Assembly: GCA_031412995.1 (NCBI GenBank) | Contig: JANOEC010000028.1 | Coordinates: forward strand, 15,458-79,457 | Source: Geobacteraceae bacterium | GTDB lineage: Bacteria; Desulfobacterota; Desulfuromonadia; Geobacterales; DSM-12255 | Length of the DNA: 64,000 nt | Reading direction: 5' to 3' | Shown: in pieces, positions 1-64,000 of the stretch | Layout: every line of letters starts with the position of its first letter | How positions within the stretch are numbered: the stretch's first letter is position 1 | Notes under the pieces: generated by a model | What the model saw: the letters and a program-made list of their open reading frames with translations, nothing else | The model's database searches: none | What the model was told of the DNA's origin: nothing | Program-made: the position numbers and the translations under genes

Positions 1-32
1 ACAGGTTCTATGAAGCAAACGTTGACGGTTGA

Positions 33-1388
33 TTATGGCTCCTCATTTGAAGGCTCTGGCCGGGTAATCCTTACACGCTGAATAGCGGTGTTAGTCACCG
101 CCTGACAGGTAAACAGGTAATCTTGCCAGTGAACCAGCTCACCCTGCTCCGGGAAGCGACCGAGCTGGTCAAGGATCAATCCGGCCAAGGTATCGTACTG
201 AGCATCATCAGGGAAGTCGACTGCAAGCTCTCCTGCCAGATCAGACAGTGACAGCAGGGCATCCACTTCCAGGCTGCCATCGCTGTGACGAATCACCTTT
301 TCCAGTTCACCAACATCATGCTCGTCCTCAATTTCACCAACAAGTTCTTCCAATAGATCTTCAGTAGTAACCAGCCCGCTGATGCCGCCATATTCGTCAA
401 CCACAACCGCCATATGGACCTGCTGCCGCTGCATCTCCTTCAGCAGTTCATTTACCTTTTTCCCTTCCGGCACAAAGAATGGCGGTCTGATAATCTGCTC
501 AACCGTAAAGGCTTCACCACCAAGTACCCCGCCGAGGAAATCCTTACCGTGAATGAAGCCCTGGATATTCTCACTGCTTTCCCGATAGACCGGATACCGT
601 GAATACTGGTTCTCCAGAATAGTCTGCAGCATGGCATCCTGCGACAGATCAAGGTCAATTGCCACCATCCGGGTCCGGGGCACCATCACCTCGCGCACAC
701 TGGTGTGGGTAAAATCAAAGATGTTTTTAATATATTCGTGTTCTGCCTCAGTAAAAACGCCGCTCTCCTGCCCTTCCGCAACAATATGCTGGATCTCTTC
801 GCGAGTAATGAACTCGCCACCACCTTCAGCCTTGATCCGCAGCAGTCGCAAAACCGAACGACTTGACCAGGTAAGAAACGTAACCATCACCCCGCTGATC
901 GACGCCATAATCTGTATTGGCCGCGCTACCCGCACTGCCACAGCTTCTGCATAGTTCAGCCCAATGGTCTTTGGGACCAGCTCGCCAATGATCAGCGAAA
1001 AATACGCGACAATCACCACAACTATGCTGACAGCAATCGGTTCGGCCGCATTTTGAATTAACTGATTCGGGACGTGCAACAGGAAAGGCTTCAGATTTTC
1101 GACAGCAATGATCCCGCCAATAGCTGAAGCGAAAGAACCGACCAGCGTGACCCCAATCTGCACAATGGCCAACAGTCGGTGAGGGTCTTTCTGAAAGCCC
1201 TCCACAATTGATGCCCGACTGTCACCCTCTTCTACCAACTGGGCCAGGCGGCTTTTCCGGATCGAAACAATAGCAAATTCCGAACATGCGAAAAAACCGT
1301 TGGCGAGGATCAGCGCAGCAATCACAACCAGTTCCAGCAGGATGTTATCCAATTCAATTCCTCCAACATATTTTCTGGCCCAATTCAT
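33..1388 (-). CDS. hemolysin-family membrane protein (DUF21/CNNM TM domain + CBS pair + CorC_HlyC domain)
   Basis: 451-aa ORF. The N-terminal multi-TM region (ILANGFFACSEFAIVS) is typical of DUF21. CBS-pair and CorC/HlyC-type C-terminal regions follow. Confidence 0.85.
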   Translation of the reverse strand: MNWARKYVGGIELDNILLELVVIAALILANGFFACSEFAIVSIRKSRLAQLVEEGDSRASIVEGFQKDPHRLLAIVQIGVTLVGSFASAIGGIIAVENLKPFLLHVPNQLIQNAAEPIAVSIVVVIVAYFSLIIGELVPKTIGLNYAEAVAVRVARPIQIMASISGVMVTFLTWSSRSVLRLLRIKAEGGGEFITREEIQHIVAEGQESGVFTEAEHEYIKNIFDFTHTSVREVMVPRTRMVAIDLDLSQDAMLQTILENQYSRYPVYRESSENIQGFIHGKDFLGGVLGGEAFTVEQIIRPPFFVPEGKKVNELLKEMQRQQVHMAVVVDEYGGISGLVTTEDLLEELVGEIEDEHDVGELEKVIRHSDGSLEVDALLSLSDLAGELAVDFPDDAQYDTLAGLILDQLGRFPEQGELVHWQDYLFTCQAVTNTAIQRVRITRPEPSNEEP

Positions 1389-1617
1389 TCATAGGAACAT
1401 ACCTATTTTTAACGCATATAACGGTTCAATCTTCGACTGTGCAAAGTTAACACACACTCAAGCAGAGGACAACAGATTGCAACCTACTAAATTTAAACAG
1501 CTATTTAAGGAGAAACCTTGATTCTGTTCAGAATCAAAACAATTGCCATCGGCGACGCTCGTCAGCACTTTCGATGTATTTTCATTGTTTTAAGCTAGTT
1601 GCGAGTTTTATTAACAT

Positions 1618-1633
1618 TGGCACTGCCCTTGTA
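1618..1633 (+). promoter_or_regulatory. candidate sigma-54 (-24/-12) promoter
   Basis: TGGCAC-N5-TTGT lies about 47 nt upstream of the ATG at 1680. The -12 element is GT rather than the consensus GC. Confidence 0.3.
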
Positions 1634-1679
1634 ATAACAAAAGACAACTAACCCATACAATGCCACCAGGAGGTGCTCC

Positions 1680-2042
1680 ATGAAAACTACATCCATGAAA
1701 ACTCTCATCGCCGCCATAGTCTGCCTGACCACCCTGTCCGCTACAGGTTCATATGCCGCTGAAGGGTCAAGTTATCCTGAAGCCGTCAGTTCATATCTCC
1801 AGCAGATTGTTTCTCCTGCAGAAGCTGGCAGCCTGAGCGGGAACAGCGCCATCATCAAGATATCCTATGATAAAAAAGGTCAATTCGACCAAGCTGCAAT
1901 TTCTGGTGCTGGCGATGTTGCCCTGGCCCGGAAAATTCATCACGGCGTTAACTGGAAATCATTTCCAGTCAATGGTAAAGCAGAAACAACAATAATCGTA
2001 GCAGTTAATACTACCGGAAATCTTTCTGTAACGATCCGCTAA
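1680..2042 (+). CDS. small secreted hypothetical protein
   Basis: 120-aa ORF with an AGGAGG RBS at about 1669-1674 and an N-terminal signal peptide (LIAAIVCLTTLSATGSYAAEG). No family recognised. Confidence 0.6.
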   Translation: MKTTSMKTLIAAIVCLTTLSATGSYAAEGSSYPEAVSSYLQQIVSPAEAGSLSGNSAIIKISYDKKGQFDQAAISGAGDVALARKIHHGVNWKSFPVNGKAETTIIVAVNTTGNLSVTIR

Positions 2043-2184
2043 CCGCTTACCGACAATATAAATAGAAAAAGCACGGGTTCAACCCCCGGTGATGTCCCCA
2101 TATCATTGACATAGTGCTGGATAGTGTCAGCGGTTCCGTGAAAATGTAGTAAACGTGGCACTTTAATAATGCTGTGACAACAGT

Positions 2185-2228
2185 CCGCCGACTTCAGTTT
2201 TTACCGAGGTCGGCGGCTTTGTTTTCTT
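2185..2228 (+). terminator. rho-independent terminator
   Basis: Stem CCGCCGAC / GTCGGCGG with a loop of about 16 nt, followed by CTTTGTTTTCTT. Confidence 0.55.
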
Positions 2229-2300
2229 CAGGCTTCTATCAGATCTTTCATCCGATAGCTTTTGCCTTCAATAACCTGGGTTTCAGCATGATGTAATAGA
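2228..2300 (-). pseudogene. C-terminal remnant of an IS21-family IstB-like helper ATPase
   Basis: The reverse strand reads ...YLLHHAETQVIEGKSYRMKDLIEA*. This matches the conserved IstB C-terminus (LLHHA..I.G.SYR.K). No upstream body or start codon remains. Confidence 0.4.
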
Positions 2301-2609
2301 TAGGGAAACGAGGGACATCCCCGTATTTACGGTGAATTAGTGGGCGTCCTCCTAAAATAAACTGGATGTCCGTACGCAGTAACAGTCGAGTATCTAACGG
2401 GTTATCCGAGATGGTTATGAACGCAATTATAGCGGGTGAGCAAGTATGGAAGGCGATTATTTCAGGCCGGGCGATTGAGATTCAGGCGTAGCCGTTTCAC
2501 AGTATGTGGGCATTTATAGTTCTTGAAAGTCTTTTGCAGAGAAATACTTCAACTCAAATTTTACGGGGTGCAATCCTCCTGGTGTTGAAGATCATCGTAA
2601 AAAAACAGA

Positions 2610-2638
2610 TTGACAACATGGTAAGAATAACCTAAAAC
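2610..2638 (+). promoter_or_regulatory. candidate sigma-70 promoter of the Rrf2 gene
   Basis: TTGACA, 17 nt, TAAAAC. A CTATAG motif (2647-2652) lies just downstream. Confidence 0.3.
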
Positions 2639-2667
2639 GATAATAACTATAGCGATGGTAGGCATTA

Positions 2668-3129
2668 ATGATTTCAATGCGCAGTAAATACGCCATTAAG
2701 GCGCTCAGTTTCATGGCCCGTTCGCGGGATAAGGAGAGTTACCTTATCGCCGAACTGGCCGCTGCTGAGAATATCCCCAAGAAATTTCTTGAGGCTATTT
2801 TGCTGACCCTCAAGAGCCAGGGCATTCTGAGCAGCCGCAAAGGGCCGGGCGGTGGCTATTGGCTGGCAAAGGCACCGTCAACTATTACGCTCGGCAATAT
2901 CATTCGTGCTTTTGAAGGGGATCTGGCCCCGGTGCAATGTTTGTCTGAGAATGCTTCATCGGCTTGTCCTGAGTGTCAGGATTTGGCGACCTGTGCCACT
3001 AGAATGGTGATGGCGGATGTGCAAAATGCAGTTTCGGCGATCGTTGACAACGTTACCCTGGCAGATATGATTGAAAAAAGTGAATTCGAGCGGCAACGGC
3101 TGTCCAAGCAACTCGATTTTTCCATCTGA
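2668..3129 (+). CDS. Rrf2-family transcriptional regulator (CymR/IscR-like)
   Basis: The N-terminus MRSKYAIKAL...IPKKFLEAILLTLKSQGILSSRKGPGGGY is the Rrf2 winged-HTH signature. C-terminal Cys residues follow (CLSENASSACPECQDLATC). Confidence 0.9.
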   Translation: MISMRSKYAIKALSFMARSRDKESYLIAELAAAENIPKKFLEAILLTLKSQGILSSRKGPGGGYWLAKAPSTITLGNIIRAFEGDLAPVQCLSENASSACPECQDLATCATRMVMADVQNAVSAIVDNVTLADMIEKSEFERQRLSKQLDFSI

Positions 3130-3147
3130 TATTTTTTTGGCAACAAA

Positions 3148-3166
3148 ATCTATAAGGTCTATAGAT
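3148..3166. promoter_or_regulatory. perfect palindrome ATCTATA-N5-TATAGAT overlapping a TTGGCA-17-TATAGA promoter (candidate Rrf2 operator)
   Basis: 7-nt perfect inverted repeat with a 5-nt spacer, located 43 nt upstream of the cysK start. The candidate promoter is TTGGCA at 3138-3143 and TATAGA at 3161-3166. Confidence 0.35.
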
Positions 3167-3208
3167 AGTAATTAATGGTGATGGTCAACTAAGAAAGGAG
3201 AATTAATC

Positions 3209-4162
3209 GTGGCAAAAATTTATGTCGACAACTCCCAATCCATCGGTAATACCCCGCTGATCCAGCTCAATCATGTAACCAAGGGCGCCGGGGCAACTGT
3301 TCTGGCCAAGATCGAGGGGCGCAACCCGGCTTATTCGGTCAAATGCCGCATCGGTGCCAGCATGATCTGGGACGCCGAGGAGCGAGGGGTACTGAAACCC
3401 GGGGTCGAGATCATCGAGCCGACCAGTGGCAATACCGGTATCGCCCTGGCGTATGTGGCCGCCGCACGGGGCTACAAGCTCACCTTGACCATGCCGGAAA
3501 CCATGAGTATCGAACGGCGCCGGGTACTGGCAGCACTGGGGGCGAATCTGATACTCACCCCTGGCACCGAGGGGATGAAGGGGGCAATCAGCAAGGCCGA
3601 AGAAATCGCCGCCTCTGATCCGGCCCGCTGGTTCATCCCGCAACAGTTCAAGAACCCTGCAAACCCGGCGATCCACGAAAAGACCACCGGGCCGGAAATC
3701 TGGAACGACACCGACGGCGCAATCGACGTGCTGGTGTCCGGGGTCGGCACTGGTGGCACCATCACCGGCATTTCCCGTTATATCAAAAACACCAAGGGGA
3801 AGAAGATCATCTCGGTGGCGGTTGAACCAAAAGAGAGCCCGGTCATTTCCCAAAAGTTGGCCGGTGAAGAATTGAAGCCCGGTCCCCACAAAATTCAGGG
3901 GATCGGCGCGGGGTTTATTCCCGATACCCTCGATCTGTCGATCGTCGATCGGGTTGAACAGGTCAGCAGTGACGATGCCATCGAATTTGCCAAGCGTCTG
4001 GCCAAGGAAGAGGGGATCCTGATCGGTATTTCCGGTGGTGCCGCCATTGCGGCCGCAGTTCGTTTGGCCTTTGATCCCGAGTTTACCGGCAAGACAATCG
4101 TCGTGATCCTTCCTGACGGCGCTGAGCGTTACCTTTCCACGGCGCTATTCGAGGGGATTTAA
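3209..4162 (+). CDS. cysK: cysteine synthase A (O-acetylserine sulfhydrylase)
   Basis: 317 aa with a GTG start after an AAGGAG RBS. Contains the PLP-Lys motif (NPAYSVKCR), [10 protein letters not shown] and [10 protein letters not shown]. Confidence 0.95.
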
Positions 4163-4344
4163 TGGCGGCCCCGGAAGGTGAGCCATGGAATGGCGAGCTG
4201 GAACGACAGGTGCGGGATGCCCTGCGGGTCATTCGTTTCGGCACAGTAACGCTGGTCATTCAGGATGGCCGGGTGATCCAGATCGATAAGAACGAAAAGG
4301 TACGTCTCAGCCGGCAGGAGCATATTCACGGCAGCGGCATTTAA
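4162..4344 (+). CDS. YezD-family small protein (DUF2292)
   Basis: 60 aa. The ATG overlaps the cysK stop (TAATG). The FGTVTLVIQDGRVIQIDKNEK core is typical of YezD proteins found next to sulfur-assimilation genes. Confidence 0.75.
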   Translation: MAAPEGEPWNGELERQVRDALRVIRFGTVTLVIQDGRVIQIDKNEKVRLSRQEHIHGSGI

Positions 4345-4414
4345 GGACGCTTATAGTAATGTTTGTGAATAAGTCTCATTGGTTGAGACATAACAGGTTG
4401 ACCGGATAACCGGA

Positions 4415-4455
4415 GGCCGGGATGAAGTCAAGAGTGACGATCCCGGCCTTTTTTT
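4415..4455 (+). terminator. rho-independent terminator of cysK-yezD
   Basis: Stem GGCCGGGA / TCCCGGCC followed by a T7 run. Confidence 0.8.
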
Positions 4456-4474
4456 ACGATTCAGGGGAATTGAT

Positions 4475-4636
4475 ATGGCAGAGCAGATTACTTTTTTTGG
4501 CAAAGGTGGTGTCGGGAAGACAACTCTGGCGGCCAATCTGAGTGCGGCGCTTGCTGATGCTGGCAAAAAAGTAGTGTTGATCGGTTGTGACATGAAAATT
4601 GATACTGGCATCATTCAGGATGGTGCTGGAATTTGA
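4475..4636 (+). pseudogene. 53-codon N-terminal remnant of a NifH/BchL-family P-loop ATPase
   Basis: MAEQITFFGKGGVGKTTLAANLSAALADAGKKVVLIGCDMKIDTG... matches the NifH-family N-terminus (YGKGGIGKST...VGCDPKADST), then stops. No continuation in any frame. Confidence 0.5.
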
Positions 4637-4780
4637 TCTTCACGTAACAACAGGAGATGTCCTATGGCGCTGGCCGCAATTTGCCAGATAAAACGTGATG
4701 CCTTTGGTTTCTGCCTCAATTTTATGAGCAGGCTATAAGGCCAAAAACTACAATCGTTATAGACAATATCTAAATTATTC

Positions 4781-4809
4781 TTGACAACCTTGCTGCGCCT
4801 TACTATGAT
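4781..4809 (+). promoter_or_regulatory. candidate sigma-70 promoter of the metY operon
   Basis: TTGACA (4781-4786), 17 nt, TATGAT (4804-4809), 70 nt upstream of the metY ATG. Confidence 0.45.
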
Positions 4810-4879
4810 CATGAAAAAGTCGGCCCGCCGAGGGCAATTACTAATCTTTACGAGCTGACCAGAGAGACTGGAGACTCGC

Positions 4880-6130
4880 ATGAACAGACCGCAGTCATTG
4901 CATGTTGAAACCCTGCTTATTCATGGTGGTCTTGAGCCCGGCCCGTCTGGGGCAACTACGGTGCCGATTGTCCAATCGTCATCCTTTGCCCACGAGACTG
5001 CTGAAGACCTGGAAGATATTTTCCGCGGCCGTAAAACCGGGCAGATCTATACCCGCCTGAATAACCCCACTACTGAAAGTCTGGAGCGGCGCCTGGCCTT
5101 GCTCGAAGGTGCTGTCTCGGCGATAGCCACTGCTTCCGGCATGGCAGCCATCAGTACCGCGGTGTTGACCATCCTTCGCACCGGTGATGAAATCCTCTCT
5201 TCCGCGTCTCTGTTTGGTGGTACCTTTTCGTTGTTCAGGGATACTCTGTCTAACTACGGAATCTTGAGCAAGTTTGTCGATCCGACCGATTTGACCGCCT
5301 TTGCCGCGGCAGTTTCGCCGGCAACCAGGTTGATATTTGTCGAAACCATCGGCAATCCGAAAATGGATGTGCCAGATATCGCTGCCTTGAGTGCCATTGC
5401 CCGACGGGCTGGCGTTCCGCTCATGCTGGATGCCACGGTCACCTCTCCTTATCTGGCACGGGGGCGTGATCTCGGCGCTGATCTGGTGATTCATTCCACC
5501 AGCAAGTTCATCAACGGCACCGGCAGTGTCATTGGCGGCGCGATCATCGATTGCGGCACCTTCAACTGGCAGAGCCCGCTTTTTCCGCACTTTGAGCTGT
5601 ACGCCAATAAATACCGCCAGTTCGCCTTTTCCGCCCGCCTGCGCAAGTTGATGCACAAGGACCTGGGGGCCTGCCCAGCGCCGATGAACTCGTTCCTGCT
5701 CACCGAGGGGATTCAAACCCTGGGGCTGAGAATGGAGCGGCATTGCAGCAATGCCCTGGCCCTGGCGCAATTCCTGAAGGATCAGCCGCAGGTCAGTTGG
5801 GTCAACTACCCCGGCCTGGAAGATTCGCCGTTTCATGATCTGGCCACGCGTCAGTACGGTGGCCTTTACGGTGGGGTGCTCACATTTGGTCTGGCCAGCC
5901 AGCCAGAAGCGTTCCGCTTGATCAATGGGCTCAAACTGGCGAAAAACCTGGCCAACATCGGCGATGCCAAGACCCTGGTGATTCACCCGGCCAGCACCAT
6001 TTGTGTTGACTATCCCCCGGAACAGCGCCTGCTGATGGGCGTCACGGATGAACAGATCCGGGTTTCGGTTGGCCTCGAACATCCAAGCGATATCATCGGG
6101 GACTTTAGCCAAGCCCTCGTCAATCTTTAA
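4880..6130 (+). CDS. metY: O-acetylhomoserine sulfhydrylase (PLP-dependent, Cys/Met-metabolism family)
   Basis: 416 aa. Contains YTRLNNPT, the STSKF PLP-lysine motif and GDAKTLVIHPASTIC. Confidence 0.9.
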   Translation: MNRPQSLHVETLLIHGGLEPGPSGATTVPIVQSSSFAHETAEDLEDIFRGRKTGQIYTRLNNPTTESLERRLALLEGAVSAIATASGMAAISTAVLTILRTGDEILSSASLFGGTFSLFRDTLSNYGILSKFVDPTDLTAFAAAVSPATRLIFVETIGNPKMDVPDIAALSAIARRAGVPLMLDATVTSPYLARGRDLGADLVIHSTSKFINGTGSVIGGAIIDCGTFNWQSPLFPHFELYANKYRQFAFSARLRKLMHKDLGACPAPMNSFLLTEGIQTLGLRMERHCSNALALAQFLKDQPQVSWVNYPGLEDSPFHDLATRQYGGLYGGVLTFGLASQPEAFRLINGLKLAKNLANIGDAKTLVIHPASTICVDYPPEQRLLMGVTDEQIRVSVGLEHPSDIIGDFSQALVNL

Positions 6131-6152
6131 TTTCAGCAAGAAAGGACCAACC

Positions 6153-6365
6153 ATGCAACTGACTGTCAACGGTAAGCCCACCACCATCGAAGGAAAAGAG
6201 ACCCTCTCCATCACCGCCCTGCTTGATGAACTGCAGGTAAAGGATGCCCTGTACGTCACCGTGGAGCTGAATGGTGAGATCATTGACCGGGAGAACTTCG
6301 ATACGACTGCCATCACTGCGGGCAATAGTGTCGAGTTTCTCTACTTCATGGGGGGAGGCCGCTGA
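6153..6365 (+). CDS. ThiS/MoaD-family sulfur-carrier protein (HcyS/CysO-like) ending in GGGR
   Basis: 70 aa starting at the internal ATG 6153 after AAGAAAGGA. MQLTVNGK...VEFLYFMGGGR has the beta-grasp carrier pattern. The stop overlaps the next gene's ATG (TGATG). Confidence 0.8.
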   Translation: MQLTVNGKPTTIEGKETLSITALLDELQVKDALYVTVELNGEIIDRENFDTTAITAGNSVEFLYFMGGGR

Positions 6366-7174
6366 TGTTGACTGAAGAGCAGATCCAGCGCTACTCGCGC
6401 CACATAATTCTCAAGGAAGTCGGTGGCAAGGGGCAGCAGAAGCTGCTGGCCGGCCGGGTGCTGATCATTGGTGCCGGCGGGCTCGGTGCCCCGATTGCCC
6501 TCTATCTGGCCGCGGCCGGGGTTGGCACCATCGGTATTGCCGATGCCGACGTGGTGGACATCACCAATCTGCAGCGGCAGGTGATCCACTTCACCCCGGA
6601 TGTGGGCAAGCCAAAGGTGGAGTCGGCAGCAGAGAAGATGCGGGCCATCAACCCTGATGTCACGGTCAATACCTATCAGGAGTGGGTCAGTGCGGCCAAC
6701 ATCGCCGGGCTCATTGCCGATTACGACTTCATCATCGACGGTACCGATAACTTTGCCGCCAAGTTCCTGATCAACGATGCCTGCGTCCTGGGGGGCAAGC
6801 CCTATTCCCATGGCGGCATCCTCCAGTTCGTCGGTCAGACCATCACCGTGTTGCCGGGCCAGTCCACCTGTTATCGCTGCATCTTTCCGACTCCGCCACC
6901 CAAGGATGCCATCCCGACCTGTTCCCAGGCCGGCGTGATCGGGGTGCTGCCCGGCGTGATCGGATCGATTCAGGCCACTGAAGCGGTCAAGTTTATCCTC
7001 GGCAAAGGTGAGCTGCTGGCCGGGCGACTGTTGACCTATGATGCCCTGGCGATGAAATTCCGCGACATCGGGATCAAACGTAACCCGAAATGTCCGATCT
7101 GCGGGGACGCGCCGACCATCACCGAACTGCATGACGAACTGGATGCAATGACGGTCTGCGACCTGGGGAAATAG
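6365..7174 (+). CDS. ThiF/MoeB/HesA-family E1-like adenylyltransferase (HcyF-like)
   Basis: 269 aa. Contains RYSRHIIL, the GAGGLG nucleotide loop, and two CxxC pairs (CYRC, CPIC) forming the zinc site. Confidence 0.85.
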   Translation: MLTEEQIQRYSRHIILKEVGGKGQQKLLAGRVLIIGAGGLGAPIALYLAAAGVGTIGIADADVVDITNLQRQVIHFTPDVGKPKVESAAEKMRAINPDVTVNTYQEWVSAANIAGLIADYDFIIDGTDNFAAKFLINDACVLGGKPYSHGGILQFVGQTITVLPGQSTCYRCIFPTPPPKDAIPTCSQAGVIGVLPGVIGSIQATEAVKFILGKGELLAGRLLTYDALAMKFRDIGIKRNPKCPICGDAPTITELHDELDAMTVCDLGK

Positions 7175-7176
7175 CC

Positions 7177-7575
7177 ATGCTGACGATTCCGCAACCGATC
7201 ATTGACGCCCTGTTTGCCCACGCGAAAAAGGACTTCCCCCTGGAGGCCTGCGGCATCCTGGGGGGGGCGGATGGCGTGGTGAGCGCGCATTACCCGATGG
7301 TCAACACCGACCGGAGTAACGAACACTTCACCATGGAGCCGAAAGAGCAGTTTGCCGTGATCAAGGATCTGCGGGCCAAGGGGAAGGAGATGCTGGCCAT
7401 CTATCACTCCCACCCGGAAACCCCGGCGCGGCCGTCGGTAGAAGACATTCGCCTGGCGTTGACGCCGGCTGTTTCCTATGTGATCATTTCGTTGGCCGGG
7501 GAAGTCCCGGATATCAAATCATTCCTGATTGCGGGGGGCGTTGTCACCCCGGAAGAGATTAATATTTACACCTAA
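7177..7575 (+). CDS. JAMM/MPN+ metalloprotease (Mec+/HcyD-like)
   Basis: 132 aa. Contains EACGIL and HSHPETPARPSVED, which is the JAMM motif E...HxHx7Sx2D. Confidence 0.85.
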   Translation: MLTIPQPIIDALFAHAKKDFPLEACGILGGADGVVSAHYPMVNTDRSNEHFTMEPKEQFAVIKDLRAKGKEMLAIYHSHPETPARPSVEDIRLALTPAVSYVIISLAGEVPDIKSFLIAGGVVTPEEINIYT

Positions 7576-7648
7576 CCCCCTCAATCCCCCCTTGTCAGGG
7601 GGGAATACCCTGAGCCTCCCCTGATAAGGGGAGGTTTGGAGGGGTTTG
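7574..7648 (+). repeat. structured 75-nt intergenic repeat, copy 1 (second copy at 61748-61822)
   Basis: Outer stem AACCCCCTC/GAGGGGTT encloses two hairpins, CCCCCC-TTGTCA-GGGGGG and CCTCCCC-TGATAA-GGGGAGG. About 85% identical to copy 2, in the same orientation. Confidence 0.75.
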
Positions 7649-7681
7649 CTTCAGGATACCGACCCTGAAAAGGAAAAGAGC

Positions 7682-8641
7682 ATGGCCGACGAAAAAACCA
7701 CGACCACCATTGACCTGAAAAATCTCAAGGCCGGAGGCTTCATCAAGGAGCGGGGCAAAGACCTGTTTACCGTCAGACTGCGGGTCCCCGGCGGCCGCTT
7801 GCCGGTGGAGCGGCTGAAAAAAATTGCCGAAGTAGCGGACAAATACGGCCAGGGGATGGTGCACCTGTCGGTGCGACAGTCGGTGGAGCTGATCAATGTA
7901 AACTTCAAGGACTTTGACGCCGTGGTGGCCGAACTGGGGGCAGGGGACCAGAAAGTCGCATCCTGCGGCGCCCGGGTCCGGGTGCCGACGGCCTGCGGCG
8001 GCTGCGAATACAACCCCAATGGTCTGGTGGATACCCAGGCGTCGGCCCTGGAAGTGGATCAGCAGCTGTTCGGCACCTCAACGGGTCACCATAAGTTCAA
8101 GGTTGCCTTTGCCGGTTGCCCCTTTGACTGCCCCAAATCAGCGACCAATGATGTTGGTTTTCAGGGTGCGGTCTGGCCGAAGCTGCATGCGGCTGCCTGC
8201 ATCGGTTGTGGCCTCTGTGCTAAGAGCTGTGCCGATGGGGCGATTGTCATGGGGGATGACCAGTTGCCGCAGTTCAGTGCCGAAAACTGCACCTGGTGTG
8301 GCGACTGCCTCAAGGTCTGTCCGACCGAGGCCTGGCAGGCCGCAAAACTGGGCTATACGGTGCGCATCGGCGGCAAGTGGGGGCGCTACCCTTTAGTTGG
8401 CACCCTGTTCGCCACCTTCCTCCCCGAAAACCAAGTGGTGGCGTTCATCGCCGCTGTGCTGGCCTGGTACAAGGAAAAAGCCGAAGAAAAAGGGAGAATC
8501 AGGCTCGGTGAAATCATTATTCAGGAAGGCCCGGACTCGCTGTTGACGACTCTGCGCCAGCAATTCCCCGACTCAGTCGTGGCGGCAACCATTCCGCCGC
8601 AGCGGATTGATACCCAGGTCGGCAAGCGTTTGGTCGGTTGA
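7682..8641 (+). CDS. small sulfite-reductase-like protein (siroheme/4Fe-4S nitrite-sulfite reductase fold with an inserted 2x[4Fe-4S] ferredoxin domain)
   Basis: Preferred start is ATG 7682 (RBS AAGGAAAAG); the track ORF from 7646 begins inside the repeat. Cys motifs are ACGGC...AGCPFDCP plus CIGCGLCAKSC and CTWCGDCLKVCP. Confidence 0.7.
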   Translation: MADEKTTTTIDLKNLKAGGFIKERGKDLFTVRLRVPGGRLPVERLKKIAEVADKYGQGMVHLSVRQSVELINVNFKDFDAVVAELGAGDQKVASCGARVRVPTACGGCEYNPNGLVDTQASALEVDQQLFGTSTGHHKFKVAFAGCPFDCPKSATNDVGFQGAVWPKLHAAACIGCGLCAKSCADGAIVMGDDQLPQFSAENCTWCGDCLKVCPTEAWQAAKLGYTVRIGGKWGRYPLVGTLFATFLPENQVVAFIAAVLAWYKEKAEEKGRIRLGEIIIQEGPDSLLTTLRQQFPDSVVAATIPPQRIDTQVGKRLVG

Positions 8642-8654
8642 GGAAGATAACGTA

Positions 8655-9503
8655 ATGAACGTAGTGCTACAGGAAAAATACGCGCAGCTGCAGCAGCAGC
8701 TCAAGGAGATGGGTGGCTGTGTTATCGCCTATTCCGGCGGGGTTGATTCTTCGTTCCTCTTTGCGGTAGCGGTGCAACTGCTGGGCGATCGTGCCCTGGG
8801 GGTGACGGCAACCTCGGCAACCTATCCGGAACGGGAACTGCGCGAGGCCGAGTCACTGGCGCGGCAACTGGGTGGTCGCCAGCGGACGATTGTCTCTGAA
8901 GAGCTGGATATCCCCGGCTTTGCCGATAACCCGACGAACCGCTGTTACTACTGCAAGGCAGAGCTTTTTGGCAAGCTGCGCCAGATTGCCGCGGCAGAGG
9001 GGTTGCCGTACCTCCTTGATGGCAGCAATGCCGACGATCGGAGCGATTTTCGCCCCGGTCGCCAGGCCGCCGCCGAGCTGCAGGTGCGCAGCCCACTTGA
9101 TGAGGTCGGTTTGACGAAGAATGAAATCCGCGAGCTTTCGCGGATGCTGCAGCTGCCGACGGCGGAGAAACCGTCCTTTGCCTGCCTCTCGTCCCGGTTT
9201 CCCTATGGCACTACCATCACCCGTGAAAAGTTGTCCCAGGTTGGTCGTGCCGAAGATGCCCTGCGTGATCTGGGGCTGCAACAGCTGCGGGTACGGCATC
9301 ATGACACCATTGCCCGGGTCGAGCTGGGGCCGGATGAGTTTCTGCGGGCTGTCGGCGCGCTGCGGGCCGAGGTGATTCGCGTGGTCAAGTCAGTCGGTTA
9401 TGCCTATGTGGCCCTGGACCTGGAAGGGTATCGCACCGGCTCAATGAACGAAACGCTGCAAGAATCTGAATTGCAGCTGAACCAGAAAGAGAGAACTGCA
9501 TGA
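8655..9503 (+). CDS. PP-loop ATP pyrophosphatase of the LarE/TIGR00268 type (sulfur transferase-like)
   Basis: Starts at ATG 8655 after GAGGAAG. Contains the SGGVDSS PP-loop plus three Cys residues (CYYC and FACLSSRFPYG) as in cluster-binding LarE homologues. Confidence 0.8.
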   Translation: MNVVLQEKYAQLQQQLKEMGGCVIAYSGGVDSSFLFAVAVQLLGDRALGVTATSATYPERELREAESLARQLGGRQRTIVSEELDIPGFADNPTNRCYYCKAELFGKLRQIAAAEGLPYLLDGSNADDRSDFRPGRQAAAELQVRSPLDEVGLTKNEIRELSRMLQLPTAEKPSFACLSSRFPYGTTITREKLSQVGRAEDALRDLGLQQLRVRHHDTIARVELGPDEFLRAVGALRAEVIRVVKSVGYAYVALDLEGYRTGSMNETLQESELQLNQKERTA

Positions 9504-9724
9504 AGACCATCGATCTGCGCGGGGTTAGCTGCCCCACCAACTTTGTCGAGGCCAAGCTGGCGCTGGAACTGGAAGAAACCGGGGCCACGGTGGCGTTTCT
9601 GCTGGATGATGGCGAACCGGTCAAGAATGTGCCGCGCAGCCTGAAAGCCGAAGGGCATAAACTGCTCGGGCTGAAAGAGGCTGAAGGACACTATGTGCTG
9701 ACCCTGGAAAAGGGAGAAGAGTAA
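9500..9724 (+). CDS. TusA/SirA-family sulfurtransferase
   Basis: 74 aa. The DLRGVSCPTNFVEAK active-site Cys motif is present. The start overlaps the preceding stop by 4 nt. Confidence 0.8.
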   Translation: MKTIDLRGVSCPTNFVEAKLALELEETGATVAFLLDDGEPVKNVPRSLKAEGHKLLGLKEAEGHYVLTLEKGEE

Positions 9725-9727
9725 GTC

Positions 9728-10429
9728 GTGAGGACCAACCGTTCTATCCCGACCCTGCCGGACACCGCTTCGCCCCAGGAAATCCTCCAGGTCGGCGTTG
9801 CCGTAGCCAATGGTCCGCTGAAGCTGGCCTGCTCCTTCTCCGTGGAGGATGTGGTGATCATCGACCTGATCCGGCAGCTTGAGTTGCCGATCGGTGTCTT
9901 TGCCATTGACACCGGTCGGTTGAATGAAGAGACCTATGAGGTGGCTGATGCCCTTGTTGACCGCTATCGGCTCAGCATCGACTGGTATTTCCCGAAAAAC
10001 GATGCGGTGGAATGCCTGCTGCAGAGTAAGGGGCCATTCTCGTTTCGCGAATCCCTGGCGAACCGGCAGGAATGCTGCCGGATACGCAAGGTAGAACCGC
10101 TTAGCCGGGCGCTGCACGGGCTGGCAGGCTGGGTAACCGGCATGCGCCGTGAGCAGAGTGTCACCCGGACCGACCTGGTGGCAATCGCGATCGATGTTGC
10201 CAACAACGGCATCCTGAAGATCAACCCACTGCTCAACTGGAGCAGCGAGCAGGTATGGGACTACGCAAAGGAACAGGGCATCCCGGTCAATCGCCTGCAC
10301 CGTCTGGGCTACCCTTCCATTGGCTGTGCCCCCTGCACCCGGGCGATCCAGCCGGGCGAAGATGACCGGGCCGGCCGCTGGTGGTGGGAAAACCCGGAAA
10401 ACAAGGAATGTGGCCTGCATAAGCGATAA
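9728..10429 (+). CDS. cysH: adenylyl-sulfate (APS) reductase, thioredoxin-dependent, Fe-S type (CysH family)
   Basis: 233 aa with a GTG start. The CC..RK..P and SIGCAPCT motifs mark the [4Fe-4S] APS-reductase subgroup. The C-terminal ECGLH catalytic motif is present. Confidence 0.9.
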   Translation: MRTNRSIPTLPDTASPQEILQVGVAVANGPLKLACSFSVEDVVIIDLIRQLELPIGVFAIDTGRLNEETYEVADALVDRYRLSIDWYFPKNDAVECLLQSKGPFSFRESLANRQECCRIRKVEPLSRALHGLAGWVTGMRREQSVTRTDLVAIAIDVANNGILKINPLLNWSSEQVWDYAKEQGIPVNRLHRLGYPSIGCAPCTRAIQPGEDDRAGRWWWENPENKECGLHKR

Positions 10430-10431
10430 CA

Positions 10432-10884
10432 ATGAGAATGCGTAGTAATATCGCCTTATCAATCATGGTGCTGCTCCTGTTTGTCGTAGCAAAGACCGCA
10501 GCTGCCGGTCAACCAATGCCCTATACCGATGAGGCATTGGCGAAATTGCACCGGGCAAAGGTAAACTATAAGGCTCCAGGGGTAACTCCCGGCAATGATG
10601 ATGCAAAGATACGACTGTATATCGAACGACAACGGAGCATCTTTGCTGACGCCGGTTTTGATTATGACCGTTCAATCATCAGAATCATCAATGACATTCA
10701 GTTTGATCGGTATGCGGTAAATCGGACAACCATCGAACTAAATAACCTGGCCCGCGAACTGTTGCGCCTGCATGTCAATACTGGTATTAACCCCACAAAG
10801 CATCTTGGGGTGGGTTTTGGTCAGCTGCTCATTGATTTCCGGAACCTGATTCGCAGCAATTCTAAAAAGTATGGCGGCTGTTGA
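10432..10884 (+). CDS. secreted hypothetical protein (AT-richer than its neighbours)
   Basis: 150-aa ORF with a signal peptide (IALSIMVLLLFVVAKTAAAG). No family recognised. Confidence 0.5.
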   Translation: MRMRSNIALSIMVLLLFVVAKTAAAGQPMPYTDEALAKLHRAKVNYKAPGVTPGNDDAKIRLYIERQRSIFADAGFDYDRSIIRIINDIQFDRYAVNRTTIELNNLARELLRLHVNTGINPTKHLGVGFGQLLIDFRNLIRSNSKKYGGC

Positions 10885-10903
10885 GCCCTCAGGATATGGA
10901 ATT

Positions 10904-11992
10904 ATGATTAATACCGCAGTGCAAAAGCGTACAAAGGTAGTTATTGCCATGAGTGGCGGGGTTGACTCATCGGTCAGCGCGGCGTTGCTTAAAGAACAGG
11001 GGTATGAGGTAGTAGGGGTATCCCTGCAGCTGTATGATCCGATCCCGAAGGAACCTGGCTGCCGCAGCAAAACCTGCTGCTCGCTGGACGACGTGCTGGA
11101 CGCCGGCCGGGTGGCGATGAAGCTGGGTATCGATTTCGAAGTCATCGACATGCGCGCCGAGTTCAAACAGCTGGTGATCGATTATTTCATCGCCGAATAC
11201 GCGGCCGGCCGCACCCCCAACCCCTGCATTCGCTGCAATGAACTGATCAAGTTTGATCTGCTGCTGCAGAAGGCAAAGGAGCTGGGTGCCGACTTTCTGG
11301 CCACCGGTCATTACGCTCGGGTCGAAGCGGATGCTGCCGGACAGCAACGGCTGTTAACCGGACGTGATCCGGCCAAGGATCAGTCCTACTTCCTCTTTAC
11401 TTTGAGTCAGGCACAGCTGCAGCTGGTGCTGTTTCCCGTTGGTCAGCTGGAAAAGACAGAGGTCAGGCAGCTTGCCGTGAAATTTGCTTTACCGGTGGCG
11501 CAAAAGCATGAGAGCCAGGAGATCTGCTTCATTCCTGATAATGACTATGTGAAATTTCTGGAGACTCACGGCATCGCCCAGAACCCGGGTGAGATTGTGA
11601 CTAGGGATGGTTCGATTATTGGGCGGCACTCAGGATTACACCGTTATACAGTTGGCCAGCGCAAAGGGCTTGGCATTGCCTGGCCCCATCCGCTGCACGT
11701 AACCGATATTGATATTGCGCGAAACCGGTTGGTGGTTGGTGGATACGAAGAGCTGTCAACCTCCGTGTTAAGAGCTGCTCAGGCAACTTGGAGTGTGGCG
11801 CCGCCATCAGCTGAGTTCAGGGCAACCTGCCGCATCCGCTACCGGCACCAACCGGCAGACTGTACCGTCCACATGCTGGCCGATGACCGCTTTACCGTTC
11901 ATTTTGACACCCCGCAGACATCCGTGACCCCGGGCCAGGCCGCGGTTCTTTACAATGGTGATACCGTCATTGGCGGTGGATGGATTGAATAA
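10904..11992 (+). CDS. mnmA: tRNA 2-thiouridine(34) synthase
   Basis: Contains the [11 protein letters not shown]-loop, NPCIRCN and ATGHYAR. The start is taken at internal ATG 10904; ATG 10871 is also possible. Confidence 0.9.
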
Positions 11993-12003
11993 GGAGTAGT
12001 TTT

Positions 12004-12909
12004 ATGAGCAAGAACCTGACGCACTTACAACAGCTGGAAGCGGAAAGCATCCAGATTCTCCGGGAAGTGGTGGCTGAATTCACCAACCCGGTGATGCTTT
12101 ACTCCATTGGCAAAGACTCGGCGGTCATGCTGCATCTGGCCCGCAAGGCCTTTTACCCGGCACCGCCACCGTTTCCACTGCTGCACGTGGACACCACCTG
12201 GAAGTTTCGCGAAATGATCCAGTTCCGGGACCGGATGGCGGCCGAATGTGGTCTCGACCTGATCGTTCATGTGAATGAGGAGGGGGTAAGGCTGGGGGTT
12301 TCCCCCTTTACCCACGGTTCGTCACTCTATACCGACATCATGAAGACTGAAGGGTTGAAGCAGGCGCTGAACAAGTATAAGTTCGACGCGGCCTTTGGTG
12401 GTGCCCGCCGCGATGAGGAAAAGTCGCGGGCCAAGGAGCGAATCTTCTCCTTCCGCAGCAAAAATCATCGCTGGGATCCAAAGGACCAGCGGCCGGAGCT
12501 CTGGAGTCTGTACAACACCCGGGTCAAACCGGGGGAAAGCATCCGGGTCTTTCCAATCTCCAACTGGACCGAACTGGATGTCTGGCAATACATTCACTTG
12601 GAACAGATTCCGATCGTACCGCTCTACTACGCGGCAGTCCGGCCGGTGGTGGAGCGGGACGGCATGCTGATCATGGTGGATGACGAGCGCATGGACCTGC
12701 GGCCAGGAGAAGAGATTCAGTACAAATCGGTTCGCTTCCGCACCTTGGGGTGCTACCCCCTGACCGGGGCGGTGGAATCGGAGGCAGATACTCTGCCGCA
12801 AATCAACCAGGAGATGCTCTTGACCAAGACCTCGGAGCGCCAGGGGCGGCTGATCGACCATGATTCGGCGGGGTCAATGGAAAAGAAGAAGCAGGAAGGA
12901 TATTTTTAA
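12004..12909 (+). CDS. cysD: sulfate adenylyltransferase subunit 2
   Basis: 301 aa. Contains [18 protein letters not shown] and a C-terminus of [12 protein letters not shown]. Confidence 0.95.
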
Positions 12910-12993
12910 AACCGCTCAGGGCTCTGGGCCTGGGGCTCGGGATAATCTCTTGAGCCCTGAACCCTGAGCCCTTAGCCCATAACTGAGGTAATC

Positions 12994-14670
12994 ATGGCAC
13001 ACCAATCAGAGTTGATTGAACAAGATATCCTGGCCTACCTGAAGAGCCAGGAAGAAAAGTCGCTGCTCCGCTTTATCACCTGCGGTAGTGTTGACGACGG
13101 CAAAAGTACCCTGATTGGCCGTCTGCTCTGGGATTCCAAAATGGTCTTCGAGGATCAGCTGGCGGCCCTGGAGGCGGACAGTAAACGGGTCGGTACCCAG
13201 GGGGGCGCTATTGACTATGCCCTGCTGCTGGACGGGCTGCAGGCGGAGCGGGAGCAGGGGATCACCATTGATGTGGCCTATCGCTTCTTCTCCACTGACA
13301 ATCGCAAGTTCATCGTTGCCGACACCCCGGGCCACGAGCAGTATACCCGCAACATGGTAACCGGTGCCTCCACCGCCCAGGTAGCAGTGATCCTGGTGGA
13401 TGCCCGCAAGGGGCTGTTGACCCAGACCCGACGCCATAGTTTCCTGGTCTCCCTGGTTGGCATCAAGCATGTGGTGTTGGCAATCAATAAGATGGATTTG
13501 ATTGACTTTGATCAGGAGCGGTTCGATGCGATCGTGCGCGACTACCAGCAGTTCGCCGCCCCGCTCGGCTTTGCCTCCATTACCGCCATCCCGCTCTCGG
13601 CCTTGAATGGCGACAATATGATAGATGCCAGCGCGAACACCCCGTGGTACACCGGGCCGACCCTGATGCACTTTCTCGAGAACTTTGCGGTCGCCGGGGA
13701 TAACCGGGAGCAACCGTTCCGGATGCCGGTGCAGTGGGTAAACCGCCCCCATCTCGACTTCCGCGGTTTTTGCGGCACCATCGCCGCCGGTACGATCCGA
13801 CCGGGAGACGAGCTGCGGGTAGCCGCATCCGGGAGTGTCAGCCGGGTAGCTCGCATTGTCACCATGGGGGGCGATCTGGGGGAGGCAACCGCTGGCCAGG
13901 CCGTGACCCTGACCCTGGCGGACGAAATTGACGTCAGCCGGGGGGATATGCTGACCGCACCTGATGCGCCACCGCTCCATGCCCGCCATCCGGAGGCACA
14001 CCTGGTCTGGATGCATGACGAGCCGCTGCAGCTGGGGCAGGTCTACCTGGTCAGGACCGCGACGGCCATAACCCCTGGTCGGGTTACTGACATCCAGTAT
14101 GTGGTGGATGTCAATACCCTGGAGCAAAAGCAGGCACCGTCCCTCGGACTGAACGAAATAGGCGTGGCCCGCCTGGAGCTGGACCGCCCAATTGCCTTTG
14201 ATACTTATCAGCAGAACCGGGATACGGGCAGTTTCATCCTGATCGACCGCTTCAGCAACGCGACGGTGGCAGCCGGCATGGTAATCGCGACCGCGCCGGA
14301 CAACTTCCGGACCACCCACGAGGTATCGTTTACATCGGCTCCGGTAGTTGGTGATGTCCCGGCCAAACTGATCTCTTTGGGTGATAACGCCATTGGCGGC
14401 CATGGGGTAAGTCTGGTGGACCTGACCGGCGAGGAAAGTTCGCTGATATTTACCGTTGAAACCAGCTTTCTTGACTATCTTGGCCAGGGGAATAGGTTAC
14501 TGTTTCGTCTGCGTAATCTGGCACAGCTGGCAGCAGTGGCACAATTGGCGTATGAGCAGACCCTGTCGTTTGAATTTGACCGGACCGCAGATGGCGTGAG
14601 CCTGATGCTGTTTAAACGGAGTATCAGGCAGGAGAGCGGAGTGCATGCCGATGACGGAACCGGGATCTGA
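12994..14670 (+). CDS. cysN: sulfate adenylyltransferase subunit 1 (GTPase) with a C-terminal extension of about 115 aa of unknown type
   Basis: G-domain motifs [17 protein letters not shown] and NKMD are present. The protein is 558 aa versus about 475 aa for E. coli CysN as I recall it. The tail has no P-loop. Confidence 0.9.
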
Positions 14671-14671
14671 T

Positions 14672-14791
14672 AGGTTGTTCAGAAACAGCCATCTCGCCGC
14701 CGTCCTCGTCACTTCCTTGTGCGGCGTAGCGCGGCTACGCCTCCGCGGTCGTTTCTGCGGGTGCGCAGATCTGACTATTTTTGAACAACCT
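14672..14791. repeat. MITE/REP-like 120-bp element with inverted ends
   Basis: The ends AGGTTGTTCAGAAA and TTTTTGAACAACCT are inverted repeats. An internal GC palindrome GGCGTAGC-GCG-GCTACGCC is present. The element starts 2 nt after the cysN stop. Confidence 0.45.
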
Positions 14792-14839
14792 GAGCTTTTA
14801 ATAACCTGCTGAATGTCACCGTGAGGGTGAAACTTTTTA

Positions 14840-14868
14840 TTGACTTTATTAGTCGGGTTCGGTATTTA
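14840..14868 (+). promoter_or_regulatory. candidate sigma-70 promoter of the sbp operon
   Basis: TTGACT, 17 nt, TATTTA. CTATAG at 14875-14880 lies just downstream. Confidence 0.3.
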
Positions 14869-14967
14869 TAAAAACTATAGAAATTGTATTTAACTATTCC
14901 CCTCCGGCTGGGGGATTTATTTCACGCCTAAAATCTACCAAGTCTACAGACTACAAAGGAGCTTGAA

Positions 14968-15975
14968 ATGAAGACGACCCTGCTGCGGAAACTTGCTGCC
15001 GTAGCCACCCTGACCCTCACCCTGTCGATACCCGGTTTTGCCGCTGCCGATACCACGCTGCTCAATGTTTCCTATGACCCAACCCGTGAGTTGTACGCCG
15101 ATTTCAACAAGGTGTTTGCTGATTACTGGAAAAAGAAGACCGGTGAAACGGTCACCATCAAACAATCTCACGGTGGTGCCGGCAAGCAGGCCAGGGCGGT
15201 CATTGATGGGTTGGAAGCTGATGTGGTTACTTTGGCCCTGGCCTACGATATTGATGCTATCGCCGAAAAGGGTTTGATCAAACCGGGTTGGCAGAAGGAA
15301 CTTCCCCACAACAGTTCGCCCTACACCTCCACCATCGTCTTTCTGGTCCGGAAGGGCAATCCAAAGAATATCAAAAATTGGAACGATTTGGTGAAACCCG
15401 GGATTGCGGTTATTACTCCCAATCCGAAAACATCTGGTGGTGCCCGCTGGAACTATCTGGCAGCCTGGGCCTTCGCCAAGAATCAACCAGGCGGTAACGA
15501 TGCAAAAGCCAAAGAATTTGTAACTAAACTGTTCAAAAATGTGCCGGTTCTGGATTCTGGTGCTCGTGGTTCCACTAATACCTTTGCGCAGCGTGGTTTG
15601 GGGGATGTGTTGCTGGCCTGGGAAAATGAGGCATTTCTGGCAATCAATGAAATCGGCCCGGATAAGTTTGATATCGTAACCCCGCCGGAAAGCATTTTGG
15701 CTGAGCCGCCGGTGACGGTGATCGATAAGGTAGCAGACAAACACGGTACTCGCAAAGTCGCTGAAGAATACCTGAAGTATCTCTACACGGATGAGGGGCA
15801 GAAAATTGCCGCCAAACACTACTACCGGCCGATTAACCCGAAAATTCCGACCAAACTGGCCAAAGTGAAGAAGCTCTATACCATCGACAAGGATTTCGGT
15901 GGCTGGCAGAAGGCCCAGAAAGCACATTTTGCCGATGGCGGTCTGTTTGATCAGATTTACAGCCCTACGAAATAA
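14968..15975 (+). CDS. sbp: sulfate/thiosulfate ABC transporter substrate-binding protein
   Basis: 335 aa with a signal peptide. Contains [28 protein letters not shown] and [12 protein letters not shown]. Confidence 0.9.
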
Positions 15976-15982
15976 TCCCGCT

Positions 15983-16006
15983 GCGGGGCAGTTTCGACTG
16001 CCCCGC
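15983..16006 (+). promoter_or_regulatory. intercistronic 10-bp perfect stem-loop with a UUCG tetraloop
   Basis: GCGGGGCAGT-TTCG-ACTGCCCCGC lies between sbp and the cooS-like gene. No T-run follows. Confidence 0.6.
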
Positions 16007-16053
16007 CCATTCGAGTTTCATGGTACTGCCTGATCCCGAGCGAGAGGAAGCGC

Positions 16054-18081
16054 ATGACCAGTAAGCGAACATTTCCCAGTAAGGCCGATGTCATTGCCCT
16101 CACACCCGATCCAGCGGTGAGCGAGATGCTGGTTCATCTCGAACAGGCTGGCATCGAGACCACATTTGACCGCTTTGATGCCCAGAAACCCCATTGCGGT
16201 TTTGGACTCAACGGTACCTGCTGCAAAAACTGCCACATTGGCCCGTGCCGGATTACCGCCAAGAGTCCCAAAGGTGCCTGTGGTGCTGATGCCCATCTTA
16301 TTGTGGCGCGCAACATTCTTCGTTGGACTGCTGCAGGAGCAGCCGCTCACGGCGCTCGGGGCCGTGAGGTGATGCTGGCCCTCAAGGGTGCCGCCGACGA
16401 CAGCCTTGATCTGCCGATTCTCGGCCCGGAAAAGGTGGTTGCTTCGGCCAAGGCCTTTGGCATTTATGAAGAAACAAAATCGATCAAGGAGCTGGCCGGC
16501 GAAATAGCCTTGATTTTGCTGGACGATCTTTGCCGGACGTTACCGGGACCACACAAGACCCTGGAAGCCTTGGCCCCACCGGAACGGCTGCAGGTCTGGC
16601 GAGAGTTGGATATTCTGCCGATCGGCGCCTATCACGAGGTATTCGAAGCGCTGCATCGCACCACCACCGGCACCGATGGTGACTGGGAGAATGTTGTCCG
16701 GCAGATGCTCCGTTGCGGCCTGGCCTTTGCCTGGAGCAGTGTGGTTGGTTCAAGTATCGCCATGGACTGCCTCTATGGTCTGCCCAAGCGGAGCCGGATC
16801 AGCACCAACCTGGGGGTTATCAGCACGGACACAGTCAATATCGCGGTCCATGGCCATTCCCCGTTGCTGGTGGCAGCCATTGTCAAGGCCAGCCGGCGGG
16901 ACGATTTGATTTCTGGGGCACAGCAAGCGGGTGCCCGCACCATCCGACTTTATGGCATCTGCTGCTCAGGGCACTCGGCCCTGGCCAAGTTTGGTGAGGT
17001 GACGCCGCTTACCAATGCCGTTGGCGCGGAACTGGTCCTGGCTACCGGGGCCATGGACCTCTGGGTGGCGGATGTCCAGGATGTGTTCCCCGGGATCATG
17101 GATGTGGCAGCCTGCTTCCACACCCGGGTGGTCACCACCAGTGATTCGGCCCGGCTCCCCGGAGCCGAGCATATTGCCTTTGATCACCACCACAGCAATC
17201 TTGACCAGGCCGATGCTCTGGCTGAGCGGATCGTCCGTCGCGGCATCCAGGCCTATGGTGAGCGCCAGAGCGGCAAGGTTTTCATCCCAAAGGCGAGGAT
17301 GGAGGCGGAAGTAGGTTTTTCCGTCGAGAACATCCTCGCCACCTTCGGCGGTGTTGACGTGCTGCTGGAGCATCTGCGCAGCGGTCGCATCCGGGGGGTG
17401 GTGAACCTGGTGGGGTGCAACAACCCCAAGGTGGTCTTTGAGGAGGCGGTGGTCAAGGTGGCCGATGAATTGATTGCCCATGACGTGTTGGCGCTGACCA
17501 ATGGCTGTGCTGCCTATGCACTGCTGAAGCTTGGCTTCTGCCTACCGGAAGGGTTGGCCGCTGCGGGTCCCGGTCTTAATACTGCCTTGGCTCCGCATCA
17601 GCTGCCGCCGGTCTGGCACATGGGGGAATGCCTGGACAATGCCCGCGCATCGGCTTTTTTTCGCGCCATTGCCAATGCAGCCGCCGAGCCGCTCAAGCAC
17701 CTGCCGCTCGCCTTTTCCAGCCCGGAGTGGTCCAACGAAAAGGGGCTTGGCGCCGCCATGGGCTTTCGCCTGCTGGGACTGAATTCATACCACTGTCTTG
17801 CCCCGCCGGTCGCCGGCTCGGACAAGGTTGCCAACTTCATCTTTGCCGATACCCAGGAACTACTCGGTGCGGTTATGGTAGTCGACCCGGACCCAGTGGC
17901 CCTGGCCAGACGGATTGTGGCGGACTTTGATGCCCGGCGAGCGGCCATCGGTTGGTGCCAAAGTGCAAAACCTGCCGCGGCACGCTTGTCTGCACTGTGC
18001 AAGGAACAGGAACACGCCCATGCCCACGCGCATGGCCATCATCAAACCCATCACGAAATGGAGGAGCATCACCATGAATAG
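16054..18081 (+). CDS. CooS-type Ni-dependent carbon-monoxide dehydrogenase catalytic-subunit homologue with a His-rich C-terminal tail
   Basis: 675 aa. The N-terminal B/D-cluster Cys pattern is HCGFGLNGTCCKNCHIGPCRI...GACGADAH. Later motifs are VHGHSP, GICCSGHS, VGCNNPK, TNGCAAY and HMGECLDNA. The tail is HAHAHAHGHHQTHHEMEEHHHE. Confidence 0.85.
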   Translation: MTSKRTFPSKADVIALTPDPAVSEMLVHLEQAGIETTFDRFDAQKPHCGFGLNGTCCKNCHIGPCRITAKSPKGACGADAHLIVARNILRWTAAGAAAHGARGREVMLALKGAADDSLDLPILGPEKVVASAKAFGIYEETKSIKELAGEIALILLDDLCRTLPGPHKTLEALAPPERLQVWRELDILPIGAYHEVFEALHRTTTGTDGDWENVVRQMLRCGLAFAWSSVVGSSIAMDCLYGLPKRSRISTNLGVISTDTVNIAVHGHSPLLVAAIVKASRRDDLISGAQQAGARTIRLYGICCSGHSALAKFGEVTPLTNAVGAELVLATGAMDLWVADVQDVFPGIMDVAACFHTRVVTTSDSARLPGAEHIAFDHHHSNLDQADALAERIVRRGIQAYGERQSGKVFIPKARMEAEVGFSVENILATFGGVDVLLEHLRSGRIRGVVNLVGCNNPKVVFEEAVVKVADELIAHDVLALTNGCAAYALLKLGFCLPEGLAAAGPGLNTALAPHQLPPVWHMGECLDNARASAFFRAIANAAAEPLKHLPLAFSSPEWSNEKGLGAAMGFRLLGLNSYHCLAPPVAGSDKVANFIFADTQELLGAVMVVDPDPVALARRIVADFDARRAAIGWCQSAKPAAARLSALCKEQEHAHAHAHGHHQTHHEMEEHHHE

Positions 18082-19042
18082 ACGTGATTTTCTCAAGGCA
18101 TCCAGCCTCGCCCTGGCAGCTGCCGCCGCCCCAGGGCTGGTCGGTAACGTGTTTGCCGGTGGCGCCAAGGTCAACTTAAAGATTGGCTATCTTCCTATCA
18201 CCGATCATCTCCTGATGATTGCTGCCGAACGTGAACAGTTCAAAACTGTTGGTCTTCAGCCAATCAAGTTCTCTTCCTGGCCGGAGATTGCCGAGGCGCT
18301 CAAGGCCGGGGCAATTGATGGTGCGTTCCTGATCACCCCCATCGGATTGACCTTGCGGCAAAAGGGGGCGCCGGTAAAGGTCGTTCTGCTCGGGCACCGT
18401 AACGGCAGCGTGATCACTGTCAAGAATAGCGGTGAGATCAACCGGATCGAGGATCTGAAAGGGAAGATCATTGCTATCCCCAGCCCTTTTTCTACCCACA
18501 ACATCTTGTTGCGCAAAATTCTAACTGAAAAACATATCGATCCGACCAAGGATCTGAAGATCATCGACTTGCCGCCGCCAGAAATGGTCAACGCCTTGGC
18601 CACTGGCCGCATTCATGGCTACATCGTCGCCGAACCGTTCGGGGTCCAGGCGGAAGCTCAAAAGGTGGGCAAGATTCTTACGCTTTCCAAGGATATCTGG
18701 CGCGACCATATCTGCTGCGTGTTGAACTTACGGGAAACAGTCATCAGTTCACATCCGGAGGCAGTACAAGAACTGGTCAGTGGCTTCACCCGTACCGCCG
18801 CCTTTATTGAGGCCAACCCGGTTCTGGCGGCAAAGGGATCAACCAAGATTCTCGGGCAGAAACCGGAAATAATCGAAAAGGTGCTGACATCGCCCCGGGA
18901 TCGGCTGAGTTTCCTGAATCTGGTACCGAACAAAGCGGACTTTGCCGCCACTCAGGACTACATGGTGAAATTCGGCATTGCCAAAGACAAGGTTGATCTG
19001 GCGGGGTATTTGGACGATCGATTCGCCAAGAAGGCAGGGTAA
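18075..19042 (+). CDS. Tat-signal ABC substrate-binding protein, NitT/TauT (NrtA/SsuA/NMT1-like) family
   Basis: The ATG at 18075 overlaps the cooS-like stop by 7 nt. It has a twin-arginine leader MNRRDFLKASSLALAAAAAPG and the IGYLPITDHLLMIAAE motif typical of NrtA/SsuA-type binding proteins. Confidence 0.85.
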
Positions 19043-19045
19043 CGA

Positions 19046-19804
19046 ATGATTTCACGGCTACAAAAACTGGTGCTGCCGCTCTGTTCCCTGATTTTTTTTA
19101 TTGCGTTCTGGCAACTGGCGGCTAGCCGTTATCCTGCGGAACAGTTTCCGGCACCAATGGACGTGGTGCGGGCGATCAATGAATTGGCTGACAATGGCAC
19201 CCTCTGGGGGCATATCGGTATCAGTCTGGCCCGTTTCGCCGGTGCCTATCTGCTGGCGGTAATGGTGGCCATCCCGCTGGGGCTTTTCTTCGGTCGCTTC
19301 AGTCGCTGCCATGCCGCCATTGACCCGCTCATCCAGGTACTGCGCCCCATCTCACCAATCGCCTGGTTTCCCCTGGCGGTGCTCTGGTTCGGGATCGGTA
19401 ATGCCCCGGCGGTATTTATCATTTTTCTTGCCGCGTTCTACCCTGTGCTGCTCTCGACCATCAGTGCCGTGCGGGCCATTCCACCGCTCTATTTGAAGGT
19501 GGCCACCAATTTCGGGGCACGACCAGGGCTGACTTTTCTCCGGGTCATTGTTCCAGCAGCCTTCCCCGGCATCATGGTCGGCCTGCATATCGCCGTCGGT
19601 ACGGCCTGGATTCACCTGGTGGCAGGCGAGATGCTCGGTGCCCAGTCTGGTCTTGGCTTCATGATCGTTGATGCCCGCAACTTTCTCCGGACCGACCAGA
19701 TCATGGCTGGCATGCTGCTGGTTGGTATCCTTGGCTTGATCATCTATCGAGGAATGAAGGCAGTCGAGCACCTGGTCGGGCGACGCTGGGGAGTTATCTC
19801 GTGA
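19046..19804 (+). CDS. ABC transporter permease, NitT/TauT family
   Basis: 252 aa and multi-TM, with an EAA-like loop (ATNFGARPGLTFLRVIVPAAFPG). Confidence 0.85.
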   Translation: MISRLQKLVLPLCSLIFFIAFWQLAASRYPAEQFPAPMDVVRAINELADNGTLWGHIGISLARFAGAYLLAVMVAIPLGLFFGRFSRCHAAIDPLIQVLRPISPIAWFPLAVLWFGIGNAPAVFIIFLAAFYPVLLSTISAVRAIPPLYLKVATNFGARPGLTFLRVIVPAAFPGIMVGLHIAVGTAWIHLVAGEMLGAQSGLGFMIVDARNFLRTDQIMAGMLLVGILGLIIYRGMKAVEHLVGRRWGVIS

Positions 19805-20598
19805 GTATTTTGCCGCCAAAGATCCAGCTCCAGGGAGTTGAAAAGCGTTTTCGCTCGGCACGGGGCGAGGAACAGATCGCCCTCAATCAGGTTGATCTGG
19901 AAATCGGGGCCGGCGAGTTCACCTGCCTGGTGGGACCCAGCGGCTGTGGCAAGACTACCCTGATCAACCTGCTGGCCGGTTTTGAGCGGCCCACCAGCGG
20001 TTCAGTTCAGATCGACAGTAAACCGGTAATTGGCCCTGATCCGGACCATATCATGATTTTTCAGGATTACGGTCTCTATCCGTGGCGGACCGTTTTGGGT
20101 AATGTGCTTTTTGGCCTACAGGCCAAAGGTGTCCCGGCTGCCGAGGCGCGCGAAAAAGCCTTGGCAACTCTTGAACTGGTTGGCCTCCAGCAGGCAATCC
20201 ACAAGCATCCCCATGAACTGTCCGGTGGTATGAAGCAGCGGGTTGCCATTGCCCGGGCCCTGGCGGTTGAACCGAGCGTACTGTTTGTGGACGAGCCGTT
20301 TGCTGCCCTCGATGCCTTCACCCGCTTACGCTTGCAGGATGAGTTGCTGAACCTCTGGCAGAACAAAAAGCCGACCGTGGTTTTCGTCACTCACGATCTG
20401 GATGAGGCAATCACATTAGGGCAGCGTATTGTTTTGATGGCGCCAAATCCGGGGCGGATACAACGGGTGATCGAAGTTGGCCTGGCGTATCCCCGTGAAC
20501 GGACCAGTGCTGATTTTGCAACTGTGCGCCGGCAACTGTATAATGAATTTCATCTGGTGCATGAACAGGCCGCGTCTCAAGAAGAATTCACCATCTGA
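19801..20598 (+). CDS. ABC transporter ATP-binding protein, NitT/TauT family
   Basis: Contains Walker [10 protein letters not shown], the signature LSGGMKQR and Walker B LFVDEP. The GTG start overlaps the permease stop. Confidence 0.9.
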   Translation: MSILPPKIQLQGVEKRFRSARGEEQIALNQVDLEIGAGEFTCLVGPSGCGKTTLINLLAGFERPTSGSVQIDSKPVIGPDPDHIMIFQDYGLYPWRTVLGNVLFGLQAKGVPAAEAREKALATLELVGLQQAIHKHPHELSGGMKQRVAIARALAVEPSVLFVDEPFAALDAFTRLRLQDELLNLWQNKKPTVVFVTHDLDEAITLGQRIVLMAPNPGRIQRVIEVGLAYPRERTSADFATVRRQLYNEFHLVHEQAASQEEFTI

Positions 20599-20617
20599 GC
20601 AGGTGAAAGGAATCATC

Positions 20618-21456
20618 ATGTCGCAGTCCAGCAGGCGCACCACAGTTCTCCCCGGCTTTGGCCTGACCTTGGGTTACACCATTTTTTACCTCAGTATCAT
20701 TGTACTGATCCCACTGTCGGCATTGTTGTTCAAGACGGCGACCCTTACCTGGGCTGAGTTTGTGGCAGCGGTCACTTCTCCCCGGGTCATAGCCTCCTTT
20801 CGCCTGACCTTTGGCGCGGCCATTGCCGCGGCTCTGGTCAATGCGATCTGGGGGACGCTGGTGGCCTGGGTATTGGTGCGGTATCGTTTCCCTGGACGCA
20901 AGCTGATCGATTCGCTGGTTGACCTGCCGTTCGCCCTGCCAACGGCGGTGGCCGGTATCACCCTGGCCACAGTCTATTCGGCCAATGGCTGGTTGGGAAA
21001 GTATCTGGAACCACTGGGCATCAAGGTGGCCTTTTCGCCGCTCGGCATCGCGGTGGCCATGGTGTTCATCGGGCTCCCTTTTGTCGTGCGCACCGTCCAA
21101 CCCGTACTGGAAGAGCTGGAACCGGAACTGGAAGAAGCAGCGGCCTGCCTCGGCGCCAACCGCTGGCAGACCATCACCCGCATCCTGCTACCGGCTGTCA
21201 CCCCGGCCATTATCACCGGCTTTGCCCTGGCATTTGCCCGGGGGGTAGGGGGGTAGGGGAGTACGGCTCCATTATCTTCATCGCCGGTAACATGCCGATG
21301 AAATCGGAGATCACCCCGCTGTTGATCATCACCAAGCTGGAGCAGTACGATTACGCCGGGGCCACGGCCATCGCCACGGTCATGCTGGCCATTTCGTTTC
21401 TGATGCTGCTGGTGATCAATCTGCTGCAGAAATGGACCCGGCGCTACACCGCCTAA
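20618..21456 (+). pseudogene. cysT: sulfate ABC permease CysT, interrupted by an 8-bp tandem duplication
   Basis: The N-terminal part runs 20618-21256 and ends ...FARGVGG*. The remainder, [36 protein letters not shown]...RRYTA*, continues in another frame to 21456. GGGTAGGG is duplicated at 21243-21258. Confidence 0.8.
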
Positions 21457-21466
21457 AGGACAAACC

Positions 21467-22333
21467 ATGGCCAACACCAATCACAATAGCCGTACCGATC
21501 AAGCTCGCCGGCAGCTGAGCGAACCGTTGCTGGTCCGCTGGCTGTTGATTGCCACGGCCCTGCTGTTTCTGACCCTGTTCCTGTTCGTGCCGCTGGCCTC
21601 GGTGTTCAGTGAAGCCCTGGCCAAGGGGTGGGACACCTATCTGGCGGCGCTTAAGGAGGCTGACACCTGGTCGGCCATCAAGCTGACGCTGCTGGTAGCG
21701 GTCATCAGTGTTCCCCTGAATCTATTCTTCGGCCTGGCCGCTTCCTGGGCCATTGCCAAATTCGAGTTCCGCGGCAAAAGCCTGCTGATCACCCTGATCG
21801 ACCTGCCGTTTTCCGTGTCGCCGGTCATTTCCGGTTTGATCTACGTGCTGATGTTCGGCCTGCAGGGGTGGATTGGCCCCTGGCTGCAGGATCATGACAT
21901 TAGGATCATTTTTGCCGCGCCGGGCATTATCCTGGCGACGATCTTTGTGACCTTTCCCTTTGTTGCCCGCGAATTGATCCCGCTTATGGAATCCCAGGGG
22001 TGCGAAGAGGAAGAGGCGGCACTGACCCTGGGCGCCAGCGGTCTGCAGACCTTCTTCCGCGTGACCTTTCCCAATATCAAGTGGGGCATCCTGTATGGCG
22101 TGATTCTCTGTAACGCCCGGGCCATGGGGGAGTTTGGCGCAGTATCGGTAGTATCCGGCCATATCCGGGGGATGACCAATACAGTGCCGCTGCAGGTGGA
22201 GATTCTCTACAACGAATACAACTATGCCGCTGCCTTTGCCGTTGCCACGCTGCTGGCCCTGCTGGCACTGGTGACCCTGGTGATTAAGAGCTGGGTAGAG
22301 TTCAGGATGAGACAACAGGAGATACGGTCATGA
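21467..22333 (+). CDS. cysW: sulfate ABC transporter permease CysW
   Basis: 288 aa and multi-TM. Contains the EAA loop ([26 protein letters not shown]). Confidence 0.9.
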
Positions 22334-23397
22334 GTATTGACGTTCGCGGTGTGAGCAAGCAATTCGGCCAATTCACGGCCCTGCAGGATATTTCGCTGAC
22401 AGTGCCGTCGGGTGAACTGGTGGCGCTCTTGGGGCCGTCCGGTTGCGGCAAGACCACACTGCTCCGGATCATTGCCGGGCTGGAATCGCCGGACGCGGGC
22501 GAGATCCTGTTCAACGGCCAAAACGCCCGGCAGAATGTCCAGGAGCGGCAGGTCGGCTTCGTCTTTCAGCATTATGCGCTGTTTCGCCACATGACCGTTT
22601 TCGACAATATTGCCTTTGGCCTGACCGTCAAGCCGCGCAGTTCGCGGCCATCGAAAGACAAAATCAAGGAACGGGTAAAAGAACTACTGTCACTTATCCA
22701 ACTTGAAAACATTGCCGATCGCTATCCATCCCAACTCTCCGGTGGCCAGCGGCAGCGGGTGGCCTTGGCGAGAGCCTTGGCGGTGGAACCACAGGTGTTG
22801 TTGCTGGATGAGCCGTTCGGGGCGCTGGACGCCCAAGTGCGCGTTGAACTCCGCCGCTGGCTGCGCCGGCTGCACGATGAGATTCATGTTACCAGTGTAT
22901 TTGTTACCCATGATCAGGAAGAGGCGCTGGAGGTGGCGGATCGGATTGTGGTGATGAACAAGGGGAAAATCGAGCAGCAGGGGACGCCGGATGAAGTTTA
23001 TGACAAGCCGGCGACACCATTTGTCTTCGATTTCCTCGGCAACGTCAATCTTTTCCATGGCCGGGTGCATGAAGGCCAGGCAAAACTTGGTGGCATTGCC
23101 GTCGCCTCCCCAGAGCATGCCGGCGCCACGAACGCCACGGCTGTTGGCTATGTTCGCTCCCACGACATTGAATTGGAGCGGATTCCATCCGATGATACGG
23201 CGATTGAAGCAACGGTCGTTTCCATCCACTCAGTCGGTCCGGTAGTGCGGGTCGTTCTGGTTTCCACAGCCGAGGGAACAGCACTGGAAGCGGATATCTC
23301 CCGGGATGTGGCTGATCGCCTGCAACTGAAAAAAGACGAAACTCTTTTTGCCCGACCGCGCAAGGTGCATCTGTTTGTCGATGATTATCAGATTTAG
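22330..23397 (+). CDS. cysA: sulfate ABC transporter ATP-binding protein CysA
   Basis: Contains Walker [18 protein letters not shown] and LLLDEP, plus a C-terminal TOBE-like regulatory domain. Confidence 0.95.
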
Positions 23398-23764
23398 GAA
23401 TGAGATCTTGGGAGTAGTGCATGCACCAGAATACCAATAAAATTTTGCGACAACAGACTGCACTCCTGGGGGCATATAGAACCCTGCCCATGGTCGTATC
23501 GTTGACTTTACGGATATCCGTTCCCTTTACCTGAACATGGAGAAGGGTCGCGCCGAAGGAATTGGGGAAAAGCCTGAAGGAGATCGACGAGGCCAGACGC
23601 AAGCTGCTGTACCGGATCGCGCGGGTGATGGCACGATAACATCCTGTCCGCGTTGCCCCCTGATACATCCACCACCATCTTCGCTGCGGTAGATCAGGAA
23701 CTGATTCGTTTCTTCATTCATTTTCTTACTCCTGCTGATCTGCTTAATGATATTTATTCCCGCT

Positions 23765-24055
23765 CTATAATCGCCATTCCTTGCGATGTTCTGCAAGATT
23801 CTGTAGGGCTGGCCAAAGATCCCGGTCGGAGGGGGGAATGATGCCGCGACCTGAGAGGGTCATCAGAAAGCCGGGAACGTTGGGATCGGCGGCGATCTGG
23901 CGAGAGGTGATGACACCGCGATGCACCAAGTCCAGTAATGCCAACAGCAGAAGCGGCTTGTGCGGGGCCTTGCGTTTGGTGGCCTCAGTCCAGCTCGCGC
24001 CAGGGGCGCGGTTGAGGGAGGCGAAGTGTTTGATGGAGGTGGTGAGGTCGGTCAT
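23765..24055 (-). pseudogene. N-terminal fragment of a restriction-endonuclease-like (HNH_2-associated) protein
   Basis: The 96-aa ORF carries RKAPHKPLLLLALLDLVHRGVITS. I recall this motif from N-termini of HNH-type restriction proteins. The ORF ends without a nuclease domain. Confidence 0.35.
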
Positions 24056-24205
24056 GGTTTTCAGAATGATTACGTATTTGTATGGAGTTGAGACACGACC
24101 CCTATATGCCCGACCCCTATATGTCTCTCTCGATCAGAAACAGAAAAAAAGCGGCTTGAAATCCTGACTGCCGTACTATATAGTATCTAATGCCATAGGG
24201 TAAAC

Positions 24206-24495
24206 GTGAAAGCAAAGCAGATTTTTAAGGAAAAATAGCGGAAGGCGGTTATATTCAGGAGCAGGTTGTATGGCTCCTTGATACGCCTGTTACAGGTTGC
24301 CGACACCTCTTCAAGTATCGACTCTATTTTGGAACTGATGATGGGGTTTGTCTCGTTCGGTATGACAATGAGCGGGGCAAGGGAGACCATAAACATTTTG
24401 CGGGGATTGAATCCCCGTATTCTTTCAGCACAATGGAAACTGCATTCGCCGATTTTATTGCAGACGTAGACAGCATATTACAAAATGAGGATTGA
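24206..24495 (+). pseudogene. TumE-family (DUF6516) toxin, frameshifted in an A5 run
   Basis: Reads VKAKQIFKEK*, then resumes in a shifted frame with IAEGGYIQEQVVWLLD...FKYRLYFGTDDGVCLVRYDNERGKGDHKHFAG...ILQNED*. The shift is at 24231-24235. Confidence 0.55.
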
Positions 24496-24859
24496 AATCA
24501 TGAGAGACTTCAAGGTTGGAATAAAGAGCCGTGAAGAGGCAAACAAGGAAACTTCAGCGATATTTGCTCAGTTCGACAAAGGCATTTTTCCTGAACAGGC
24601 TGTTGAGCGTGTTTACTTTCATGATGTAAAAACATTCCTCAAGTACATTACGCCAAAACGGTTTGAGTTATTGGATAATCTCCACCACAACGGAGCGACC
24701 AGTGTCAGAGCATTGGCAAAGTTGCTGAATCGGCATTACAAAAATGTGTTCGATGACGTAAAGCTGCTGGAGCAGATCGGGCTGGTGGAGAAGGACGAGG
24801 CCGGTCTTTATTCGGTTCCATGGGATGAAGTGTCGGTATCGTTCAAGCTGGCCATGTAA
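24485..24859 (+). CDS. HTH (MarR/TumA-like) antitoxin-type DNA-binding protein
   Basis: 124 aa. ITPKRFELLDNLHHNGATSVRALAKLLNRHYKNVFDDVKLLEQIGLVEKDE has the winged-HTH pattern. It lies immediately after the TumE-like gene. An alternative start is ATG 24500. Confidence 0.65.
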   Translation: MRIEIMRDFKVGIKSREEANKETSAIFAQFDKGIFPEQAVERVYFHDVKTFLKYITPKRFELLDNLHHNGATSVRALAKLLNRHYKNVFDDVKLLEQIGLVEKDEAGLYSVPWDEVSVSFKLAM

Positions 24860-24944
24860 CGAGACAGGAATCAGAACATCATGGATAAAGAACTTTTTGA
24901 TCAATTGCACCAGAGCATGAAAGAGGCGGGAATACCGTTTTCCC

Positions 24945-25973
24945 TCAATTCCCTTCCAGCAGTCGTTTGATCTGTTTATCAAAGTCCGATTCGAACAGCC
25001 TATCCTGCACAACCCGGTATTTTTCAAATTCACTTTCCGCAAAGGCCCTAGCGATTTCCTGGGTGACTTTCCCAGGATTGTCGAGGATCTCCCGTTCATT
25101 GAACTGTAAAAAAGCATTCAGCTTGCCTGCCCAATCCTCCATGGTCATGGGGATGTTCCGCTCGGCCTGATCTTCGGCATAGTCAAGATACATGGTTACG
25201 AAGCGATCCAGGGACTTCAGCTCTTTTTCATTCAGGTAATTCTTGGCAACCACAACATCGGTCTTGATGATCTTGCCGTCCGGGGCGTTCTTCCAGGTGG
25301 TCAGTCCCATTCGCTCCTTATGGTGGTCGGCACGCTGCACGATAAGCTCTGCGGCGGTCTGGCCATGGATAGCAAAGTGCAGTTTGTTCTGCACCGTGGC
25401 GAAAAAGGTCCGGGTAATTTCGGAATCGGCGCGGTAATCCATGGCCGTGGCGTAGATGTCGGTGATTTTCTGGTAGAACTTCCGCTCACTGGCGCGGATT
25501 TCGCGGATTTCCGCCAGCAGCGTATCAAAATATTCCTTGCTGAAAAATGCGCCGTTTTTGAGGCGTTCCTTGTCCAGCACATAGCCACGGATGGCGAAAT
25601 CCCGCAGAACACCGGTAGCCCACTGGCGGAACTGGGTTGCCCGCGCCGAGTTGACGCGATAGCCGACTGAAATAATGGCATCGAGGCTGTAGCAGTCAAC
25701 ATTCCTGGAAACCTCCCGATTTCCCTCTTTTTGAACTATTCGGAAATTCCGAACAGTTGCCTCCTGAGTGAGTTCCCCCTGCTGGTATATATTGGCCAGG
25801 TGTTCGCTAACCGTTGGTACAGAGACTTCAAACAGTACGGCAATCAGCTTTTGTGTCAGCCAGACGGTCTCATCCTCAACACGCACTTCGATACTGTTTT
25901 CTCCTGCCTGTCTGGAAAATATCAGGAATTCGGCGGTGCTGTTCCTGATGCGTAGGTTTTTCTCTTTGGTCAT
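24945..25973 (-). CDS. RhuM-family virulence-associated protein
   Basis: 342 aa. Contains IEVRVEDETVWLTQKLIAVLFEVSVPTVSEHLANIYQQGEL and the YSLDAIISVGYRVNSARATQFRQWAT core. Confidence 0.85.
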   Translation of the reverse strand: MTKEKNLRIRNSTAEFLIFSRQAGENSIEVRVEDETVWLTQKLIAVLFEVSVPTVSEHLANIYQQGELTQEATVRNFRIVQKEGNREVSRNVDCYSLDAIISVGYRVNSARATQFRQWATGVLRDFAIRGYVLDKERLKNGAFFSKEYFDTLLAEIREIRASERKFYQKITDIYATAMDYRADSEITRTFFATVQNKLHFAIHGQTAAELIVQRADHHKERMGLTTWKNAPDGKIIKTDVVVAKNYLNEKELKSLDRFVTMYLDYAEDQAERNIPMTMEDWAGKLNAFLQFNEREILDNPGKVTQEIARAFAESEFEKYRVVQDRLFESDFDKQIKRLLEGN

Positions 25974-26011
25974 GGTGTTTTCTCCACAGGATAGAAAACT
26001 GACGAAAACTA

Positions 26012-26179
26012 CTAATTTGAAATATTATACTTTTTCAGCCATTGACCAAAATTCACACGTTCCAAGCCGAGCAACTTTGCAGCTTTAGCCTTATTTCCGC
26101 CGGTTCTATCCAAGGCTTTCATGAGGTAATGCCGAGTAACCTCATCGTTGAGATCATGAATACTAAAACCTTCGTAAAA
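26012..26179 (-). pseudogene. C-terminal Fis-type HTH remnant of a sigma-54-dependent (NtrC-family) activator
   Basis: The reverse strand reads ...HYLMKALDRTGGNKAKAAKLLGLERVNFGQWLKKYNISN*. No AAA+ domain lies upstream, and an in-frame stop sits directly 5'. Confidence 0.5.
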
Positions 26180-26473
26180 TTAACGCGATAGAATGTTATC
26201 ATCTAAAGGCAAGGTCATATTAAAAATCAGCAATTTCTGGCACTACGTTAAATGATTTATCAAGGTGGCGCTTCTCTTATGTAACTTGTCAAATGAATCC
26301 ACCTGTACTTGCCGATAATTTGGTAGTGAACTACGCAGAATCTGCCCGTAATCTTGAAAGAGTATGGCGATTAGAATATGGATGGCCATTGTTATGCCGC
26401 ATTTAGGGAGGCACTGCCAAAACCGCCAAAAGCCCTTCTGACAGTTTTGACAGTGCCGTCCGTCATGATTCCA

Positions 26474-26773
26474 TCAGCATTTTATCCCAGGATTCAACCG
26501 GATTCTCTCCGTCGGCCTCCCTCCAGTCTGTTCCTTCTCGACCGTCAGCCAGTCATACTCAACCAGCACCTCGATCCCGGCCTTGACCTCTTCCGACGAG
26601 GTGAGTTTCGACCATTGGGGCCGCCAGATTTCTCGCAGCGTTGCGCCATCCCTGATTGCTCCCCGGCGAAGATGCTTGATGATTTCCCTTGCTGCTTCCA
26701 TTCCTGGTGCGACCATCCCGCCGTAAAGTCTGTAGGCGTGACTCTCCAGGTAATCACACCATGCCGTCGCCAT
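26474..26773 (-). pseudogene. C-terminal fragment of a DUF3987 (YfjI/P4-primase-associated) protein
   Basis: WCDYLESHAYRLYGG...LREIWRPQWSKLTSSEEVKAGIEVLVEYDWL...TGGRPTERIRLNP resembles the DUF3987 C-terminus. The body of the gene is absent. Confidence 0.4.
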
Positions 26774-26810
26774 GAACGCCGCCTGTTCCGATACTGGACC
26801 CGGTTCATTG

Positions 26811-27096
26811 ATTTAGGTTCCGGGACGAGACGATGTTTTTCAAGGTGCCCCCTGCCGGGCTCATTGGCAACTTGGCCGAGTATCCGATTACAAAGGGCCA
26901 TTCGCTTTTCCGGATCAACTTCCTCACGTAAAGCCTGTTCAAGAACCTTGGCAACAAACGATGCGTACAAACCAGGTTGCTCTTCCGGATCGAGCTTACC
27001 GAAGACGGTTCGTAATTCAGGGCGCTGAGCAAGTGCATCGCTCAGGAACTCATCAAGCAGTGCTTCATATATGCCGTGGGCTAACGCCTTCATCAA
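26811..27096 (-). pseudogene. N-terminal fragment of an SF2 helicase-like (DUF3427-type) protein
   Basis: The first 95 codons or so (GIYEALLDEFLSDALAQRPELRTVFGKLDPEEQPGLYASFVAKVLEQAL) look protein-like. The ORF then degenerates into an R/S/G-rich out-of-frame read-through of the DUF3987 fragment. Confidence 0.3.
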
Positions 27097-27527
27097 GAAT
27101 TTGCCTGCAGTTCTGAAAGGTAAGATTGGATAACCGGCACGTCAGCTTCAGCCCAATCGAGAGAGTACAGTTTCTCAGGTGTAAGCCAGGCAGTCGCTGC
27201 ATGTTCGAGGAGGACAATCTCTCCTGATTCGATTGAGCAAACAAAAGGATAAAGCGTCACTGCAAATGTTGGATATTCGTGCGATGTGGCAGGAAGGCTT
27301 TTCTCAATGCTAACGGCAATGCCCAATTCTTCAACTATCTCTCGTCGCAGGCACTCTTCAGCGGATTCACCATGATCAATTTTGCCACCAGGAAATTCCC
27401 ATTTGAGTGGCAATTTCATGGCCGTGCTCCGCTGAGCAGCCAGAACAAGTCCATCCCGTTCAATGATCGCGCAGGTTACGTGAATATGCTGCAACAGGTT
27501 ATGATCCATCAGGCATTCACCCCGCAC
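27093..27527 (-). CDS. NUDIX hydrolase (MutT-like)
   Basis: Nudix box GGKIDHGESAEECLRREIVEELGI. The stop overlaps the ATG of the helicase-like fragment (ATGA). The true start may be Met-7 (27509). Confidence 0.8.
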   Translation of the reverse strand: MRGECLMDHNLLQHIHVTCAIIERDGLVLAAQRSTAMKLPLKWEFPGGKIDHGESAEECLRREIVEELGIAVSIEKSLPATSHEYPTFAVTLYPFVCSIESGEIVLLEHAATAWLTPEKLYSLDWAEADVPVIQSYLSELQANS

Positions 27528-27563
27528 CCTGCAGACATTTTCCCAGTTGTTGGATTGAAAAAC

Positions 27564-28391
27564 TCACAAATACTCTTTTAGTCTTTCTTCAGTCTTCACC
27601 CACATAGCCCCGGGCAGCTGCGGAGCCAGTACATGTAAAACATACCGTGCTGCTGCTCGGGTATCCCATGATGCACCAGTTGTCAGAAGTGGAGCCATAT
27701 CTTCCAGGAAACGCCGATCATCGAGTTTTTCAAACAGATTCATCTCAAACTCGGCCCGTGAAACCTGATGCTCTTCGTGTTCCAAGTAACGCAAAAAGCA
27801 CGAGACAATGGTTTCAGGTTTGACTTCAAGACTTGTGGCAGCATGCCACAAGTCTTGAAGATCCCGTCCTTTTTTCCGTTGGTAGAGGGCACGAAGCTTG
27901 GTGCCCAGCAACTCATCAATAGCATAGGTGGAAATCAATGCCGAGCCGGAGTGCCAGCGGGAAGCCATCTTAAATTGGAACTGCTTATATCCCAGCACAG
28001 TGAAGTGCTCACGTGAGTTAATCTCCACCTTGAGCCTTAACGGCAAGCCTTCTTCCGAGTCCACCCGCCAGATCAGGGTTGCCCGTCCTTCCGACTGCTT
28101 TCGCTTCGGTATCCCCAGCCAAGGATTAAGCTTTTCCTGAACCGCATCCATGATCGGACCGATGGGGCCAGCTTGCATCTGCACCAGGTCTATGTCCTCA
28201 GAATATCGTGCCGGCTTGAGATGGAGCTTGAACAGGGCTGTTCCACCGCGAAAGGCAAGCTGTTCCGCCAGCAGCGGATGACTATAGATGTCCACCAGAG
28301 CTCGACAGATGATCAGATCCTGCTCGACTTGGGACATTTGCGGCCATGGGGCATGTGCTCGCCAGGCAGTGATGTAGTCGAGTGGGATCAT
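27564..28391 (-). CDS. AbiEii/AbiGii-family nucleotidyltransferase toxin (type IV TA)
   Basis: 275 aa. Contains FRGGTALFKLH...RYSEDIDL, the DUF1814 signature. Confidence 0.85.
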   Translation of the reverse strand: MIPLDYITAWRAHAPWPQMSQVEQDLIICRALVDIYSHPLLAEQLAFRGGTALFKLHLKPARYSEDIDLVQMQAGPIGPIMDAVQEKLNPWLGIPKRKQSEGRATLIWRVDSEEGLPLRLKVEINSREHFTVLGYKQFQFKMASRWHSGSALISTYAIDELLGTKLRALYQRKKGRDLQDLWHAATSLEVKPETIVSCFLRYLEHEEHQVSRAEFEMNLFEKLDDRRFLEDMAPLLTTGASWDTRAAARYVLHVLAPQLPGAMWVKTEERLKEYL

Positions 28392-29170
28392 AGCTCCGGT
28401 GCTACCTTTTCATTCGGGATCAAATGCCATCGAGGGTTCTGTCGAAACCCTTTATGCGGTTGCGAAGAAGAAAGCGGGATTGTTACCGGATTCTTGATTC
28501 TGACGTACTCGGCCAATCTGTCAGCCAAATCAGTTTCGCCTATCAGTTCCAATAAGTAGCCCAAGCGCTGGGACCAAGCCACAGGGGATAGATCCGCAAC
28601 ACCTGCCAGTTTTTCCGCATCCATGGATTCGGCAAGCTCAGAAAGGACCGTTGCCGAGTTATCCAGTCCACCGGCATGATTAGGGTAACCGGCCAGATCA
28701 AAAGCGGTAGCTTCCGGGGTGGAAACCTTTAGGTAGCCTCTTGGAGTTTTGAAATCCTGGACAGGTATGTCTGCAGCATTTTTGCGGGCAATGAAATCAA
28801 TTCTGACAGCGCCATAGGTTATCCCTGGACGTGATCGAGGGACAATCACTTGAAACGACTGAGGCCTGTGATGAGCTGCACCGTGGTGCTCGGCTGCAGT
28901 GAGCAGCCCTGCGTAGTAGGGTTCTTCAAGGTGGGACATCAATGCCGGAATAAAATGATTAGCGGGGAGACACCCCATAGTGCGGTATTCCGGGGGTACG
29001 ATCACATAAAAGCCCCGGAACGGCATGGCTATCTCGCCCTTATGGCGCAGACGCCGCAAGGCAGCACGCATCGCTATAAAGCTTGAACCTTGCGCCCGTG
29101 CGGCCTCTACGCCAGAAAAGCAATAAATCCCCTGGGCCAGAAGGTCGTCTATATAGTGAGAAATAGCCAT
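28388..29170 (-). CDS. AbiEi-family antitoxin / transcriptional regulator (type IV TA)
   Basis: It has a 4-nt overlap with AbiEii. The start is taken at internal ATG 29170 (MAISHYIDDLLAQGIYCFS...), and the size is typical of AbiEi. Confidence 0.75.
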   Translation of the reverse strand: MAISHYIDDLLAQGIYCFSGVEAARAQGSSFIAMRAALRRLRHKGEIAMPFRGFYVIVPPEYRTMGCLPANHFIPALMSHLEEPYYAGLLTAAEHHGAAHHRPQSFQVIVPRSRPGITYGAVRIDFIARKNAADIPVQDFKTPRGYLKVSTPEATAFDLAGYPNHAGGLDNSATVLSELAESMDAEKLAGVADLSPVAWSQRLGYLLELIGETDLADRLAEYVRIKNPVTIPLSSSQPHKGFRQNPRWHLIPNEKVAPEL

Positions 29171-29570
29171 GCATCTTAGATACAGCAAATACTTTAAAAA
29201 AGCAATTATGAGTGTTGCTTTTATTGGTCGATCTATTTGGCTCCATAAGATCAATGCATTTTGCTACTCCCCAACAACCTCCTTCCAGCCAGTTCCGTAA
29301 GAAATCAGCATCTCCAACTTATGAATTCTTCGTTTAATGTCACTACAGTCCGGTTAATTTCGAATGTGCTGGCTTACATGGGCCAACTTATGACAGACAA
29401 ATTCAAGCAAATTGCTGAACTTGACTTTTTCAGGCTGAAAAATATGGAGTGAGAAAGTTAACTGCGGTCGCCTTGACCATGAAGCGATTCCGGCTCATAT
29501 TCATAAAAGTATGCGCTGCTGCTCTTTCTCTGGTTCTGCACATACCTCTAAAATATCACCAAGATGTGGG

Positions 29571-30116
29571 CTAACTTTGCAGCGGTTTTATAAAAGTATC
29601 CCAATAGAATTCTGCAGCGCATTTAACCGACAATAGCTCTTTTGAGTGCATCATCATTCCGAGAGGGCGCAGACTGAGAGTATAACTGTCGTCTTCGACC
29701 GAGAGTTGTTCATTGTAACTGTTTTCATCCAACGAATCGCTCATGGAATATGTAATCCCAGACATGAAGGATCGGCGCCCACCGCAGGAAATTCTACATC
29801 TGCTGGAAACTTGCCCGCTAACATAGACAACGGCTGTGAAACGGTTTGCATCTCCTCTTCGGAAGTTCCCCTCAATACCTGGATTTCCTTTCGCGATCTC
29901 GTCAAGCGATCCCTCAAAGAACTTGGCAATGAACTCGAAAGCGTCTTCAAGAAAATTATCCTTATCTCTGTCGGTAAAAGTTTTCCGTATTCTCAAATTA
30001 CTCGATCGTGGGCCGGAGCCTAAATCACTTGGAGGAAGCGAAGGCGATGCCGCAATACCAACTGGAGATGTCACCGCCCCAGTAATCTTCTCTGCTACAC
30101 CCCTGAAGGAATACAA
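29571..30116 (-). CDS. hypothetical protein, possibly the orphaned C-terminal domain of a larger (TIR-type?) protein
   Basis: 181-aa ORF. FTDRDKDNFLEDAFEFIAKFFEGSL...NPGIEGNFRRGDANRFTAVVY resembles a C-terminal module I associate with TIR-domain proteins. No N-terminal domain is present, and the ORF abuts the island edge. Confidence 0.35.
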   Translation of the reverse strand: MYSFRGVAEKITGAVTSPVGIAASPSLPPSDLGSGPRSSNLRIRKTFTDRDKDNFLEDAFEFIAKFFEGSLDEIAKGNPGIEGNFRRGDANRFTAVVYVSGQVSSRCRISCGGRRSFMSGITYSMSDSLDENSYNEQLSVEDDSYTLSLRPLGMMMHSKELLSVKCAAEFYWDTFIKPLQS

Positions 30117-30170
30117 CCTGTTACAGCAATTCTCTTGTTTTCTAAGCTTACGTTATTTGCGTTATAAACT

Positions 30171-30203
30171 AAAAAAGCCCGGCGCTACTGTCCGGGCTTT
30201 TTT
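30171..30203. terminator. bidirectional rho-independent terminator
   Basis: A6-GCCCGG-N9-CCGGGC-T6, 25 nt downstream of the PPIase gene. Confidence 0.75.
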
Positions 30204-30227
30204 AGTATCCTGTATGCGACAAACGAA

Positions 30228-31238
30228 TTACTTCAACAGTTTCTCAATCTTGACTTTATCCTTCTGGGCGGCGACAAGCTCCTGGACACCCTTCTGGATC
30301 TTCTGGTTCTTCAGGAAATTGCTGATCTTGTCTTTTACTTCGGCGAAGGGGACGGACTCTGCTTCTTTCTTGTCGGTCAGTTTGATGATGTGATAACCGA
30401 ATTGGGTCTCGACCACGCCGCTCACTTCATCCTTTTTCAGAGCAAAGGCGGTTTCCTCAAACGGCTTGACCATCTGGCCTTTACCAAAGAAGCCGAGGTC
30501 GCCACCCTGGGTTTTGCTCGGGCAGGTTGATTGCGCTTTTGCCAGCTCGGCGAAATCCTTCCCCGCCTTGATTTCCTTCAGGATTGCTTCCGCTTGCTCT
30601 TTGGCCTTTTTCTTGTCATCGGCAGTGGCGGTTGGCTCAATGCCAATCAGGATGTGGCTGGCTTTGACCTGAGCATCTTTTTTGAACTGAGAGCCATTTT
30701 CGTCATAGTACTTCTTGGCGTCAGCCTCGGTAACGGCAATCTTGCTGATAATCTCTTTTTCCACCAGATTGTTGATGATGACGTCTTTACGAATCAGGTT
30801 GAGCAGGTCTGGTTCGTTCATGCCAGAGGCCTTGAGGGCGGCCTCATATTCAGCCATGGAGCCGAATTTCCCCTTTCCCTGAGCGATCCGGAACTCTACC
30901 TGCTTGTCCAGATCCTTGACTTCAACTTTTTGCCCTAATTGATACAGGATTTCGGCAGAGATCAGTTGCTCCAGGGTGTTGGGTTCAAGCTGTTTCATTG
31001 CCTCGGCAGGGACTTCACCGCCCTGTTGCGCGGCAAGCACCTTCATGGCCTGCTGCAATTCACCACGGGTGATGACCGCAGAACCGACCTTGGCGACCGG
31101 CTCGGACGCGGAGGACTTGAGCAGTGCGTCAGCGGGCTTGGCTATTTCCTTCGGTGCGTCGGCCGCACCGGCCTGTCCGGCGAAGAGCATGGCGGTGGTA
31201 GCAAGAACAGCGGTGGTAAATCGGATCGTCAACTTCAT
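30228..31238 (-). CDS. periplasmic peptidyl-prolyl isomerase, parvulin type (SurA/PrsA-like)
   Basis: Has a signal peptide plus the PpiC motifs ASHILI, DLGFFGKGQMVKPFE and FGYHIIKL. Confidence 0.85.
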   Translation of the reverse strand: MKLTIRFTTAVLATTAMLFAGQAGAADAPKEIAKPADALLKSSASEPVAKVGSAVITRGELQQAMKVLAAQQGGEVPAEAMKQLEPNTLEQLISAEILYQLGQKVEVKDLDKQVEFRIAQGKGKFGSMAEYEAALKASGMNEPDLLNLIRKDVIINNLVEKEIISKIAVTEADAKKYYDENGSQFKKDAQVKASHILIGIEPTATADDKKKAKEQAEAILKEIKAGKDFAELAKAQSTCPSKTQGGDLGFFGKGQMVKPFEETAFALKKDEVSGVVETQFGYHIIKLTDKKEAESVPFAEVKDKISNFLKNQKIQKGVQELVAAQKDKVKIEKLLK

Positions 31239-31507
31239 CTGATTCTCCTTGATATGATTAGTGATGTGAGATTTTTATATAGCATGATTTTTTTCGCACG
31301 GGAAGGGGGTAAGGTAATATGAAATGAATGTTTGAAAATAGAACGGCATATTGTTGTTGACTTGACTGGCCGACCATGGTTTTAATTGCATGGATTTGCT
31401 AAGGCAGTTAACTAGCTAAAATAACAAAATAAATTTAGTATAACTAAAACTTTTAATCGTATTGTAATTTGTTTTACTGCTCATAAAAAACTGTTGGAGG
31501 CGTATCC

Positions 31508-34500
31508 ATGCAAAAACGTGCATTCCGTAAGATCATGGCAGCAAACCGGGGCGAAATCGCCATCCGTATCTTCCGTGCCTGTACCGAGTTGGGCATCAGT
31601 ACGGTGGCCATCTATTCGGAAGAAGACAAGCTGTCCCTGCACCGTTACAAGGCTGATGAAGCCTATCATGTGGGCAAGGGCAAGGCGCCGATTGATGCCT
31701 ATCTCGGCATTGACGAGATTATCACCCTGGCGCTGAAGGCAGATGTGGATGCCATTCATCCCGGCTATGGTTTTCTCGCTGAAAATGCGGAATTTGCGGA
31801 AAAATGCGAAGCAAACGGCATCGTCTTCATTGGCCCGACTGCTGACATGCAGCGGGCACTCGGTGATAAGGTGGCTGGCCGTAAAGCAGCTATGGCTGCC
31901 GGGGTACAAATAGTTCCCGGTACCGAAGACCCGATCGAAAAAGAAGAGGAAGCGCTCAAATTTGCCAAGGAACATGGCTATCCAATTATCATCAAGGCTT
32001 CAGCCGGTGGTGGTGGCCGGGGCATGCGGGTGGCCCGCAACAAGAAGGAGCTGCTCGAGGGTCTGGTTGCGGCCGGGAGCGAGGCCAAGGCGTCGTTCGG
32101 CAATGCAGCGGTCTTTCTGGAGCGCTATATCGAGAATCCCAAGCATATCGAAGTCCAGGTCCTGGGGGATAACTACGGTAACCTGGTCCACTTTTTCGAC
32201 CGTGATTGTTCCGTGCAGCGGCGCCACCAGAAGGTGGTGGAATTTGCGCCATCCCTTTGCCTGACCCAGACCCAGCGTGAAGAACTCTGTACGGCGGCGC
32301 TGAAGATCGCCGGCCAGGTGAAATATCGCAATGCCGGCACCGTCGAGTTTCTGTTTGACCAGGAGGGGAACCATTACTTCATCGAGATGAACCCGCGGAT
32401 TCAGGTTGAGCACACCGTTACCGAGATGATTACCGGTCGCAACCTGGTGCAGAATCAGATTCTGGTCGCCGCTGGACATAAACTGTCCGATCCGGAAATT
32501 AATATTCCCAGCCAATCAGCCATTGATATGCGGGGCTATGCCATCCAATGCCGGATCACCACCGAGGATCCGGGTAATAACTTTGCGCCGGATTTCGGCA
32601 CCTTGACTACCTACCGTTCAGCAGCTGGTTGCGGTATTCGTCTCGATGCTGGCAACGCCTTTACCGGGGCGAAAATTACTCCGCATTATGATTCGCTGCT
32701 GGTGAAAGTCAGTTCCTGGGGCCTGACCTTCAAGGATGCTGCTGCTATCATGAACCGCGCCCTGCAGGAATTCCGGGTGCGGGGGGTCAAGACCAATATC
32801 GGTTTCCTGGAAAACGTGGTTACCCATCCGGTGTTTATGAAGGGTAACTGTAACACCTCCTTTATTGAAAAACATCCCGAGCTGCTGCAGGTCCGGGAGA
32901 AAAAGGACCGGGCCAGCAAGGTGCTCAGCTTTGTGGGTGATGTCATTGTCAATGGTTCGCCCGGGGTGGTCAAGCCGCTCAAATCGGCGGAGCTGATTGA
33001 CGCCAGGGTGCCGGAGATTGACATTACCCAGCCCCGGCCGGCCGGCAGCCGTGACCTGTTCATGAAGCTGGGCGCCGAAGGGCTCTCCAAGTGGATTCTG
33101 GAGCAGAAGAAACTGCTGATTACCGATACCACCATGCGGGATGCCCACCAGTCCAACCTGGCAACCCGGGTCCGGACCTATGACCTGCTGAAAATTGCCG
33201 AGCCGACCTCCTATCTTGGTGCCGATCTTTTTTCACTTGAGTGCTGGGGCGGGGCCACCTTTGACGTCTCCATGCGCTTCCTCAAGGAAGATCCCTGGCA
33301 GCGGCTGCACAAGCTCTCGGAAGCTATTCCCAATATTCTCTTTCAGATGCTGCTGCGCGGTTCCAACGCGGTTGGTTACACCAACTACCCGGATAACGTG
33401 GTGCAGAAGTTTGTCGAAGAGGCGGCTAATTCCGGCGTCGACATCTTCCGGGTGTTCGATTCCCTGAACTGGACAACCGGCATGCGGGTGGCCATGGAAG
33501 CCGTGCGCAAGAGCGGCAAGATCTGTGAAGCCGCCATCTGCTACACCGGCGACATCACTGATCCAACGCGGGACAAATATCCTCTGGAATACTATGTCAG
33601 CATGGCCAAGGAGTTGGAAAAGATGGGTGCCCATATCCTGGCGATCAAGGATATGGCCGGTCTGCTCAAGCCGATGGCTGGCTACAAGCTGGTTAAGGCG
33701 CTGAAGGAAAACATCGGCATTCCGGTGCATCTCCATACCCACGATACCTCGTCCAATGCCGGGGCCATGCTGCTGATGGCCGCAGAGGCCGGGGTAGACA
33801 TTGTTGATGCAGCGCTGTCTTCGCTCTCGGGTCTGACGGCTCAGCCAAACCTGAACGCCCTGGTGGCGGCACTGGAGAGATCCGAGCGGGATCCGCTGGT
33901 GAATGCTGCCGGTCTGCAGCAGTTGGCCAATTACTGGGAGACGGTGCGGGATTATTACGCTCCGTTCGAGTCGGGCCTCAAAAGTGGCTCCGCCGAGGTC
34001 TACCACCATGAAATACCGGGTGGCCAGTACTCCAACTATAAGCCGCAGGTGGCTGGACTCGGTCTGCTCGATCGCTGGGAAGAGTGCAAGGAGATGTATC
34101 ACAACGTGAATATGATGTTTGGCGACATCGTCAAGGTGACTCCGTCCTCCAAGGTCGTTGGCGACATGGCCATGTTCCTGGTGAAGAATAACCTGCAGCC
34201 GGCAGATGTGTTTACGACGACAGAGGAATTAGCATTCCCCGAGTCGGTGGTCGGCATGTTCAAGGGGATGCTCGGCCAGCCTTATCAGGGCTGGCCGGAA
34301 GAGTTGCAGAAGATTATCCTGAAAGGGGCGCAGCCGATCACCTGCCGTCCCGGTGAACTGCTGGAGCCGGTGGACTTTGTCGAGGAGCGGCTCAAGCTGG
34401 AAGAGAAACTGGGGCACCGCATTGATGATAAAGCACTGATTTCTTCGATCCTCTACCCCCATGTCTATCCAGAGTTTGACAAGCATCGCCAGGATTACTC

Positions 34501-34954
34501 CGACACGTCGGTTATCCCGACGCCGATCTTCTTCTACGGTCTGGAGCCGGGGCAGGAGACCTCCCTGGACATCGAGCCGGGCAAGACGCTGATCATCAAG
34601 CTGAATGCGGTGGGCAGGGTTCAGGCAGACGGCACCCGACAGGTCTATTTCGAACTGAACGGCAATGCCCGCTCGGTGACCGTGCGCGACCAGTCGGCAC
34701 AAACCGACGAAGTGGCACGGGAGAAGGCAGACAAAGGGAATGTCAAGCATGTCGGTGCCCCAATGCCGGGCAAGGTGCTGAAACTGAACGTCAAGGCCGG
34801 GGATCTGGTTAAGGCGGGCGATGTATTGATGGTCACTGAGGCGATGAAGATGGAGACCAACATCAAGGCCAAGGAGGATGGCGTGATTGCCGATGTGAAG
34901 TTCAAGGAAAGTGATAAGGTAGAGAAGGAAGATCTGGTGGTAGTTTTTGCCTGA
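31508..34954 (+). CDS. pyc: pyruvate carboxylase (single-chain biotin carboxylase + carboxyltransferase + BCCP)
   Basis: 1148 aa. Contains the ATP-grasp GGGGRGMR, the carboxyltransferase segment DTTMRDAHQS..HTHDT, and the C-terminal biotinyl motif EAMKME. Confidence 0.95.
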   Translation: MQKRAFRKIMAANRGEIAIRIFRACTELGISTVAIYSEEDKLSLHRYKADEAYHVGKGKAPIDAYLGIDEIITLALKADVDAIHPGYGFLAENAEFAEKCEANGIVFIGPTADMQRALGDKVAGRKAAMAAGVQIVPGTEDPIEKEEEALKFAKEHGYPIIIKASAGGGGRGMRVARNKKELLEGLVAAGSEAKASFGNAAVFLERYIENPKHIEVQVLGDNYGNLVHFFDRDCSVQRRHQKVVEFAPSLCLTQTQREELCTAALKIAGQVKYRNAGTVEFLFDQEGNHYFIEMNPRIQVEHTVTEMITGRNLVQNQILVAAGHKLSDPEINIPSQSAIDMRGYAIQCRITTEDPGNNFAPDFGTLTTYRSAAGCGIRLDAGNAFTGAKITPHYDSLLVKVSSWGLTFKDAAAIMNRALQEFRVRGVKTNIGFLENVVTHPVFMKGNCNTSFIEKHPELLQVREKKDRASKVLSFVGDVIVNGSPGVVKPLKSAELIDARVPEIDITQPRPAGSRDLFMKLGAEGLSKWILEQKKLLITDTTMRDAHQSNLATRVRTYDLLKIAEPTSYLGADLFSLECWGGATFDVSMRFLKEDPWQRLHKLSEAIPNILFQMLLRGSNAVGYTNYPDNVVQKFVEEAANSGVDIFRVFDSLNWTTGMRVAMEAVRKSGKICEAAICYTGDITDPTRDKYPLEYYVSMAKELEKMGAHILAIKDMAGLLKPMAGYKLVKALKENIGIPVHLHTHDTSSNAGAMLLMAAEAGVDIVDAALSSLSGLTAQPNLNALVAALERSERDPLVNAAGLQQLANYWETVRDYYAPFESGLKSGSAEVYHHEIPGGQYSNYKPQVAGLGLLDRWEECKEMYHNVNMMFGDIVKVTPSSKVVGDMAMFLVKNNLQPADVFTTTEELAFPESVVGMFKGMLGQPYQGWPEELQKIILKGAQPITCRPGELLEPVDFVEERLKLEEKLGHRIDDKALISSILYPHVYPEFDKHRQDYSDTSVIPTPIFFYGLEPGQETSLDIEPGKTLIIKLNAVGRVQADGTRQVYFELNGNARSVTVRDQSAQTDEVAREKADKGNVKHVGAPMPGKVLKLNVKAGDLVKAGDVLMVTEAMKMETNIKAKEDGVIADVKFKESDKVEKEDLVVVFA

Positions 34955-35010
34955 TAACCGCTGATATTCGGGATTGATGGGCTGTCCTGGAATCTCATGA
35001 ACGCAACTGC

Positions 35011-35052
35011 AACGCCCCGTTTCCCTGGTTCAGGAAGCGGGGCGTTTGCGTT
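35011..35052 (+). terminator. probable terminator after pyc
   Basis: 14-bp stem AACGCCCCGTTTCC/GGAAGCGGGGCGTT with one mismatch, followed by a weak T-tract (TGCGTT). Confidence 0.55.
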
Positions 35053-35198
35053 GGGGCAGAGCCAGAGGCTGGTCGGGTACAGATATCGAGTAGGTAGCAG
35101 AGGTGTTGATTTGTTGCTGATCTCACGTACAGTGTGTGCACAGGCCAGGGCACGATTGAACGTTAATGGATAGCGAATGACGGTGTAAGGATGTTCAG

Positions 35199-36920
35199 GT
35201 GATGCAACCGCAGGAAACGACCCCGGAAAAGTGGTTGATAACCACCACCCGCGAGCAGCGAGGCAGGCTGACCTGGTCTATAGTCTGGGCCTTTAGCGGC
35301 GGGTTGCTGATTATTCTGCAGGCCCGCCTGCTGGCCCTGGCCTGTCAGCGGCTGATTATTGATCATGCACCATTCAGTACCATTCAGCCACTGGTGGGCT
35401 GGGTAGCCGGGCTAGCGTTGCTGCGCGGGGTCTGTACGCTCCTGGCGGAACGCAGCTTGGTTACGGTCGTGGCCAGGGTCAAGAATGCGGTGCGCTCTCA
35501 GCTCTATCGCCGGCTACAGTTGGCAGGGCCGGCTGGACGGTCAGGGGAAGAGACCGGCCCGTTGGTGGAAGCAGTCACCGCCGGGATAGAAGGATTGGAG
35601 CCGTATCTGGCCCGTTTTCTGCCCCATGCGGCCCTGGCGGCCCTGTTGCCACCGGCGGTGTTGCTGGTCGTCGGGCCAGTATCCTGGCGTCCGGCCCTGG
35701 TGCTGCTCTTTTCGGCTCCATTCATCCCGTTGTTCATGGTTCTGATTGGCCGTGGCGCGGAAAGCCTCAATCGGCGGCAGTGGCAAAAGCTCGGCTGGAT
35801 GGCTGGTCACCTGCTGGATCTGGTGCAGGGGTTGCCTGATCTCCGCATCTGCAGTGCGGTCAAGCGGGAAGCCGCAGCCGTGGCCCGGGTTTCGGAGGAG
35901 TACCGTCAGTCAACCATGGTGGTGCTCAGGGTGGCGTTTCTTTCTGCCTTTACCCTTGAATTCTTTGCTACGGTCGGTACCGCAGTGGTGGCGGTGATTG
36001 TTGGCTTTCAGCTGCTGCACGGCAGCCTCAGCCTGTTGGATGGTCTGTTTGTCCTGTTGTTGACGCCGGAGTTTTATTTGCCGTTACGGACGCTTGGATT
36101 GTCCTACCACGCCCGAATGCAGGGGTTGGCGGCTGCGGCAACTATTGCGCCGCTGCTGGATTTGCCCCTGCCTTCGGCCGGACAGCCTGATGTAAATATG
36201 CCCTCATCGACCGGAGCGCCGACGATCCTTTTTGAGCAGGTATGTTACCGTTATGGCGGCGATCGGGGCGGTGTCAGTGCCAGTGATCTGGACCTGCCGG
36301 GCGGGAGTATCACTGCACTGGTGGGGGAGAGCGGTTCAGGCAAAACCACATTGGCCAGGTTGCTGGTAGGTCTGGCCCAGCCGGATACGGGAAGGGTGCT
36401 TGTTAATGGCGTAGACCTGGCAACGATTAATGGCGATGACTGGCGCTCCCGCATCGCCTGGGTGCCGCAGCGGCCATTTTTCTTCAAGGCGTCAGTGCGG
36501 GATAATCTGTTGCTCGGCTGCCCAACTGCAACCGATACGGAGATCCATGCCGCCCTCGAAGCAGCAGTGGCAGCATCATTTGTGGCTGGTATGGCAGCCG
36601 GACTGGACACGATGCTGGGGGATCGTGGGGCCGGGCTTTCCGGTGGCGAATTGCGGCGTCTGGCTCTGGCTCGGGCATTGCTGCGTCGCTCGACGTTGGT
36701 AGTGCTGGATGAACCGACCGCCGGACTTGACGCGGCCACCGAACAACTGGTAACGGTTGCCCTGCAGCGTTTGGCTGTCAACCGGACGATCCTGGTGATC
36801 AGCCATCGTGAGACCACGATCCGGTCTGCCGATCGGGTCGTCGTTATGGCCGCCGGCCAGATCGTGCAGCAACTGACCCCGGAACAGTTTCTGGCGGCGG
36901 AGGCAGCATGGGCGCATTGA
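35199..36920 (+). CDS. cydD: thiol-reductant (cysteine/glutathione) ABC exporter subunit CydD
   Basis: 573 aa, a fused TMD-NBD protein. Contains Walker A GESGSGKTT, LSGGELRR and VLDEPT, and pairs with the following paralogue. Confidence 0.8.
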   Translation: MMQPQETTPEKWLITTTREQRGRLTWSIVWAFSGGLLIILQARLLALACQRLIIDHAPFSTIQPLVGWVAGLALLRGVCTLLAERSLVTVVARVKNAVRSQLYRRLQLAGPAGRSGEETGPLVEAVTAGIEGLEPYLARFLPHAALAALLPPAVLLVVGPVSWRPALVLLFSAPFIPLFMVLIGRGAESLNRRQWQKLGWMAGHLLDLVQGLPDLRICSAVKREAAAVARVSEEYRQSTMVVLRVAFLSAFTLEFFATVGTAVVAVIVGFQLLHGSLSLLDGLFVLLLTPEFYLPLRTLGLSYHARMQGLAAAATIAPLLDLPLPSAGQPDVNMPSSTGAPTILFEQVCYRYGGDRGGVSASDLDLPGGSITALVGESGSGKTTLARLLVGLAQPDTGRVLVNGVDLATINGDDWRSRIAWVPQRPFFFKASVRDNLLLGCPTATDTEIHAALEAAVAASFVAGMAAGLDTMLGDRGAGLSGGELRRLALARALLRRSTLVVLDEPTAGLDAATEQLVTVALQRLAVNRTILVISHRETTIRSADRVVVMAAGQIVQQLTPEQFLAAEAAWAH

Positions 36921-38566
36921 TCCGGATACTGGCTGTGGCCAGACACCAGTGGGGCTGGATGCTGATCGGCATTGTTCTCGGCATCGGAGTCATGATCGCC
37001 AATATGCTGCTGATGGCGGTTTCTGGCTGGTTCATCGCTTCCATGGCCGTGGCGGGGGCAACCGGAGTAGCATTTAATTATTTTGCCCCGGCAGCAGCCA
37101 TTCGGATGTTTGCTCTGGTGCGGACAGTTGGCCGCTACCTGGAACGGCTGGCGACCCATGAGGCTGGCTTTCGCTTGCTGGCGCAATTGCGGGTCTGGTT
37201 TTTCCGTCAGGTGGCGCCCCTGGCCCCGGCCGGTCTTGAACGCTACACGACAGGTGACGTGGCAGGTCGTCTGCGCAATGATATTGATGCCCTGGAAAGC
37301 CTCTACCTGCGGATCATCCTGCCACTGGCCACCGGTGGGGTCGGCATGATACTGGCTGCCGTCTATGTGGCGTGGTGGAGTCGGCCGGCTGCAGCGACAT
37401 TGCTGATTGCTCTGACTGGTGCCGGTCTGCTGCTGCCACTCGTGGCCAGGTCACTGGCAAAGCATCCGGGGCGCAGAGCCGCTGCGTTGGCCGGAGAGCT
37501 GCGCGCGATCGTGACTGAGGGTTTGCAGGGGAGTGAGGAGTTGATCCTGCTCGGGGCGGTGGACCTGCAGGCTGCCCAGGTTGACGCTGTTGCCGCGCAA
37601 CTGGTGGTGGAGCAGGAACGGCTGGCCCGCATCAACGCATTGACCATGGCGGGTAGCATTGCCTGCAGTGGCATTGGTGTTGCCGCAGTCCTGTTCTGGG
37701 CTGGCCGGTCGGTTGCTAGTGGCGAGCTTGCCGGTCCGCTGCTGGTCATGTTGATCCTGTTTGCCGCGGCTTCCTTTGAGGCAATAGCCGGCATTCCCGT
37801 GGCGCTGCAATTAATGCCGTCAGCCCAAGAATCGGTGCGGCGCATCAGGGAGCTGACCGATGCGCCGTTGCCGGTGGCGGAACCGGCACAACCGGCGCCG
37901 CTGCCGACCGAACAGACCATCGTGTTCCATGACGTCACGGTTGCCTATGACCCGGCAACGCCAGTACTGACCGGGTTTTCACTGCTTATCCCTGCCGGAC
38001 AGCGGGTGGCCCTGACTGGTCCGAGCGGTTGCGGCAAGAGTTCGCTGGTGGCGCTCCTGCTCCGCTTTCGCCCGTATCAGGGGAGTATCACCATTGGCGG
38101 GGTTAATCTGAGCGACTTGGCTGCCGACGCGCTCCAGAGCATGATCGCTGCGGTGCCGCAACAACCACACCTGTTTAATACCACAATTCGCGAGAATCTG
38201 CTGATTGCCAATCCCCATGCCACGGACCATGAATTGCAACAAGCATTGGCCGATGCAATGCTGACCGACTGGGTGGCTGGTCTGCCCTTGGGGCTGGATA
38301 CCCGGGTTGGTGAATCAGGCAGTGCGGTTTCCGGTGGCGAAGCCCGGCGTATCGCCCTAGCCCGGGCGTTACTGAAAGATGCACCGATCATGATCCTCGA
38401 TGAGCCGACTGAAGGGCTTGATCTGGTAACTGAGCGGGCAGTGGTGACGAGGCTGGTCGAACGTCTGGCGGGCAAGACAGTGCTGATTGTGTCACATCGG
38501 CCGGCCTGTCTCGAGTTGGGTGATACCATTTACAGGATTGCGACCATGCCGGGTGGAAGCTGCTAA
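36908..38566 (+). CDS. cydC: thiol-reductant ABC exporter subunit CydC
   Basis: 552 aa. Contains GPSGCGKSS, VSGGEARR and ILDEPT. It overlaps cydD by 13 nt. Confidence 0.8.
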   Translation: MGALIRILAVARHQWGWMLIGIVLGIGVMIANMLLMAVSGWFIASMAVAGATGVAFNYFAPAAAIRMFALVRTVGRYLERLATHEAGFRLLAQLRVWFFRQVAPLAPAGLERYTTGDVAGRLRNDIDALESLYLRIILPLATGGVGMILAAVYVAWWSRPAAATLLIALTGAGLLLPLVARSLAKHPGRRAAALAGELRAIVTEGLQGSEELILLGAVDLQAAQVDAVAAQLVVEQERLARINALTMAGSIACSGIGVAAVLFWAGRSVASGELAGPLLVMLILFAAASFEAIAGIPVALQLMPSAQESVRRIRELTDAPLPVAEPAQPAPLPTEQTIVFHDVTVAYDPATPVLTGFSLLIPAGQRVALTGPSGCGKSSLVALLLRFRPYQGSITIGGVNLSDLAADALQSMIAAVPQQPHLFNTTIRENLLIANPHATDHELQQALADAMLTDWVAGLPLGLDTRVGESGSAVSGGEARRIALARALLKDAPIMILDEPTEGLDLVTERAVVTRLVERLAGKTVLIVSHRPACLELGDTIYRIATMPGGSC

Positions 38567-38571
38567 CGCAC

Positions 38572-39382
38572 TTATTCATACACAAACAGCACAATTTCGA
38601 TGGCAATGAGCACGATGATGATCCATTCCAGGCGGGCCGAGCGTTTGGCATGGGAAAGTCCGGTAAAAACCTCGGTGATGTCGAGCAATGTATCTGATTT
38701 TTGTTTGATCTGACTGTATCGTTGCTGTAATTCAAACTGATTGGCCAGGGTTGAATAAAGCTTGTCCGCTTCTTCAATGTGCCAAGGACGTCTGGCTTAT
38801 CGAGAATCATGATGTGTGATATGGAACGGTACTTAAAATTGAGAATCGCCGCAGCGGTTTTGGCCATCTCTGCATCGGGCACAGCAAGTTTTCCCTGATC
38901 GAGCCGGGAGATGATTTCCTCCATCTTGTCGAAAACGACTTCGACCCGCGATTCAATCTGCTCGAGGGCGACAGATTTAGCGATGGTATAGGCGATGATG
39001 TCGACGAAGACGGTTTCATGTTTCTGGACAATGGCGCAGTCGTTGGTGACGGCCATCTGCTCACTTTCGGCAATCTGCAGCGAGTATTGCTCCCGAAAGA
39101 TCGTACTGTTTGGACTGCGGAACACTGCGGCAATTTTGGTAGTCGCCCGATAGAAATGAGTGATTTCCGCTTCGCTACAATTATAGAAAACAGCGGCCCC
39201 AAAATAATAGAGATAGACTCGCGCATCAGAAAATTCTCTGCCTTCATAAAGCGTTACGGTTGCAGGGGTAAGAACCAGCGGCTCTTCCCATTTGAATTTT
39301 TGTCGACACTGAGTAATGCCGCGATCTTGTTCAGATCATTTTCGCCATCAAGGGCATAGGCAGTAAATTCATAGCTACTCAT
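38572..39382 (-). pseudogene. RMND1/Sif2 (DUF155) family protein with two frameshifts
   Basis: Three in-frame pieces are MSSYEFTAYALDGENDLNKIAALLSVDK, then FKWEEPLVL...ILDKPDV, then PWHIEEADKLYSTLANQFELQQRYSQIKQKSDTLLDITEVF...IVLFVYE*. The shifts are at the T5 run 39297-39301 and at about 38782-38787. GGGAGGA RBS. Confidence 0.6.
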
Positions 39383-39628
39383 GGCTATCCTCCCTGTGGT
39401 GGTGATGTCGGCCTACATAAATGTATCACGCTCTCGTGCAGTTGCGATCAATTTCAGCCATCAGTAAACCATGCGGGCCGCTCCTATTCTGGCAATTTCC
39501 AATAAATATTTGAATTCAATAGTTAAAGTAGCCACGAGAAGATTTATTTGTTCTGGAAATTGATCGTTAAACCCTCTATACAAAACTAGAACGTTATTGA
39601 CTCGATGTAAGTGATCCCGAGGTCTATT

Positions 39629-40606
39629 ATGGATTTGACCGATTCATACGGTAGGAAAATAAACTATTTACGCTTGTCAGTCACAGACCGATGCAATATG
39701 CGTTGTGTCTACTGTATGCCGGCAGAAGGTATCCGCCTGGTGGATCATGGCGACGTCCTGACCTATGAGCAACTGCTGGTGATTGCCGGGATCGCGGTTC
39801 GGAACGGGATTGAAAAAATTCGCGTTACCGGTGGCGAGCCGTTGGTACGCAAGGGTATTATTGGTTTCCTCGAGCAATTGGCAGAAATCCCCGGTTTGCG
39901 TCAGTTGGTTTTGACTACCAATGGCCTGGCGTTGCAGGCTATGGCTGAGCCGCTCCGTCGTGCCGGGGTGCAGCGGCTCAATATCAGCCTTGATTCGCTG
40001 CAGCCTGAGACCTTTGCCACCATTACCCGTGGCGCTGATCTGCGCCAGGTGCTGGCGGGAATTGAAGCCGCCCGGCAGGCAGATTTTCCGATTAAAATCA
40101 ATATGGTCGCCATGCGCGGGATAAATGATGCAGAAATCCTTGATTTCGTTGCCCTTACCTTGGAGAAATCGTTGAACGTCCGTTTTATCGAATATATGCC
40201 TGCCATTCGCGTGGACCAATGGGAAGCGCGGGTAGTCTCCGGTGAATCAATATTAGAAAAGATCGCCAGTTGCTACTCGTTTGCTATCCAGGAGCGGGAT
40301 GGGTTGGCTGGTCCGGCCCAAATATTTCGCATCAACGGTGCTGCCGGCACCTTTGGTATTATCACCCCGATTACCGGGCATTTTTGTGAAGACTGCAACC
40401 GGATCAGGGTTACGGCAGCCGGCAAGGTGCGAGGTTGCCTCTTTGCCGATGATAGTCTTGATTTGAAGTCGTACTTGGTGCAAGGCGACCTGGATGGCCT
40501 TACCACGGCCCTGCGTACGGTTGTTACCTGTAAGCCGAAACAGCACGAGCTGACAGCAGGTGGTCAAAATTACACCTCATTTGCCATGGCGGCTGTTGGG
40601 GGTTAG
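39629..40606 (+). CDS. moaA: GTP 3',8-cyclase (radical SAM)
   Basis: Contains YLRLSVTDRCNMRCVYCMP (the CxxxCxxC motif) and a C-terminal CxxC..C cluster (FCEDCNRIRVTAAGKVRGC). An alternative GTG start is at 39611. Confidence 0.9.
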   Translation: MDLTDSYGRKINYLRLSVTDRCNMRCVYCMPAEGIRLVDHGDVLTYEQLLVIAGIAVRNGIEKIRVTGGEPLVRKGIIGFLEQLAEIPGLRQLVLTTNGLALQAMAEPLRRAGVQRLNISLDSLQPETFATITRGADLRQVLAGIEAARQADFPIKINMVAMRGINDAEILDFVALTLEKSLNVRFIEYMPAIRVDQWEARVVSGESILEKIASCYSFAIQERDGLAGPAQIFRINGAAGTFGIITPITGHFCEDCNRIRVTAAGKVRGCLFADDSLDLKSYLVQGDLDGLTTALRTVVTCKPKQHELTAGGQNYTSFAMAAVGG

Positions 40607-40755
40607 GAGTAATTATGGTTGGATCAGTCGTTGCGGATGACAATCTTGTTAGCTGAAGATCATTACTAATCAGGTCAGATGATGCCTTGGCAGCCTGCGC
40701 ATCCTTCGCTGCCAGCCTGGAAATGGCAACATTACTTGAATTCAACCGAATGAGG

Positions 40756-41622
40756 TCAGCAGCCCAGTCGTTCCCGCAAAAACGCCTCAAACTCCTTACT
40801 GAATTCATCCCGTTTCAGCGCCATGTCCACCGTCGCCTTGAGAAAGCCGAGCTTGTCGCCGCAGTCGTGGCGTAACCCACTAAAACGGCAGCCGTAAATC
40901 GCTTTTTCCTTGGACAGTTGCAGCAGGGCGTCGGTCAGCTGTATCTCGCCCCCTTTACCCGGGGTCTGTTTTTCCAGAATCGGAAAAATGTCCGGGGTCA
41001 GGACATAGCGACCGATAATCGCCAGATCAGACGGGGCATCCTCGCGCTTCGGCTTTTCCACCATATCCGTAACCTCATAGACCCGCTCGGAAATGCTGGT
41101 TGCTTTGACGCAGCCGTAGGACGAGATGTTTTCCATGGGGACTTGTTCCAGGGCTACAACCGGTCCCTGATACTTGCGGTAGACCTCAATGAGTTGGGCC
41201 AGGCAAGGGGTGGGGGCATCAATGATGTCATCACCAAGCAGGACGGCAAAGGGTTCATTGTTAATGAAGTCCTTGGCACAGAGAATGGCGTGGCCCAGTC
41301 CCAGGGCCTGCTTCTGACGCACGTAGAAAATGTCCACCATCTCGGAGATATCACGGACTTGGGACAGTTCTGCATCCTTCCCTTTGTCATACAAATGGGC
41401 TTCCAGTTCGATGGAGAGGTCAAAGTGGTCTTCCAGCGAGCGCTTGCCCCGGCCAGTTACGAAGAGGATCTGCTCAATGCCGGAAGCGACCGCTTCTTCA
41501 ACCACATACTGCACCAGCGGTTTGTCGATGAGTGGCAGCATCTCCTTGGGCGAGGCCTTGGTGGCGGGGAGAAAACGGGTACCGAGGCCGGCAACCGGGA
41601 AAACAGCTTTTTTTACCTGCAT
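40756..41622 (-). CDS. galU: UTP--glucose-1-phosphate uridylyltransferase
   Basis: 288 aa. Contains KAVFPVAGLGTRFLPATKASPKEMLP and VEKP. Confidence 0.9.
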   Translation of the reverse strand: MQVKKAVFPVAGLGTRFLPATKASPKEMLPLIDKPLVQYVVEEAVASGIEQILFVTGRGKRSLEDHFDLSIELEAHLYDKGKDAELSQVRDISEMVDIFYVRQKQALGLGHAILCAKDFINNEPFAVLLGDDIIDAPTPCLAQLIEVYRKYQGPVVALEQVPMENISSYGCVKATSISERVYEVTDMVEKPKREDAPSDLAIIGRYVLTPDIFPILEKQTPGKGGEIQLTDALLQLSKEKAIYGCRFSGLRHDCGDKLGFLKATVDMALKRDEFSKEFEAFLRERLGC

Positions 41623-42494
41623 GGATTAATCTCCTTTATCAGATCAGGAATCAGTTCTTCGCGTCCCATGACCATCAGGTGAAAACCGTCGCAGTGCTGT
41701 CGACTGGCTCGTGCCAGGCGCAGGGCAATGTCGATGCCGGTTTGCATCTGGTCAGCAGCAGCTGCCAGTTCATCGACAATCGCTGCGGGAATCGTCAGGC
41801 CGGGGATATGTTCGTTGATGTAACGGGCCATGGCCGCTGATTTGAGTACCAAGATGCCGGCAATGGTTTTGACCCCCAAGGGGCCGACCACGGCGCGGAA
41901 TTCTGCCAGTCGGTTCACGTTATAGACTGCCTGGGTCTGCATGAAACGGACGCCGGCTGCTGCTTTCTGGCGGAGCTTCGGCAGGGTGGCGGTAAACGGT
42001 TCAGCATCGGGTGCGGCGGCCGCGCCGACAAAAAACTCCGGGGCGCCGGTCAGCTTTTTGCCGGCCAGATCGGTGCCGCTGGCCAGGGTGCGGATGGTGC
42101 TGAGCAGTTGCACCGCATCCAGATCAAAGACCGGTTTGCCCTGGCGATGATCACCAATACTGATATGGTCACCAGTCAGGGCCAGCACGTTGCGGATACC
42201 CAGTGCGGCAGCACCCAGCAGGTCGCTTTGCAACGCCAGTCGGTTCCGGTCACGGCAGGTCAGCTGATAGATTGGCTCGATCCCTTCGCGGATCAGCAGC
42301 GTGGCGGCGGCCAGGGGGGCCAGCCGCATGTTGGCCCCCTGATTGTCGGTGACGTTGATGGCATCGACACAGGGTGCGACCAGGCGGGCCTTGGTCATAA
42401 AACCGCTGGCATCGCACCCCTTGGGCGGGCAGACCTCGGCGGTGATGACAAATACCCCCTGCTGCAGTTTCTGTTCGAGAGTTGAATGCATCAC
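41613..42494 (-). CDS. metF: methylenetetrahydrofolate reductase, short MetF type
   Basis: 293 aa. Contains INVTDNQGANMRL, YQLTCRDRN and ALTGD. Confidence 0.85.
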   Translation of the reverse strand: MMHSTLEQKLQQGVFVITAEVCPPKGCDASGFMTKARLVAPCVDAINVTDNQGANMRLAPLAAATLLIREGIEPIYQLTCRDRNRLALQSDLLGAAALGIRNVLALTGDHISIGDHRQGKPVFDLDAVQLLSTIRTLASGTDLAGKKLTGAPEFFVGAAAAPDAEPFTATLPKLRQKAAAGVRFMQTQAVYNVNRLAEFRAVVGPLGVKTIAGILVLKSAAMARYINEHIPGLTIPAAIVDELAAAADQMQTGIDIALRLARASRQHCDGFHLMVMGREELIPDLIKEINPCR

Positions 42495-43141
42495 TATTTA
42501 TCCAGCTTCAGACTGCCCGGCTTGAGCATGGTGGAATAATCCTTTGGTTCGGCCCCGGTGGCCAGGCGTGCCAGTTGATCCCGCTCTTCCAGTCGTTGAA
42601 TGATCTGCACCCAGGCACAGTCGCTGTTCTGGTCCAGTTCGCAGTGGCCGTTGTCCATACCGCCACAGGGGCCGTTCAGCAGTCCCTTGGCGCAGGCAGT
42701 GACCGGGCAGATACCGGAGGTTTCAGTGACAATACACTGACCGCAGAGCGAGCAGCGCTGTTCAAACTGGCCGAAACGACGGATATTGCCGAGGAAGAGG
42801 GTGTCGAGACCGGCAATGGCCGGTTTAGGCGTAGCGCTGGCCACCGACTGCACCCCGGCACCACAGGCGAGCACCAGCAGGGCATCGGCATCATCCACCA
42901 TCTCCTGCTTGGAGCGGAGATCGCGCTGCACCCGTAGCATGTGGCAGGCCTCGTCGATGACCATCGAGCCGGTCACTTCCCGGCCCGCGGCAATCAGCGC
43001 TTCCTGCATCTGCCAGACCTGCTCTTCACCGCCAGACTTGCAGACCGTGGCGCACTTGGCACAGCCGATCAGGAAGACCTTTTTTAGATCACCGAGGGCA
43101 TCAAGCAGCTGGTTGAATGGTTTTTGTTTGCTGACTATCAT
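42494..43141 (-). CDS. MTHFR C-terminal-domain protein (MetV-like, Cys-rich)
   Basis: The start is taken at internal ATG 43141 (MIVSKQKPF...). Cys-rich motifs are GCAKCATVC, CSLCGQC and GPCGG. The stop overlaps the metF start. Confidence 0.7.
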   Translation of the reverse strand: MIVSKQKPFNQLLDALGDLKKVFLIGCAKCATVCKSGGEEQVWQMQEALIAAGREVTGSMVIDEACHMLRVQRDLRSKQEMVDDADALLVLACGAGVQSVASATPKPAIAGLDTLFLGNIRRFGQFEQRCSLCGQCIVTETSGICPVTACAKGLLNGPCGGMDNGHCELDQNSDCAWVQIIQRLEERDQLARLATGAEPKDYSTMLKPGSLKLDK

Positions 43142-43214
43142 AAATAATCCGTTGTGAGTGACTGGTGACGAGTGACGAGTAAGGCCTGAGCAGTTGCCTG
43201 TCACCCGTTACGCG

Positions 43215-44057
43215 TTACTGCCTCTTCGCTGATTCAACCGTGTTGTAGAGCAGCATGGTGATGGTCATGGGGCCGACACCGCCCGGTACCGGGGTGATGG
43301 CGCTGGCCCGTTCAGCTGCGGCAGCGAATTCCACGTCGCCCACCAGTTTCTTCTCGCCGACCCGGTTGACCCCCACGTCGATGACTACGGCCCCTTCCTT
43401 GATCCAGCTCCCCTTGATCATTTCCGGCACGCCGACTGCGGCAATAACTACGTCGGCCGAACCGACCACGGCGGCCAGATCCTTGGTGCGGGAGTGGCAG
43501 ACAGTCACTGTGGCGTGCTGCTGCAGGCACATCATGGCCACTGGTTTACCAACGATATTGGAGCGACCGACCACCACCACATGCTTGCCGGTCAGGTCAA
43601 CGCCGGTTTCCTTCAGCATAACCATCACGCCATAGGGGGTGCAGGGCTGAAAGGTAGGTTTGCCAATGGAGAGCCGGCCGACGTTGTAGGGGTGGAACCC
43701 GTCGGCATCCTTGGCCGGCGAGATCGCTTCCAGGACCTTGTCCGAGTCAATATGCTTGGGGAGCGGCAGCTGCACCAGGATGCCATGGATGCGCGGATCA
43801 AGGTTCAACTTATCGATCAGGGCCAGCAGGTCAGCTTCGCTGGTCTCGGTCGGCAGTTTATATTCAGCGGAAAAGATCCCCACATCGGCGCAGGCCTTTT
43901 CCTTCATGCTGACATAGACCTTGCTGGCCGGGTCTTCACCCACCAGCACCACGGCGAGGCCAGGAGTGATCCCTTTGGCGGTGAGAACGGTAACGTCGGC
44001 AGCAATACGTGTACGAATAGTGGCAGCAATTGCCTTGCCGTCAATGATCTGGGCCAT
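43215..44057 (-). CDS. folD: bifunctional methylene-THF dehydrogenase / methenyl-THF cyclohydrolase
   Basis: 280 aa. Contains [27 protein letters not shown] and [11 protein letters not shown]. Confidence 0.95.
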
Positions 44058-44140
44058 GTTGGTTCTCCTTAAGAAAGATGCTGGCGCCGATAGTACGCGA
44101 GCAGGGCTGCTCTTGTAAAGATGCTAGCGTTTGCGCAGGC

Positions 44141-44168
44141 AAAAAAAATCCCCCGCTGGGCGGAGGAT
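44141..44168 (-). terminator. rho-independent terminator (minus strand)
   Basis: The minus strand reads TCCTCCGC-CCA-GCGGGGGA followed by T8. It lies downstream of the yggT-to-zinc-ribbon gene string. Confidence 0.6.
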
Positions 44169-44196
44169 TTTCTGGTGACACTCTGGGTTTAGTGGA

Positions 44197-44466
44197 TCAG
44201 GCTGCCGCGGCTGAAGGACAGCCGGCACAGGAACCACCGGACGGACAGGCCGGAGCTGCTGCCGGAGCCGGGGCTTCGCCTTTCTTGCCGCCGCCATACC
44301 CTTCGTTATACCAACCGCCCCCTTTCAGGGTAAAGGCGGCGCTGGAGATCATTTTTTTGACCTCTCCCTGGCAGGACGGGCATTCACTGGCCGGCGCGTC
44401 GGAAAATTTCTGGCGGAGTTCGAATTGATTACCGCAGGTTTGGCACTGATATTCATAGACTGGCAT
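44197..44466 (-). CDS. FmdB-family zinc-ribbon protein
   Basis: The N-terminus MPVYEYQCQTCGNQFE...CPSCQG is the CxxC..CxxC regulatory zinc-ribbon signature. Confidence 0.8.
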   Translation of the reverse strand: MPVYEYQCQTCGNQFELRQKFSDAPASECPSCQGEVKKMISSAAFTLKGGGWYNEGYGGGKKGEAPAPAAAPACPSGGSCAGCPSAAAA

Positions 44467-44543
44467 TGGGGTACAACCTCCTCATGAGTTGCATGGTGCC
44501 TGGACACTATAATAATTCGGGTAGCCGATTGTCAATGGGGTAA

Positions 44544-44840
44544 CTACTGAATCAGTCGCAAGATGTCGTCGCTGGTCACCCCGGCGGCACGGAGGGTCTT
44601 GTGGCGGGATTTGTGGCCATGGAGCAGGGTGACGGCGGATTTGGCGATACCGAGCCGTTTGGCCAGCAGTTCGATGCATTGGGTGTTGGCGGCGTCATCC
44701 ACTGGCGGGGCGGTGAGGCGGACTTTCAGTTCGCAGTTCTGGATGCCGCAGATTTCGGCGCGGCTGGCCCGGGGTTGCACATGGACGGTGAAGGTTACGC
44801 CGTCCGCGTTCTCGGTGCAGCGCAGTTCCAGCTCACTCAT
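44544..44840 (-). CDS. DUF167 (YggU) family protein
   Basis: 98 aa. The pattern VHVQPRASRAEI...LKVRLTAPPVDDAAN is present. Confidence 0.8.
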   Translation of the reverse strand: MSELELRCTENADGVTFTVHVQPRASRAEICGIQNCELKVRLTAPPVDDAANTQCIELLAKRLGIAKSAVTLLHGHKSRHKTLRAAGVTSDDILRLIQ

Positions 44841-45291
44841 TCTTGGCGTCAGGCAGGGTCAGCAGTTTGTAATGGGTCTCTAAAATCGATTTCATGGCGG
44901 TTTCAAATTTCAGTTTATCCCGCCGCAGGTCCTGAATCTGACTGTTCAGGGTCATCAGTCGTTTTTCCGCTTCGGCAACAATCTGGTCCGCCTTCAGTTC
45001 CGCTTCGCCGATGATCAGGGTAGATTCCTTCTGGGTGTTGGCCTTCATCTCCTCGATGACCCGTTGCGCTGCCAGCATCGCTTCGCGCAGGCTCACTTCG
45101 CGCTGCCGGTGCTCGTCGATCTCGGTGTTGGCTTTCTTTAACTGATCCTTAAGGTCGGTGTTTTCCCGAATCAGGTCTTCCAGTTCACTGGCAACCAAGT
45201 GGAGAAAGGAGTCGACATCAGCGTCATCAAGACCGCCAAAGACCTTGGTCTTGAACTGCTGCTGCTGGATTTCAATGGGGGTGATTTTCAA
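44833..45291 (-). CDS. DivIVA domain protein
   Basis: Starts MKITPIEIQQQQFKTKVFGGLDDADVDSFL, followed by a coiled coil. Confidence 0.8.
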   Translation of the reverse strand: MKITPIEIQQQQFKTKVFGGLDDADVDSFLHLVASELEDLIRENTDLKDQLKKANTEIDEHRQREVSLREAMLAAQRVIEEMKANTQKESTLIIGEAELKADQIVAEAEKRLMTLNSQIQDLRRDKLKFETAMKSILETHYKLLTLPDAKNE

Positions 45292-45602
45292 GGCATACCT
45301 CCGGGCATCTTCAGGCGATAGGCCAGTTCATAGACCGAGTTTATGAGGAACCTCTGCGTGAAGAAAATGCCGAGCATGATCAACATCGGGGAGAGATCAA
45401 TACCACCCATATCCGGCATGACCCGCCGTACCCGCTGCAGTACCGGTTCGGTAACCCGGTAGAGAAAGCTGACGATCGGGTTGTAGGGATCGGGATTTAC
45501 CCAGGAGAGCAGCGCCCGGGCGATCAGAATATACAGGTAGAGCGTGAGGACGATATCGGTAATCTTGGCAAGAGCCAGCAGGAAATTGGCAATGATGAAC
45601 AC
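45288..45602 (-). CDS. YggT-family membrane protein
   Basis: 104 aa. The pattern LLSWVNPDPYNPI...TEPVLQRVRRVMP...IDLSP is present. Confidence 0.85.
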   Translation of the reverse strand: MFIIANFLLALAKITDIVLTLYLYILIARALLSWVNPDPYNPIVSFLYRVTEPVLQRVRRVMPDMGGIDLSPMLIMLGIFFTQRFLINSVYELAYRLKMPGGMP

Positions 45603-45695
45603 GTGTGGACCCCTTGTCTGGCGGGATAACTGACTGAAAACTTATACAGGAAGATGCCGGAGACTGTCAAGGTACCTGCCATGACGTCCCTTGAC

Positions 45696-47576
45696 CTAAT
45701 GTGACAGCAGACGTCGTAGCCGTCGATAACGACAGGGCGAAAGGCGTTGACCGCGATAGACTGTGGCCGCGTAGTGGTGGAATGCGCGCTGCAGGCGCCG
45801 GTCACTGCTCTGACGGGCCAGTTCCAACAGGCAGACCGTTGGTGGCAGCTTTTTCAGACTAAGTCGGCGGGCGAAGGTGCGGAGAAGTCGGTCTTCACGG
45901 CTGGGACGGCGCCAGTGCAGCAGGGTCCAGATCCCGGCCAAAACTGCCAGGCCGGAGCCGCCCCAGGTCAGCCAGTGCCCGATAATTGCGGGTTGACGCA
46001 TGCTGCTCAGCGTTTGGCTGAGGCGATCGACCGACGCCAGTTGCTGCTCGAAATCATAGGAAATCACCGAGCGGGTCCAGAAATAATCGACCAGATTGGT
46101 CAGGGCTGCCAGTCGTGCCGCCAGGGACCGGGGTGGTGATTGCCCCAACTCCGCCCCGTTGATGGCCCAGCGGCTCGGGTCGACCCGCTGCCATTGACCC
46201 GCCACCAACGCCTCTATCCAGACATGGGCTCGCTCATCGCTGACCGTATAAAAACTGCCCAGCTCAGAAAAATCGCCCCCCAGATAGCCACCCACCAGCC
46301 GCACCGGAATGCCTGCTGCCCGGAGTAGGATCGCGGCGCTGCTGGCAAAGAATTCGCAATTGCCCCGCTTTACGGCAAAAAAGAAATCATCCACAGCGGT
46401 CGGCGCGGTGGCCATCCCGGTGGTGGCGTATTGCAGTTGTTGCTGGTGAAACAGCGCTTCAACCCGTTGCAACCGGGCAGCCGGGTCGCTCAGTTGCTGG
46501 CGGATCTCCTTGCCGAGCGCCGCCAAGCGGGGCGGGGCGTTGGCCGGCAGATGCAGATACTCAGGCGCTATGCTCCTTGGGGCGCCTTTTGTGGCCAGAG
46601 GTCTCGACAGCACCTGGTAGCGGATTCGATTCAGGCCAGCCCGGCCAGAGGTCAGGACGCTGTCCGGGGCCATGGTGAGCCGTTGGCCGGTGACGGTCAC
46701 GGGCAGGTCGAGGCCGACCAGGTAGCGTCCCTGACCCGGCTCCAGATAGATGGTCTGGTTGATTTCATTAGTGGTAGTACCGGTGAGCGGTTCGATGCCG
46801 GGTGGTGGGCTGACCCGTTCCCAGCGGATGCCAGTGAAGTGATTCAGGACAGTGACGCGCCAGTAAAGTTGAGTCGTGGTCAGTGGTCCAGGCACTTCGG
46901 CCCGGAAGGCCATGCGTTGGCTCAATTGCTGACTGCTGCTTTTACCCGGCTGCACCTGTTCGGAAAAGCCGGTGCTGTTTGCCGAGGCAACTCCACCCTG
47001 CCAAAGCGGCGTCTGGGTGCGGGGCAGGAGCAGGAAAAACCCGATCAGCAGCGGTACAGCCGCTGTTGTCAGCAGTAGGCCGATGCCAACCAGCCGCCGG
47101 AGCACCGATGGCGGGCACGCAGTGGCACCGGGAAGTTCCTGGGCGGTCAAAACCACCAGGGCCACCATGCCGCTGGTGAGCAGGGTCGTCATGGCCAGGG
47201 CATAGACCAGGTCGAGACGAATGACTGAGGCGGCGGCCAGGGCGAAAAACGCCAGGCCAAAGAGCTGCAGGTAGGTGCGGCGGTTTTTTTCGGCCAGCAG
47301 GCGGATGGCCAGCAGGATGGCGGTGACGTTCAGAAATGACGCGACCGGGTTGCCCCAGCTGAAACGGGACAGCGCCAGGACCGTGCCCAACAGGGCGGCC
47401 AGGGTGAGAAGCCACGGGGGGAGCCGCCAGCTGCGCCAGTCGGCAACCAGACCGCCGCAGAAGCCAACCAGCAGAAACAGCCGGGTGCTGGTTGGCAGTT
47501 CGGCCAGCGACGGGCCCAGGGCCGCGGCGACGCAGAGGTAGGAGAGCAGGGCGAGGAGCTGGCGGTCAGAGCCCAT
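45696..47576 (-). CDS. membrane transglutaminase-domain protein (DUF3488 + transglutaminase core)
   Basis: 626 aa with a multi-TM N-terminal half. The catalytic Cys motif is RGNCEFFASSAAILLRAAGIPVRLVGGY. Confidence 0.8.
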   Translation of the reverse strand: MGSDRQLLALLSYLCVAAALGPSLAELPTSTRLFLLVGFCGGLVADWRSWRLPPWLLTLAALLGTVLALSRFSWGNPVASFLNVTAILLAIRLLAEKNRRTYLQLFGLAFFALAAASVIRLDLVYALAMTTLLTSGMVALVVLTAQELPGATACPPSVLRRLVGIGLLLTTAAVPLLIGFFLLLPRTQTPLWQGGVASANSTGFSEQVQPGKSSSQQLSQRMAFRAEVPGPLTTTQLYWRVTVLNHFTGIRWERVSPPPGIEPLTGTTTNEINQTIYLEPGQGRYLVGLDLPVTVTGQRLTMAPDSVLTSGRAGLNRIRYQVLSRPLATKGAPRSIAPEYLHLPANAPPRLAALGKEIRQQLSDPAARLQRVEALFHQQQLQYATTGMATAPTAVDDFFFAVKRGNCEFFASSAAILLRAAGIPVRLVGGYLGGDFSELGSFYTVSDERAHVWIEALVAGQWQRVDPSRWAINGAELGQSPPRSLAARLAALTNLVDYFWTRSVISYDFEQQLASVDRLSQTLSSMRQPAIIGHWLTWGGSGLAVLAGIWTLLHWRRPSREDRLLRTFARRLSLKKLPPTVCLLELARQSSDRRLQRAFHHYAATVYRGQRLSPCRYRRLRRLLSH

Positions 47577-48363
47577 ACAACGCCACCTCCTGTAACAGCA
47601 GCCGGCGTTGCTGGCTGGAGTGCTGCGGGGCGTGGGTGACTCCGCCGGCCACCAGGCCGACCGGGCGCCCCAGTTGCCAGCAGCGGTTGATCATAAATAT
47701 TGCCCGGCCAAGGGTCACTTCCCGTTCGGCTGCCGGGCTGGCGTCCAGGTCGATGATTACCGGTTCCGCTGCCAGGGTATCCAGTTCCCGCACCAGCAGG
47801 GTGTCATGCCGGGCCGAGAGCCGCCAGTTGATCAGCTTGCGCGGTTCCTGGCCCGTGTAAGGGCTGATAGCGCGCTGCTCGCCATCCCAGCCGCGAATGT
47901 TCAGCGTCGTCAGGCTGCCGGTCTGCTGGCCATCGTTGGTAAGCAAGGGGCCGGGAATTGGTTGTGGCAGCACCAGACACTGGCTGGCTGGACCGGCTGG
48001 CCAGGCCCGGATGAAGAAGCCGGCCGGAAAGGCGGATTGCACCCAGGTGAGGGGAAACTGGTGCCAGCCCCGGCTGGGCAACGTGCAGGTGATGGTCTGC
48101 TCGGTCATCGCGCCAGGGGGCAGGTAATGGATGGCGCAGCGGCTGCCCGCCACTGGCACGACCAGCAGGAACGAGGGGAGCCAGCGCTTGCGGTTAGTAA
48201 TCTGGACCCGGATGGGTGTTGGCAGCTGGCAATAGATCTCGGCTGGCGGCACTAGCGCGATCTCCAGACCGCGCACATTGAGCCAGCCGGCGACCCCGCT
48301 GCTGCACATGATGCCGAGAAGCGCGGACACCAGCAGATAGAGGAGGTTGTTACCGGTATTCAC
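47566..48363 (-). CDS. DUF58 protein
   Basis: It sits between MoxR and the transglutaminase protein and carries an NTGNNLLYLL TM segment. The reading frame stays open upstream to 48422 with no ATG/GTG/TTG, so the start is uncertain. Confidence 0.7.
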   Translation of the reverse strand: MNTGNNLLYLLVSALLGIMCSSGVAGWLNVRGLEIALVPPAEIYCQLPTPIRVQITNRKRWLPSFLLVVPVAGSRCAIHYLPPGAMTEQTITCTLPSRGWHQFPLTWVQSAFPAGFFIRAWPAGPASQCLVLPQPIPGPLLTNDGQQTGSLTTLNIRGWDGEQRAISPYTGQEPRKLINWRLSARHDTLLVRELDTLAAEPVIIDLDASPAAEREVTLGRAIFMINRCWQLGRPVGLVAGGVTHAPQHSSQQRRLLLQEVALYGL

Positions 48364-48422
48364 CGCTGCAAACCCGAGCAGCAGGGTGGCGGCGATGTAG
48401 ACGATCCCGAGGCGGGTGCCGG

Positions 48423-49361
48423 TTATGACTTTGGGGTCGGTATGTCGTTGAGTAGACCGCGTAGGAGTTCCTCCCTGTCAATGGCGGCATATTCGGGGCG
48501 GGCCACCAGTCGATGGGCACAGACCGGCACCACCACCTGCTGGATGTCGCTGGGCGCCACATAGCTGCGTCGGTCGAGGAAGGCCCAGGTCCGGGCCGCA
48601 TCGGCCAGGCAGATGCCGCCCCGGGTCGAGACCCCGGCCAGCAACATTGGATGGTTGCGGGTGGCAGTGACGATGGCATGCAGGTAGCCGATAACGTTCT
48701 CTGCCAGCAGGACGTGGCTAGATGCCTGACGGGCGGCCAGGATCTCGGCCCGGCTGATCATTGGGGCAATACGGCGGATCGCCTCCCGGTTGCTGCCGTG
48801 GCGGATAATGGCCTGTTCCAGTTCCGGCGGTGGATAGCCGATGTCAGTCCGGAGCAGGAAGCGGTCCAGTTGGGATTCGGGGAGCGGGTAGGTGCCGACC
48901 TGTTCCAACGGGTTCTGGGTAGCGATCACCAGAAACGGCTCGGGGAGCTCGTGAGTGATGCCGTCGATGGTCACGCGCCGCTCTTCCATCGCTTCCAGCA
49001 GGGCGCTCTGGGTCTTGGGCATGGCCCGGTTCAGTTCGTCCACCAGCACGACATGGTTGAAGATCGGGCCGGGGTGGAGGGTAAAGCGCTGCTCATCCCG
49101 GTCGTAGATGGAGATGCCGGTAATGTCGCCCGGCATCAGGTCGCTGGTGCACTGGATCCGGCCAAAGGAGAGGCCGAGCGCCGCTGCCAGCGCCACCGCC
49201 AGGGTGGTCTTTCCCTGCCCCGGAATGTCCTCCAGTAGCAGATGGCCACCGGCCAGCAGGGCAATAAAGGCCAGCCGCAGGCTCCGCTCCTTGCCGGGGA
49301 GCTGGTTATGGGTTAACTCCTCGATTACCCGAAGCACGGACTGCTGCGCGCTTGATTGCAT
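48423..49361 (-). CDS. MoxR-family AAA+ ATPase
   Basis: 312 aa. Contains Walker A GIPGQGKTT, Walker B LVDELNR and ATQNPLEQVGTYPLPESQLDRF. Confidence 0.9.
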   Translation of the reverse strand: MQSSAQQSVLRVIEELTHNQLPGKERSLRLAFIALLAGGHLLLEDIPGQGKTTLAVALAAALGLSFGRIQCTSDLMPGDITGISIYDRDEQRFTLHPGPIFNHVVLVDELNRAMPKTQSALLEAMEERRVTIDGITHELPEPFLVIATQNPLEQVGTYPLPESQLDRFLLRTDIGYPPPELEQAIIRHGSNREAIRRIAPMISRAEILAARQASSHVLLAENVIGYLHAIVTATRNHPMLLAGVSTRGGICLADAARTWAFLDRRSYVAPSDIQQVVVPVCAHRLVARPEYAAIDREELLRGLLNDIPTPKS

Positions 49362-49561
49362 TGATGGCTCCTCGATCTGAGGTTGTCCCTGCTTTTCCGG
49401 GATTTTTGCAAGTGTACCACAACATCCGGTGTCAGTGTCTGGAACCAGCGTGCTGGGAAAATACCCGCTTAAGTTTTGTTACCTGGACTTTAGACTTTCG
49501 CGTTCTTTGAAAAAAGTGCATCCGCACAAAAAAAGCACTTGACACGGGGCCCAAAATCGTG

Positions 49562-49611
49562 GGCCGCGCCTTAATCGCTATCTGATGTTTGAGAGCGATT
49601 AAGGCGCGGCC
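49562..49611. repeat. perfect 18-bp inverted repeat (hairpin) at the edge of an IS remnant
   Basis: GGCCGCGCCTTAATCGCT, 14 nt, AGCGATTAAGGCGCGGCC. It lies 35 nt upstream of the transposase-fragment ATG. Confidence 0.6.
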
Positions 49612-49645
49612 TCTTGAAAGAAAAACTCTCTCTCAGGAGGCCGCT

Positions 49646-50137
49646 ATGGACCACAAGGGATACGGCCATATCCCCAAAGCCCTGTTCGATGCTATCACAT
49701 TTCTGGCTCGGGCTCTGCCAAAACGTTCGGTTCCAACCTTCCTGGAACTGCTTTTTGGGGCAATGTTGACCCAGACCGGGTTTGTGACCGATGCCATCCT
49801 GGCGGTCGATACAGTCAGGCACTGGAACAGCTATTACAAGTGGCTCCATTTTGGCAAGTGGTCGTAGGTCGCACTGGGACGCCAGATAGCTCGCCTTGCT
49901 CTACATATGTTTCCTCGGCGTCGCTGGTTTCTCATGATTGACGATACGATTGTATTCAGATCGTCAAAGAAGGCTCCCGGTTCGGCTATTCATCATCAGC
50001 ATGGGTGCAAGACCAATCGGCCGACATATGTCAGAGGACAGTGCTGGGTGACTTTGGCTCTGACGCTTTCCAAAGGGTTCCGCTCGCTGGGTATCCCGAT
50101 CCTCTCTCGCCTGGCGCGACAGGGAGGCTTCAAGTAA
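49646..50137 (+). pseudogene. DDE transposase (IS701/IS4-like) N-terminal fragment with an in-frame TAG
   Basis: Reads MDHKGYGHIPKALFDAITFL...YYKWLHFGKWS, then a stop at 49865-49867, then ...RRRWFLMIDDTIVFRSSKKAPG... and ends after about 160 codons. AGGAGG RBS. Confidence 0.55.
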
Positions 50138-50280
50138 GATAAGTAATTTGCTGCGGATATCCATTAGTAGGCAAGACTCCCCCCCGCCTCTCTTGTTTCT
50201 GGTTTCATTGTCGATGTTTTTTTGATATTGCTTGAAATCCGCATGGCGTTGTCGCCACGGTAATGTGAGATTAAATTGAC

Positions 50281-51207
50281 ATGCAACTCAACCTCTTCGA
50301 AGATAATCGTCCTGGCATCCTCCTCAACATAGCGGATGAATGTGTCCTCGCTCGGGATCTTGCGCAGGCTGTTTCCATCTATGAGCAATTAGTCGCGGAC
50401 TACCCGGACGACAAGAGTAATTCTGTCCTCTTACAGCATGTGAGTGACTGGCATGAGCTGCTCTCCGGAATCAATCAGGGTACCAACGTTCAAACATACC
50501 TTCAGACTATCTGGCTTCAGCTTGAATCCATATCCTATTCTTCGTTGCGCTTCACTGTACTCGGCACGCTAATCGATACCCTGTTTGCCTTGCCGAATCC
50601 GGAGCTTATCTTCATTCCACCACGCTTTCACCTTGGGCAGATTCTGATGGAAGCCGGTCGATATGCCGAAGCAGCGAAATGTTTTCTGGCCGCACTTACT
50701 CACAGCAGCTTGGAACGGGGCAGATTTATGGCTTGGCGTGGTGATACCTTGACACTGGCAGGCAGCGATGATGCTGCGTTGAAATGTTATCTCACAGCGT
50801 TTCTTGATGACCCACTTACCGTTACCATGCAATTTATCAAAAACAGGGAAATTGCCAATCTTCACTTATCCCTTCACTTCGATGCCATGGACGAAATTGA
50901 CGAAGATGAAGAACCCGCCTGGCTTCCGGTCTGGGGATGGCTGCATGGAGTATTTGTGCTTCCGCTACAGCCTGATTTAGAGGCGAGTCTGCCTGATACT
51001 GGTGTTTTCGAAGCTCTCATTACTGAAGGAAAGCGTTCTGTACCCCGCATATGGTTCGATATGCTGATCTATGCTGAAAGACTGCGTGTCTTGTTTAGGG
51101 ATGACCGTGAACTGGTAGCAGTACGGAGATTGATGCAAAAAACAAACAAATATATGTTCGATTGTTATATGGATAAGGTCAGGGGAAGGAACTCTACAAT
51201 TCGCTGA
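50281..51207 (+). CDS. hypothetical protein (helical/TPR-like), upstream partner of the SWIM-SNF2 helicase
   Basis: 308-aa ORF in an AT-richer stretch. No family recognised. Confidence 0.5.
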   Translation: MQLNLFEDNRPGILLNIADECVLARDLAQAVSIYEQLVADYPDDKSNSVLLQHVSDWHELLSGINQGTNVQTYLQTIWLQLESISYSSLRFTVLGTLIDTLFALPNPELIFIPPRFHLGQILMEAGRYAEAAKCFLAALTHSSLERGRFMAWRGDTLTLAGSDDAALKCYLTAFLDDPLTVTMQFIKNREIANLHLSLHFDAMDEIDEDEEPAWLPVWGWLHGVFVLPLQPDLEASLPDTGVFEALITEGKRSVPRIWFDMLIYAERLRVLFRDDRELVAVRRLMQKTNKYMFDCYMDKVRGRNSTIR

Positions 51208-51258
51208 GACCGCAGCATAAAATCAAGAATATCCCCCCGTTAACGCTCCGGAGTTTTA

Positions 51259-54200
51259 ATGTCTCAACCGACTACCATTGCAAATCTCTCTCCGTTTCTG
51301 CAAAAATTTCACGACTACCGCCCCGGTGATATTCATTCAGTTGCCGCAAAAGTCCATTTAATGGATGGTTTTGCAGCGTGCAATAACAATTCGATGACCA
51401 ATGCCATCTGGAGTGAGGATAAAACTGCACTGATTGTCAGTTTTATTGGTGGCTACCAGACAACCTTGTTGTTGGAAAGGCATAGTCTGTTGACAAAATG
51501 CACCTGCCGGCAGTGGCAACCGGCGCGTAACTGCCCGCATATTGTCATTGCCTGGGCAACGTTGAAAAGGATGGTTTCACCGGAAACATTGCCGCATATC
51601 AAATTCAGCCAGCAGATGCTGCAGGACATGAAGCGATTCACGGATCGGGAACCTCCAACCCAAAATGTATCTTTAGCAGAGTCGCCATCAGGCAAAAGGG
51701 CTCTTTCGAAGAATATGTTGGCTGCCAGGCGTATGCGTATCGAAGAACTCCACAAACAAAAAAAGGAGAGAGCTCCAGCTACATTTCGCTTGGTTATTGA
51801 AGCAGATCTGTATGGTAATGGCCTGAAAGGGAGCATAAAGCGGGGCAATGAAGTTGTGCATGGCTGGACCACCAACGGGATTCCTACTGATCTGGCCCGT
51901 TTTATGACATCACATTACTACTATGAGTCAACACCACTTTATTTTGAGACATTTCACAAGCAGACCAATGGTGCGTACCCGATCGTATATCTCGATGCCG
52001 GAGTAAAGGAAACGCCACTTGTCTACAGCAGCGACAATAGCAACAAGGCAAGCATCACATTTGACCTTCGGGGCGAGGAAATTCAGATCTCGCGGTGTCT
52101 GGACAATGGCAGTCCGATCCCGGCAAAGGCTGTTCCGCACGGAAAACTCTTATTTAATCCTGAGGCCGGGACGATTAGTTCCATCGTTAACCGTGACGCC
52201 TGGAAACTCTGGGAAGATGTTGTTGAGAAGTTGGATGAAGCAAATGATCTGGACGAATTTGACGAGTTTGAAGATGAAGATGATTTTCTTGCCGATACCC
52301 TGGACGAGTCATTTGCCATTTCTCCGGAAATTCGGCGCTTGCCGCATGCAGTCGTAACGTCTGTTTCCTTCTTTAATTCAGCAGCCATCCAGCTTGATGC
52401 CGCAATAATTAATAATGCTGCTGATTGTCACTTCCTGCGTGATGGCCTGGTTGTCGATACGCCTAGCCTTGATAAACCTTCGTATTTACTGGATATTCCC
52501 CACGGCATGACCACCCCAACGGTTATGCTTACGCCGGCAGGTCTGTTCGATGGCTGTGCGTTTGCCTTTTCTGCTGACGCATTCTGGCTGTTCAACCCGT
52601 ACAGCCGTTCGCGCCTTTCCGCACCGCTGAAGGCAAAAAAGCGGGTAACGGCAGTTATTGAAACTGCATTTGCCCTGCAGAAAGAGACAAAAACGACAGC
52701 TCGCGCGGCAATCGTCCGTTCACTGACCGCATCGCCGGATTTTGCTAAATTAAAGGTCAGGCGGGAAGCTAAACAGCTGCTGAATCTGCTGGTAGAAGAG
52801 TGGAACCGGAAAATGTCACTGCTCATGGCAGGTCCGGAAGGATGGCACTGTCTGGAAGATAACCGGCAGAGCCAGGCGCGGCTGATCCGGATTTTATACG
52901 AGATTTTCGGTCTTGACGCCTTTAGCGATGAATCTGCCGCTGGCGGTATTGAGCTGTCTACCGTGCAGCTGACGAAAGAATTACCGCTCCTCGTGGAACG
53001 TCTGCAGCAGGATGGATTTTCGCTGCGGATTGGCAGTGAGCCGCTGGCTGAGGCATCGTGGGAGTTTTCGCTCGACGCAACCAGAAGCAGTATCGATTGG
53101 TTTGAGTTGAAGCCGGAGATTCGCTGTAACGGAGAAATTCTGAGCGACGAGGAGATGAGCGGACTTTTTAACGGGGCAGGCATGCTGCGGCGCGACGGTA
53201 AACTGTTGCTGCTGGATGACCTCTCCTCCCAGGTGCTGGCCATGTTTTCCGGAGCCATGGCGTCCGGCAAAAAGAAACGCAAAGGGGGGCTTGAACCGGT
53301 TCGCGTACCCCGCCTGCAGATCCTTGACTGGCTGCAACTCCGCAGCCATGGGGTTACGGTTACACTGTCGGCGGCTGATACGGCAATTCTGGAAAGTCTG
53401 CTCAATTTTGCCAGTATCCCTGAGCGAACATTGCCAACCCTCCTCAATGCGGCCTTGCGCCACTATCAGGTTGACGCCTGGCATTGGCTGGCTTTTCTTT
53501 ATGATCATCGTTTCGGTGCCTGCCTGGCTGACGACATGGGCCTTGGGAAAACTGTACAGGCCATCACCCTTTTTGCCGGGATCAAGTCGGGCGAGATTGT
53601 TTCCGCTGCTCCGTCCGGCACGCCGCATCTGGTGGTTGCCCCACCATCGCTGCTGTTCAACTGGGAGGCGGAGCTGGCGCGCTTTCTGCCGTCGGCCAAG
53701 GTCTACCTCTATGCCGGCGGCGACCGCACCATTGACTCGCTTGCTGGCCATGACATCATCATTACCAGTTACGGCATTGTCCATCGAGACATCGCGCTGT
53801 TGGAGAAATTGCGCTTCAACGTAATTGTCTTCGATGAAACCCAGGTGGTGAAGAATCTCCAGGCGGCGACCAGTAATGCCGTTCGCCGGTTGAAAGGAGC
53901 ATTTATCCTGGCCCTGACCGGCACCCCGGTTGAAAATCATCTCGGCGAATACTTTGCCATCATGGACCTCTGTCTGCCAGGGCTGTTGGGCACCAGAGAG
54001 GAGTTCACCCGCAAGATCGGCCAGGATGGTGCTGCCGGTACGGCCAGATTAATCGGCCGCACCCGGCCATTTGTGCTGCGCCGGACAAAGCAGTTGATCG
54101 CCAGCGAACTGCCGCCGAAAATTGAAATGGATATCAATCTGGAGCTGACGTCCAAGCAGCAGGCCCTCTACCAGCGCACAGTGGAGGAGGTCCGTGGGCA

Positions 54201-54840
54201 GATTCAGGAAGCCTATCAAAGCCACGCTCCGGCCCAGGCCCGCATCATCGCTCTCACCGCCATTCTCCGTCTGCGGCAGATCTGCCTGGCGCCGGCCCTG
54301 GCCTCCCCCGGTGCCAGCGTTATTTCGCCAAAGCTGGACTTTCTGGCAGAGCAGTTGGCCGAACTGCGTGATGAAGGGCACAGCGCCCTGGTCTTTTCCC
54401 AGTTCACCGGCTACCTGAATATTATTGAAAAAGGGTTGCAACAACAGGGTTTCCCCTGCTTGCGCCTGGATGGCTCAACTCCAGTGCCGCAGCGCAAAAA
54501 ACTGGTGCAGACCTTTCAAAACAGCACCGAGCCTGCCGTCTTCCTGATCAGCCTCAAGGCCGGCGGCAAAGGGCTGAATCTCACCCGTGCCACCTATGTC
54601 TACCACATGGACCCCTGGTGGAATCCGGCGGTGGAAAACCAGGCCTCGGACCGTGCCCACCGCATCGGTCAGACCGAGCAGGTGACCATCACCCGCCTGA
54701 TCATGCGCCACACCATTGAGGAGAAAATGATGGCACTGAAAGCGCAGAAACTGCAGCTCTATAAGGCGATTCTGGAGGATGGCGCCGGTGGCGGTGGGGC
54801 GGGGCTGTCGCGAGATGATTTTGAGTTTTTGCTGGGGTAA
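51259..54840 (+). CDS. SNF2-family helicase with an N-terminal SWIM zinc finger
   Basis: 1193 aa. The SWIM motif is CTCRQWQPARNCPHIV. SNF2 motifs are LADDMGLGKT, VFDETQVVKN, GTPVENHL and QASDRAHRIGQ. A region of about 600 aa between them is unassigned. Confidence 0.9.
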   Translation: MSQPTTIANLSPFLQKFHDYRPGDIHSVAAKVHLMDGFAACNNNSMTNAIWSEDKTALIVSFIGGYQTTLLLERHSLLTKCTCRQWQPARNCPHIVIAWATLKRMVSPETLPHIKFSQQMLQDMKRFTDREPPTQNVSLAESPSGKRALSKNMLAARRMRIEELHKQKKERAPATFRLVIEADLYGNGLKGSIKRGNEVVHGWTTNGIPTDLARFMTSHYYYESTPLYFETFHKQTNGAYPIVYLDAGVKETPLVYSSDNSNKASITFDLRGEEIQISRCLDNGSPIPAKAVPHGKLLFNPEAGTISSIVNRDAWKLWEDVVEKLDEANDLDEFDEFEDEDDFLADTLDESFAISPEIRRLPHAVVTSVSFFNSAAIQLDAAIINNAADCHFLRDGLVVDTPSLDKPSYLLDIPHGMTTPTVMLTPAGLFDGCAFAFSADAFWLFNPYSRSRLSAPLKAKKRVTAVIETAFALQKETKTTARAAIVRSLTASPDFAKLKVRREAKQLLNLLVEEWNRKMSLLMAGPEGWHCLEDNRQSQARLIRILYEIFGLDAFSDESAAGGIELSTVQLTKELPLLVERLQQDGFSLRIGSEPLAEASWEFSLDATRSSIDWFELKPEIRCNGEILSDEEMSGLFNGAGMLRRDGKLLLLDDLSSQVLAMFSGAMASGKKKRKGGLEPVRVPRLQILDWLQLRSHGVTVTLSAADTAILESLLNFASIPERTLPTLLNAALRHYQVDAWHWLAFLYDHRFGACLADDMGLGKTVQAITLFAGIKSGEIVSAAPSGTPHLVVAPPSLLFNWEAELARFLPSAKVYLYAGGDRTIDSLAGHDIIITSYGIVHRDIALLEKLRFNVIVFDETQVVKNLQAATSNAVRRLKGAFILALTGTPVENHLGEYFAIMDLCLPGLLGTREEFTRKIGQDGAAGTARLIGRTRPFVLRRTKQLIASELPPKIEMDINLELTSKQQALYQRTVEEVRGQIQEAYQSHAPAQARIIALTAILRLRQICLAPALASPGASVISPKLDFLAEQLAELRDEGHSALVFSQFTGYLNIIEKGLQQQGFPCLRLDGSTPVPQRKKLVQTFQNSTEPAVFLISLKAGGKGLNLTRATYVYHMDPWWNPAVENQASDRAHRIGQTEQVTITRLIMRHTIEEKMMALKAQKLQLYKAILEDGAGGGGAGLSRDDFEFLLG

Positions 54841-54845
54841 GAACG

Positions 54846-55969
54846 TTAGCCCACGCTCTTCTTGAACCGGAGCACCGCCACGGTCAGAATGGCGCTCCCC
54901 AGCAGCAGCAGGGCGCCCAGTTGCGGCCAGAGGATCGGCATGCCCACCCCCTTCAGATAAATGCCTCGCAGGATCACCAGGTAGTAGCGCAAGGGGTTCA
55001 AGTAGGTGACGTACTGAATGGCTGGCGGCATGTTCTCGATGGGAAAGGCAAAACCGGACAGGAGCATGGCCGGGAAGGTGAACATGAACGAACTCATCAT
55101 CGCTTGCTGTTGGGTACGGCTGACCGTGGAGATGAACAGCCCGAAGCCCAAAGTGCTCATCAGGTAGAGGGTAGTGGCGCCGTACAGCAGGAGCAGGCTC
55201 CCCCGCAGCGGCCCTGGAACCAACCGACCGCCATTAGCGTGACAATGGTCAGGTGGATGTAGCCAATCAGGGCAAAAGGGACAGTCTTGCCGATGATGAA
55301 TTCCCACCGCTTGATCGGCGTGACGATGATCTGCTCCATGGTGCCGATCTCCTTCACCACTGCCATGCTGGAGAGCATCATGGAGGTGATCAATACCATC
55401 AGCGCCGTCACCCCCGGCACATAGTAATTGCGGCTTTCCAGGTTGGCATTGAACCAGGCCCGGCTGGCCAGTTCTACCCGACCCACGGCTAAGGTCAGAC
55501 CGGTGCTGCGGGCGGCTTGGTCAGCCAGCAACTCCTCACTGAAGCGCTCAATAATCTTGGCGGCATGGGAAAGGACAATCCGGGCGGTATTCGGGTCGGT
55601 GCCGTCAATGACCAGGCTTAACGGCTCGGTCCGCCCGGCCCGTACCCTGGCGCTAAAGCCGGGGCTGATCTGCAGTGCTGCTTTGATCCGTCCCTGGTCC
55701 AGCAGCGGGGTGATGTCTGCCGGGCCGGCCAGCCGGGTGGTGATGGTGAAGTAGCCTGACTGCTCCAGGCGCGCCAGCAGGTCGCGGCTCAGGTCGCTGT
55801 TGTCCCCGTCCCAGACGGCGGTTGCGATGTTTTTCACATCCTTATTCACTGCATAGCCGAAGAGGATGATCTGCACGATCGGGATGGCAAAAATAATGAA
55901 GCGCATCCGCGGATCCCGCAGAATCTGGGTGAACTCTTTGCGAAGCATGGTCAGCAGGCGTTCGAACAT
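54846..55969 (-). pseudogene. ABC-2 type permease (YbhR/YbhS-like) with a -1 frameshift
   Basis: ORFs 55160-55969 and 54846-55307 are the two halves of one permease. The junction reads ...LMAVGWFQ then PLRGSLLLLYGATT..., matching the paralogue's ...FVFQVPFRGDLPLL. The shift is at about 55212-55214. Confidence 0.75.
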
Positions 55970-55971
55970 GG

Positions 55972-57105
55972 TCAGCCGATCTTCTTTTTGAATTTTTTCA
56001 CCGCTACCGTCGCCACCAACAGGCCGAAGCCGGCGAGAAACAGTACTTCCGGCCAGAGGACTTCCAGTCCGATCCCTTTCAGATAGAGCCCCCGCAGGAT
56101 GGTGACAAAATATCGGGCCGGAATCAGGTGGGTGATGACCTGCATCGGCGGCGGCATGTTTTCGATCGGGAAGATAAAGCCGGACAGGAGAAAGGCGGGC
56201 AGCATGGTCGCCACCATGGCGAACTGGCTGGCGACGAACTGGCTCTTGCCAATGACGCTGATCATTACGCCAAAGGTCAGGGCCACCAGCAGGAACAGCA
56301 ACGCCAGCACCACCAGCAGTGGCAGGTCGCCGCGAAACGGCACCTGGAAGACGAAGCGCCCCACCAGCACCGCCAGGCTCACGTCGAACAGGCCGATACA
56401 GATATAGGGGGCCAGCTTGCCCAGCAGCAGTTCAGTGCCGGTAATCGGGGTGGCGATCAGCTGTTCCATGGTGCCGGTTTCCCATTCCCGGGCCACGGTC
56501 AGGGAGGTGAGCAGGGCGGCGATGACCATCATGATGATGGCGATCAGGCCGGGGACAATGGCGTTGCGGGAGGCCAGGTCGGCATTGAACCAGACCCTGG
56601 GTCGCAGGTCCAGGGGCAGTTGCAGGGTGGCGCCGCCGGCCCGCTGCAGATTGGCCATGGTGAGGTCGCGGGTGAGGCTGCGGGTGATGAACTCGGCGTA
56701 ACCCAGGGCAATGGTGGCGGTGTTGGCATCGCTGCCGTCGACAATGGCCTGGAGTGTGGCTGGCTTGCCGGCGGTCACCAGTCGGCCATAATCGGGCGGG
56801 ATCACCAAGGCGAGCACCGCGTCGCGGCGGTCAATGGCCCGCTCCAGTTCTTGGTAGGAGTTGGCGCTGAGGGCCTGGGAGAAATAGCGCGAGCCGGTGA
56901 AGCGGCTGACTATTTCCCGGCTGGCCGGAGTATTGCTTTGATCCCAGACCGCCAGCGGCACATTATCCACATCCAGGGTCAGGGCGTAGCCGAACATGAA
57001 CAGCAACAGCATCGGCAGCGCCAGCCCCATCAGCAGGCTGCGCGGGTCGCGGATGACGTGGAGAAATTCCTTGCGGGCAATGGCCTGGTTGCGTTGACGA
57101 TTCAT
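55972..57105 (-). CDS. ABC-2 type permease (YbhS/YbhR-like)
   Basis: 377 aa. It has a large periplasmic loop after TM1 and a C-terminal 5-TM ABC-2 domain. It is a paralogue of the downstream gene. Confidence 0.85.
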   Translation of the reverse strand: MNRQRNQAIARKEFLHVIRDPRSLLMGLALPMLLLFMFGYALTLDVDNVPLAVWDQSNTPASREIVSRFTGSRYFSQALSANSYQELERAIDRRDAVLALVIPPDYGRLVTAGKPATLQAIVDGSDANTATIALGYAEFITRSLTRDLTMANLQRAGGATLQLPLDLRPRVWFNADLASRNAIVPGLIAIIMMVIAALLTSLTVAREWETGTMEQLIATPITGTELLLGKLAPYICIGLFDVSLAVLVGRFVFQVPFRGDLPLLVVLALLFLLVALTFGVMISVIGKSQFVASQFAMVATMLPAFLLSGFIFPIENMPPPMQVITHLIPARYFVTILRGLYLKGIGLEVLWPEVLFLAGFGLLVATVAVKKFKKKIG

Positions 57106-57144
57106 GTCGGGCTCGGTGCGGGTTTCATTAGTGCAGCTACTGCA

Positions 57145-60100
57145 TCACTGAATCGCCAGATTATCCACGATCATACTGCCATCGTTAATTGTCAGGTTGT
57201 TTACCGTGGTCATTGCCCCTGGTGCTGGCGGTTCGAAGTTGGTGCCGAATCCGCCGCTCAAGGTGAGATTTATGGGATAGCTACACTGCACTTCCTCGGC
57301 AAAAGCCATTGCCTTGGCCTGAATGGTGACGCCGTCAGGGGCATAGGCAATGGCGGAGGCGAGACTGGTGAAGCAACTGCCGCCCACGATCTGGGCATTG
57401 CAACCGCTGGTCCAGGTGACAGTGGCCGGGGTAGGGTCAATATTGCCGACCGAATCAGTTGCCCGGATCAGGAAGGTATGGATGCCTTCGGTCAGGTTGT
57501 CATAGGGGGCTGGATTGCTGCAGGAGCTGTATGGGGCACCGTCAAGGCTGCATTCGAAGGTGGCCGTAGCATCGGCGGAGCGAAACAAAACAGTGCCGCT
57601 ACTGTGAGTATGGTTGAAAGCCCGGCCAAGTAAAATTGTCTCCGGCGGGGTCATGTCAATGGTCCAGGTATAACTGGCCGGGGTTTGGTCCATGTTGCCG
57701 ACCCGGTCAATGGCCCGGACGCTGAAGGAATGGCTTCCTTCCCCGAGGCTGTTGTAGCTGAACGAGCCATAGCAATGCCCCCAGCTGCCGCTGTCCAGTT
57801 TGCATTGGTAGATGACACTGGCTTCGCTGGCCGCAAAGGTGAAGCTGCCGCTCGTCCCATTGCTGAACAGTGCTGGTTGGCCAGTAATACTGGTATCCGG
57901 CGCAGTGGTGTCACTGGTGAAGGTGGCGCTTGGCGGCAAAATTTCGCTATTGCCGGCGCTGTCGGTGGCTCGGACCGCAAAGGTGTGGCCGCCGTCAGTC
58001 AGGCCGCTGTAGATATATGGGGAAGAACAGGCGATCCATGCCCCGGCGTCCAGCTGGCACTGGAAGGAGGCACTTTCGCTGGCGCTGAAGGAAAAACTGC
58101 CGTTAGCCGCCGGGGTGAGCGGGCTCGGCGTGCTGGTGATGGTAGTGACTGGTGGGGTGGTGTCGAGGGTGATGCTATCGACGAAGCTGCCGGAAGCGTT
58201 GTTGGCCTCGTCACGAAATTGCACGTAGACCGTCTTGTTGCCATCGCCACCTAGTTGGGTGAGTTCCCATGCTTTGCTGGTGGCGTACAGTTCCCAGTCG
58301 CTCCAGGAGGTGTTGCTGTTGCTGAAGCGCATGGCCGCCACTGTGCCATTGAAGTCATAGGCGGTCAGGCTCAGGGTGACAACGCGGGAATTGGTGGTAC
58401 CGGCACCGCTATTGATAGATATTGTGCCGACTGGAGGGGGATCATAGGCTAGGCCGCTCAGGCTCGTTGACAGCAATTGACGGCTCGGGTCGGTGCCGGA
58501 CACCTGCAGGGTGGCAGTTTTGGCGCCAATGGTGGTGGGAGCAAAGGTGATGTAGATGTTGCAACTGCTGCCAGGGGCGATGGTTGGCGTGAGGCTAGGG
58601 CAGCTGCCGGGTTGCAGATCGAACTGACCGGGGTTCGCGCCGATCATGACGGTGCTGGTGACATAGAGCAGGCCGGTGCCGCTGTTGCTGATGGTGACCA
58701 GTCGGGTGTCAGAGGAGGCGGTGGTGGCAATGATACCGAAGTCGAGGCTAGTCTGGTCGAGCCCCATGATTGGCGGATCCTGGCCATAATCGGGCAAAAA
58801 AGAGGCGGTGATATTTTTTGCTGTACCCATGGTCACGCTGCAGACGCTGCCGCTGATGCTGTCGCAGCCGCTCCAACTGCTGAACAGGGAGCCCGGGTCT
58901 GCCACCGGGGTTAACTGCAGCAGCGTATTCTGGGCAAGGGAGCTGATGCAGACGCCGGTGCAGGGACCGCCTGGATAGTTAACCCGGCCGCTGCCCGGAC
59001 CCTGGGTGTTGATCGTGAGAGTATGGTAGGAAATGATGCCGGTACCGCTTAAGGGGATGTCAATGTTTGGCTGGCCGACAGTATCCAAGGTTATCCGCAG
59101 GGTTGCATATTTATTCCCCACGACGGTCGGGCTGAAGGTAATCTGCAGCGTGCAGCTGCTGCCGGCAGTAAGGTTTGGGGTCAGGCTGGAACAGTTGCCG
59201 GGAGTGACGCTGAACTGGCTGGGGTTGGTACCGGACAGGTTGCTGCTACTGATGTTCAGGGTTTCGGTGCCGGTGTTGCTGATGAGAACTGATTGCGGTG
59301 TTGTTGTGCTGCCGACCTGGATAGCGCCGAAGCCGAGTATCCCTGGCATAGCTTCTAAGGCAGGTCGATCAGTCAACAGCTGAATCAGGGCTGTGACCGG
59401 CAGGGTTGTGTTGTAGCTGTCACCCAGTTGGCCGTTACCTCCCCATCCCCATGCCCAGACCGATCCGTTGCTGTCAATGGCTCCAGAATGATACCCACCG
59501 GCACTAATGGCCGTTGCTCCGACTATTCCCCCCTGAACTGGTGCCAGTCGAGGTATGAGGCTGCCATCACCAAGCTCTCCGTCAAGGTTGTTTCCCCAGG
59601 CGTGGATAGTTCCATCGCTGCTCAAGGCCAGACTATGCTGAAAACCGGCAGCAATAACCGTTACGTTGCTTAGGTTTGTTATCTGCAGCGGGACAGGACT
59701 GCCAGAAGTAGTGTCATTGCCAAGCTGGCCGGCATAGTTGCCGCCCCAAGACCAAAGGGTACCATCATTGCGAATGGCCAGCGCGTGATAACCACCTGCG
59801 GCAATTGCCTTAATGTTGGTAAGGTTCTTGACCTGGACCGGAAAGCTGCTGTTAGTTGTCGTGCCATCACCTAGCTGGCCGGCGTCGTTATTTCCCCATG
59901 CCCAGACTGTGCCGTCGGCCTTGAGAGCCAGAGTAAATGTGTCTCCGGCAGCTATGGCGGTAACCGACTGCAGGTAGACAGTTTCCAGGTCATACACCAG
60001 AAATGGCGCGGAACTGCTGGTGGTGGTACTGTCGCCAAGCTGGCCGTAGCGGTTGTCGCCCCAGGTCCAGACAGTGCCGTCGCTGGTCAGAGCAACTGCG

Positions 60101-61581
60101 TGGTCCCCCCCGGCGGCAATCGCCGTTACATCGACCAGATCCATAACCGCTACCGGTGTTGTGCTGGTGGTAGTGCTGTCATTTCCCAACTGTCCAGCCC
60201 AGTTGTCACCCCAGGCCCAAACCGTACCGTTACTTTTCAGGGCGAGGGTGAAAAAGTCCCCGGCGCTGACTGTTGATACATTGGCAATGTCTGGGACCGG
60301 TAGTGGTCTGTAGCTCCGGATGAAGGTTCCATTGCCGAGCTGGCCGTAGCTGTTGTCGCCCCAGGTCCAGACCGTGCCGTCACTTTTTCTTGCTGCGGTG
60401 TGACTAAAGCCGGTGGCAAGGAGCGTGGCTCCGGATAGGTTGGCGGCCTGCACCGGGGAACTGCGTCTGCTGCTGGAACCATCCCCCAGTTGACCATCGT
60501 AGTTATTCCCCCAGGCCAGGACAGTGCCGTTTTGTAGCATGGCCTGACTGTGAGAGGGGCCGACAGCGGCGGCTGTTACGCCAGTCAGGCCTTCCATGGT
60601 TGCCGGTAGCGATCTTTTTGTTCTGGTGCCATCGCCCAGCTGGCCATAGTAGTTGTCACCCCAAGCCCAGAGCGCTCCGTCAGTGCCGATGGCCAGGCTG
60701 GTGTTTCCCCCGGCAACAAGAGAGACAACGCCGGAAAGGCCGATAACTGGTAGGGGCAGATTGCTGGCGGCGGCCGAATTAGTGCCCAACTGGCCATAGG
60801 CATTACTCCCCCAGGCCCAGACGCTGCCGTTGCTAGCCAGGGCCAGGGAATGGCCGCTGCCGGCGGCTATGGTGGTGATTTCAGCAAGGGTGGTGATCTG
60901 TACCGGGGTCAGCGAAAATGCCGCGGCAGTCCCGGTTCCCAGTTGGCCAGCGTTGTTAGCGCCCCAGGCCCAGACCGTGCCATCATTTTTCAGAGCAAGT
61001 GAGTGGCTGCCGCCTGCCGCAATGGCGATAATGTTGGCTAGGCCATTAACTTGAACCGGCTGGCTGTTGGCGCCGGTAACCGAATCATTTCCCAGTTGTC
61101 CGTCGTCGTTGCTTCCCCATGCCCAGACCGTGCCGTCACGGTCGAGGGCAATGACATGGGATTCACCGGCCGAAATTGCTGAAATTGGTGGTAGCCCGAA
61201 AACGGTAACCGGAATCGCGCTGTACTGAGTGAGGGCATCAACCCCCAATTGGCCATAGCGGTTATCACCCCAGGCCCAGACCGTGCCGTCAATCTTGACT
61301 GCTACGGAGTAGTAGCTGCTGGCAGAGAGCGCCACGATGCCGGTAAGACTCGAAATCTGCACCGGCGCGGCATGGGGAGTTGTCGAGCCGATACCGAGCT
61401 GACCAAGCTCGTTATTCCCCCAGGACCAGACCGTGCCATCGTCCTGAAATGCCACCGTGTGGCGGCTGCCAACGGCAATCTGCGGCGTAGCCGCTGCTGC
61501 CATTTCTACATTGCAGAGCATGAGGCAGAATACTGCCCCATAAAAGAGTCGCTGCCACCAGTTTTTGGATATCTGATGCAT
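57145..61581 (-). CDS. large secreted RCC1-repeat protein with choice-of-anchor-D/HYDIN-like and Ig-like modules
   Basis: The start is taken at ATG 61581 (AAGGAG RBS, signal peptide [19 protein letters not shown]). There are 14 RCC1 blades (WxWGxNxxGQLG). Two FG..VG...NTG.. PapD-like modules, an InlB-B-repeat-like module and three Ig-like repeats of about 95 aa follow. Confidence 0.85.
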
Positions 61582-61747
61582 GGGGGGCTCCTTAATACTA
61601 TGATCAGTTGCTGGAGTGGCGGGGGATGAGCCGGTAGGTGCCAATATGAGGCGAAATGCAGCCAGTGCGCTACGTGATGATTTGTATTAAATGGTACTTA
61701 AAATAGCAAGTAAATTGCCGCGATATTACTCTGGAACATCTAAAACC

Positions 61748-61822
61748 AACCCCCCTCAGTCCCCCCTTGTCAGGGGGAAGCCTTGAAGTCTCCCCTGATA
61801 AGGGGAGATTTAGAGGGGTTTG
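61748..61822 (+). repeat. structured 75-nt intergenic repeat, copy 2
   Basis: AACCCCCCTCAGTCCCCCCTTGTCAGGGGGAAGCCTTGAAGTCTCCCCTGATAAGGGGAGATTTAGAGGGGTTTG has the same architecture as 7574-7648. Confidence 0.75.
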
Positions 61823-61926
61823 CAGCGAAAATATATGTGTTACATGGTACTAGGCTGAATTCTGCTGGAGTACCGGCTGGCACTGCGGTAGTATTGCCCT
61901 GAACCGTTGAAGCAGAGGAGGATTGC

Positions 61927-62379
61927 ATGCTGCGTAAGGCCCAAATCAAAGATGTGAAGGAAATCCAGAAGCTGCTTATCCACTTCGCCAGTAAAGGCGA
62001 TATGCTTACTCGATCGCTTTCTGAACTCTATGAAGCCCTCCGCGATTTTTATGTCTATGAAGCGGATGGCCGGATTCTTGGGGCCTCGGCTCTGCATATC
62101 GTCTGGGAAGACCTGGCGGAGATCCGTTCGGTAGCAGTGGTTGAAGATGCCGGTCGTAAGGGAGTCGGATCCCAGGTGGTGCAGGCCTGCATTGATGAAG
62201 CACGCGTGCTGGGGCTGAAACGACTTTTTTGCCTGACTTATAAACCGAACTTCTTTAGCAAGTTCGGTTTCGAGATTGTTGATAAATCGCAGCTCCCTCA
62301 CAAGGTCTGGGGCGACTGCATCAAATGCCCGAAATTTCCCGATTGTGACGAAATTGCCATGGCCATGGATCTGGAGTGA
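61927..62379 (+). CDS. GNAT-family N-acetyltransferase (short N-acetylglutamate-synthase-like)
   Basis: 150 aa. The acetyl-CoA motif is RSVAVVEDAGRKGVGSQVV. The C-terminal Cys-rich tail is VWGDCIKCPKFPDCDE. Confidence 0.8.
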   Translation: MLRKAQIKDVKEIQKLLIHFASKGDMLTRSLSELYEALRDFYVYEADGRILGASALHIVWEDLAEIRSVAVVEDAGRKGVGSQVVQACIDEARVLGLKRLFCLTYKPNFFSKFGFEIVDKSQLPHKVWGDCIKCPKFPDCDEIAMAMDLE

Positions 62380-63725
62380 ATGTGGAATTAGACTTAGTAC
62401 AACTGACCAATAGTATCGAAGCGTTGCTCAAGCGTCGCCAGACCAGCGGCTATGAGATCATGACCGGCCATTCCCGCTCCCTCTCCATCGAGGTGAAAGA
62501 TGGGGCCGTGGATACCTTTAAATGTGCGGCGCCGGTCGGGGTCGGGGTGCGGGTGCTTAAAGATGGCGGCATGGGCTTTTCCTACTCCACCAGTCTGGCC
62601 GAGGCCGACCTGGAGCGGATGATCGACAATGCCCTGATCGGGGCGCAGGCCCAGACTCCCGATGCATGTTACGGCTTTGCCGCACCGGCCCCGTTTCCAG
62701 TGCTGCCGGGGCTGTTTGATCCGGCCCTGGCGGAACTGGACGACGGTAAAAAAATAGCCCGGGCACTGGAGCTGGAGCGGCTGACCCTGGCGGTTGACCC
62801 GCGACTGAAGCGAGTGCGCAAGGCGACCTACAACGATTCAACTTACTGGGTTCATATTCGCAATTCTGCTGGGGTGGATGGCGGATATGCCGGGACGTCG
62901 GTCTCAAGTTCGGTTTCCGTGCTGGCCGAGGATGGTGGCGATTCCCAGATGGGCTGGGATTTCGGCTTCAGCCCTTATTTTGCCGGGGTCGATATCGAAT
63001 CGGTCGCCAAGACCGCCGCCTACAAGGCGGTCAGCCTGCTCGGGGCGAAAAAGATTCCGACCATGCGCTGTCCGGTGGTGCTGGATAACCACGTCTCCAC
63101 CGCGATCCTCGAAGTGCTGGCATCGGCCTTTCTGGCTGAGAATGTTCAAAAGGGAAAGTCACTCCTGGCCGGCAAGCAGGGGGAAATCATCACCGCGCCA
63201 CTGCTCTGGATCATCGATGACGGCCTGTTGCCCGGCGGCATGGCCACCACCCCGATCGACGGCGAAGGAGTGCCCCATCGGCGTACCCTGCTGGTGGAAG
63301 AGGGGCGTCTCCAGGGCTATCTGTACGACACTTACTGGGGCTGCAAATGCGGCCAGGCCTCGACCGGCAACGCGGTGCGGGGCGGAGTTAAAGGGTTGCC
63401 CCACCTGGGGGTGACCAACTTCTTTATCGAAAACGGCCGGATTCCGGCCAGCAAGCTGATCATGGGGATCGACCGTGGCCTGCTGCTCACTGACGTCATG
63501 GGGATGCATACCGCCAACCCGATCTCCGGTGACTTTTCCGTCGGCGCCTCCGGTTTTCTTATTGAAGGCGGGGCAATCGTCGCACCGGTCAAGGAGATCG
63601 CCGTTTCCGGCAACATTCTCGAACTGTTCAAGAGCGTCGAAGCCGTGGGGGATGACCTCCGCTTTTTCGGCGCCGTCGGCGCGCCATCGCTGAAGATAGC
63701 GGCGCTGGATATCAGCGGGAGCTGA
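62376..63725 (+). CDS. TldD/PmbA-family metalloprotease
   Basis: 449 aa. Shows PmbA-like patterns (GVGVRVLKDGGMGFSYS, GNAVRGG, GMHTANPISGDFS). The GTG start overlaps the GNAT stop. Confidence 0.85.
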   Translation: MNVELDLVQLTNSIEALLKRRQTSGYEIMTGHSRSLSIEVKDGAVDTFKCAAPVGVGVRVLKDGGMGFSYSTSLAEADLERMIDNALIGAQAQTPDACYGFAAPAPFPVLPGLFDPALAELDDGKKIARALELERLTLAVDPRLKRVRKATYNDSTYWVHIRNSAGVDGGYAGTSVSSSVSVLAEDGGDSQMGWDFGFSPYFAGVDIESVAKTAAYKAVSLLGAKKIPTMRCPVVLDNHVSTAILEVLASAFLAENVQKGKSLLAGKQGEIITAPLLWIIDDGLLPGGMATTPIDGEGVPHRRTLLVEEGRLQGYLYDTYWGCKCGQASTGNAVRGGVKGLPHLGVTNFFIENGRIPASKLIMGIDRGLLLTDVMGMHTANPISGDFSVGASGFLIEGGAIVAPVKEIAVSGNILELFKSVEAVGDDLRFFGAVGAPSLKIAALDISGS

Positions 63726-63854
63726 ATGTGTCGGCAATCTGAGTGTATTGATTGCTGGAGGTTGAGGGGGAAATCTATTCCCCTGTAATGCATTGACCGG
63801 CCAGGAGATGTTGGATATTCTGAACGTAGAAGCGTGCTTGATGTGGAGGATTTT

Positions 63855-64000
63855 ATGAAGCGTACCGTCAATAAAGCCAGCGAAACAAGGGAGCTTACCG
63901 ATAAAGAGTTGCGCCAGATTACCCGTGCCATGGGTGATGCTGTGCGTGTGCAGTCATTAACGGTCTCAAGCATCATTCAGGCAAATCTCGAAGCCGAGTT
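63855..64000 (+). CDS. partial ORF running off the window end (unknown function)
   Basis: ATG 63855 follows a GGAGGA RBS. MKRTVNKASETRELTDKELRQITRAMGDAV... remains open at position 64000. Confidence 0.4.
   Translation, partial: MKRTVNKASETRELTDKELRQITRAMGDAVRVQSLTVSSIIQANLEAE

Follow-up and report, generated by a model that had tools for sequence, protein, structure and literature searches.

The window, a 64,000 nt stretch of a Geobacteraceae genome, includes a gene for a PP-loop ATPase of the LarE family that lies between sir and tusA in an operon for sulfate assimilation and protein-thiocarboxylate formation. We consider it likely that this gene encodes a functional and orthodox LarE of the [4Fe-4S] type and is an extra, horizontally acquired copy in a pre-existing sulfur operon, where its placement reflects co-expression with a source of reduced sulfur. 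Both the type of operon (class 4e) and the LarE family are known, and the window LarE would, on the evidence of its sequence, add a member to that family.

Organization of the sulfur gene cluster

The + strand from 2668 to approximately 16000 is a single tightly packed sulfur cluster with the following features.

2668-3129, + strand, Rrf2-family regulator at the head of the cluster (PF02082, 128 bits)
3209-4162, + strand, CysK (the Rrf2-CysK pair is conserved in relatives)
4880-6130, + strand, MetY (named by its translation and conserved position)
6153-6365, + strand, ThiS-like carrier of 70 aa ending in GGGR (PF02597)
6365-7174, + strand, ThiF-type E1 of 269 aa with a ThiF domain only, lacking a rhodanese domain (PF00899)
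7177-7575, + strand, JAMM protease (PF14464)
7682-8641, + strand, small sirohaem sulfite-reductase-like protein (Sir) of 319 aa with a 2x[4Fe-4S] ferredoxin insert (PF01077, PF03460 and Fer4)
8655-9503, + strand, LarE of 282 aa (TIGR00268, full-length alignment, invariant residues and trees)
9500-9724, + strand, TusA/SirA-type sulfur carrier of 74 aa with the motif VSCPTNF, an ancestral member of the operon (PF01206, 66.5 bits with a cut-off of 28.6, all 70 profile positions covered)
9728-10429, + strand, CysH, thioredoxin-dependent APS/PAPS reductase (NF002537, 260 bits, and TIGR02055, 249 bits; both pass)
between CysH and MnmA, + strand, unassigned ORF of 150 aa
approximately 10871-11992, + strand, MnmA, tRNA 2-thiouridine(34) synthase of the C-type, CC-CxxC-C (NF001138, 447 bits; KTCCS, PCIRCN and QEICF)
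12004-14670, + strand, CysD and CysN, the ATP sulfurylase subunits (translations and syntenic orthologues in relatives)
after CysN, + strand, Sbp at the end of the cluster

MetY, the ThiS-like carrier, the E1 and the JAMM protease (4880-7575) make up a protein-thiocarboxylate homocysteine module. Wolinella succinogenes reportedly has an HcyS/HcyF/HcyD/MetY/Sir methionine pathway with a gene set that resembles the operon in the window. The LarE and TusA regions of related genomes were annotated using the proteins of the window as queries, and the order MetY-ThiS-ThiF-JAMM-Sir-TusA-CysH-MnmA-CysD-CysN is conserved in these relatives. The operon resembles class 4e of Iyer, Burroughs and Aravind (2006, PMC1779556) in having a carrier, a JAMM protease, a rhodanese-free E1, SirA/TusA and Sir, and also a PAPS/APS reductase, an ATP sulfurylase and an O-acetylhomoserine sulfhydrylase. 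All of the class 4e components are present at 4880-14670, with the carrier, E1, JAB, SirA/TusA, Sir and CysH identified by family search, and MetY, CysD and CysN assigned by translation and synteny only. Published examples of the class include Geobacter metallireducens and Wolinella (PMC1779556). As published, class 4e does not list a PP-loop enzyme (PMC1779556), whereas here there are LarE and a conserved MnmA of the C-type. Among the MnmA motif classes, the CC-CxxC-C or C-type is [4Fe-4S]-dependent in Thermus (PMC7025502), and as the MnmA in the window is of this type the operon therefore holds two three-Cys PP-loop sulfur insertases downstream of a sulfide-producing enzyme.

The preliminary description, made from the letters of the window, had placed a LarE-like gene and a tusA between the genes for a sulfite reductase and an APS reductase, and this arrangement was confirmed. 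Sir (7682-8641) scores 136 bits with TIGR02912, which is under the cut-off of that model, and CysH (9728-10429) scores 249 bits with the TIGR02055 'APS reductase' model, the cut-off of which is 235. The larE gene starts with an ATG, has a ribosome-binding site (GAGGAAG) 8 nt upstream and is separated by a gap of 13 nt from the sir stop at 8641. At its other end, the ATG of tusA shares the sequence ATGA with the TGA of larE, which gives the 4 nt overlap and the 74 aa VSCPTNF product that had been described, now located at 9500-9724. CysH starts 3 nt past TusA, and the start of MnmA is approximately 1.15 kb from the end of TusA. A scan of the cluster for promoters and terminators gave counts no higher than those for shuffled sequence. 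A single strong promoter-like site, with 11 of 12 matches, is upstream of metY, and nothing terminator-like stood out inside the cluster.

A LarE with three conserved cysteines

The product of the 8655-9503 ORF includes YSGGVDSS, NRCYYCK and SFACLSSRFPYG, so the SGGVDSS, CYYC and third cysteine motifs quoted previously are all present. It scores 315.4 bits with the TIGR00268 (LarE) model (cut-off 150) over model positions 1-259 of 259, and aligns end to end with the crystallised LarE of Lactobacillus plantarum (5UDQ; 169 bits). The substrate-site motifs SSRFPYGT and RVR (RVRxH) are identical in the two proteins. Alignments of 84 and 58 LarEs, which take in many LarEs from lar operons, were examined for conserved residues, and the window LarE matches every invariant column in both. 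The PP-loop S27-G-G-V-D31-S32 falls in columns that are invariant or nearly so, C97xxC100 and C177 are invariant in all 84 of the aligned LarEs, and S180, R212 and R214, for which the L. plantarum numbering is unchanged, are invariant across LarEs. The last three bind the phosphate of P2CMN in LarE (PMC9283937), and their retention shows, as far as residues can, that the substrate would carry a phosphate; it does not point to P2CMN specifically.

The [4Fe-4S] class of LarE is defined by SGGxDS together with CxxC...C, the third Cys being one residue off Cys176 of the L. plantarum enzyme (PMC9283937). The L. plantarum LarE (5UDQ) is without the CxxC and sacrifices Cys176, whereas the window LarE has Ala176 followed by Cys177, one residue past that position, in addition to Cys97 and Cys100. 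The ORF is thus, by its sequence, a tri-Cys, [4Fe-4S]-type PP-loop ATPase of the LarE family, as the preliminary description had proposed, and with these three cysteines it should act catalytically through a cluster.

Among the closest characterized counterparts is the LarE of Thermotoga maritima, which inserts sulfur catalytically and depends on a [4Fe-4S] cluster (Chatterjee et al. 2022, PMC9283937). The two share SGGxDS, the CxxC...C with a shifted third Cys, and S180/R212/R214, and neither gene is linked to one for a cysteine desulfurase. They differ in that the window LarE is in a sulfate-assimilation/thiocarboxylate operon and is one of three paralogs, and in that T. maritima has C172-x-C174 where the window LarE has C177-L-S and hence is without the fourth Cys. 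In vitro, sulfur supply to a cluster-type LarE has been demonstrated only with E. coli IscS and cysteine (PMC9283937).

TusA is a component of the operon

The preliminary description had treated LarE and TusA as a pair that might form a sulfur-relay step. This pairing was not supported by comparison with relatives. There are 12 related genomes in which LarE is absent from this position and tusA lies directly 3' of sir, within a few bases. The TusA orthologues are 68-89 % identical and their sequence does not vary with the presence or absence of LarE. Class 4e operons always have SirA, which was predicted to stand in for a rhodanese, and their E1 is always without a rhodanese domain (PMC1779556). 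As sir and tusA adjoin without LarE in the 12 relatives, and TusA is a known and constant member of class 4e, TusA is not a dedicated partner of LarE conserved with it but the SirA component of a class 4e operon. A prediction of a LarE and TusA complex from alignments scored 0.00 against a mark of 0.32, a value that counts neither for nor against binding, and a literature search found nothing relevant on LarE with TusA.

TusA would be the carrier that replaces the rhodanese domain missing from the E1 of the operon, and it may also feed MnmA. The earlier suggestion had been that the pair may supply MnmA. TusA-CysH-MnmA or TusA-MnmA neighbourhoods are conserved in relatives, but this link is independent of LarE. 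TusA and MnmA are likewise encoded together here, which recalls the E. coli IscS-TusA-TusBCD-TusE-MnmA relay, though the MnmA in the window is of the Fe-S C-type rather than the persulfide D-type. C11-P12 of TusA is invariant in 17 orthologues, and all close orthologues have the motif C-P-T-N, in which the second Pro of the canonical CPxP is replaced.

Other lar genes in the genome

It had been noted that larA, larB and larC are absent from the vicinity of this larE, and a role in the Lar cofactor was regarded as less likely; their presence elsewhere in the genome had been named as one half of a finding that would speak against this reading, the other half being a need for this gene in lactate racemase-type activity. 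Searches of the assembly (165 contigs, 99 % complete) put all three on other contigs. The larB and larC genes lie together on contig C90 (298 and 206 bits, respectively) and the only strong match to LarA is on contig C109 (201 bits). The genome has three LarE paralogs for one larB and one larC, and this redundancy leaves room for a second role.

Among 23 genomes of the same family, LarE and LarB were found in all 23, LarE being mostly single copy, and LarA in 20. A wider sample comprised 101 Desulfobacterota genomes with a completeness of 90 % or more. LarE and LarB occur together in 87 of them, and both are missing from eight, which are spread over five genera. The remaining six are discordant, four with LarB only and two with LarE only, the latter both being fragmented MAGs that are 90-91 % complete. 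Five genomes from outside the family in which LarE is linked to cys genes each have a single LarE, with LarB elsewhere. Because the genomes in the family and outside it mostly have a single LarE together with LarB, a cys-linked LarE is usually the only LarE of a LarB-bearing genome. Hence, the doubt about a Lar cofactor role is not supported, given that larA, larB and larC are present elsewhere, that LarE tracks LarB across the 101 genomes, that all of the residues that define LarE are retained, and that the closest relatives of the window LarE are in larE-larB-larC operons.

Origin of the operon copy

Trees of 84 (LG+C20) and 142 (LG+G4) LarE sequences were built. The Sir-LarE-TusA order was found at only four loci, namely the window, a second cluster in the same genome on contig C78, one related genome (G001, LarE 75 % identical) and a metagenome contig (L173, 78 %), and in both trees the LarEs from these four form a supported clade. 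This clade falls, with SH-aLRT values of 96-98, among LarEs encoded in larE-larB-larC operons. These nearest relatives are 63 % (an Anaeromyxobacter MAG), 67-69 % (two loci of G044) and 68 % (G118) identical to the window LarE. The same grouping includes further sulfur-linked LarEs, from G090, in the order MetY-ThiS-ThiF-JAMM-LarE, and from a metagenome locus where LarE lies between Rrf2 and CysE-TusA-DsrE. The resident LarEs of the family fall in a separate clade of 43 rows. By its place in the trees the operon LarE is thus a xenolog, and as the Sir-LarE-TusA order is confined to four loci, it looks like a foreign copy recently inserted between sir and tusA.

The cluster on C78 is a true second copy. 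Contamination by another strain was considered as its source and discounted. The match to C28, the contig that includes the window, is limited to the 16 kb cluster (nucleotide identity of 83-87 %), nothing else in the genome corresponds to the remaining 20 kb of C78, and C78 overlaps at its end with contig C4, to which it is 100 % identical there. The dN/dS ratio between the LarE copies on C28 and C78 is 0.11, within the range of the neighbouring genes, and their branches are short. It is a resident LarE, on contig C65 in the order Rrf2-CysK-LarE, that has diverged; its terminal branch has a length of 1.4, and its sequence reads SRIPTGT where the others have SRFPYGT.

Genes adjacent to LarE in the Desulfobacterota

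The genes around LarE were surveyed at 60 loci, drawn from 55 Desulfobacterota families. LarE adjoins larB or larC in 14 of the 60, and in 18 it has CysK, MnmA, ThiF, JAMM, Sir, TusA, MetY or Rrf2 within 6 kb. By our own count, LarE lies beside sulfur-trafficking genes (CysK, MnmA, ThiF/JAMM, HcyBio or ThiI-like) at approximately 25 of the 60 loci. In an unbiased clustering of the three genes on either side of LarE, the commonest neighbours included a 336 aa ThiI-like PP-loop protein with an NFACT-R_2 domain, found at eight loci and mostly immediately upstream, and HcyBio (PF01837), found at six. Other common neighbours were LarB, a CBS-pair protein, LarC, MnmA, ThiF, CysK and a class-V aminotransferase. 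At least nine loci have LarE adjoining ThiF, JAMM or ThiS. With a first set of markers, the lar and sulfur contexts appeared mutually exclusive, but this was dropped as there are exceptions, such as the order larB-CBS-HcyBio-larE at locus L139.

The starred branches of the tree require the sulfur context of LarE to have changed nine times or more. Within the family, neither larB nor larC lies close to a resident LarE, save in G020 where larB is approximately 9 kb away. The resident LarEs follow either a distinct Rrf2 paralog (ten genomes) or Rrf2-CysK; in G016 and G020 the resident LarE precedes a different, 431 aa NirA-like sulfite reductase. Two genomes from the survey combine contexts or copies. 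In G084 one LarE is part of a larE-larB-larC operon and another comes last in a cys operon, behind cysN, and G090 has a second LarE in addition to that in MetY-ThiS-ThiF-JAMM-LarE. The preliminary description had proposed comparing the linkage of this LarE-like subfamily to lar and to cys/hcy genes, and across the phylum LarE is repeatedly linked to sulfur-assimilation genes, so that the tie to assimilation is upheld as a genomic association. We found no paper that links larE with cysK or with these sulfur operons in a literature search, and the recurrent link of larE to sulfur-supply genes may be unreported so far.

Possible role of LarE in the sulfur operon

The account that best fits these data is that the location of LarE reflects a tendency across the phylum for Fe-S-dependent sulfur insertases to be encoded beside a supply of reduced sulfur. 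The larE gene would have been put between sir and tusA of an existing Rrf2-CysK...MetY-ThiS-ThiF-JAMM-Sir-TusA-CysH-MnmA-CysDN cluster, probably reflecting co-expression with a source of reduced sulfur, either the sulfide from Sir or the sulfur of the carrier proteins, and LarE would be a further sulfur-consuming Fe-S PP-loop client alongside the C-type MnmA. Cys97, Cys100 and Cys177 would bind a cluster whose open iron carries, as a non-core sulfide, the sulfur that LarE inserts. The product would be the precursor of the nickel-pincer cofactor, which LarC and LarA, from their loci on other contigs, would complete and use. Candidate donors are free sulfide, a carrier thiocarboxylate, a TusA persulfide and a class-V aminotransferase, of which the genome has four. 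The second of these has a parallel in TtuA of Thermus thermophilus, a PP-loop ATPase whose [4Fe-4S] cluster has three Cys ligands and which works with a ThiS-like carrier (TtuB) and a ThiF-type E1. The substrate of the TtuA-TtuB-TtuC system is tRNA, while that of LarE is a nucleotide cofactor precursor and LarE is without zinc-finger domains; what points to TtuA-like use of a carrier by LarE is the adjacency of its gene to those for ThiF, JAMM or ThiS. Against this account, there is no obvious physiological logic in co-regulating the enzyme for a trace cofactor with bulk sulfur assimilation, and a difference in role between the copies would predict what is seen in G084, where a cys-linked LarE is present in addition to a lar operon.

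Alternatively, an orthodox LarE may have come to lie in this operon by accident of insertion, in which case neither its function nor its regulation would be connected with sulfur assimilation. Such a reading, which we regard as unlikely, is consistent with the restriction of the Sir-LarE-TusA order to four loci of one small clade, with the relatives that manage without LarE at Sir-TusA, with a TusA sequence that does not change between loci with and without LarE, and with the xenologous origin of the operon copy. It does not explain why the resident LarEs also adjoin Rrf2, CysK or Sir, including the non-orthologous NirA-like Sir of G016 and G020, nor why LarE is found beside sulfur genes in many unrelated families with the repeated, independent changes of context counted above. 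The inserted gene shows, moreover, translational coupling to each of its neighbours, and purifying selection acts on both copies.

At the other extreme, the operon LarE could be a neofunctionalized paralog that serves sulfur assimilation itself while another paralog serves the Lar pathway, for example by passing cluster-captured sulfide to the adenylate of the ThiS-like carrier or, with TusA, to MnmA, or by forming a thiocarboxylate on some other substrate. The excess of LarE genes over larB and larC, the second LarE carried by G084 and by G090 besides the sulfur-linked one, the lack of a rhodanese domain in the operon E1, and the related Fe-S PP-loop enzyme TtuA, which draws sulfur from a ThiS-like thiocarboxylate, would all be in keeping with such a role. 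However, the operon copy is the conservative one, with short branches and all of the LarE-invariant residues including S180, R212 and R214, and its nearest relatives lie in lar operons, whereas it is the resident copy, on C65, that has diverged. In most genomes where LarE is cys-linked, it is the sole LarE and is accompanied by LarB, and the operon works without LarE in 12 relatives. Together these make a changed role improbable. A further idea, in which LarE is fed by products of the operon (the ThiS-like thiocarboxylate, TusA or the sulfide from Sir) and not by a cysteine desulfurase, and in which the operon-borne LarE of genomes with extra copies may have gained a second role in assimilation, appears doubtful to us.

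For an orthodox LarE placed by co-expression with reduced sulfur, which remains our preferred reading, the linkage to sulfur genes hints at how a [4Fe-4S] LarE acquires sulfur in vivo. The neighbouring genes supply concrete candidates for the physiological sulfur donor of the cluster-containing, catalytic LarEs. In this phylum of anaerobes, LarE is found beside CysK, Sir, ThiS/ThiF/JAMM, HcyBio and Fe-S PP-loop thiolases more often than beside larB or larC. There are also consequences for annotation. A LarE that lies within a cys operon and far from other lar genes is still best named LarE, and a TusA that adjoins it is to be assigned to the carrier-protein pathway.

Duplication of the sulfur cluster and LarE paralogs

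The features of the source genome (G000) considered here, on the contig that contains the window (C28) and on two others (C78 and C65), are:

C78:19803–36388 (locus L110), second 16-kb sulfur cluster, extending from Rrf2 to Sbp and including Sir-LarE-TusA
Window 10871–11992, MnmA with a CC-CxxC-C motif (KTCCS, PCIRCN and QEICF)
C65:31920–32690 (L003 1408–2301; L111), third LarE paralog, in the order Rrf2-CysK-LarE

The entire 16-kb cluster is duplicated in G000, with the C78 copy sharing 83–87 % nucleotide identity with positions 2600–23400 of the window. The C78 copy lacks both the 150-aa ORF found between cysH and mnmA in the window cluster and a stretch of approximately 4.6 kb (C28:31514–36096). 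Outside the cluster, C78 consists of unique sequence, with a terminal overlap to contig C4 at 100 % identity. The motif of the window MnmA is that of the [4Fe-4S]-dependent C-type enzymes, and in relatives MnmA is a conserved part of the sulfate-assimilation operon, often located immediately 3′ of TusA.

The LarE on C65 lies on a very long branch (1.4) and its substrate-site residues are altered (SRIPTGT and YQTGSMH). It may be undergoing decay or a change of function since the foreign LarE copy arrived. The adjacent gene is a second CysK, which shares 53 % identity with the window CysK. Another genus of the family also has the order Rrf2-CysK-LarE (L107:6493–10091 in genome G016 and L090 in G020). 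There, the next gene encodes a NirA-like sulfite reductase of 431 aa, which is not orthologous to the small Sir of the window. In G020, larB and cysNDH are within 10 kb.

Neighbours of LarE in other genomes

In the phylum sample, the most frequent LarE neighbour found was a protein of 336 aa that combines a PP-loop domain resembling those of ThiI and MnmA with an NFACT-R_2 RNA-binding domain at its C terminus (L155:3959–4966, minus strand). It is encoded directly 5′ of LarE and in the same orientation in six loci and no more than two genes away in eight; examples are L155, L116, L127, L133, L159 and L169. The methanogen-type enzyme of homocysteine sulfur incorporation, HcyBio (PF01837), adjoins LarE together with a CBS-pair protein in approximately six loci (including L139, L160, L128 and L148), the order in L139:3232–6573 being larB-CBS-HcyBio-larE.

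Two genomes each include two LarEs in unlike contexts. G084 (L156 and L157) has larE-larB-larC and a second LarE immediately 3′ of cysN in a Sir/CysH/CysK/CysDN operon, and G090 (L158 and L159) has MetY-ThiS-ThiF-JAMM-LarE and a second LarE close to another ThiF. On a metagenome contig (L174:7106–10559), a LarE with 70 % identity is flanked on one side by a divergent Rrf2 gene and on the other by a convergent operon encoding serine acetyltransferase, a 60-aa TusA and DsrE_2.

Follow-up and report, generated by a model that had tools for sequence, protein, structure and literature searches.

The pairing of a carbon monoxide dehydrogenase (CODH) with a NitT/TauT importer is a published hallmark of the clade B Ni-CODHs (PMC6344411, PMC13056359, PMC13592312), the linkage having been described in 2019 (Inoue et al. 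2019). As of 2026, the substrate of these enzymes is still reported as unknown and their oxidation of CO as nearly absent. One clade B enzyme has been characterised, RfCODH from Ruminococcus flavefaciens (2026), which has blocked gas channels, oxidises CO at only 13 mU/mg, and contains 0.2-0.5 Ni per monomer (PMC13592312). It reduces hydroxylamine at 0.066 U/mg, a substrate its authors regard as questionable, and does not turn over nitrate or bicarbonate; the compounds assayed included no sulfur compound (PMC13592312). The authors concluded that the ABC system imports the substrate, and the aspartate ligand of the C-cluster is expected to render the cluster labile (PMC13592312). According to one clade B paper, the function is not deducible from the genomic environment.

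A cassette of this type is present in the window, the whole 64,000-nt stretch of Geobacteraceae DNA analysed here, where it is inserted between sbp and cysT (Table 1). Since the CODH and importer pair is already published, this enzyme-plus-importer cassette is known and not a new kind of module. Its link to sulfur appears to be new, as none is reported for clade B in the searchable literature; the sequence-only reading that preceded this analysis knew of no described role for a CODH-family enzyme in sulfur assimilation, and none was found there.

Table 1. Features of the sulfur-assimilation island and of the sbp-cysTWA operon with its inserted cassette.
Feature	Position	Strand	Basis or remark
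Rrf2-family transcriptional regulator, island head	2668-3129	+	TIGR00738, 113 bits (cutoff 73)
Operator copy 1, TCTATAAGGTCTATAGA	3149-3165	.	2 mismatches to TCTATAAA-N-TTTATAGA
cysK	3209-4162	+	Pfam/NCBIfam scans, tblastn (as for all genes to 10429)
OscA-like small ORF	4162-4344	+	Pfam/NCBIfam scans, tblastn
MetY-type sulfhydrylase	4880-6130	+	Pfam/NCBIfam scans, tblastn
ThiS-like carrier	ends 6365	+	Pfam/NCBIfam scans, tblastn
ThiF/MoeB-like	6365-7174	+	Pfam/NCBIfam scans, tblastn
JAB protease	7177-7575	+	Pfam/NCBIfam scans, tblastn
Sulfite-reductase-like	7646-8641	+	Pfam/NCBIfam scans, tblastn
LarE-like sulfur transferase	8607-9503	+	Pfam/NCBIfam scans, tblastn
APS/PAPS reductase	9728-10429	+	Pfam/NCBIfam scans, tblastn
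mnmA	10871-11992	+	77-79% identity to mnmA in L001 and L022
cysD	12004-12909	+	NF009214, 551 bits
cysN	12994-14670	+	NF003478, 690 bits
Putative sbp-operon promoter	14840-14881	+	TTGACT, 17-nt spacer, TATTTA (sequence reading)
Operator copy 2, TTTATAAAAACTATAGA	14865-14881		motif search; overlaps -10 element, ends 87 nt before sbp ATG
sbp, sulfate-binding protein Sbp	14968-15975	+	NF008022, 523 bits
UUCG hairpin	15983-16006	+	10-bp stem GCGGGGCAGU/ACUGCCCCGC, UUCG loop
Clade B (group B-3) Ni-CODH homologue, 675 aa	16054-18081	+	PF03063, 464 bits; TIGR01702, 497 bits
Tat-signal NitT/TauT-family binding protein	18074-19042	+	NMT1_2; Tat motif RRDFLK
NitT/TauT-family ABC permease	19046-19804	+	BPD_transp_1
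ABC ATPase of importer	19801-20598	+	ABC_tran
cysT, interrupted	20618-21456	+	TIGR02139, profile positions 1-202 of 265 only
cysW	21467-22333	+	TIGR02140, 408 bits
cysA	22330-23397	+	CysA_C_terminal and TOBE_3 domains

Window genes were assigned to families with Pfam and NCBIfam profiles. The earlier description of the operon, as sbp, UUCG hairpin, CooS homologue, binding protein, permease, ATPase, cysT, cysW, and cysA, is borne out in its order, in the + strand placement of every gene, and in its gaps of 80 nt or less. The gaps are at most 78 nt (78 nt from sbp to the CODH gene, 3 nt from binding protein to permease, and 19 nt from ATPase to cysT) and the overlaps are 4 to 8 nt, with 4 nt shared by permease and ATPase and by cysW and cysA. 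The CODH stop overlaps the ATG of the binding protein by 8 nt (ATGAATAG), not by 7 nt as first given. All of the sbp-cysTWA genes are present; cysT, however, is not intact, having been frameshifted by an 8-bp tandem duplication (GGGGGGTA, 21240-21247 and 21248-21255). Its first frame ends at a stop at 21256 and the C-terminal 65 codons lie in another frame, to a TAA at 21454-21456. This frameshift means that the operon may be decaying, or that the assembly is imperfect; cysT is undamaged in the homologous locus L001. The Sbp of the window has neither Met nor Cys after its initiator Met. As claimed, no cooF, cooC, acs, or hydrogenase gene was identified: the Pfam/NCBIfam scans, which covered all but a few smaller window ORFs, gave no match to any of them, and tblastn with a CooC-like protein gave none in the window.

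On sequence comparison, the 675-aa protein is a clade B (group B-3) Ni-CODH. It has all of the clade B signatures and is 84% identical to WP_012645460.1, the group B-3 representative from Geotalea daltonii; the cassette is 75-90% identical across phyla. The protein belongs to the CooS family, as had been read from the sequence, but is not a full CooS, since Asp343 stands in place of the second C-cluster cysteine (Cys333, ChCODH-II numbering). The cysteines of the D- and B-clusters are intact, the acid-base His and Lys are conserved, and 11 of the final 45 residues are His. The TIGR01702 score of 497 is just above the cutoff of 478. The hybrid-cluster protein (HCP) model, with a cutoff of 361 bits, gives it 18 and was rejected.

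The Tat signal of the binding protein exceeds both the Pfam and the TIGR cutoffs. Its pocket has an invariant Cys214-Cys215 pair and near-invariant His108 and His142, so the cargo could instead be a metal ion. The closest solved structure is 3UN6, followed by nitrate and bicarbonate binders; in the alignment to PDB 9uai, an ATPase subunit of a cyanobacterial nitrate/bicarbonate transporter, Gly-Lys of the nitrate-binding-type domain stands where the cassette protein has Cys-Cys. Among NCBIfam models, SsuA_fam fits the binding protein best. All Ssu and Tau models score under their cutoffs for the importer, as do SaoP, TauC, NrtB, and SsuC for the permease and NrtCD, SaoA, and TauB for the ATPase. 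Cassette binding proteins are slightly low in Met and Cys (2.4% against a background of 3.1%), which lends weak support to a role in sulfur metabolism.

A putative operator palindrome, TCTATAAA-N-TTTATAGA, is present at both the sbp and the cysK promoters of the window, the cysK copy lying 20 nt past the Rrf2 stop and 44 nt ahead of the cysK GTG. With up to 3 mismatches allowed, the window has two matches where 0.07 would be expected, for a consensus partly derived from some of the same sites at which it was later scored. The motif is also found 71-108 nt ahead of sbp in L022 and L023, and as a perfect palindrome at the head of the MetY operon in L016. In related Geobacterales with stand-alone CODH cassettes it is directly upstream, 41-47 nt from the CODH start in L003, L004, L008, and L028. 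No copy was found ahead of sbp in L001, L013, or L029, and neither a SAM riboswitch nor a T-box was found ahead of the Clostridial cassettes. The Rrf2-family protein is a candidate regulator of this operator; the CymR and IscR models both score under cutoff for it.

The UUCG hairpin noted between sbp and the CODH gene is confirmed. The whole spacer has a folding energy of -32.1 kcal/mol (z = -2.7), and the hairpin is conserved, with a compensatory change, in the corresponding spacer of L019, L022, and L023. There is no U-tract after the hairpin, which makes a 3'-stabiliser or attenuator more likely than a terminator.

The cassette sits in a 21-kb co-directional sulfur-assimilation island. Thiocarboxylate-dependent clusters for homocysteine or cysteine synthesis include HcyS-HcyF-HcyD-MetY-Sir of Wolinella and CysO-CysM-Mec-MoeZ of Mycobacterium. 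The block at 4880-8641, with its succession of MetY-type, ThiS-like, ThiF-like, JAB protease, and sulfite-reductase-like genes, presumably resembles these, the assignment being by domain content only; this likeness belongs to the surroundings of the cassette and not to the cassette.

A survey of 80 species-level homologous loci was conducted, counting as sulfur genes those for sulfate transport, cysD/N/H, sulfite reductase, CysK, CysE, MetY/PF01053, PatB, and the family-2A encapsulin or its cysteine-desulfurase cargo within 10 kb. Homologues lacking linkage to NitT/TauT or sulfur genes would, on the sequence-only reading, have told against it; both linkages recur, in close and distant homologues alike. 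The importer is linked in approximately 76 of the 80 loci, and sulfur genes are present within 10 kb in 36, the background rate for such neighbours being an estimate rather than a measurement on a control gene set. Many of the loci are mutually related, so these are not 36 independent events; there are roughly 10-12 distinct sulfur-linked arrangements. They span eight higher taxa: Geobacterales, Chlorobiaceae, Chromatiales, Rhodocyclales, Rhodoplanes, Verrucomicrobia, Lentisphaerae, and Clostridia. In about 20 loci a counted gene is within 1 kb of the CODH gene. Leaving the cassette itself aside, the four commonest neighbour families all consist of sulfur genes, and no unrelated real family occurs in more than about 5 loci. 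The examined flanks of the other 44 have no sulfur gene, among them the well-assembled genomes of G. daltonii and Thioflavicoccus mobilis, in which the cassette forms a stand-alone unit. Within the Geobacterales, proximity to sulfur genes is kept while the arrangement changes: the cassette is between sbp and cysT in the window, L001, L022, and L023, divergent from sbp-cysTWA or cysTWA in L013 and L030, and immediately past cysN in L029. A CysB-family regulator is beside the cassette in L034 and L049. In L014 and L015 the encapsulin and its cargo immediately precede the CODH gene, and in L032, L034, L049, and L055 they are near it; in 9 loci the CODH gene is immediately preceded by a CooC-like ATPase with a His-rich N-terminus.

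That relatives in many anaerobes also adjoin sulfur-assimilation genes suggests a role in scavenging that can be tested. The clade B cassette may be an anaerobic sulfur-scavenging module recruited to the sulfur-assimilation regulon, to which a probability of about 0.55 is given. This starts from the gene order, junctions, clade B membership, cluster ligands, pocket residues, sulfur neighbourhoods, and shared operator. Co-regulation with sulfur assimilation, as first suggested, is supported by the tight or overlapping junctions and the shared putative operator. Extrapolated from these features are a response to sulfur status, import rather than export, a reductive reaction, and the nature of the substrate. 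Sulfur limitation would derepress the sbp promoter, whose -10 element is overlapped by the operator, with the Rrf2 protein as the candidate repressor, giving a single transcript of sbp, the cassette (16054-20598), and cysTWA. The binding protein, exported folded via Tat and probably metal-loaded at its Cys-Cys/His pocket, would capture a small sulfur-containing solute for import by the ABC system. In the cytoplasm, low-potential electrons would reach the Asp-ligated Ni-Fe-S cluster through the D- and B-clusters, and the solute would be cleaved reductively to sulfide, or to sulfide and sulfite. The product could then enter cysteine and homocysteine through CysK, the MetY-type sulfhydrylase, and sulfite reductase, all co-regulated with the cassette. 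Thiosulfate or polysulfide, sulfonates or sulfinates, COS or monothiocarbonate, and thiocyanate are candidate substrates, none favoured by the data.

It is possible, if rather unlikely, that the cassette serves the sulfur or Fe-S economy otherwise than by substrate cleavage. The importer might bring in sulfide, a metal-thiolate, or an Fe-S species that the CODH homologue stores or relays, or the enzyme might use an internal intermediate such as sulfite. The same neighbourhoods and operator fit this equally, as do the encapsulin and desulfurase cargo, the Cys-Cys and His residues of the pocket, and the lability expected from the Asp ligand (PMC13592312). However, the intact D- and B-clusters and the conserved acid-base His and Lys argue for redox catalysis over storage, and the window already has a sulfite-reductase-like protein. 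An improbable alternative is that a mobile four-gene cassette, with a function unrelated to sulfur, landed in sbp-cysTWA by chance. The cassette is self-contained and occurs in unrelated contexts (L083, L084), its identity across phyla suggests horizontal transfer, and the cysT of the window is frameshifted. Yet the linkage to sulfur genes recurs in many arrangements and eight higher taxa, stand-alone cassettes share the operator of the sbp and cysK promoters, and the interval of 14.6-23.4 kb shows neither repeats nor mobility genes beside the insertion.

HCP-like nitrogen chemistry, with import of a nitrogen oxyanion or cyanate and reduction of hydroxylamine, NO, or nitrite, is more doubtful still. 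The hydroxylamine activity of RfCODH, the nitrate and bicarbonate binders that follow 3UN6, and the NrtB and NrtCD models, which are among the top matches yet under their cutoffs, are set against the doubt of the RfCODH authors, the lack of nitrate or bicarbonate turnover, the HCP score, and the substitution of Cys-Cys for Gly-Lys relative to 9uai. No nitrogen-assimilation gene recurs among the cassette neighbours. Least likely is ordinary CO metabolism with a nickel importer, as proposed in 2019, in which imported Ni2+ is held by the His tail and CO is oxidised: that tail, the His-rich CooC-like ATPases, the nickel of RfCODH, and the Cys and His of the pocket would fit, but the scanned window ORFs include no CooF, hydrogenase, or ACS partner, cassette binding proteins are approximately 300 aa against approximately 500 aa for nickel binders, the sulfur neighbourhoods are left unexplained, and NitT/TauT importers are not known as carriers of metal cations.

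Compared with known systems, the window cassette is closest to published clade B. The second C-cluster Cys is likewise replaced by Asp, the two outer proton-relay positions are occupied by Glu and Leu, the ligand His is followed by Ser, and the His-rich C-terminal tail and the adjoining importer genes without CooF or CooC are also shared; the difference lies in the insertion into sbp-cysTWA within a sulfur island. Like canonical CooS (ChCODH-II, R. rubrum CooS), the enzyme is of the Prismane/CODH fold, has the cysteines of the D- and B-clusters, retains five of six C-cluster ligands as well as the catalytic His and Lys, and scores just above the TIGR01702 cutoff; it differs in the Cys333 change, an altered histidine proton relay, the missing CooF, CooC, hydrogenase, and ACS partners, and a characterised clade-mate that is almost inactive with CO. 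HCP and the HCP-like clade D CODH (ChCODH-V) belong to the same superfamily, likewise have a carboxylate among the ligands of the active cluster, and are matched by the clade-mate RfCODH in its weak reduction of hydroxylamine, whereas the carboxylate of the window enzyme replaces Cys2 rather than Cys1 and RfCODH contains nickel.

In function, the proposed scavenging module resembles the nitrogenase-like methylthio-alkane reductase (MAR, MarBHDK) and isethionate reductase (ISR, IsrBHDK), complex metalloenzymes repurposed for anaerobic sulfur salvage and induced at low sulfate (PMC13474568). Both are metallocluster reductases that release assimilable sulfur under anoxia; in a 26-kb sulfur region, ssuCAB, cysE, cysK, and sufS are induced along with ISR, and MAR passes its product to a MetY-type O-acetylhomoserine sulfhydrylase (PMC13474568). 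They are, in contrast, ATP-dependent, two-component enzymes unrelated to the CODH family. The sulfonate-scavenging operons tauABCD and ssuEADCB of aerobic and facultative bacteria, which are part of the sulfur-starvation regulon, likewise encode a NitT/TauT-family importer together with an enzyme that frees sulfur from the imported compound. However, SsuA and TauA lack the invariant Cys-Cys pair and two His of the cassette binding pocket, and TauD and SsuD require O2, whereas the window enzyme is an oxygen-sensitive Ni-Fe-S protein of anaerobes.

Scans with Pfam and NCBIfam models, together with tblastn, place the cassette centrally within a 21-kb sulfur island whose genes run in one direction. 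Its four genes, for a carbon monoxide dehydrogenase (CODH) homologue and the binding protein, permease and ATPase of a NitT/TauT importer, form a 4.5-kb segment that divides the sbp-cysTWA operon, in which the frame of cysT is also broken. The plus-strand order of sbp, CooS homologue, importer and cysTWA claimed by the sequence-only reading is confirmed by the ORF coordinates and the family scans, with Sbp, CysT and CysW exceeding their TIGR cutoffs and CysA exceeding TIGR00968. The spacer between sbp and the CODH gene is 78 nt. The CODH stop does overlap the start of the binding protein gene, by 8 nt rather than the 7 nt first reported. Further along, the binding protein and permease genes are 3 nt apart, the permease and ATPase genes overlap by 4 nt, 19 nt separate the ATPase gene from cysT, and cysW and cysA overlap by 4 nt.

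Features of the window (positions in its own coordinates) and of homologous loci from other genomes (L numbers)
Feature	Position	Strand	Remarks
Rrf2 regulator	2668-3129	+	
Candidate operator copy, between Rrf2 gene and cysK	3149-3165		
cysK	3209-4162	+	
OscA-like ORF, directly after cysK	4162-4344	+	60 aa; weak, OscA sulfur starvation response model 36 bits, cutoff 85
MetY-type sulfhydrylase	4880-6130	+	
ThiS-like carrier	end 6365	+	
ThiF-like activator	6365-7174	+	
JAB protease	7177-7575	+	
Sulfite-reductase-like protein	7646-8641	+	
LarE-like sulfur transferase	8607-9503	+	
APS/PAPS reductase	9728-10429	+	
mnmA, cysD, cysN	10871-14670	+	
Candidate operator copy, sbp promoter	14865-14881		
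sbp, cassette and cysTWA	14968-23397	+	
sbp	14968-15975	+	
CooS homologue	16054-18081	+	675 aa; PF03063 464 bits; TIGR01702 497 bits
NitT/TauT binding protein	18074-19042	+	Tat motif RRDFLK
Permease	19046-19804	+	
ATPase	19801-20598	+	
cysT	from 20618	+	frameshifted
cysW	21467-22333	+	
cysA	22330-23397	+	
Candidate operator copies in loci	L016:3289, L003:9959, L003:14598, L004:4418, L008:3603, L028:9954, L022:8879, L023:1412		
Encapsulin/cargo sites	L014:104-1396, L015:6569-10004, L032:20212-21171, L034:21009-21869, L049:800-1729, L055		
CooC-like ATPase upstream of CODH	L034, L035, L036, L039, L040, L049, L055, L057, L061		62-65% identity group
Radical-SAM/ABC cluster	L003:15764-20221, L008:8354-12858, L030:15996-19971, L040:102-3237		

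Window genes are 77-93% identical to their counterparts in Geobacter sp. OR-1 (L001), where cysT is uninterrupted, and these identities assign the window to the Geobacteraceae. Exact matches to the window CODH protein were limited to two short Logan contigs. In the window, an 8-bp tandem duplication at 21240-21255 (GGGGGGTA twice, then GGGGAGTA) is found in cysT and the frame is lost after residue 212; the first part ends at a stop at 21256, and the last 65 codons run in another frame to 21456. A true pseudogene, a tract prone to slippage and a fault of the assembly are all possible explanations. The block at 4880-8641, from the MetY-type gene through the ThiS-like, ThiF-like and JAB genes to the sulfite-reductase-like gene, resembles clusters for protein-thiocarboxylate-dependent homocysteine or cysteine synthesis; such a block is also present in L022 and partially in L029. 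G+C content declines beyond cysA (23400-31300), going from about 57% down to 48%, and the genes of this stretch are island-type, with a RhuM-family protein encoded at 24945-25973 and the toxin-antitoxin pair AbiEi/AbiEii at 27564-29254. Further on, the minus strand encodes a 1499-aa protein with twelve RCC1 repeats and several Ig-like domains (57145-61644).

The sbp-CODH spacer contains a stem of 10 bp with a UUCG loop (15983-16006) and has no U-tract. The stem-loop is also present at this junction in three related genomes, with a compensatory change, and it is read here not as a terminator but as a probable mRNA 3' stabiliser or attenuator behind an abundantly needed binding protein. A leader of approximately 30 nt, TGCATGATCCC(G/A)AG(C/A)GAGAGGAAGCGC-ATG, precedes the CODH start (16020-16053) and is nearly identical in L001, L005, L019, L022, L023 and L029. 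It is confined to Geobacteraceae loci in which the cassette follows sbp or cysN, plus L005, where the gene upstream of CODH is cut by the contig end. This leader is conserved above the level of the surrounding coding sequence, and it may be a translational control element or merely reflect recent common ancestry. A consensus promoter and terminator scan of 10.5-24.5 kb was uninformative, since the sites were no more numerous than in shuffled sequence.

The window CODH barely exceeds the TIGR01702 cutoff of 478 bits. Its closest database relatives are Geobacter and Geotalea proteins (84-90% identity), and relatives at 74-82% are found in Chromatiaceae, Chlorobiaceae and Magnetospirillum. The Geotalea daltonii homologue WP_012645460.1 (P0017), 84% identical over 100% of the query, is the representative of Ni-CODH clade B structural group B-3 in Inoue et al. 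2019 (PMC6344411). This group is defined by a type II D-cluster, the ligands H-C-D-C-C-C, the keeping of His and Lys, and a C-terminal His-rich region (PMC6344411). In the window protein, ADVQD343VFP aligns with the DYQCIMP or DVQCIMP of solved CODHs (motif D(Y/V)QCIMP), and Asp343 stands at C-cluster ligand Cys333 of ChCODH-II, the canonical enzyme that provides the residue numbering. Asp occupies this second Cys position in 81 of 81 homologues, and the remaining ligands, a His and four Cys, are all invariant. The acid-base His and Lys are kept, and the tail ...EHAHAHAHGHHQTHHEMEEHHHE has 11 His among the last 45 residues, a His-X-His repeat extension that is a B-3 feature. Cysteines C48, C56, C57, C60, C65 and C76 of the D- and B-clusters are each found in 80 of 81 sequences; judged by these motifs, the D-cluster is type II, with four B-cluster cysteines. 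The study of RfCODH, the Ruminococcus flavefaciens enzyme, lists as clade B signatures a Glu and a Leu in the outer part of the proton relay, and either Ser or Leu in place of Asn262 (PMC13592312). The window protein has E105, L108 and S269, the last being the Ser that follows the ligand His; they correspond to ChCODH-II His99, His102 and Asn262 and are present in 79, 80 and 80 of the 81 homologues. Since each listed feature is found and is essentially invariant over the 81 homologues, the protein is, by sequence, a member of clade B, group B-3.

A canonical CooS has the full C-cluster set of one His and five Cys, whereas the set of the window enzyme is incomplete at Asp343. This argues against a canonical CooS, as does the absence of cooF, cooC, ECH hydrogenase or other hydrogenase, and acs genes from the window ORFs scanned with Pfam and NCBIfam, which bears out the sequence-only reading on this point. 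A CooC-like protein used as a tblastn query also had no match within the window. A hybrid-cluster protein is rejected, with TIGR01703 reaching only 18.4 bits against a cutoff of 360.8.

The NitT/TauT genes adjoining CODH in the window belong to COG0715, COG0600 and COG1116, and a binding protein, permease and ATPase lie beside CODH in approximately 76 of the 80 homologous loci. A Cys-Cys pair, at C214 and C215 of the window protein, is invariant across the 75 CODH-linked binding proteins compared, in which His108 and His142 are 97% and 96% conserved. The nearest solved structure, 3UN6 of Staphylococcus aureus, has the same Cys-Cys and His residues. In alignment with the nitrate-binding-type domain of the ATPase subunit of a cyanobacterial nitrate/bicarbonate transporter (PDB 9uai), the Cys-Cys pair replaces a Gly-Lys, the Lys of which is presumably a ligand contact. 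The models of known importers all fall below their cutoffs: SsuA_fam (147 against 163.5), SsuC (125 against 347), TauA (58 against 304), TauB (234 against 357) and TauC (155 against 342) for SsuABC/TauABC; NrtB (134 against 209) and NrtCD (242 against 292) for NrtABCD/CmpABCD, where the Gly-Lys is also absent; and SaoX (82 against 300), SaoP (175 against 295) and SaoA (237 against 360) for the Sao ABC transporter. From the Cys-Cys/His residues and the low scores of these family models, the pocket is predicted to be unlike those of SsuA, TauA, NrtA and CmpA. It would suit a soft, metal-coordinating or thiol-reactive ligand, and the metal itself could equally be the cargo. About half of the CODH-linked binding proteins, including that of the window, have a twin-arginine motif, which fits export of the protein in a folded, possibly metal-loaded state. 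Met and Cys together show a mild shortage in the binding proteins (2.4% against 3.1%); secreted proteins are Cys-poor as a rule, and this therefore lends only weak support to sulfur economy.

With each GTDB species represented by one genome, 80 loci were found to encode CODH relatives at 57-89% identity. All flanking ORFs were clustered, with antisense-ORF clusters set aside. The commonest neighbours outside the cassette are all sulfur genes: the MetY or Cys/Met PLP enzyme family at 18 loci, CysK at 10, Sbp at 9 plus the window, and CysT/W at 8 plus the window. Next come family-2A encapsulin with a cysteine-desulfurase cargo, PatB C-S lyase, CysE, APS reductase and RidA, and Rrf2 and CysB-family regulators also recur. 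Among the flanking ORFs of the 80 loci, no unrelated real gene family occurs in more than approximately five. By the stricter tblastn count, 34 of 80 loci have a core sulfur gene within 10 kb of CODH, and two Clostridial loci with PF01053 enzymes directly upstream of CODH bring the total to 36; in approximately 20 the sulfur gene is within 1 kb. For a random gene, a rough estimate rather than a measured control puts the chance of such a neighbour at a few percent of loci, and of a directly adjoining one at well under 1%. The 36 loci are spread over Geobacterales, Chlorobiaceae, Chromatiales, Rhodocyclales, Rhodoplanes, Verrucomicrobia, Lentisphaerae and Clostridia.

Within the Geobacterales the cassette shifts in position and stays close to sulfur genes. 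In the window, L001, L022 and L023 it separates sbp from cysT; in L013 and L030 it and the sulfate operon are transcribed divergently; and in L029 it directly follows cysN. The best-assembled relatives, G. daltonii and Thioflavicoccus mobilis, have no sulfur genes within 10 kb of the cassette, which stands alone in both, and this is evidence against the universality of the sulfur linkage.

Other genes also accompany the cassette. The family-2A encapsulin shell and its cysteine-desulfurase cargo are found beside clade B cassettes of Chlorobiaceae, Verrucomicrobia, Chromatiales and Rhodocyclaceae, and in L014 and L015 the cargo gene ends where CODH starts. Four loci have a second conserved cluster near the cassette, with genes for a variant radical-SAM protein, an unknown small protein, and an NMT1-like binding protein with a permease and ATPase. 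An acyl-CoA-dehydrogenase-fold protein is encoded between the importer and CODH in four loci (L039:7802-9016, L040:7855-9012, L051:15010-16149 and L056:5420-6508). It is not supported as an organosulfur enzyme, with sulfinopropanoyl-CoA desulfinase and SfnB models giving only 32-41 bits, far below their cutoffs, and PDB matches to generic acyl-CoA dehydrogenases. In nine loci the gene 0-36 nt upstream of CODH encodes a CooC-like ATPase of the MinD/ParA type, whose N-terminus is often rich in His, and this points to a continued supply of nickel to these clade B enzymes.

Comparison of the DNA just upstream of CODH start codons across loci identified a candidate operator. In the stand-alone cassettes L003, L004, L008 and L028, a TTGACA-type promoter is followed by a conserved AT-rich element, which also overlaps the -10 region of the window sbp promoter. 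The candidate operator is the palindrome TCTATAAA-N-TTTATAGA, perfect ahead of the MetY operon of L016. Its degenerate form has 7 exact matches in 1.4 Mb, all on the CODH strand and in promoter-like positions. With up to 3 mismatches there are 2 matches in the window against 0.07 expected, and 25 in total against approximately 9 in shuffled sequence, for a motif defined in part from sites that it later explained. In L022 and L023, sbp is preceded at 71-108 nt by copies that took no part in defining the motif, and no copy was found upstream of sbp in L001, L013 and L029. Ten Geobacterales matches are at CODH, sbp, cysK and MetY-operon promoters or, for one of the ten (L003:14598), ahead of the radical-SAM/ABC cluster downstream of the cassette. 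The palindrome is computational evidence that a single regulator may govern both the sulfur-assimilation operons and the CODH cassettes, and the window Rrf2 protein is a plausible candidate for it. Control by a riboswitch or T-box gains no support from known RNA elements, as a scan of the window and 15 mostly Clostridial loci at Rfam gathering thresholds returned the RNase P gene only.

The association of clade B with NitT/TauT genes has been described before. Inoue et al. 2019 linked every clade B group to these ABC components and proposed nickel import (PMC6344411), and according to an eLife study of 2026, 64% of clade B operons include ABC genes. RfCODH, which provided the first structure in 2026, oxidises CO at 13 mU/mg and does not reduce CO2; hydroxylamine is reduced weakly, nitrate and bicarbonate are not turned over, and its gas channels are blocked (PMC13592312). 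The alternative substrates tried were nitrate, bicarbonate/CO2 and hydroxylamine only (PMC13592312). The CODH and binding protein co-evolve, the latter is predicted to bind metal through two Cys together with one or two His, and the authors concluded that the substrate is an imported, as yet unknown compound (PMC13592312). A 2024 gut survey named a minor "cysteine synthase" context and made no comment on it. A view of the arrangement as wholly undescribed is therefore too strong. The four-gene cassette is already known, and it is the connection to sulfur assimilation that is apparently unstated in the literature searched, including the papers of 2019, 2024 and 2026.

Three independent kinds of computational evidence support the link between the cassette and sulfur assimilation that the sequence-only reading proposed, and the probability that the cassette serves sulfur acquisition is put at roughly 0.55. 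It would be an oxygen-independent sulfur-scavenging unit, a NitT/TauT importer paired with a sulfur-freeing enzyme in the layout of tauABCD or ssuEADCB. A Ni-Fe-S reductase would take the place of the O2-dependent enzyme; its electrons would come by way of the D and B clusters, both intact, and the sulfide it sets free would go to the co-regulated CysK and MetY-type enzymes. Confidence in any one substrate is low; family chemistry is compatible with thiosulfate or polysulfide, sulfonates or sulfinates, COS or monothiocarbonate, and thiocyanate alike. COS is reduced by the CODH of R. rubrum. The hosts appear from sequence-record descriptions to be anaerobes, many from sulfide-poor, iron-rich or host-associated habitats. 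The broader claim, that clade B "CO dehydrogenases" are not CO enzymes but a widespread, hitherto unrecognised class for oxygen-independent sulfur acquisition, paired with a dedicated NitT/TauT importer whose binding protein has the Cys-Cys/His pocket and reductively releasing sulfide from the imported sulfur compound for CysK or MetY, is tentative and given slightly less than even odds.

A sulfur or Fe-S-linked role without substrate cleavage, to which the sulfur genes and shared operator would also be relevant, is unlikely and keeps some weight. Chance insertion of a mobile cassette, with the stand-alone copies on one side and the sulfur neighbours of 36 loci on the other, is improbable. Still a little less probable is HCP-like nitrogen chemistry, set between the weak hydroxylamine reduction of RfCODH and its failure to turn over nitrate. 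Nickel import with CO oxidation is favoured by the His-rich tail and the CooC-like ATPases but leaves the near absence of CO activity and the sulfur neighbourhoods unexplained, and is the least credible. From that same tail and those ATPases, nickel is still probably part of the enzyme.

Among the large Ni-CODH clades, clade B alone is openly without an assigned function, and the window with its 80 relatives provides a concrete, cheaply testable pointer to sulfur. If sulfur acquisition is indeed the role, a substrate class would be named for thousands of annotated "anaerobic carbon-monoxide dehydrogenases" of gut, rumen, termite, sediment and lake anaerobes, and the inferences on CO metabolism made from metagenomic cooS counts would need correcting.

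The closest functional precedents are the nitrogenase-like methylthio-alkane reductase (MAR) and isethionate reductase (ISR), complex metalloenzymes turned to anaerobic sulfur salvage and induced by low sulfate (PMC13474568). Induction of ISR is accompanied by that of ssuCAB, cysE, cysK and sufS within a region of 26 kb, and MAR supplies O-acetylhomoserine sulfhydrylase (PMC13474568). Should the sulfur-acquisition reading be true, the clade B enzyme would be the Ni-Fe-S counterpart of TauD and SsuD, and likewise of MAR and ISR, and would be the third metallocluster solution by which anaerobes supply themselves with sulfur without O2-dependent desulfonating enzymes.
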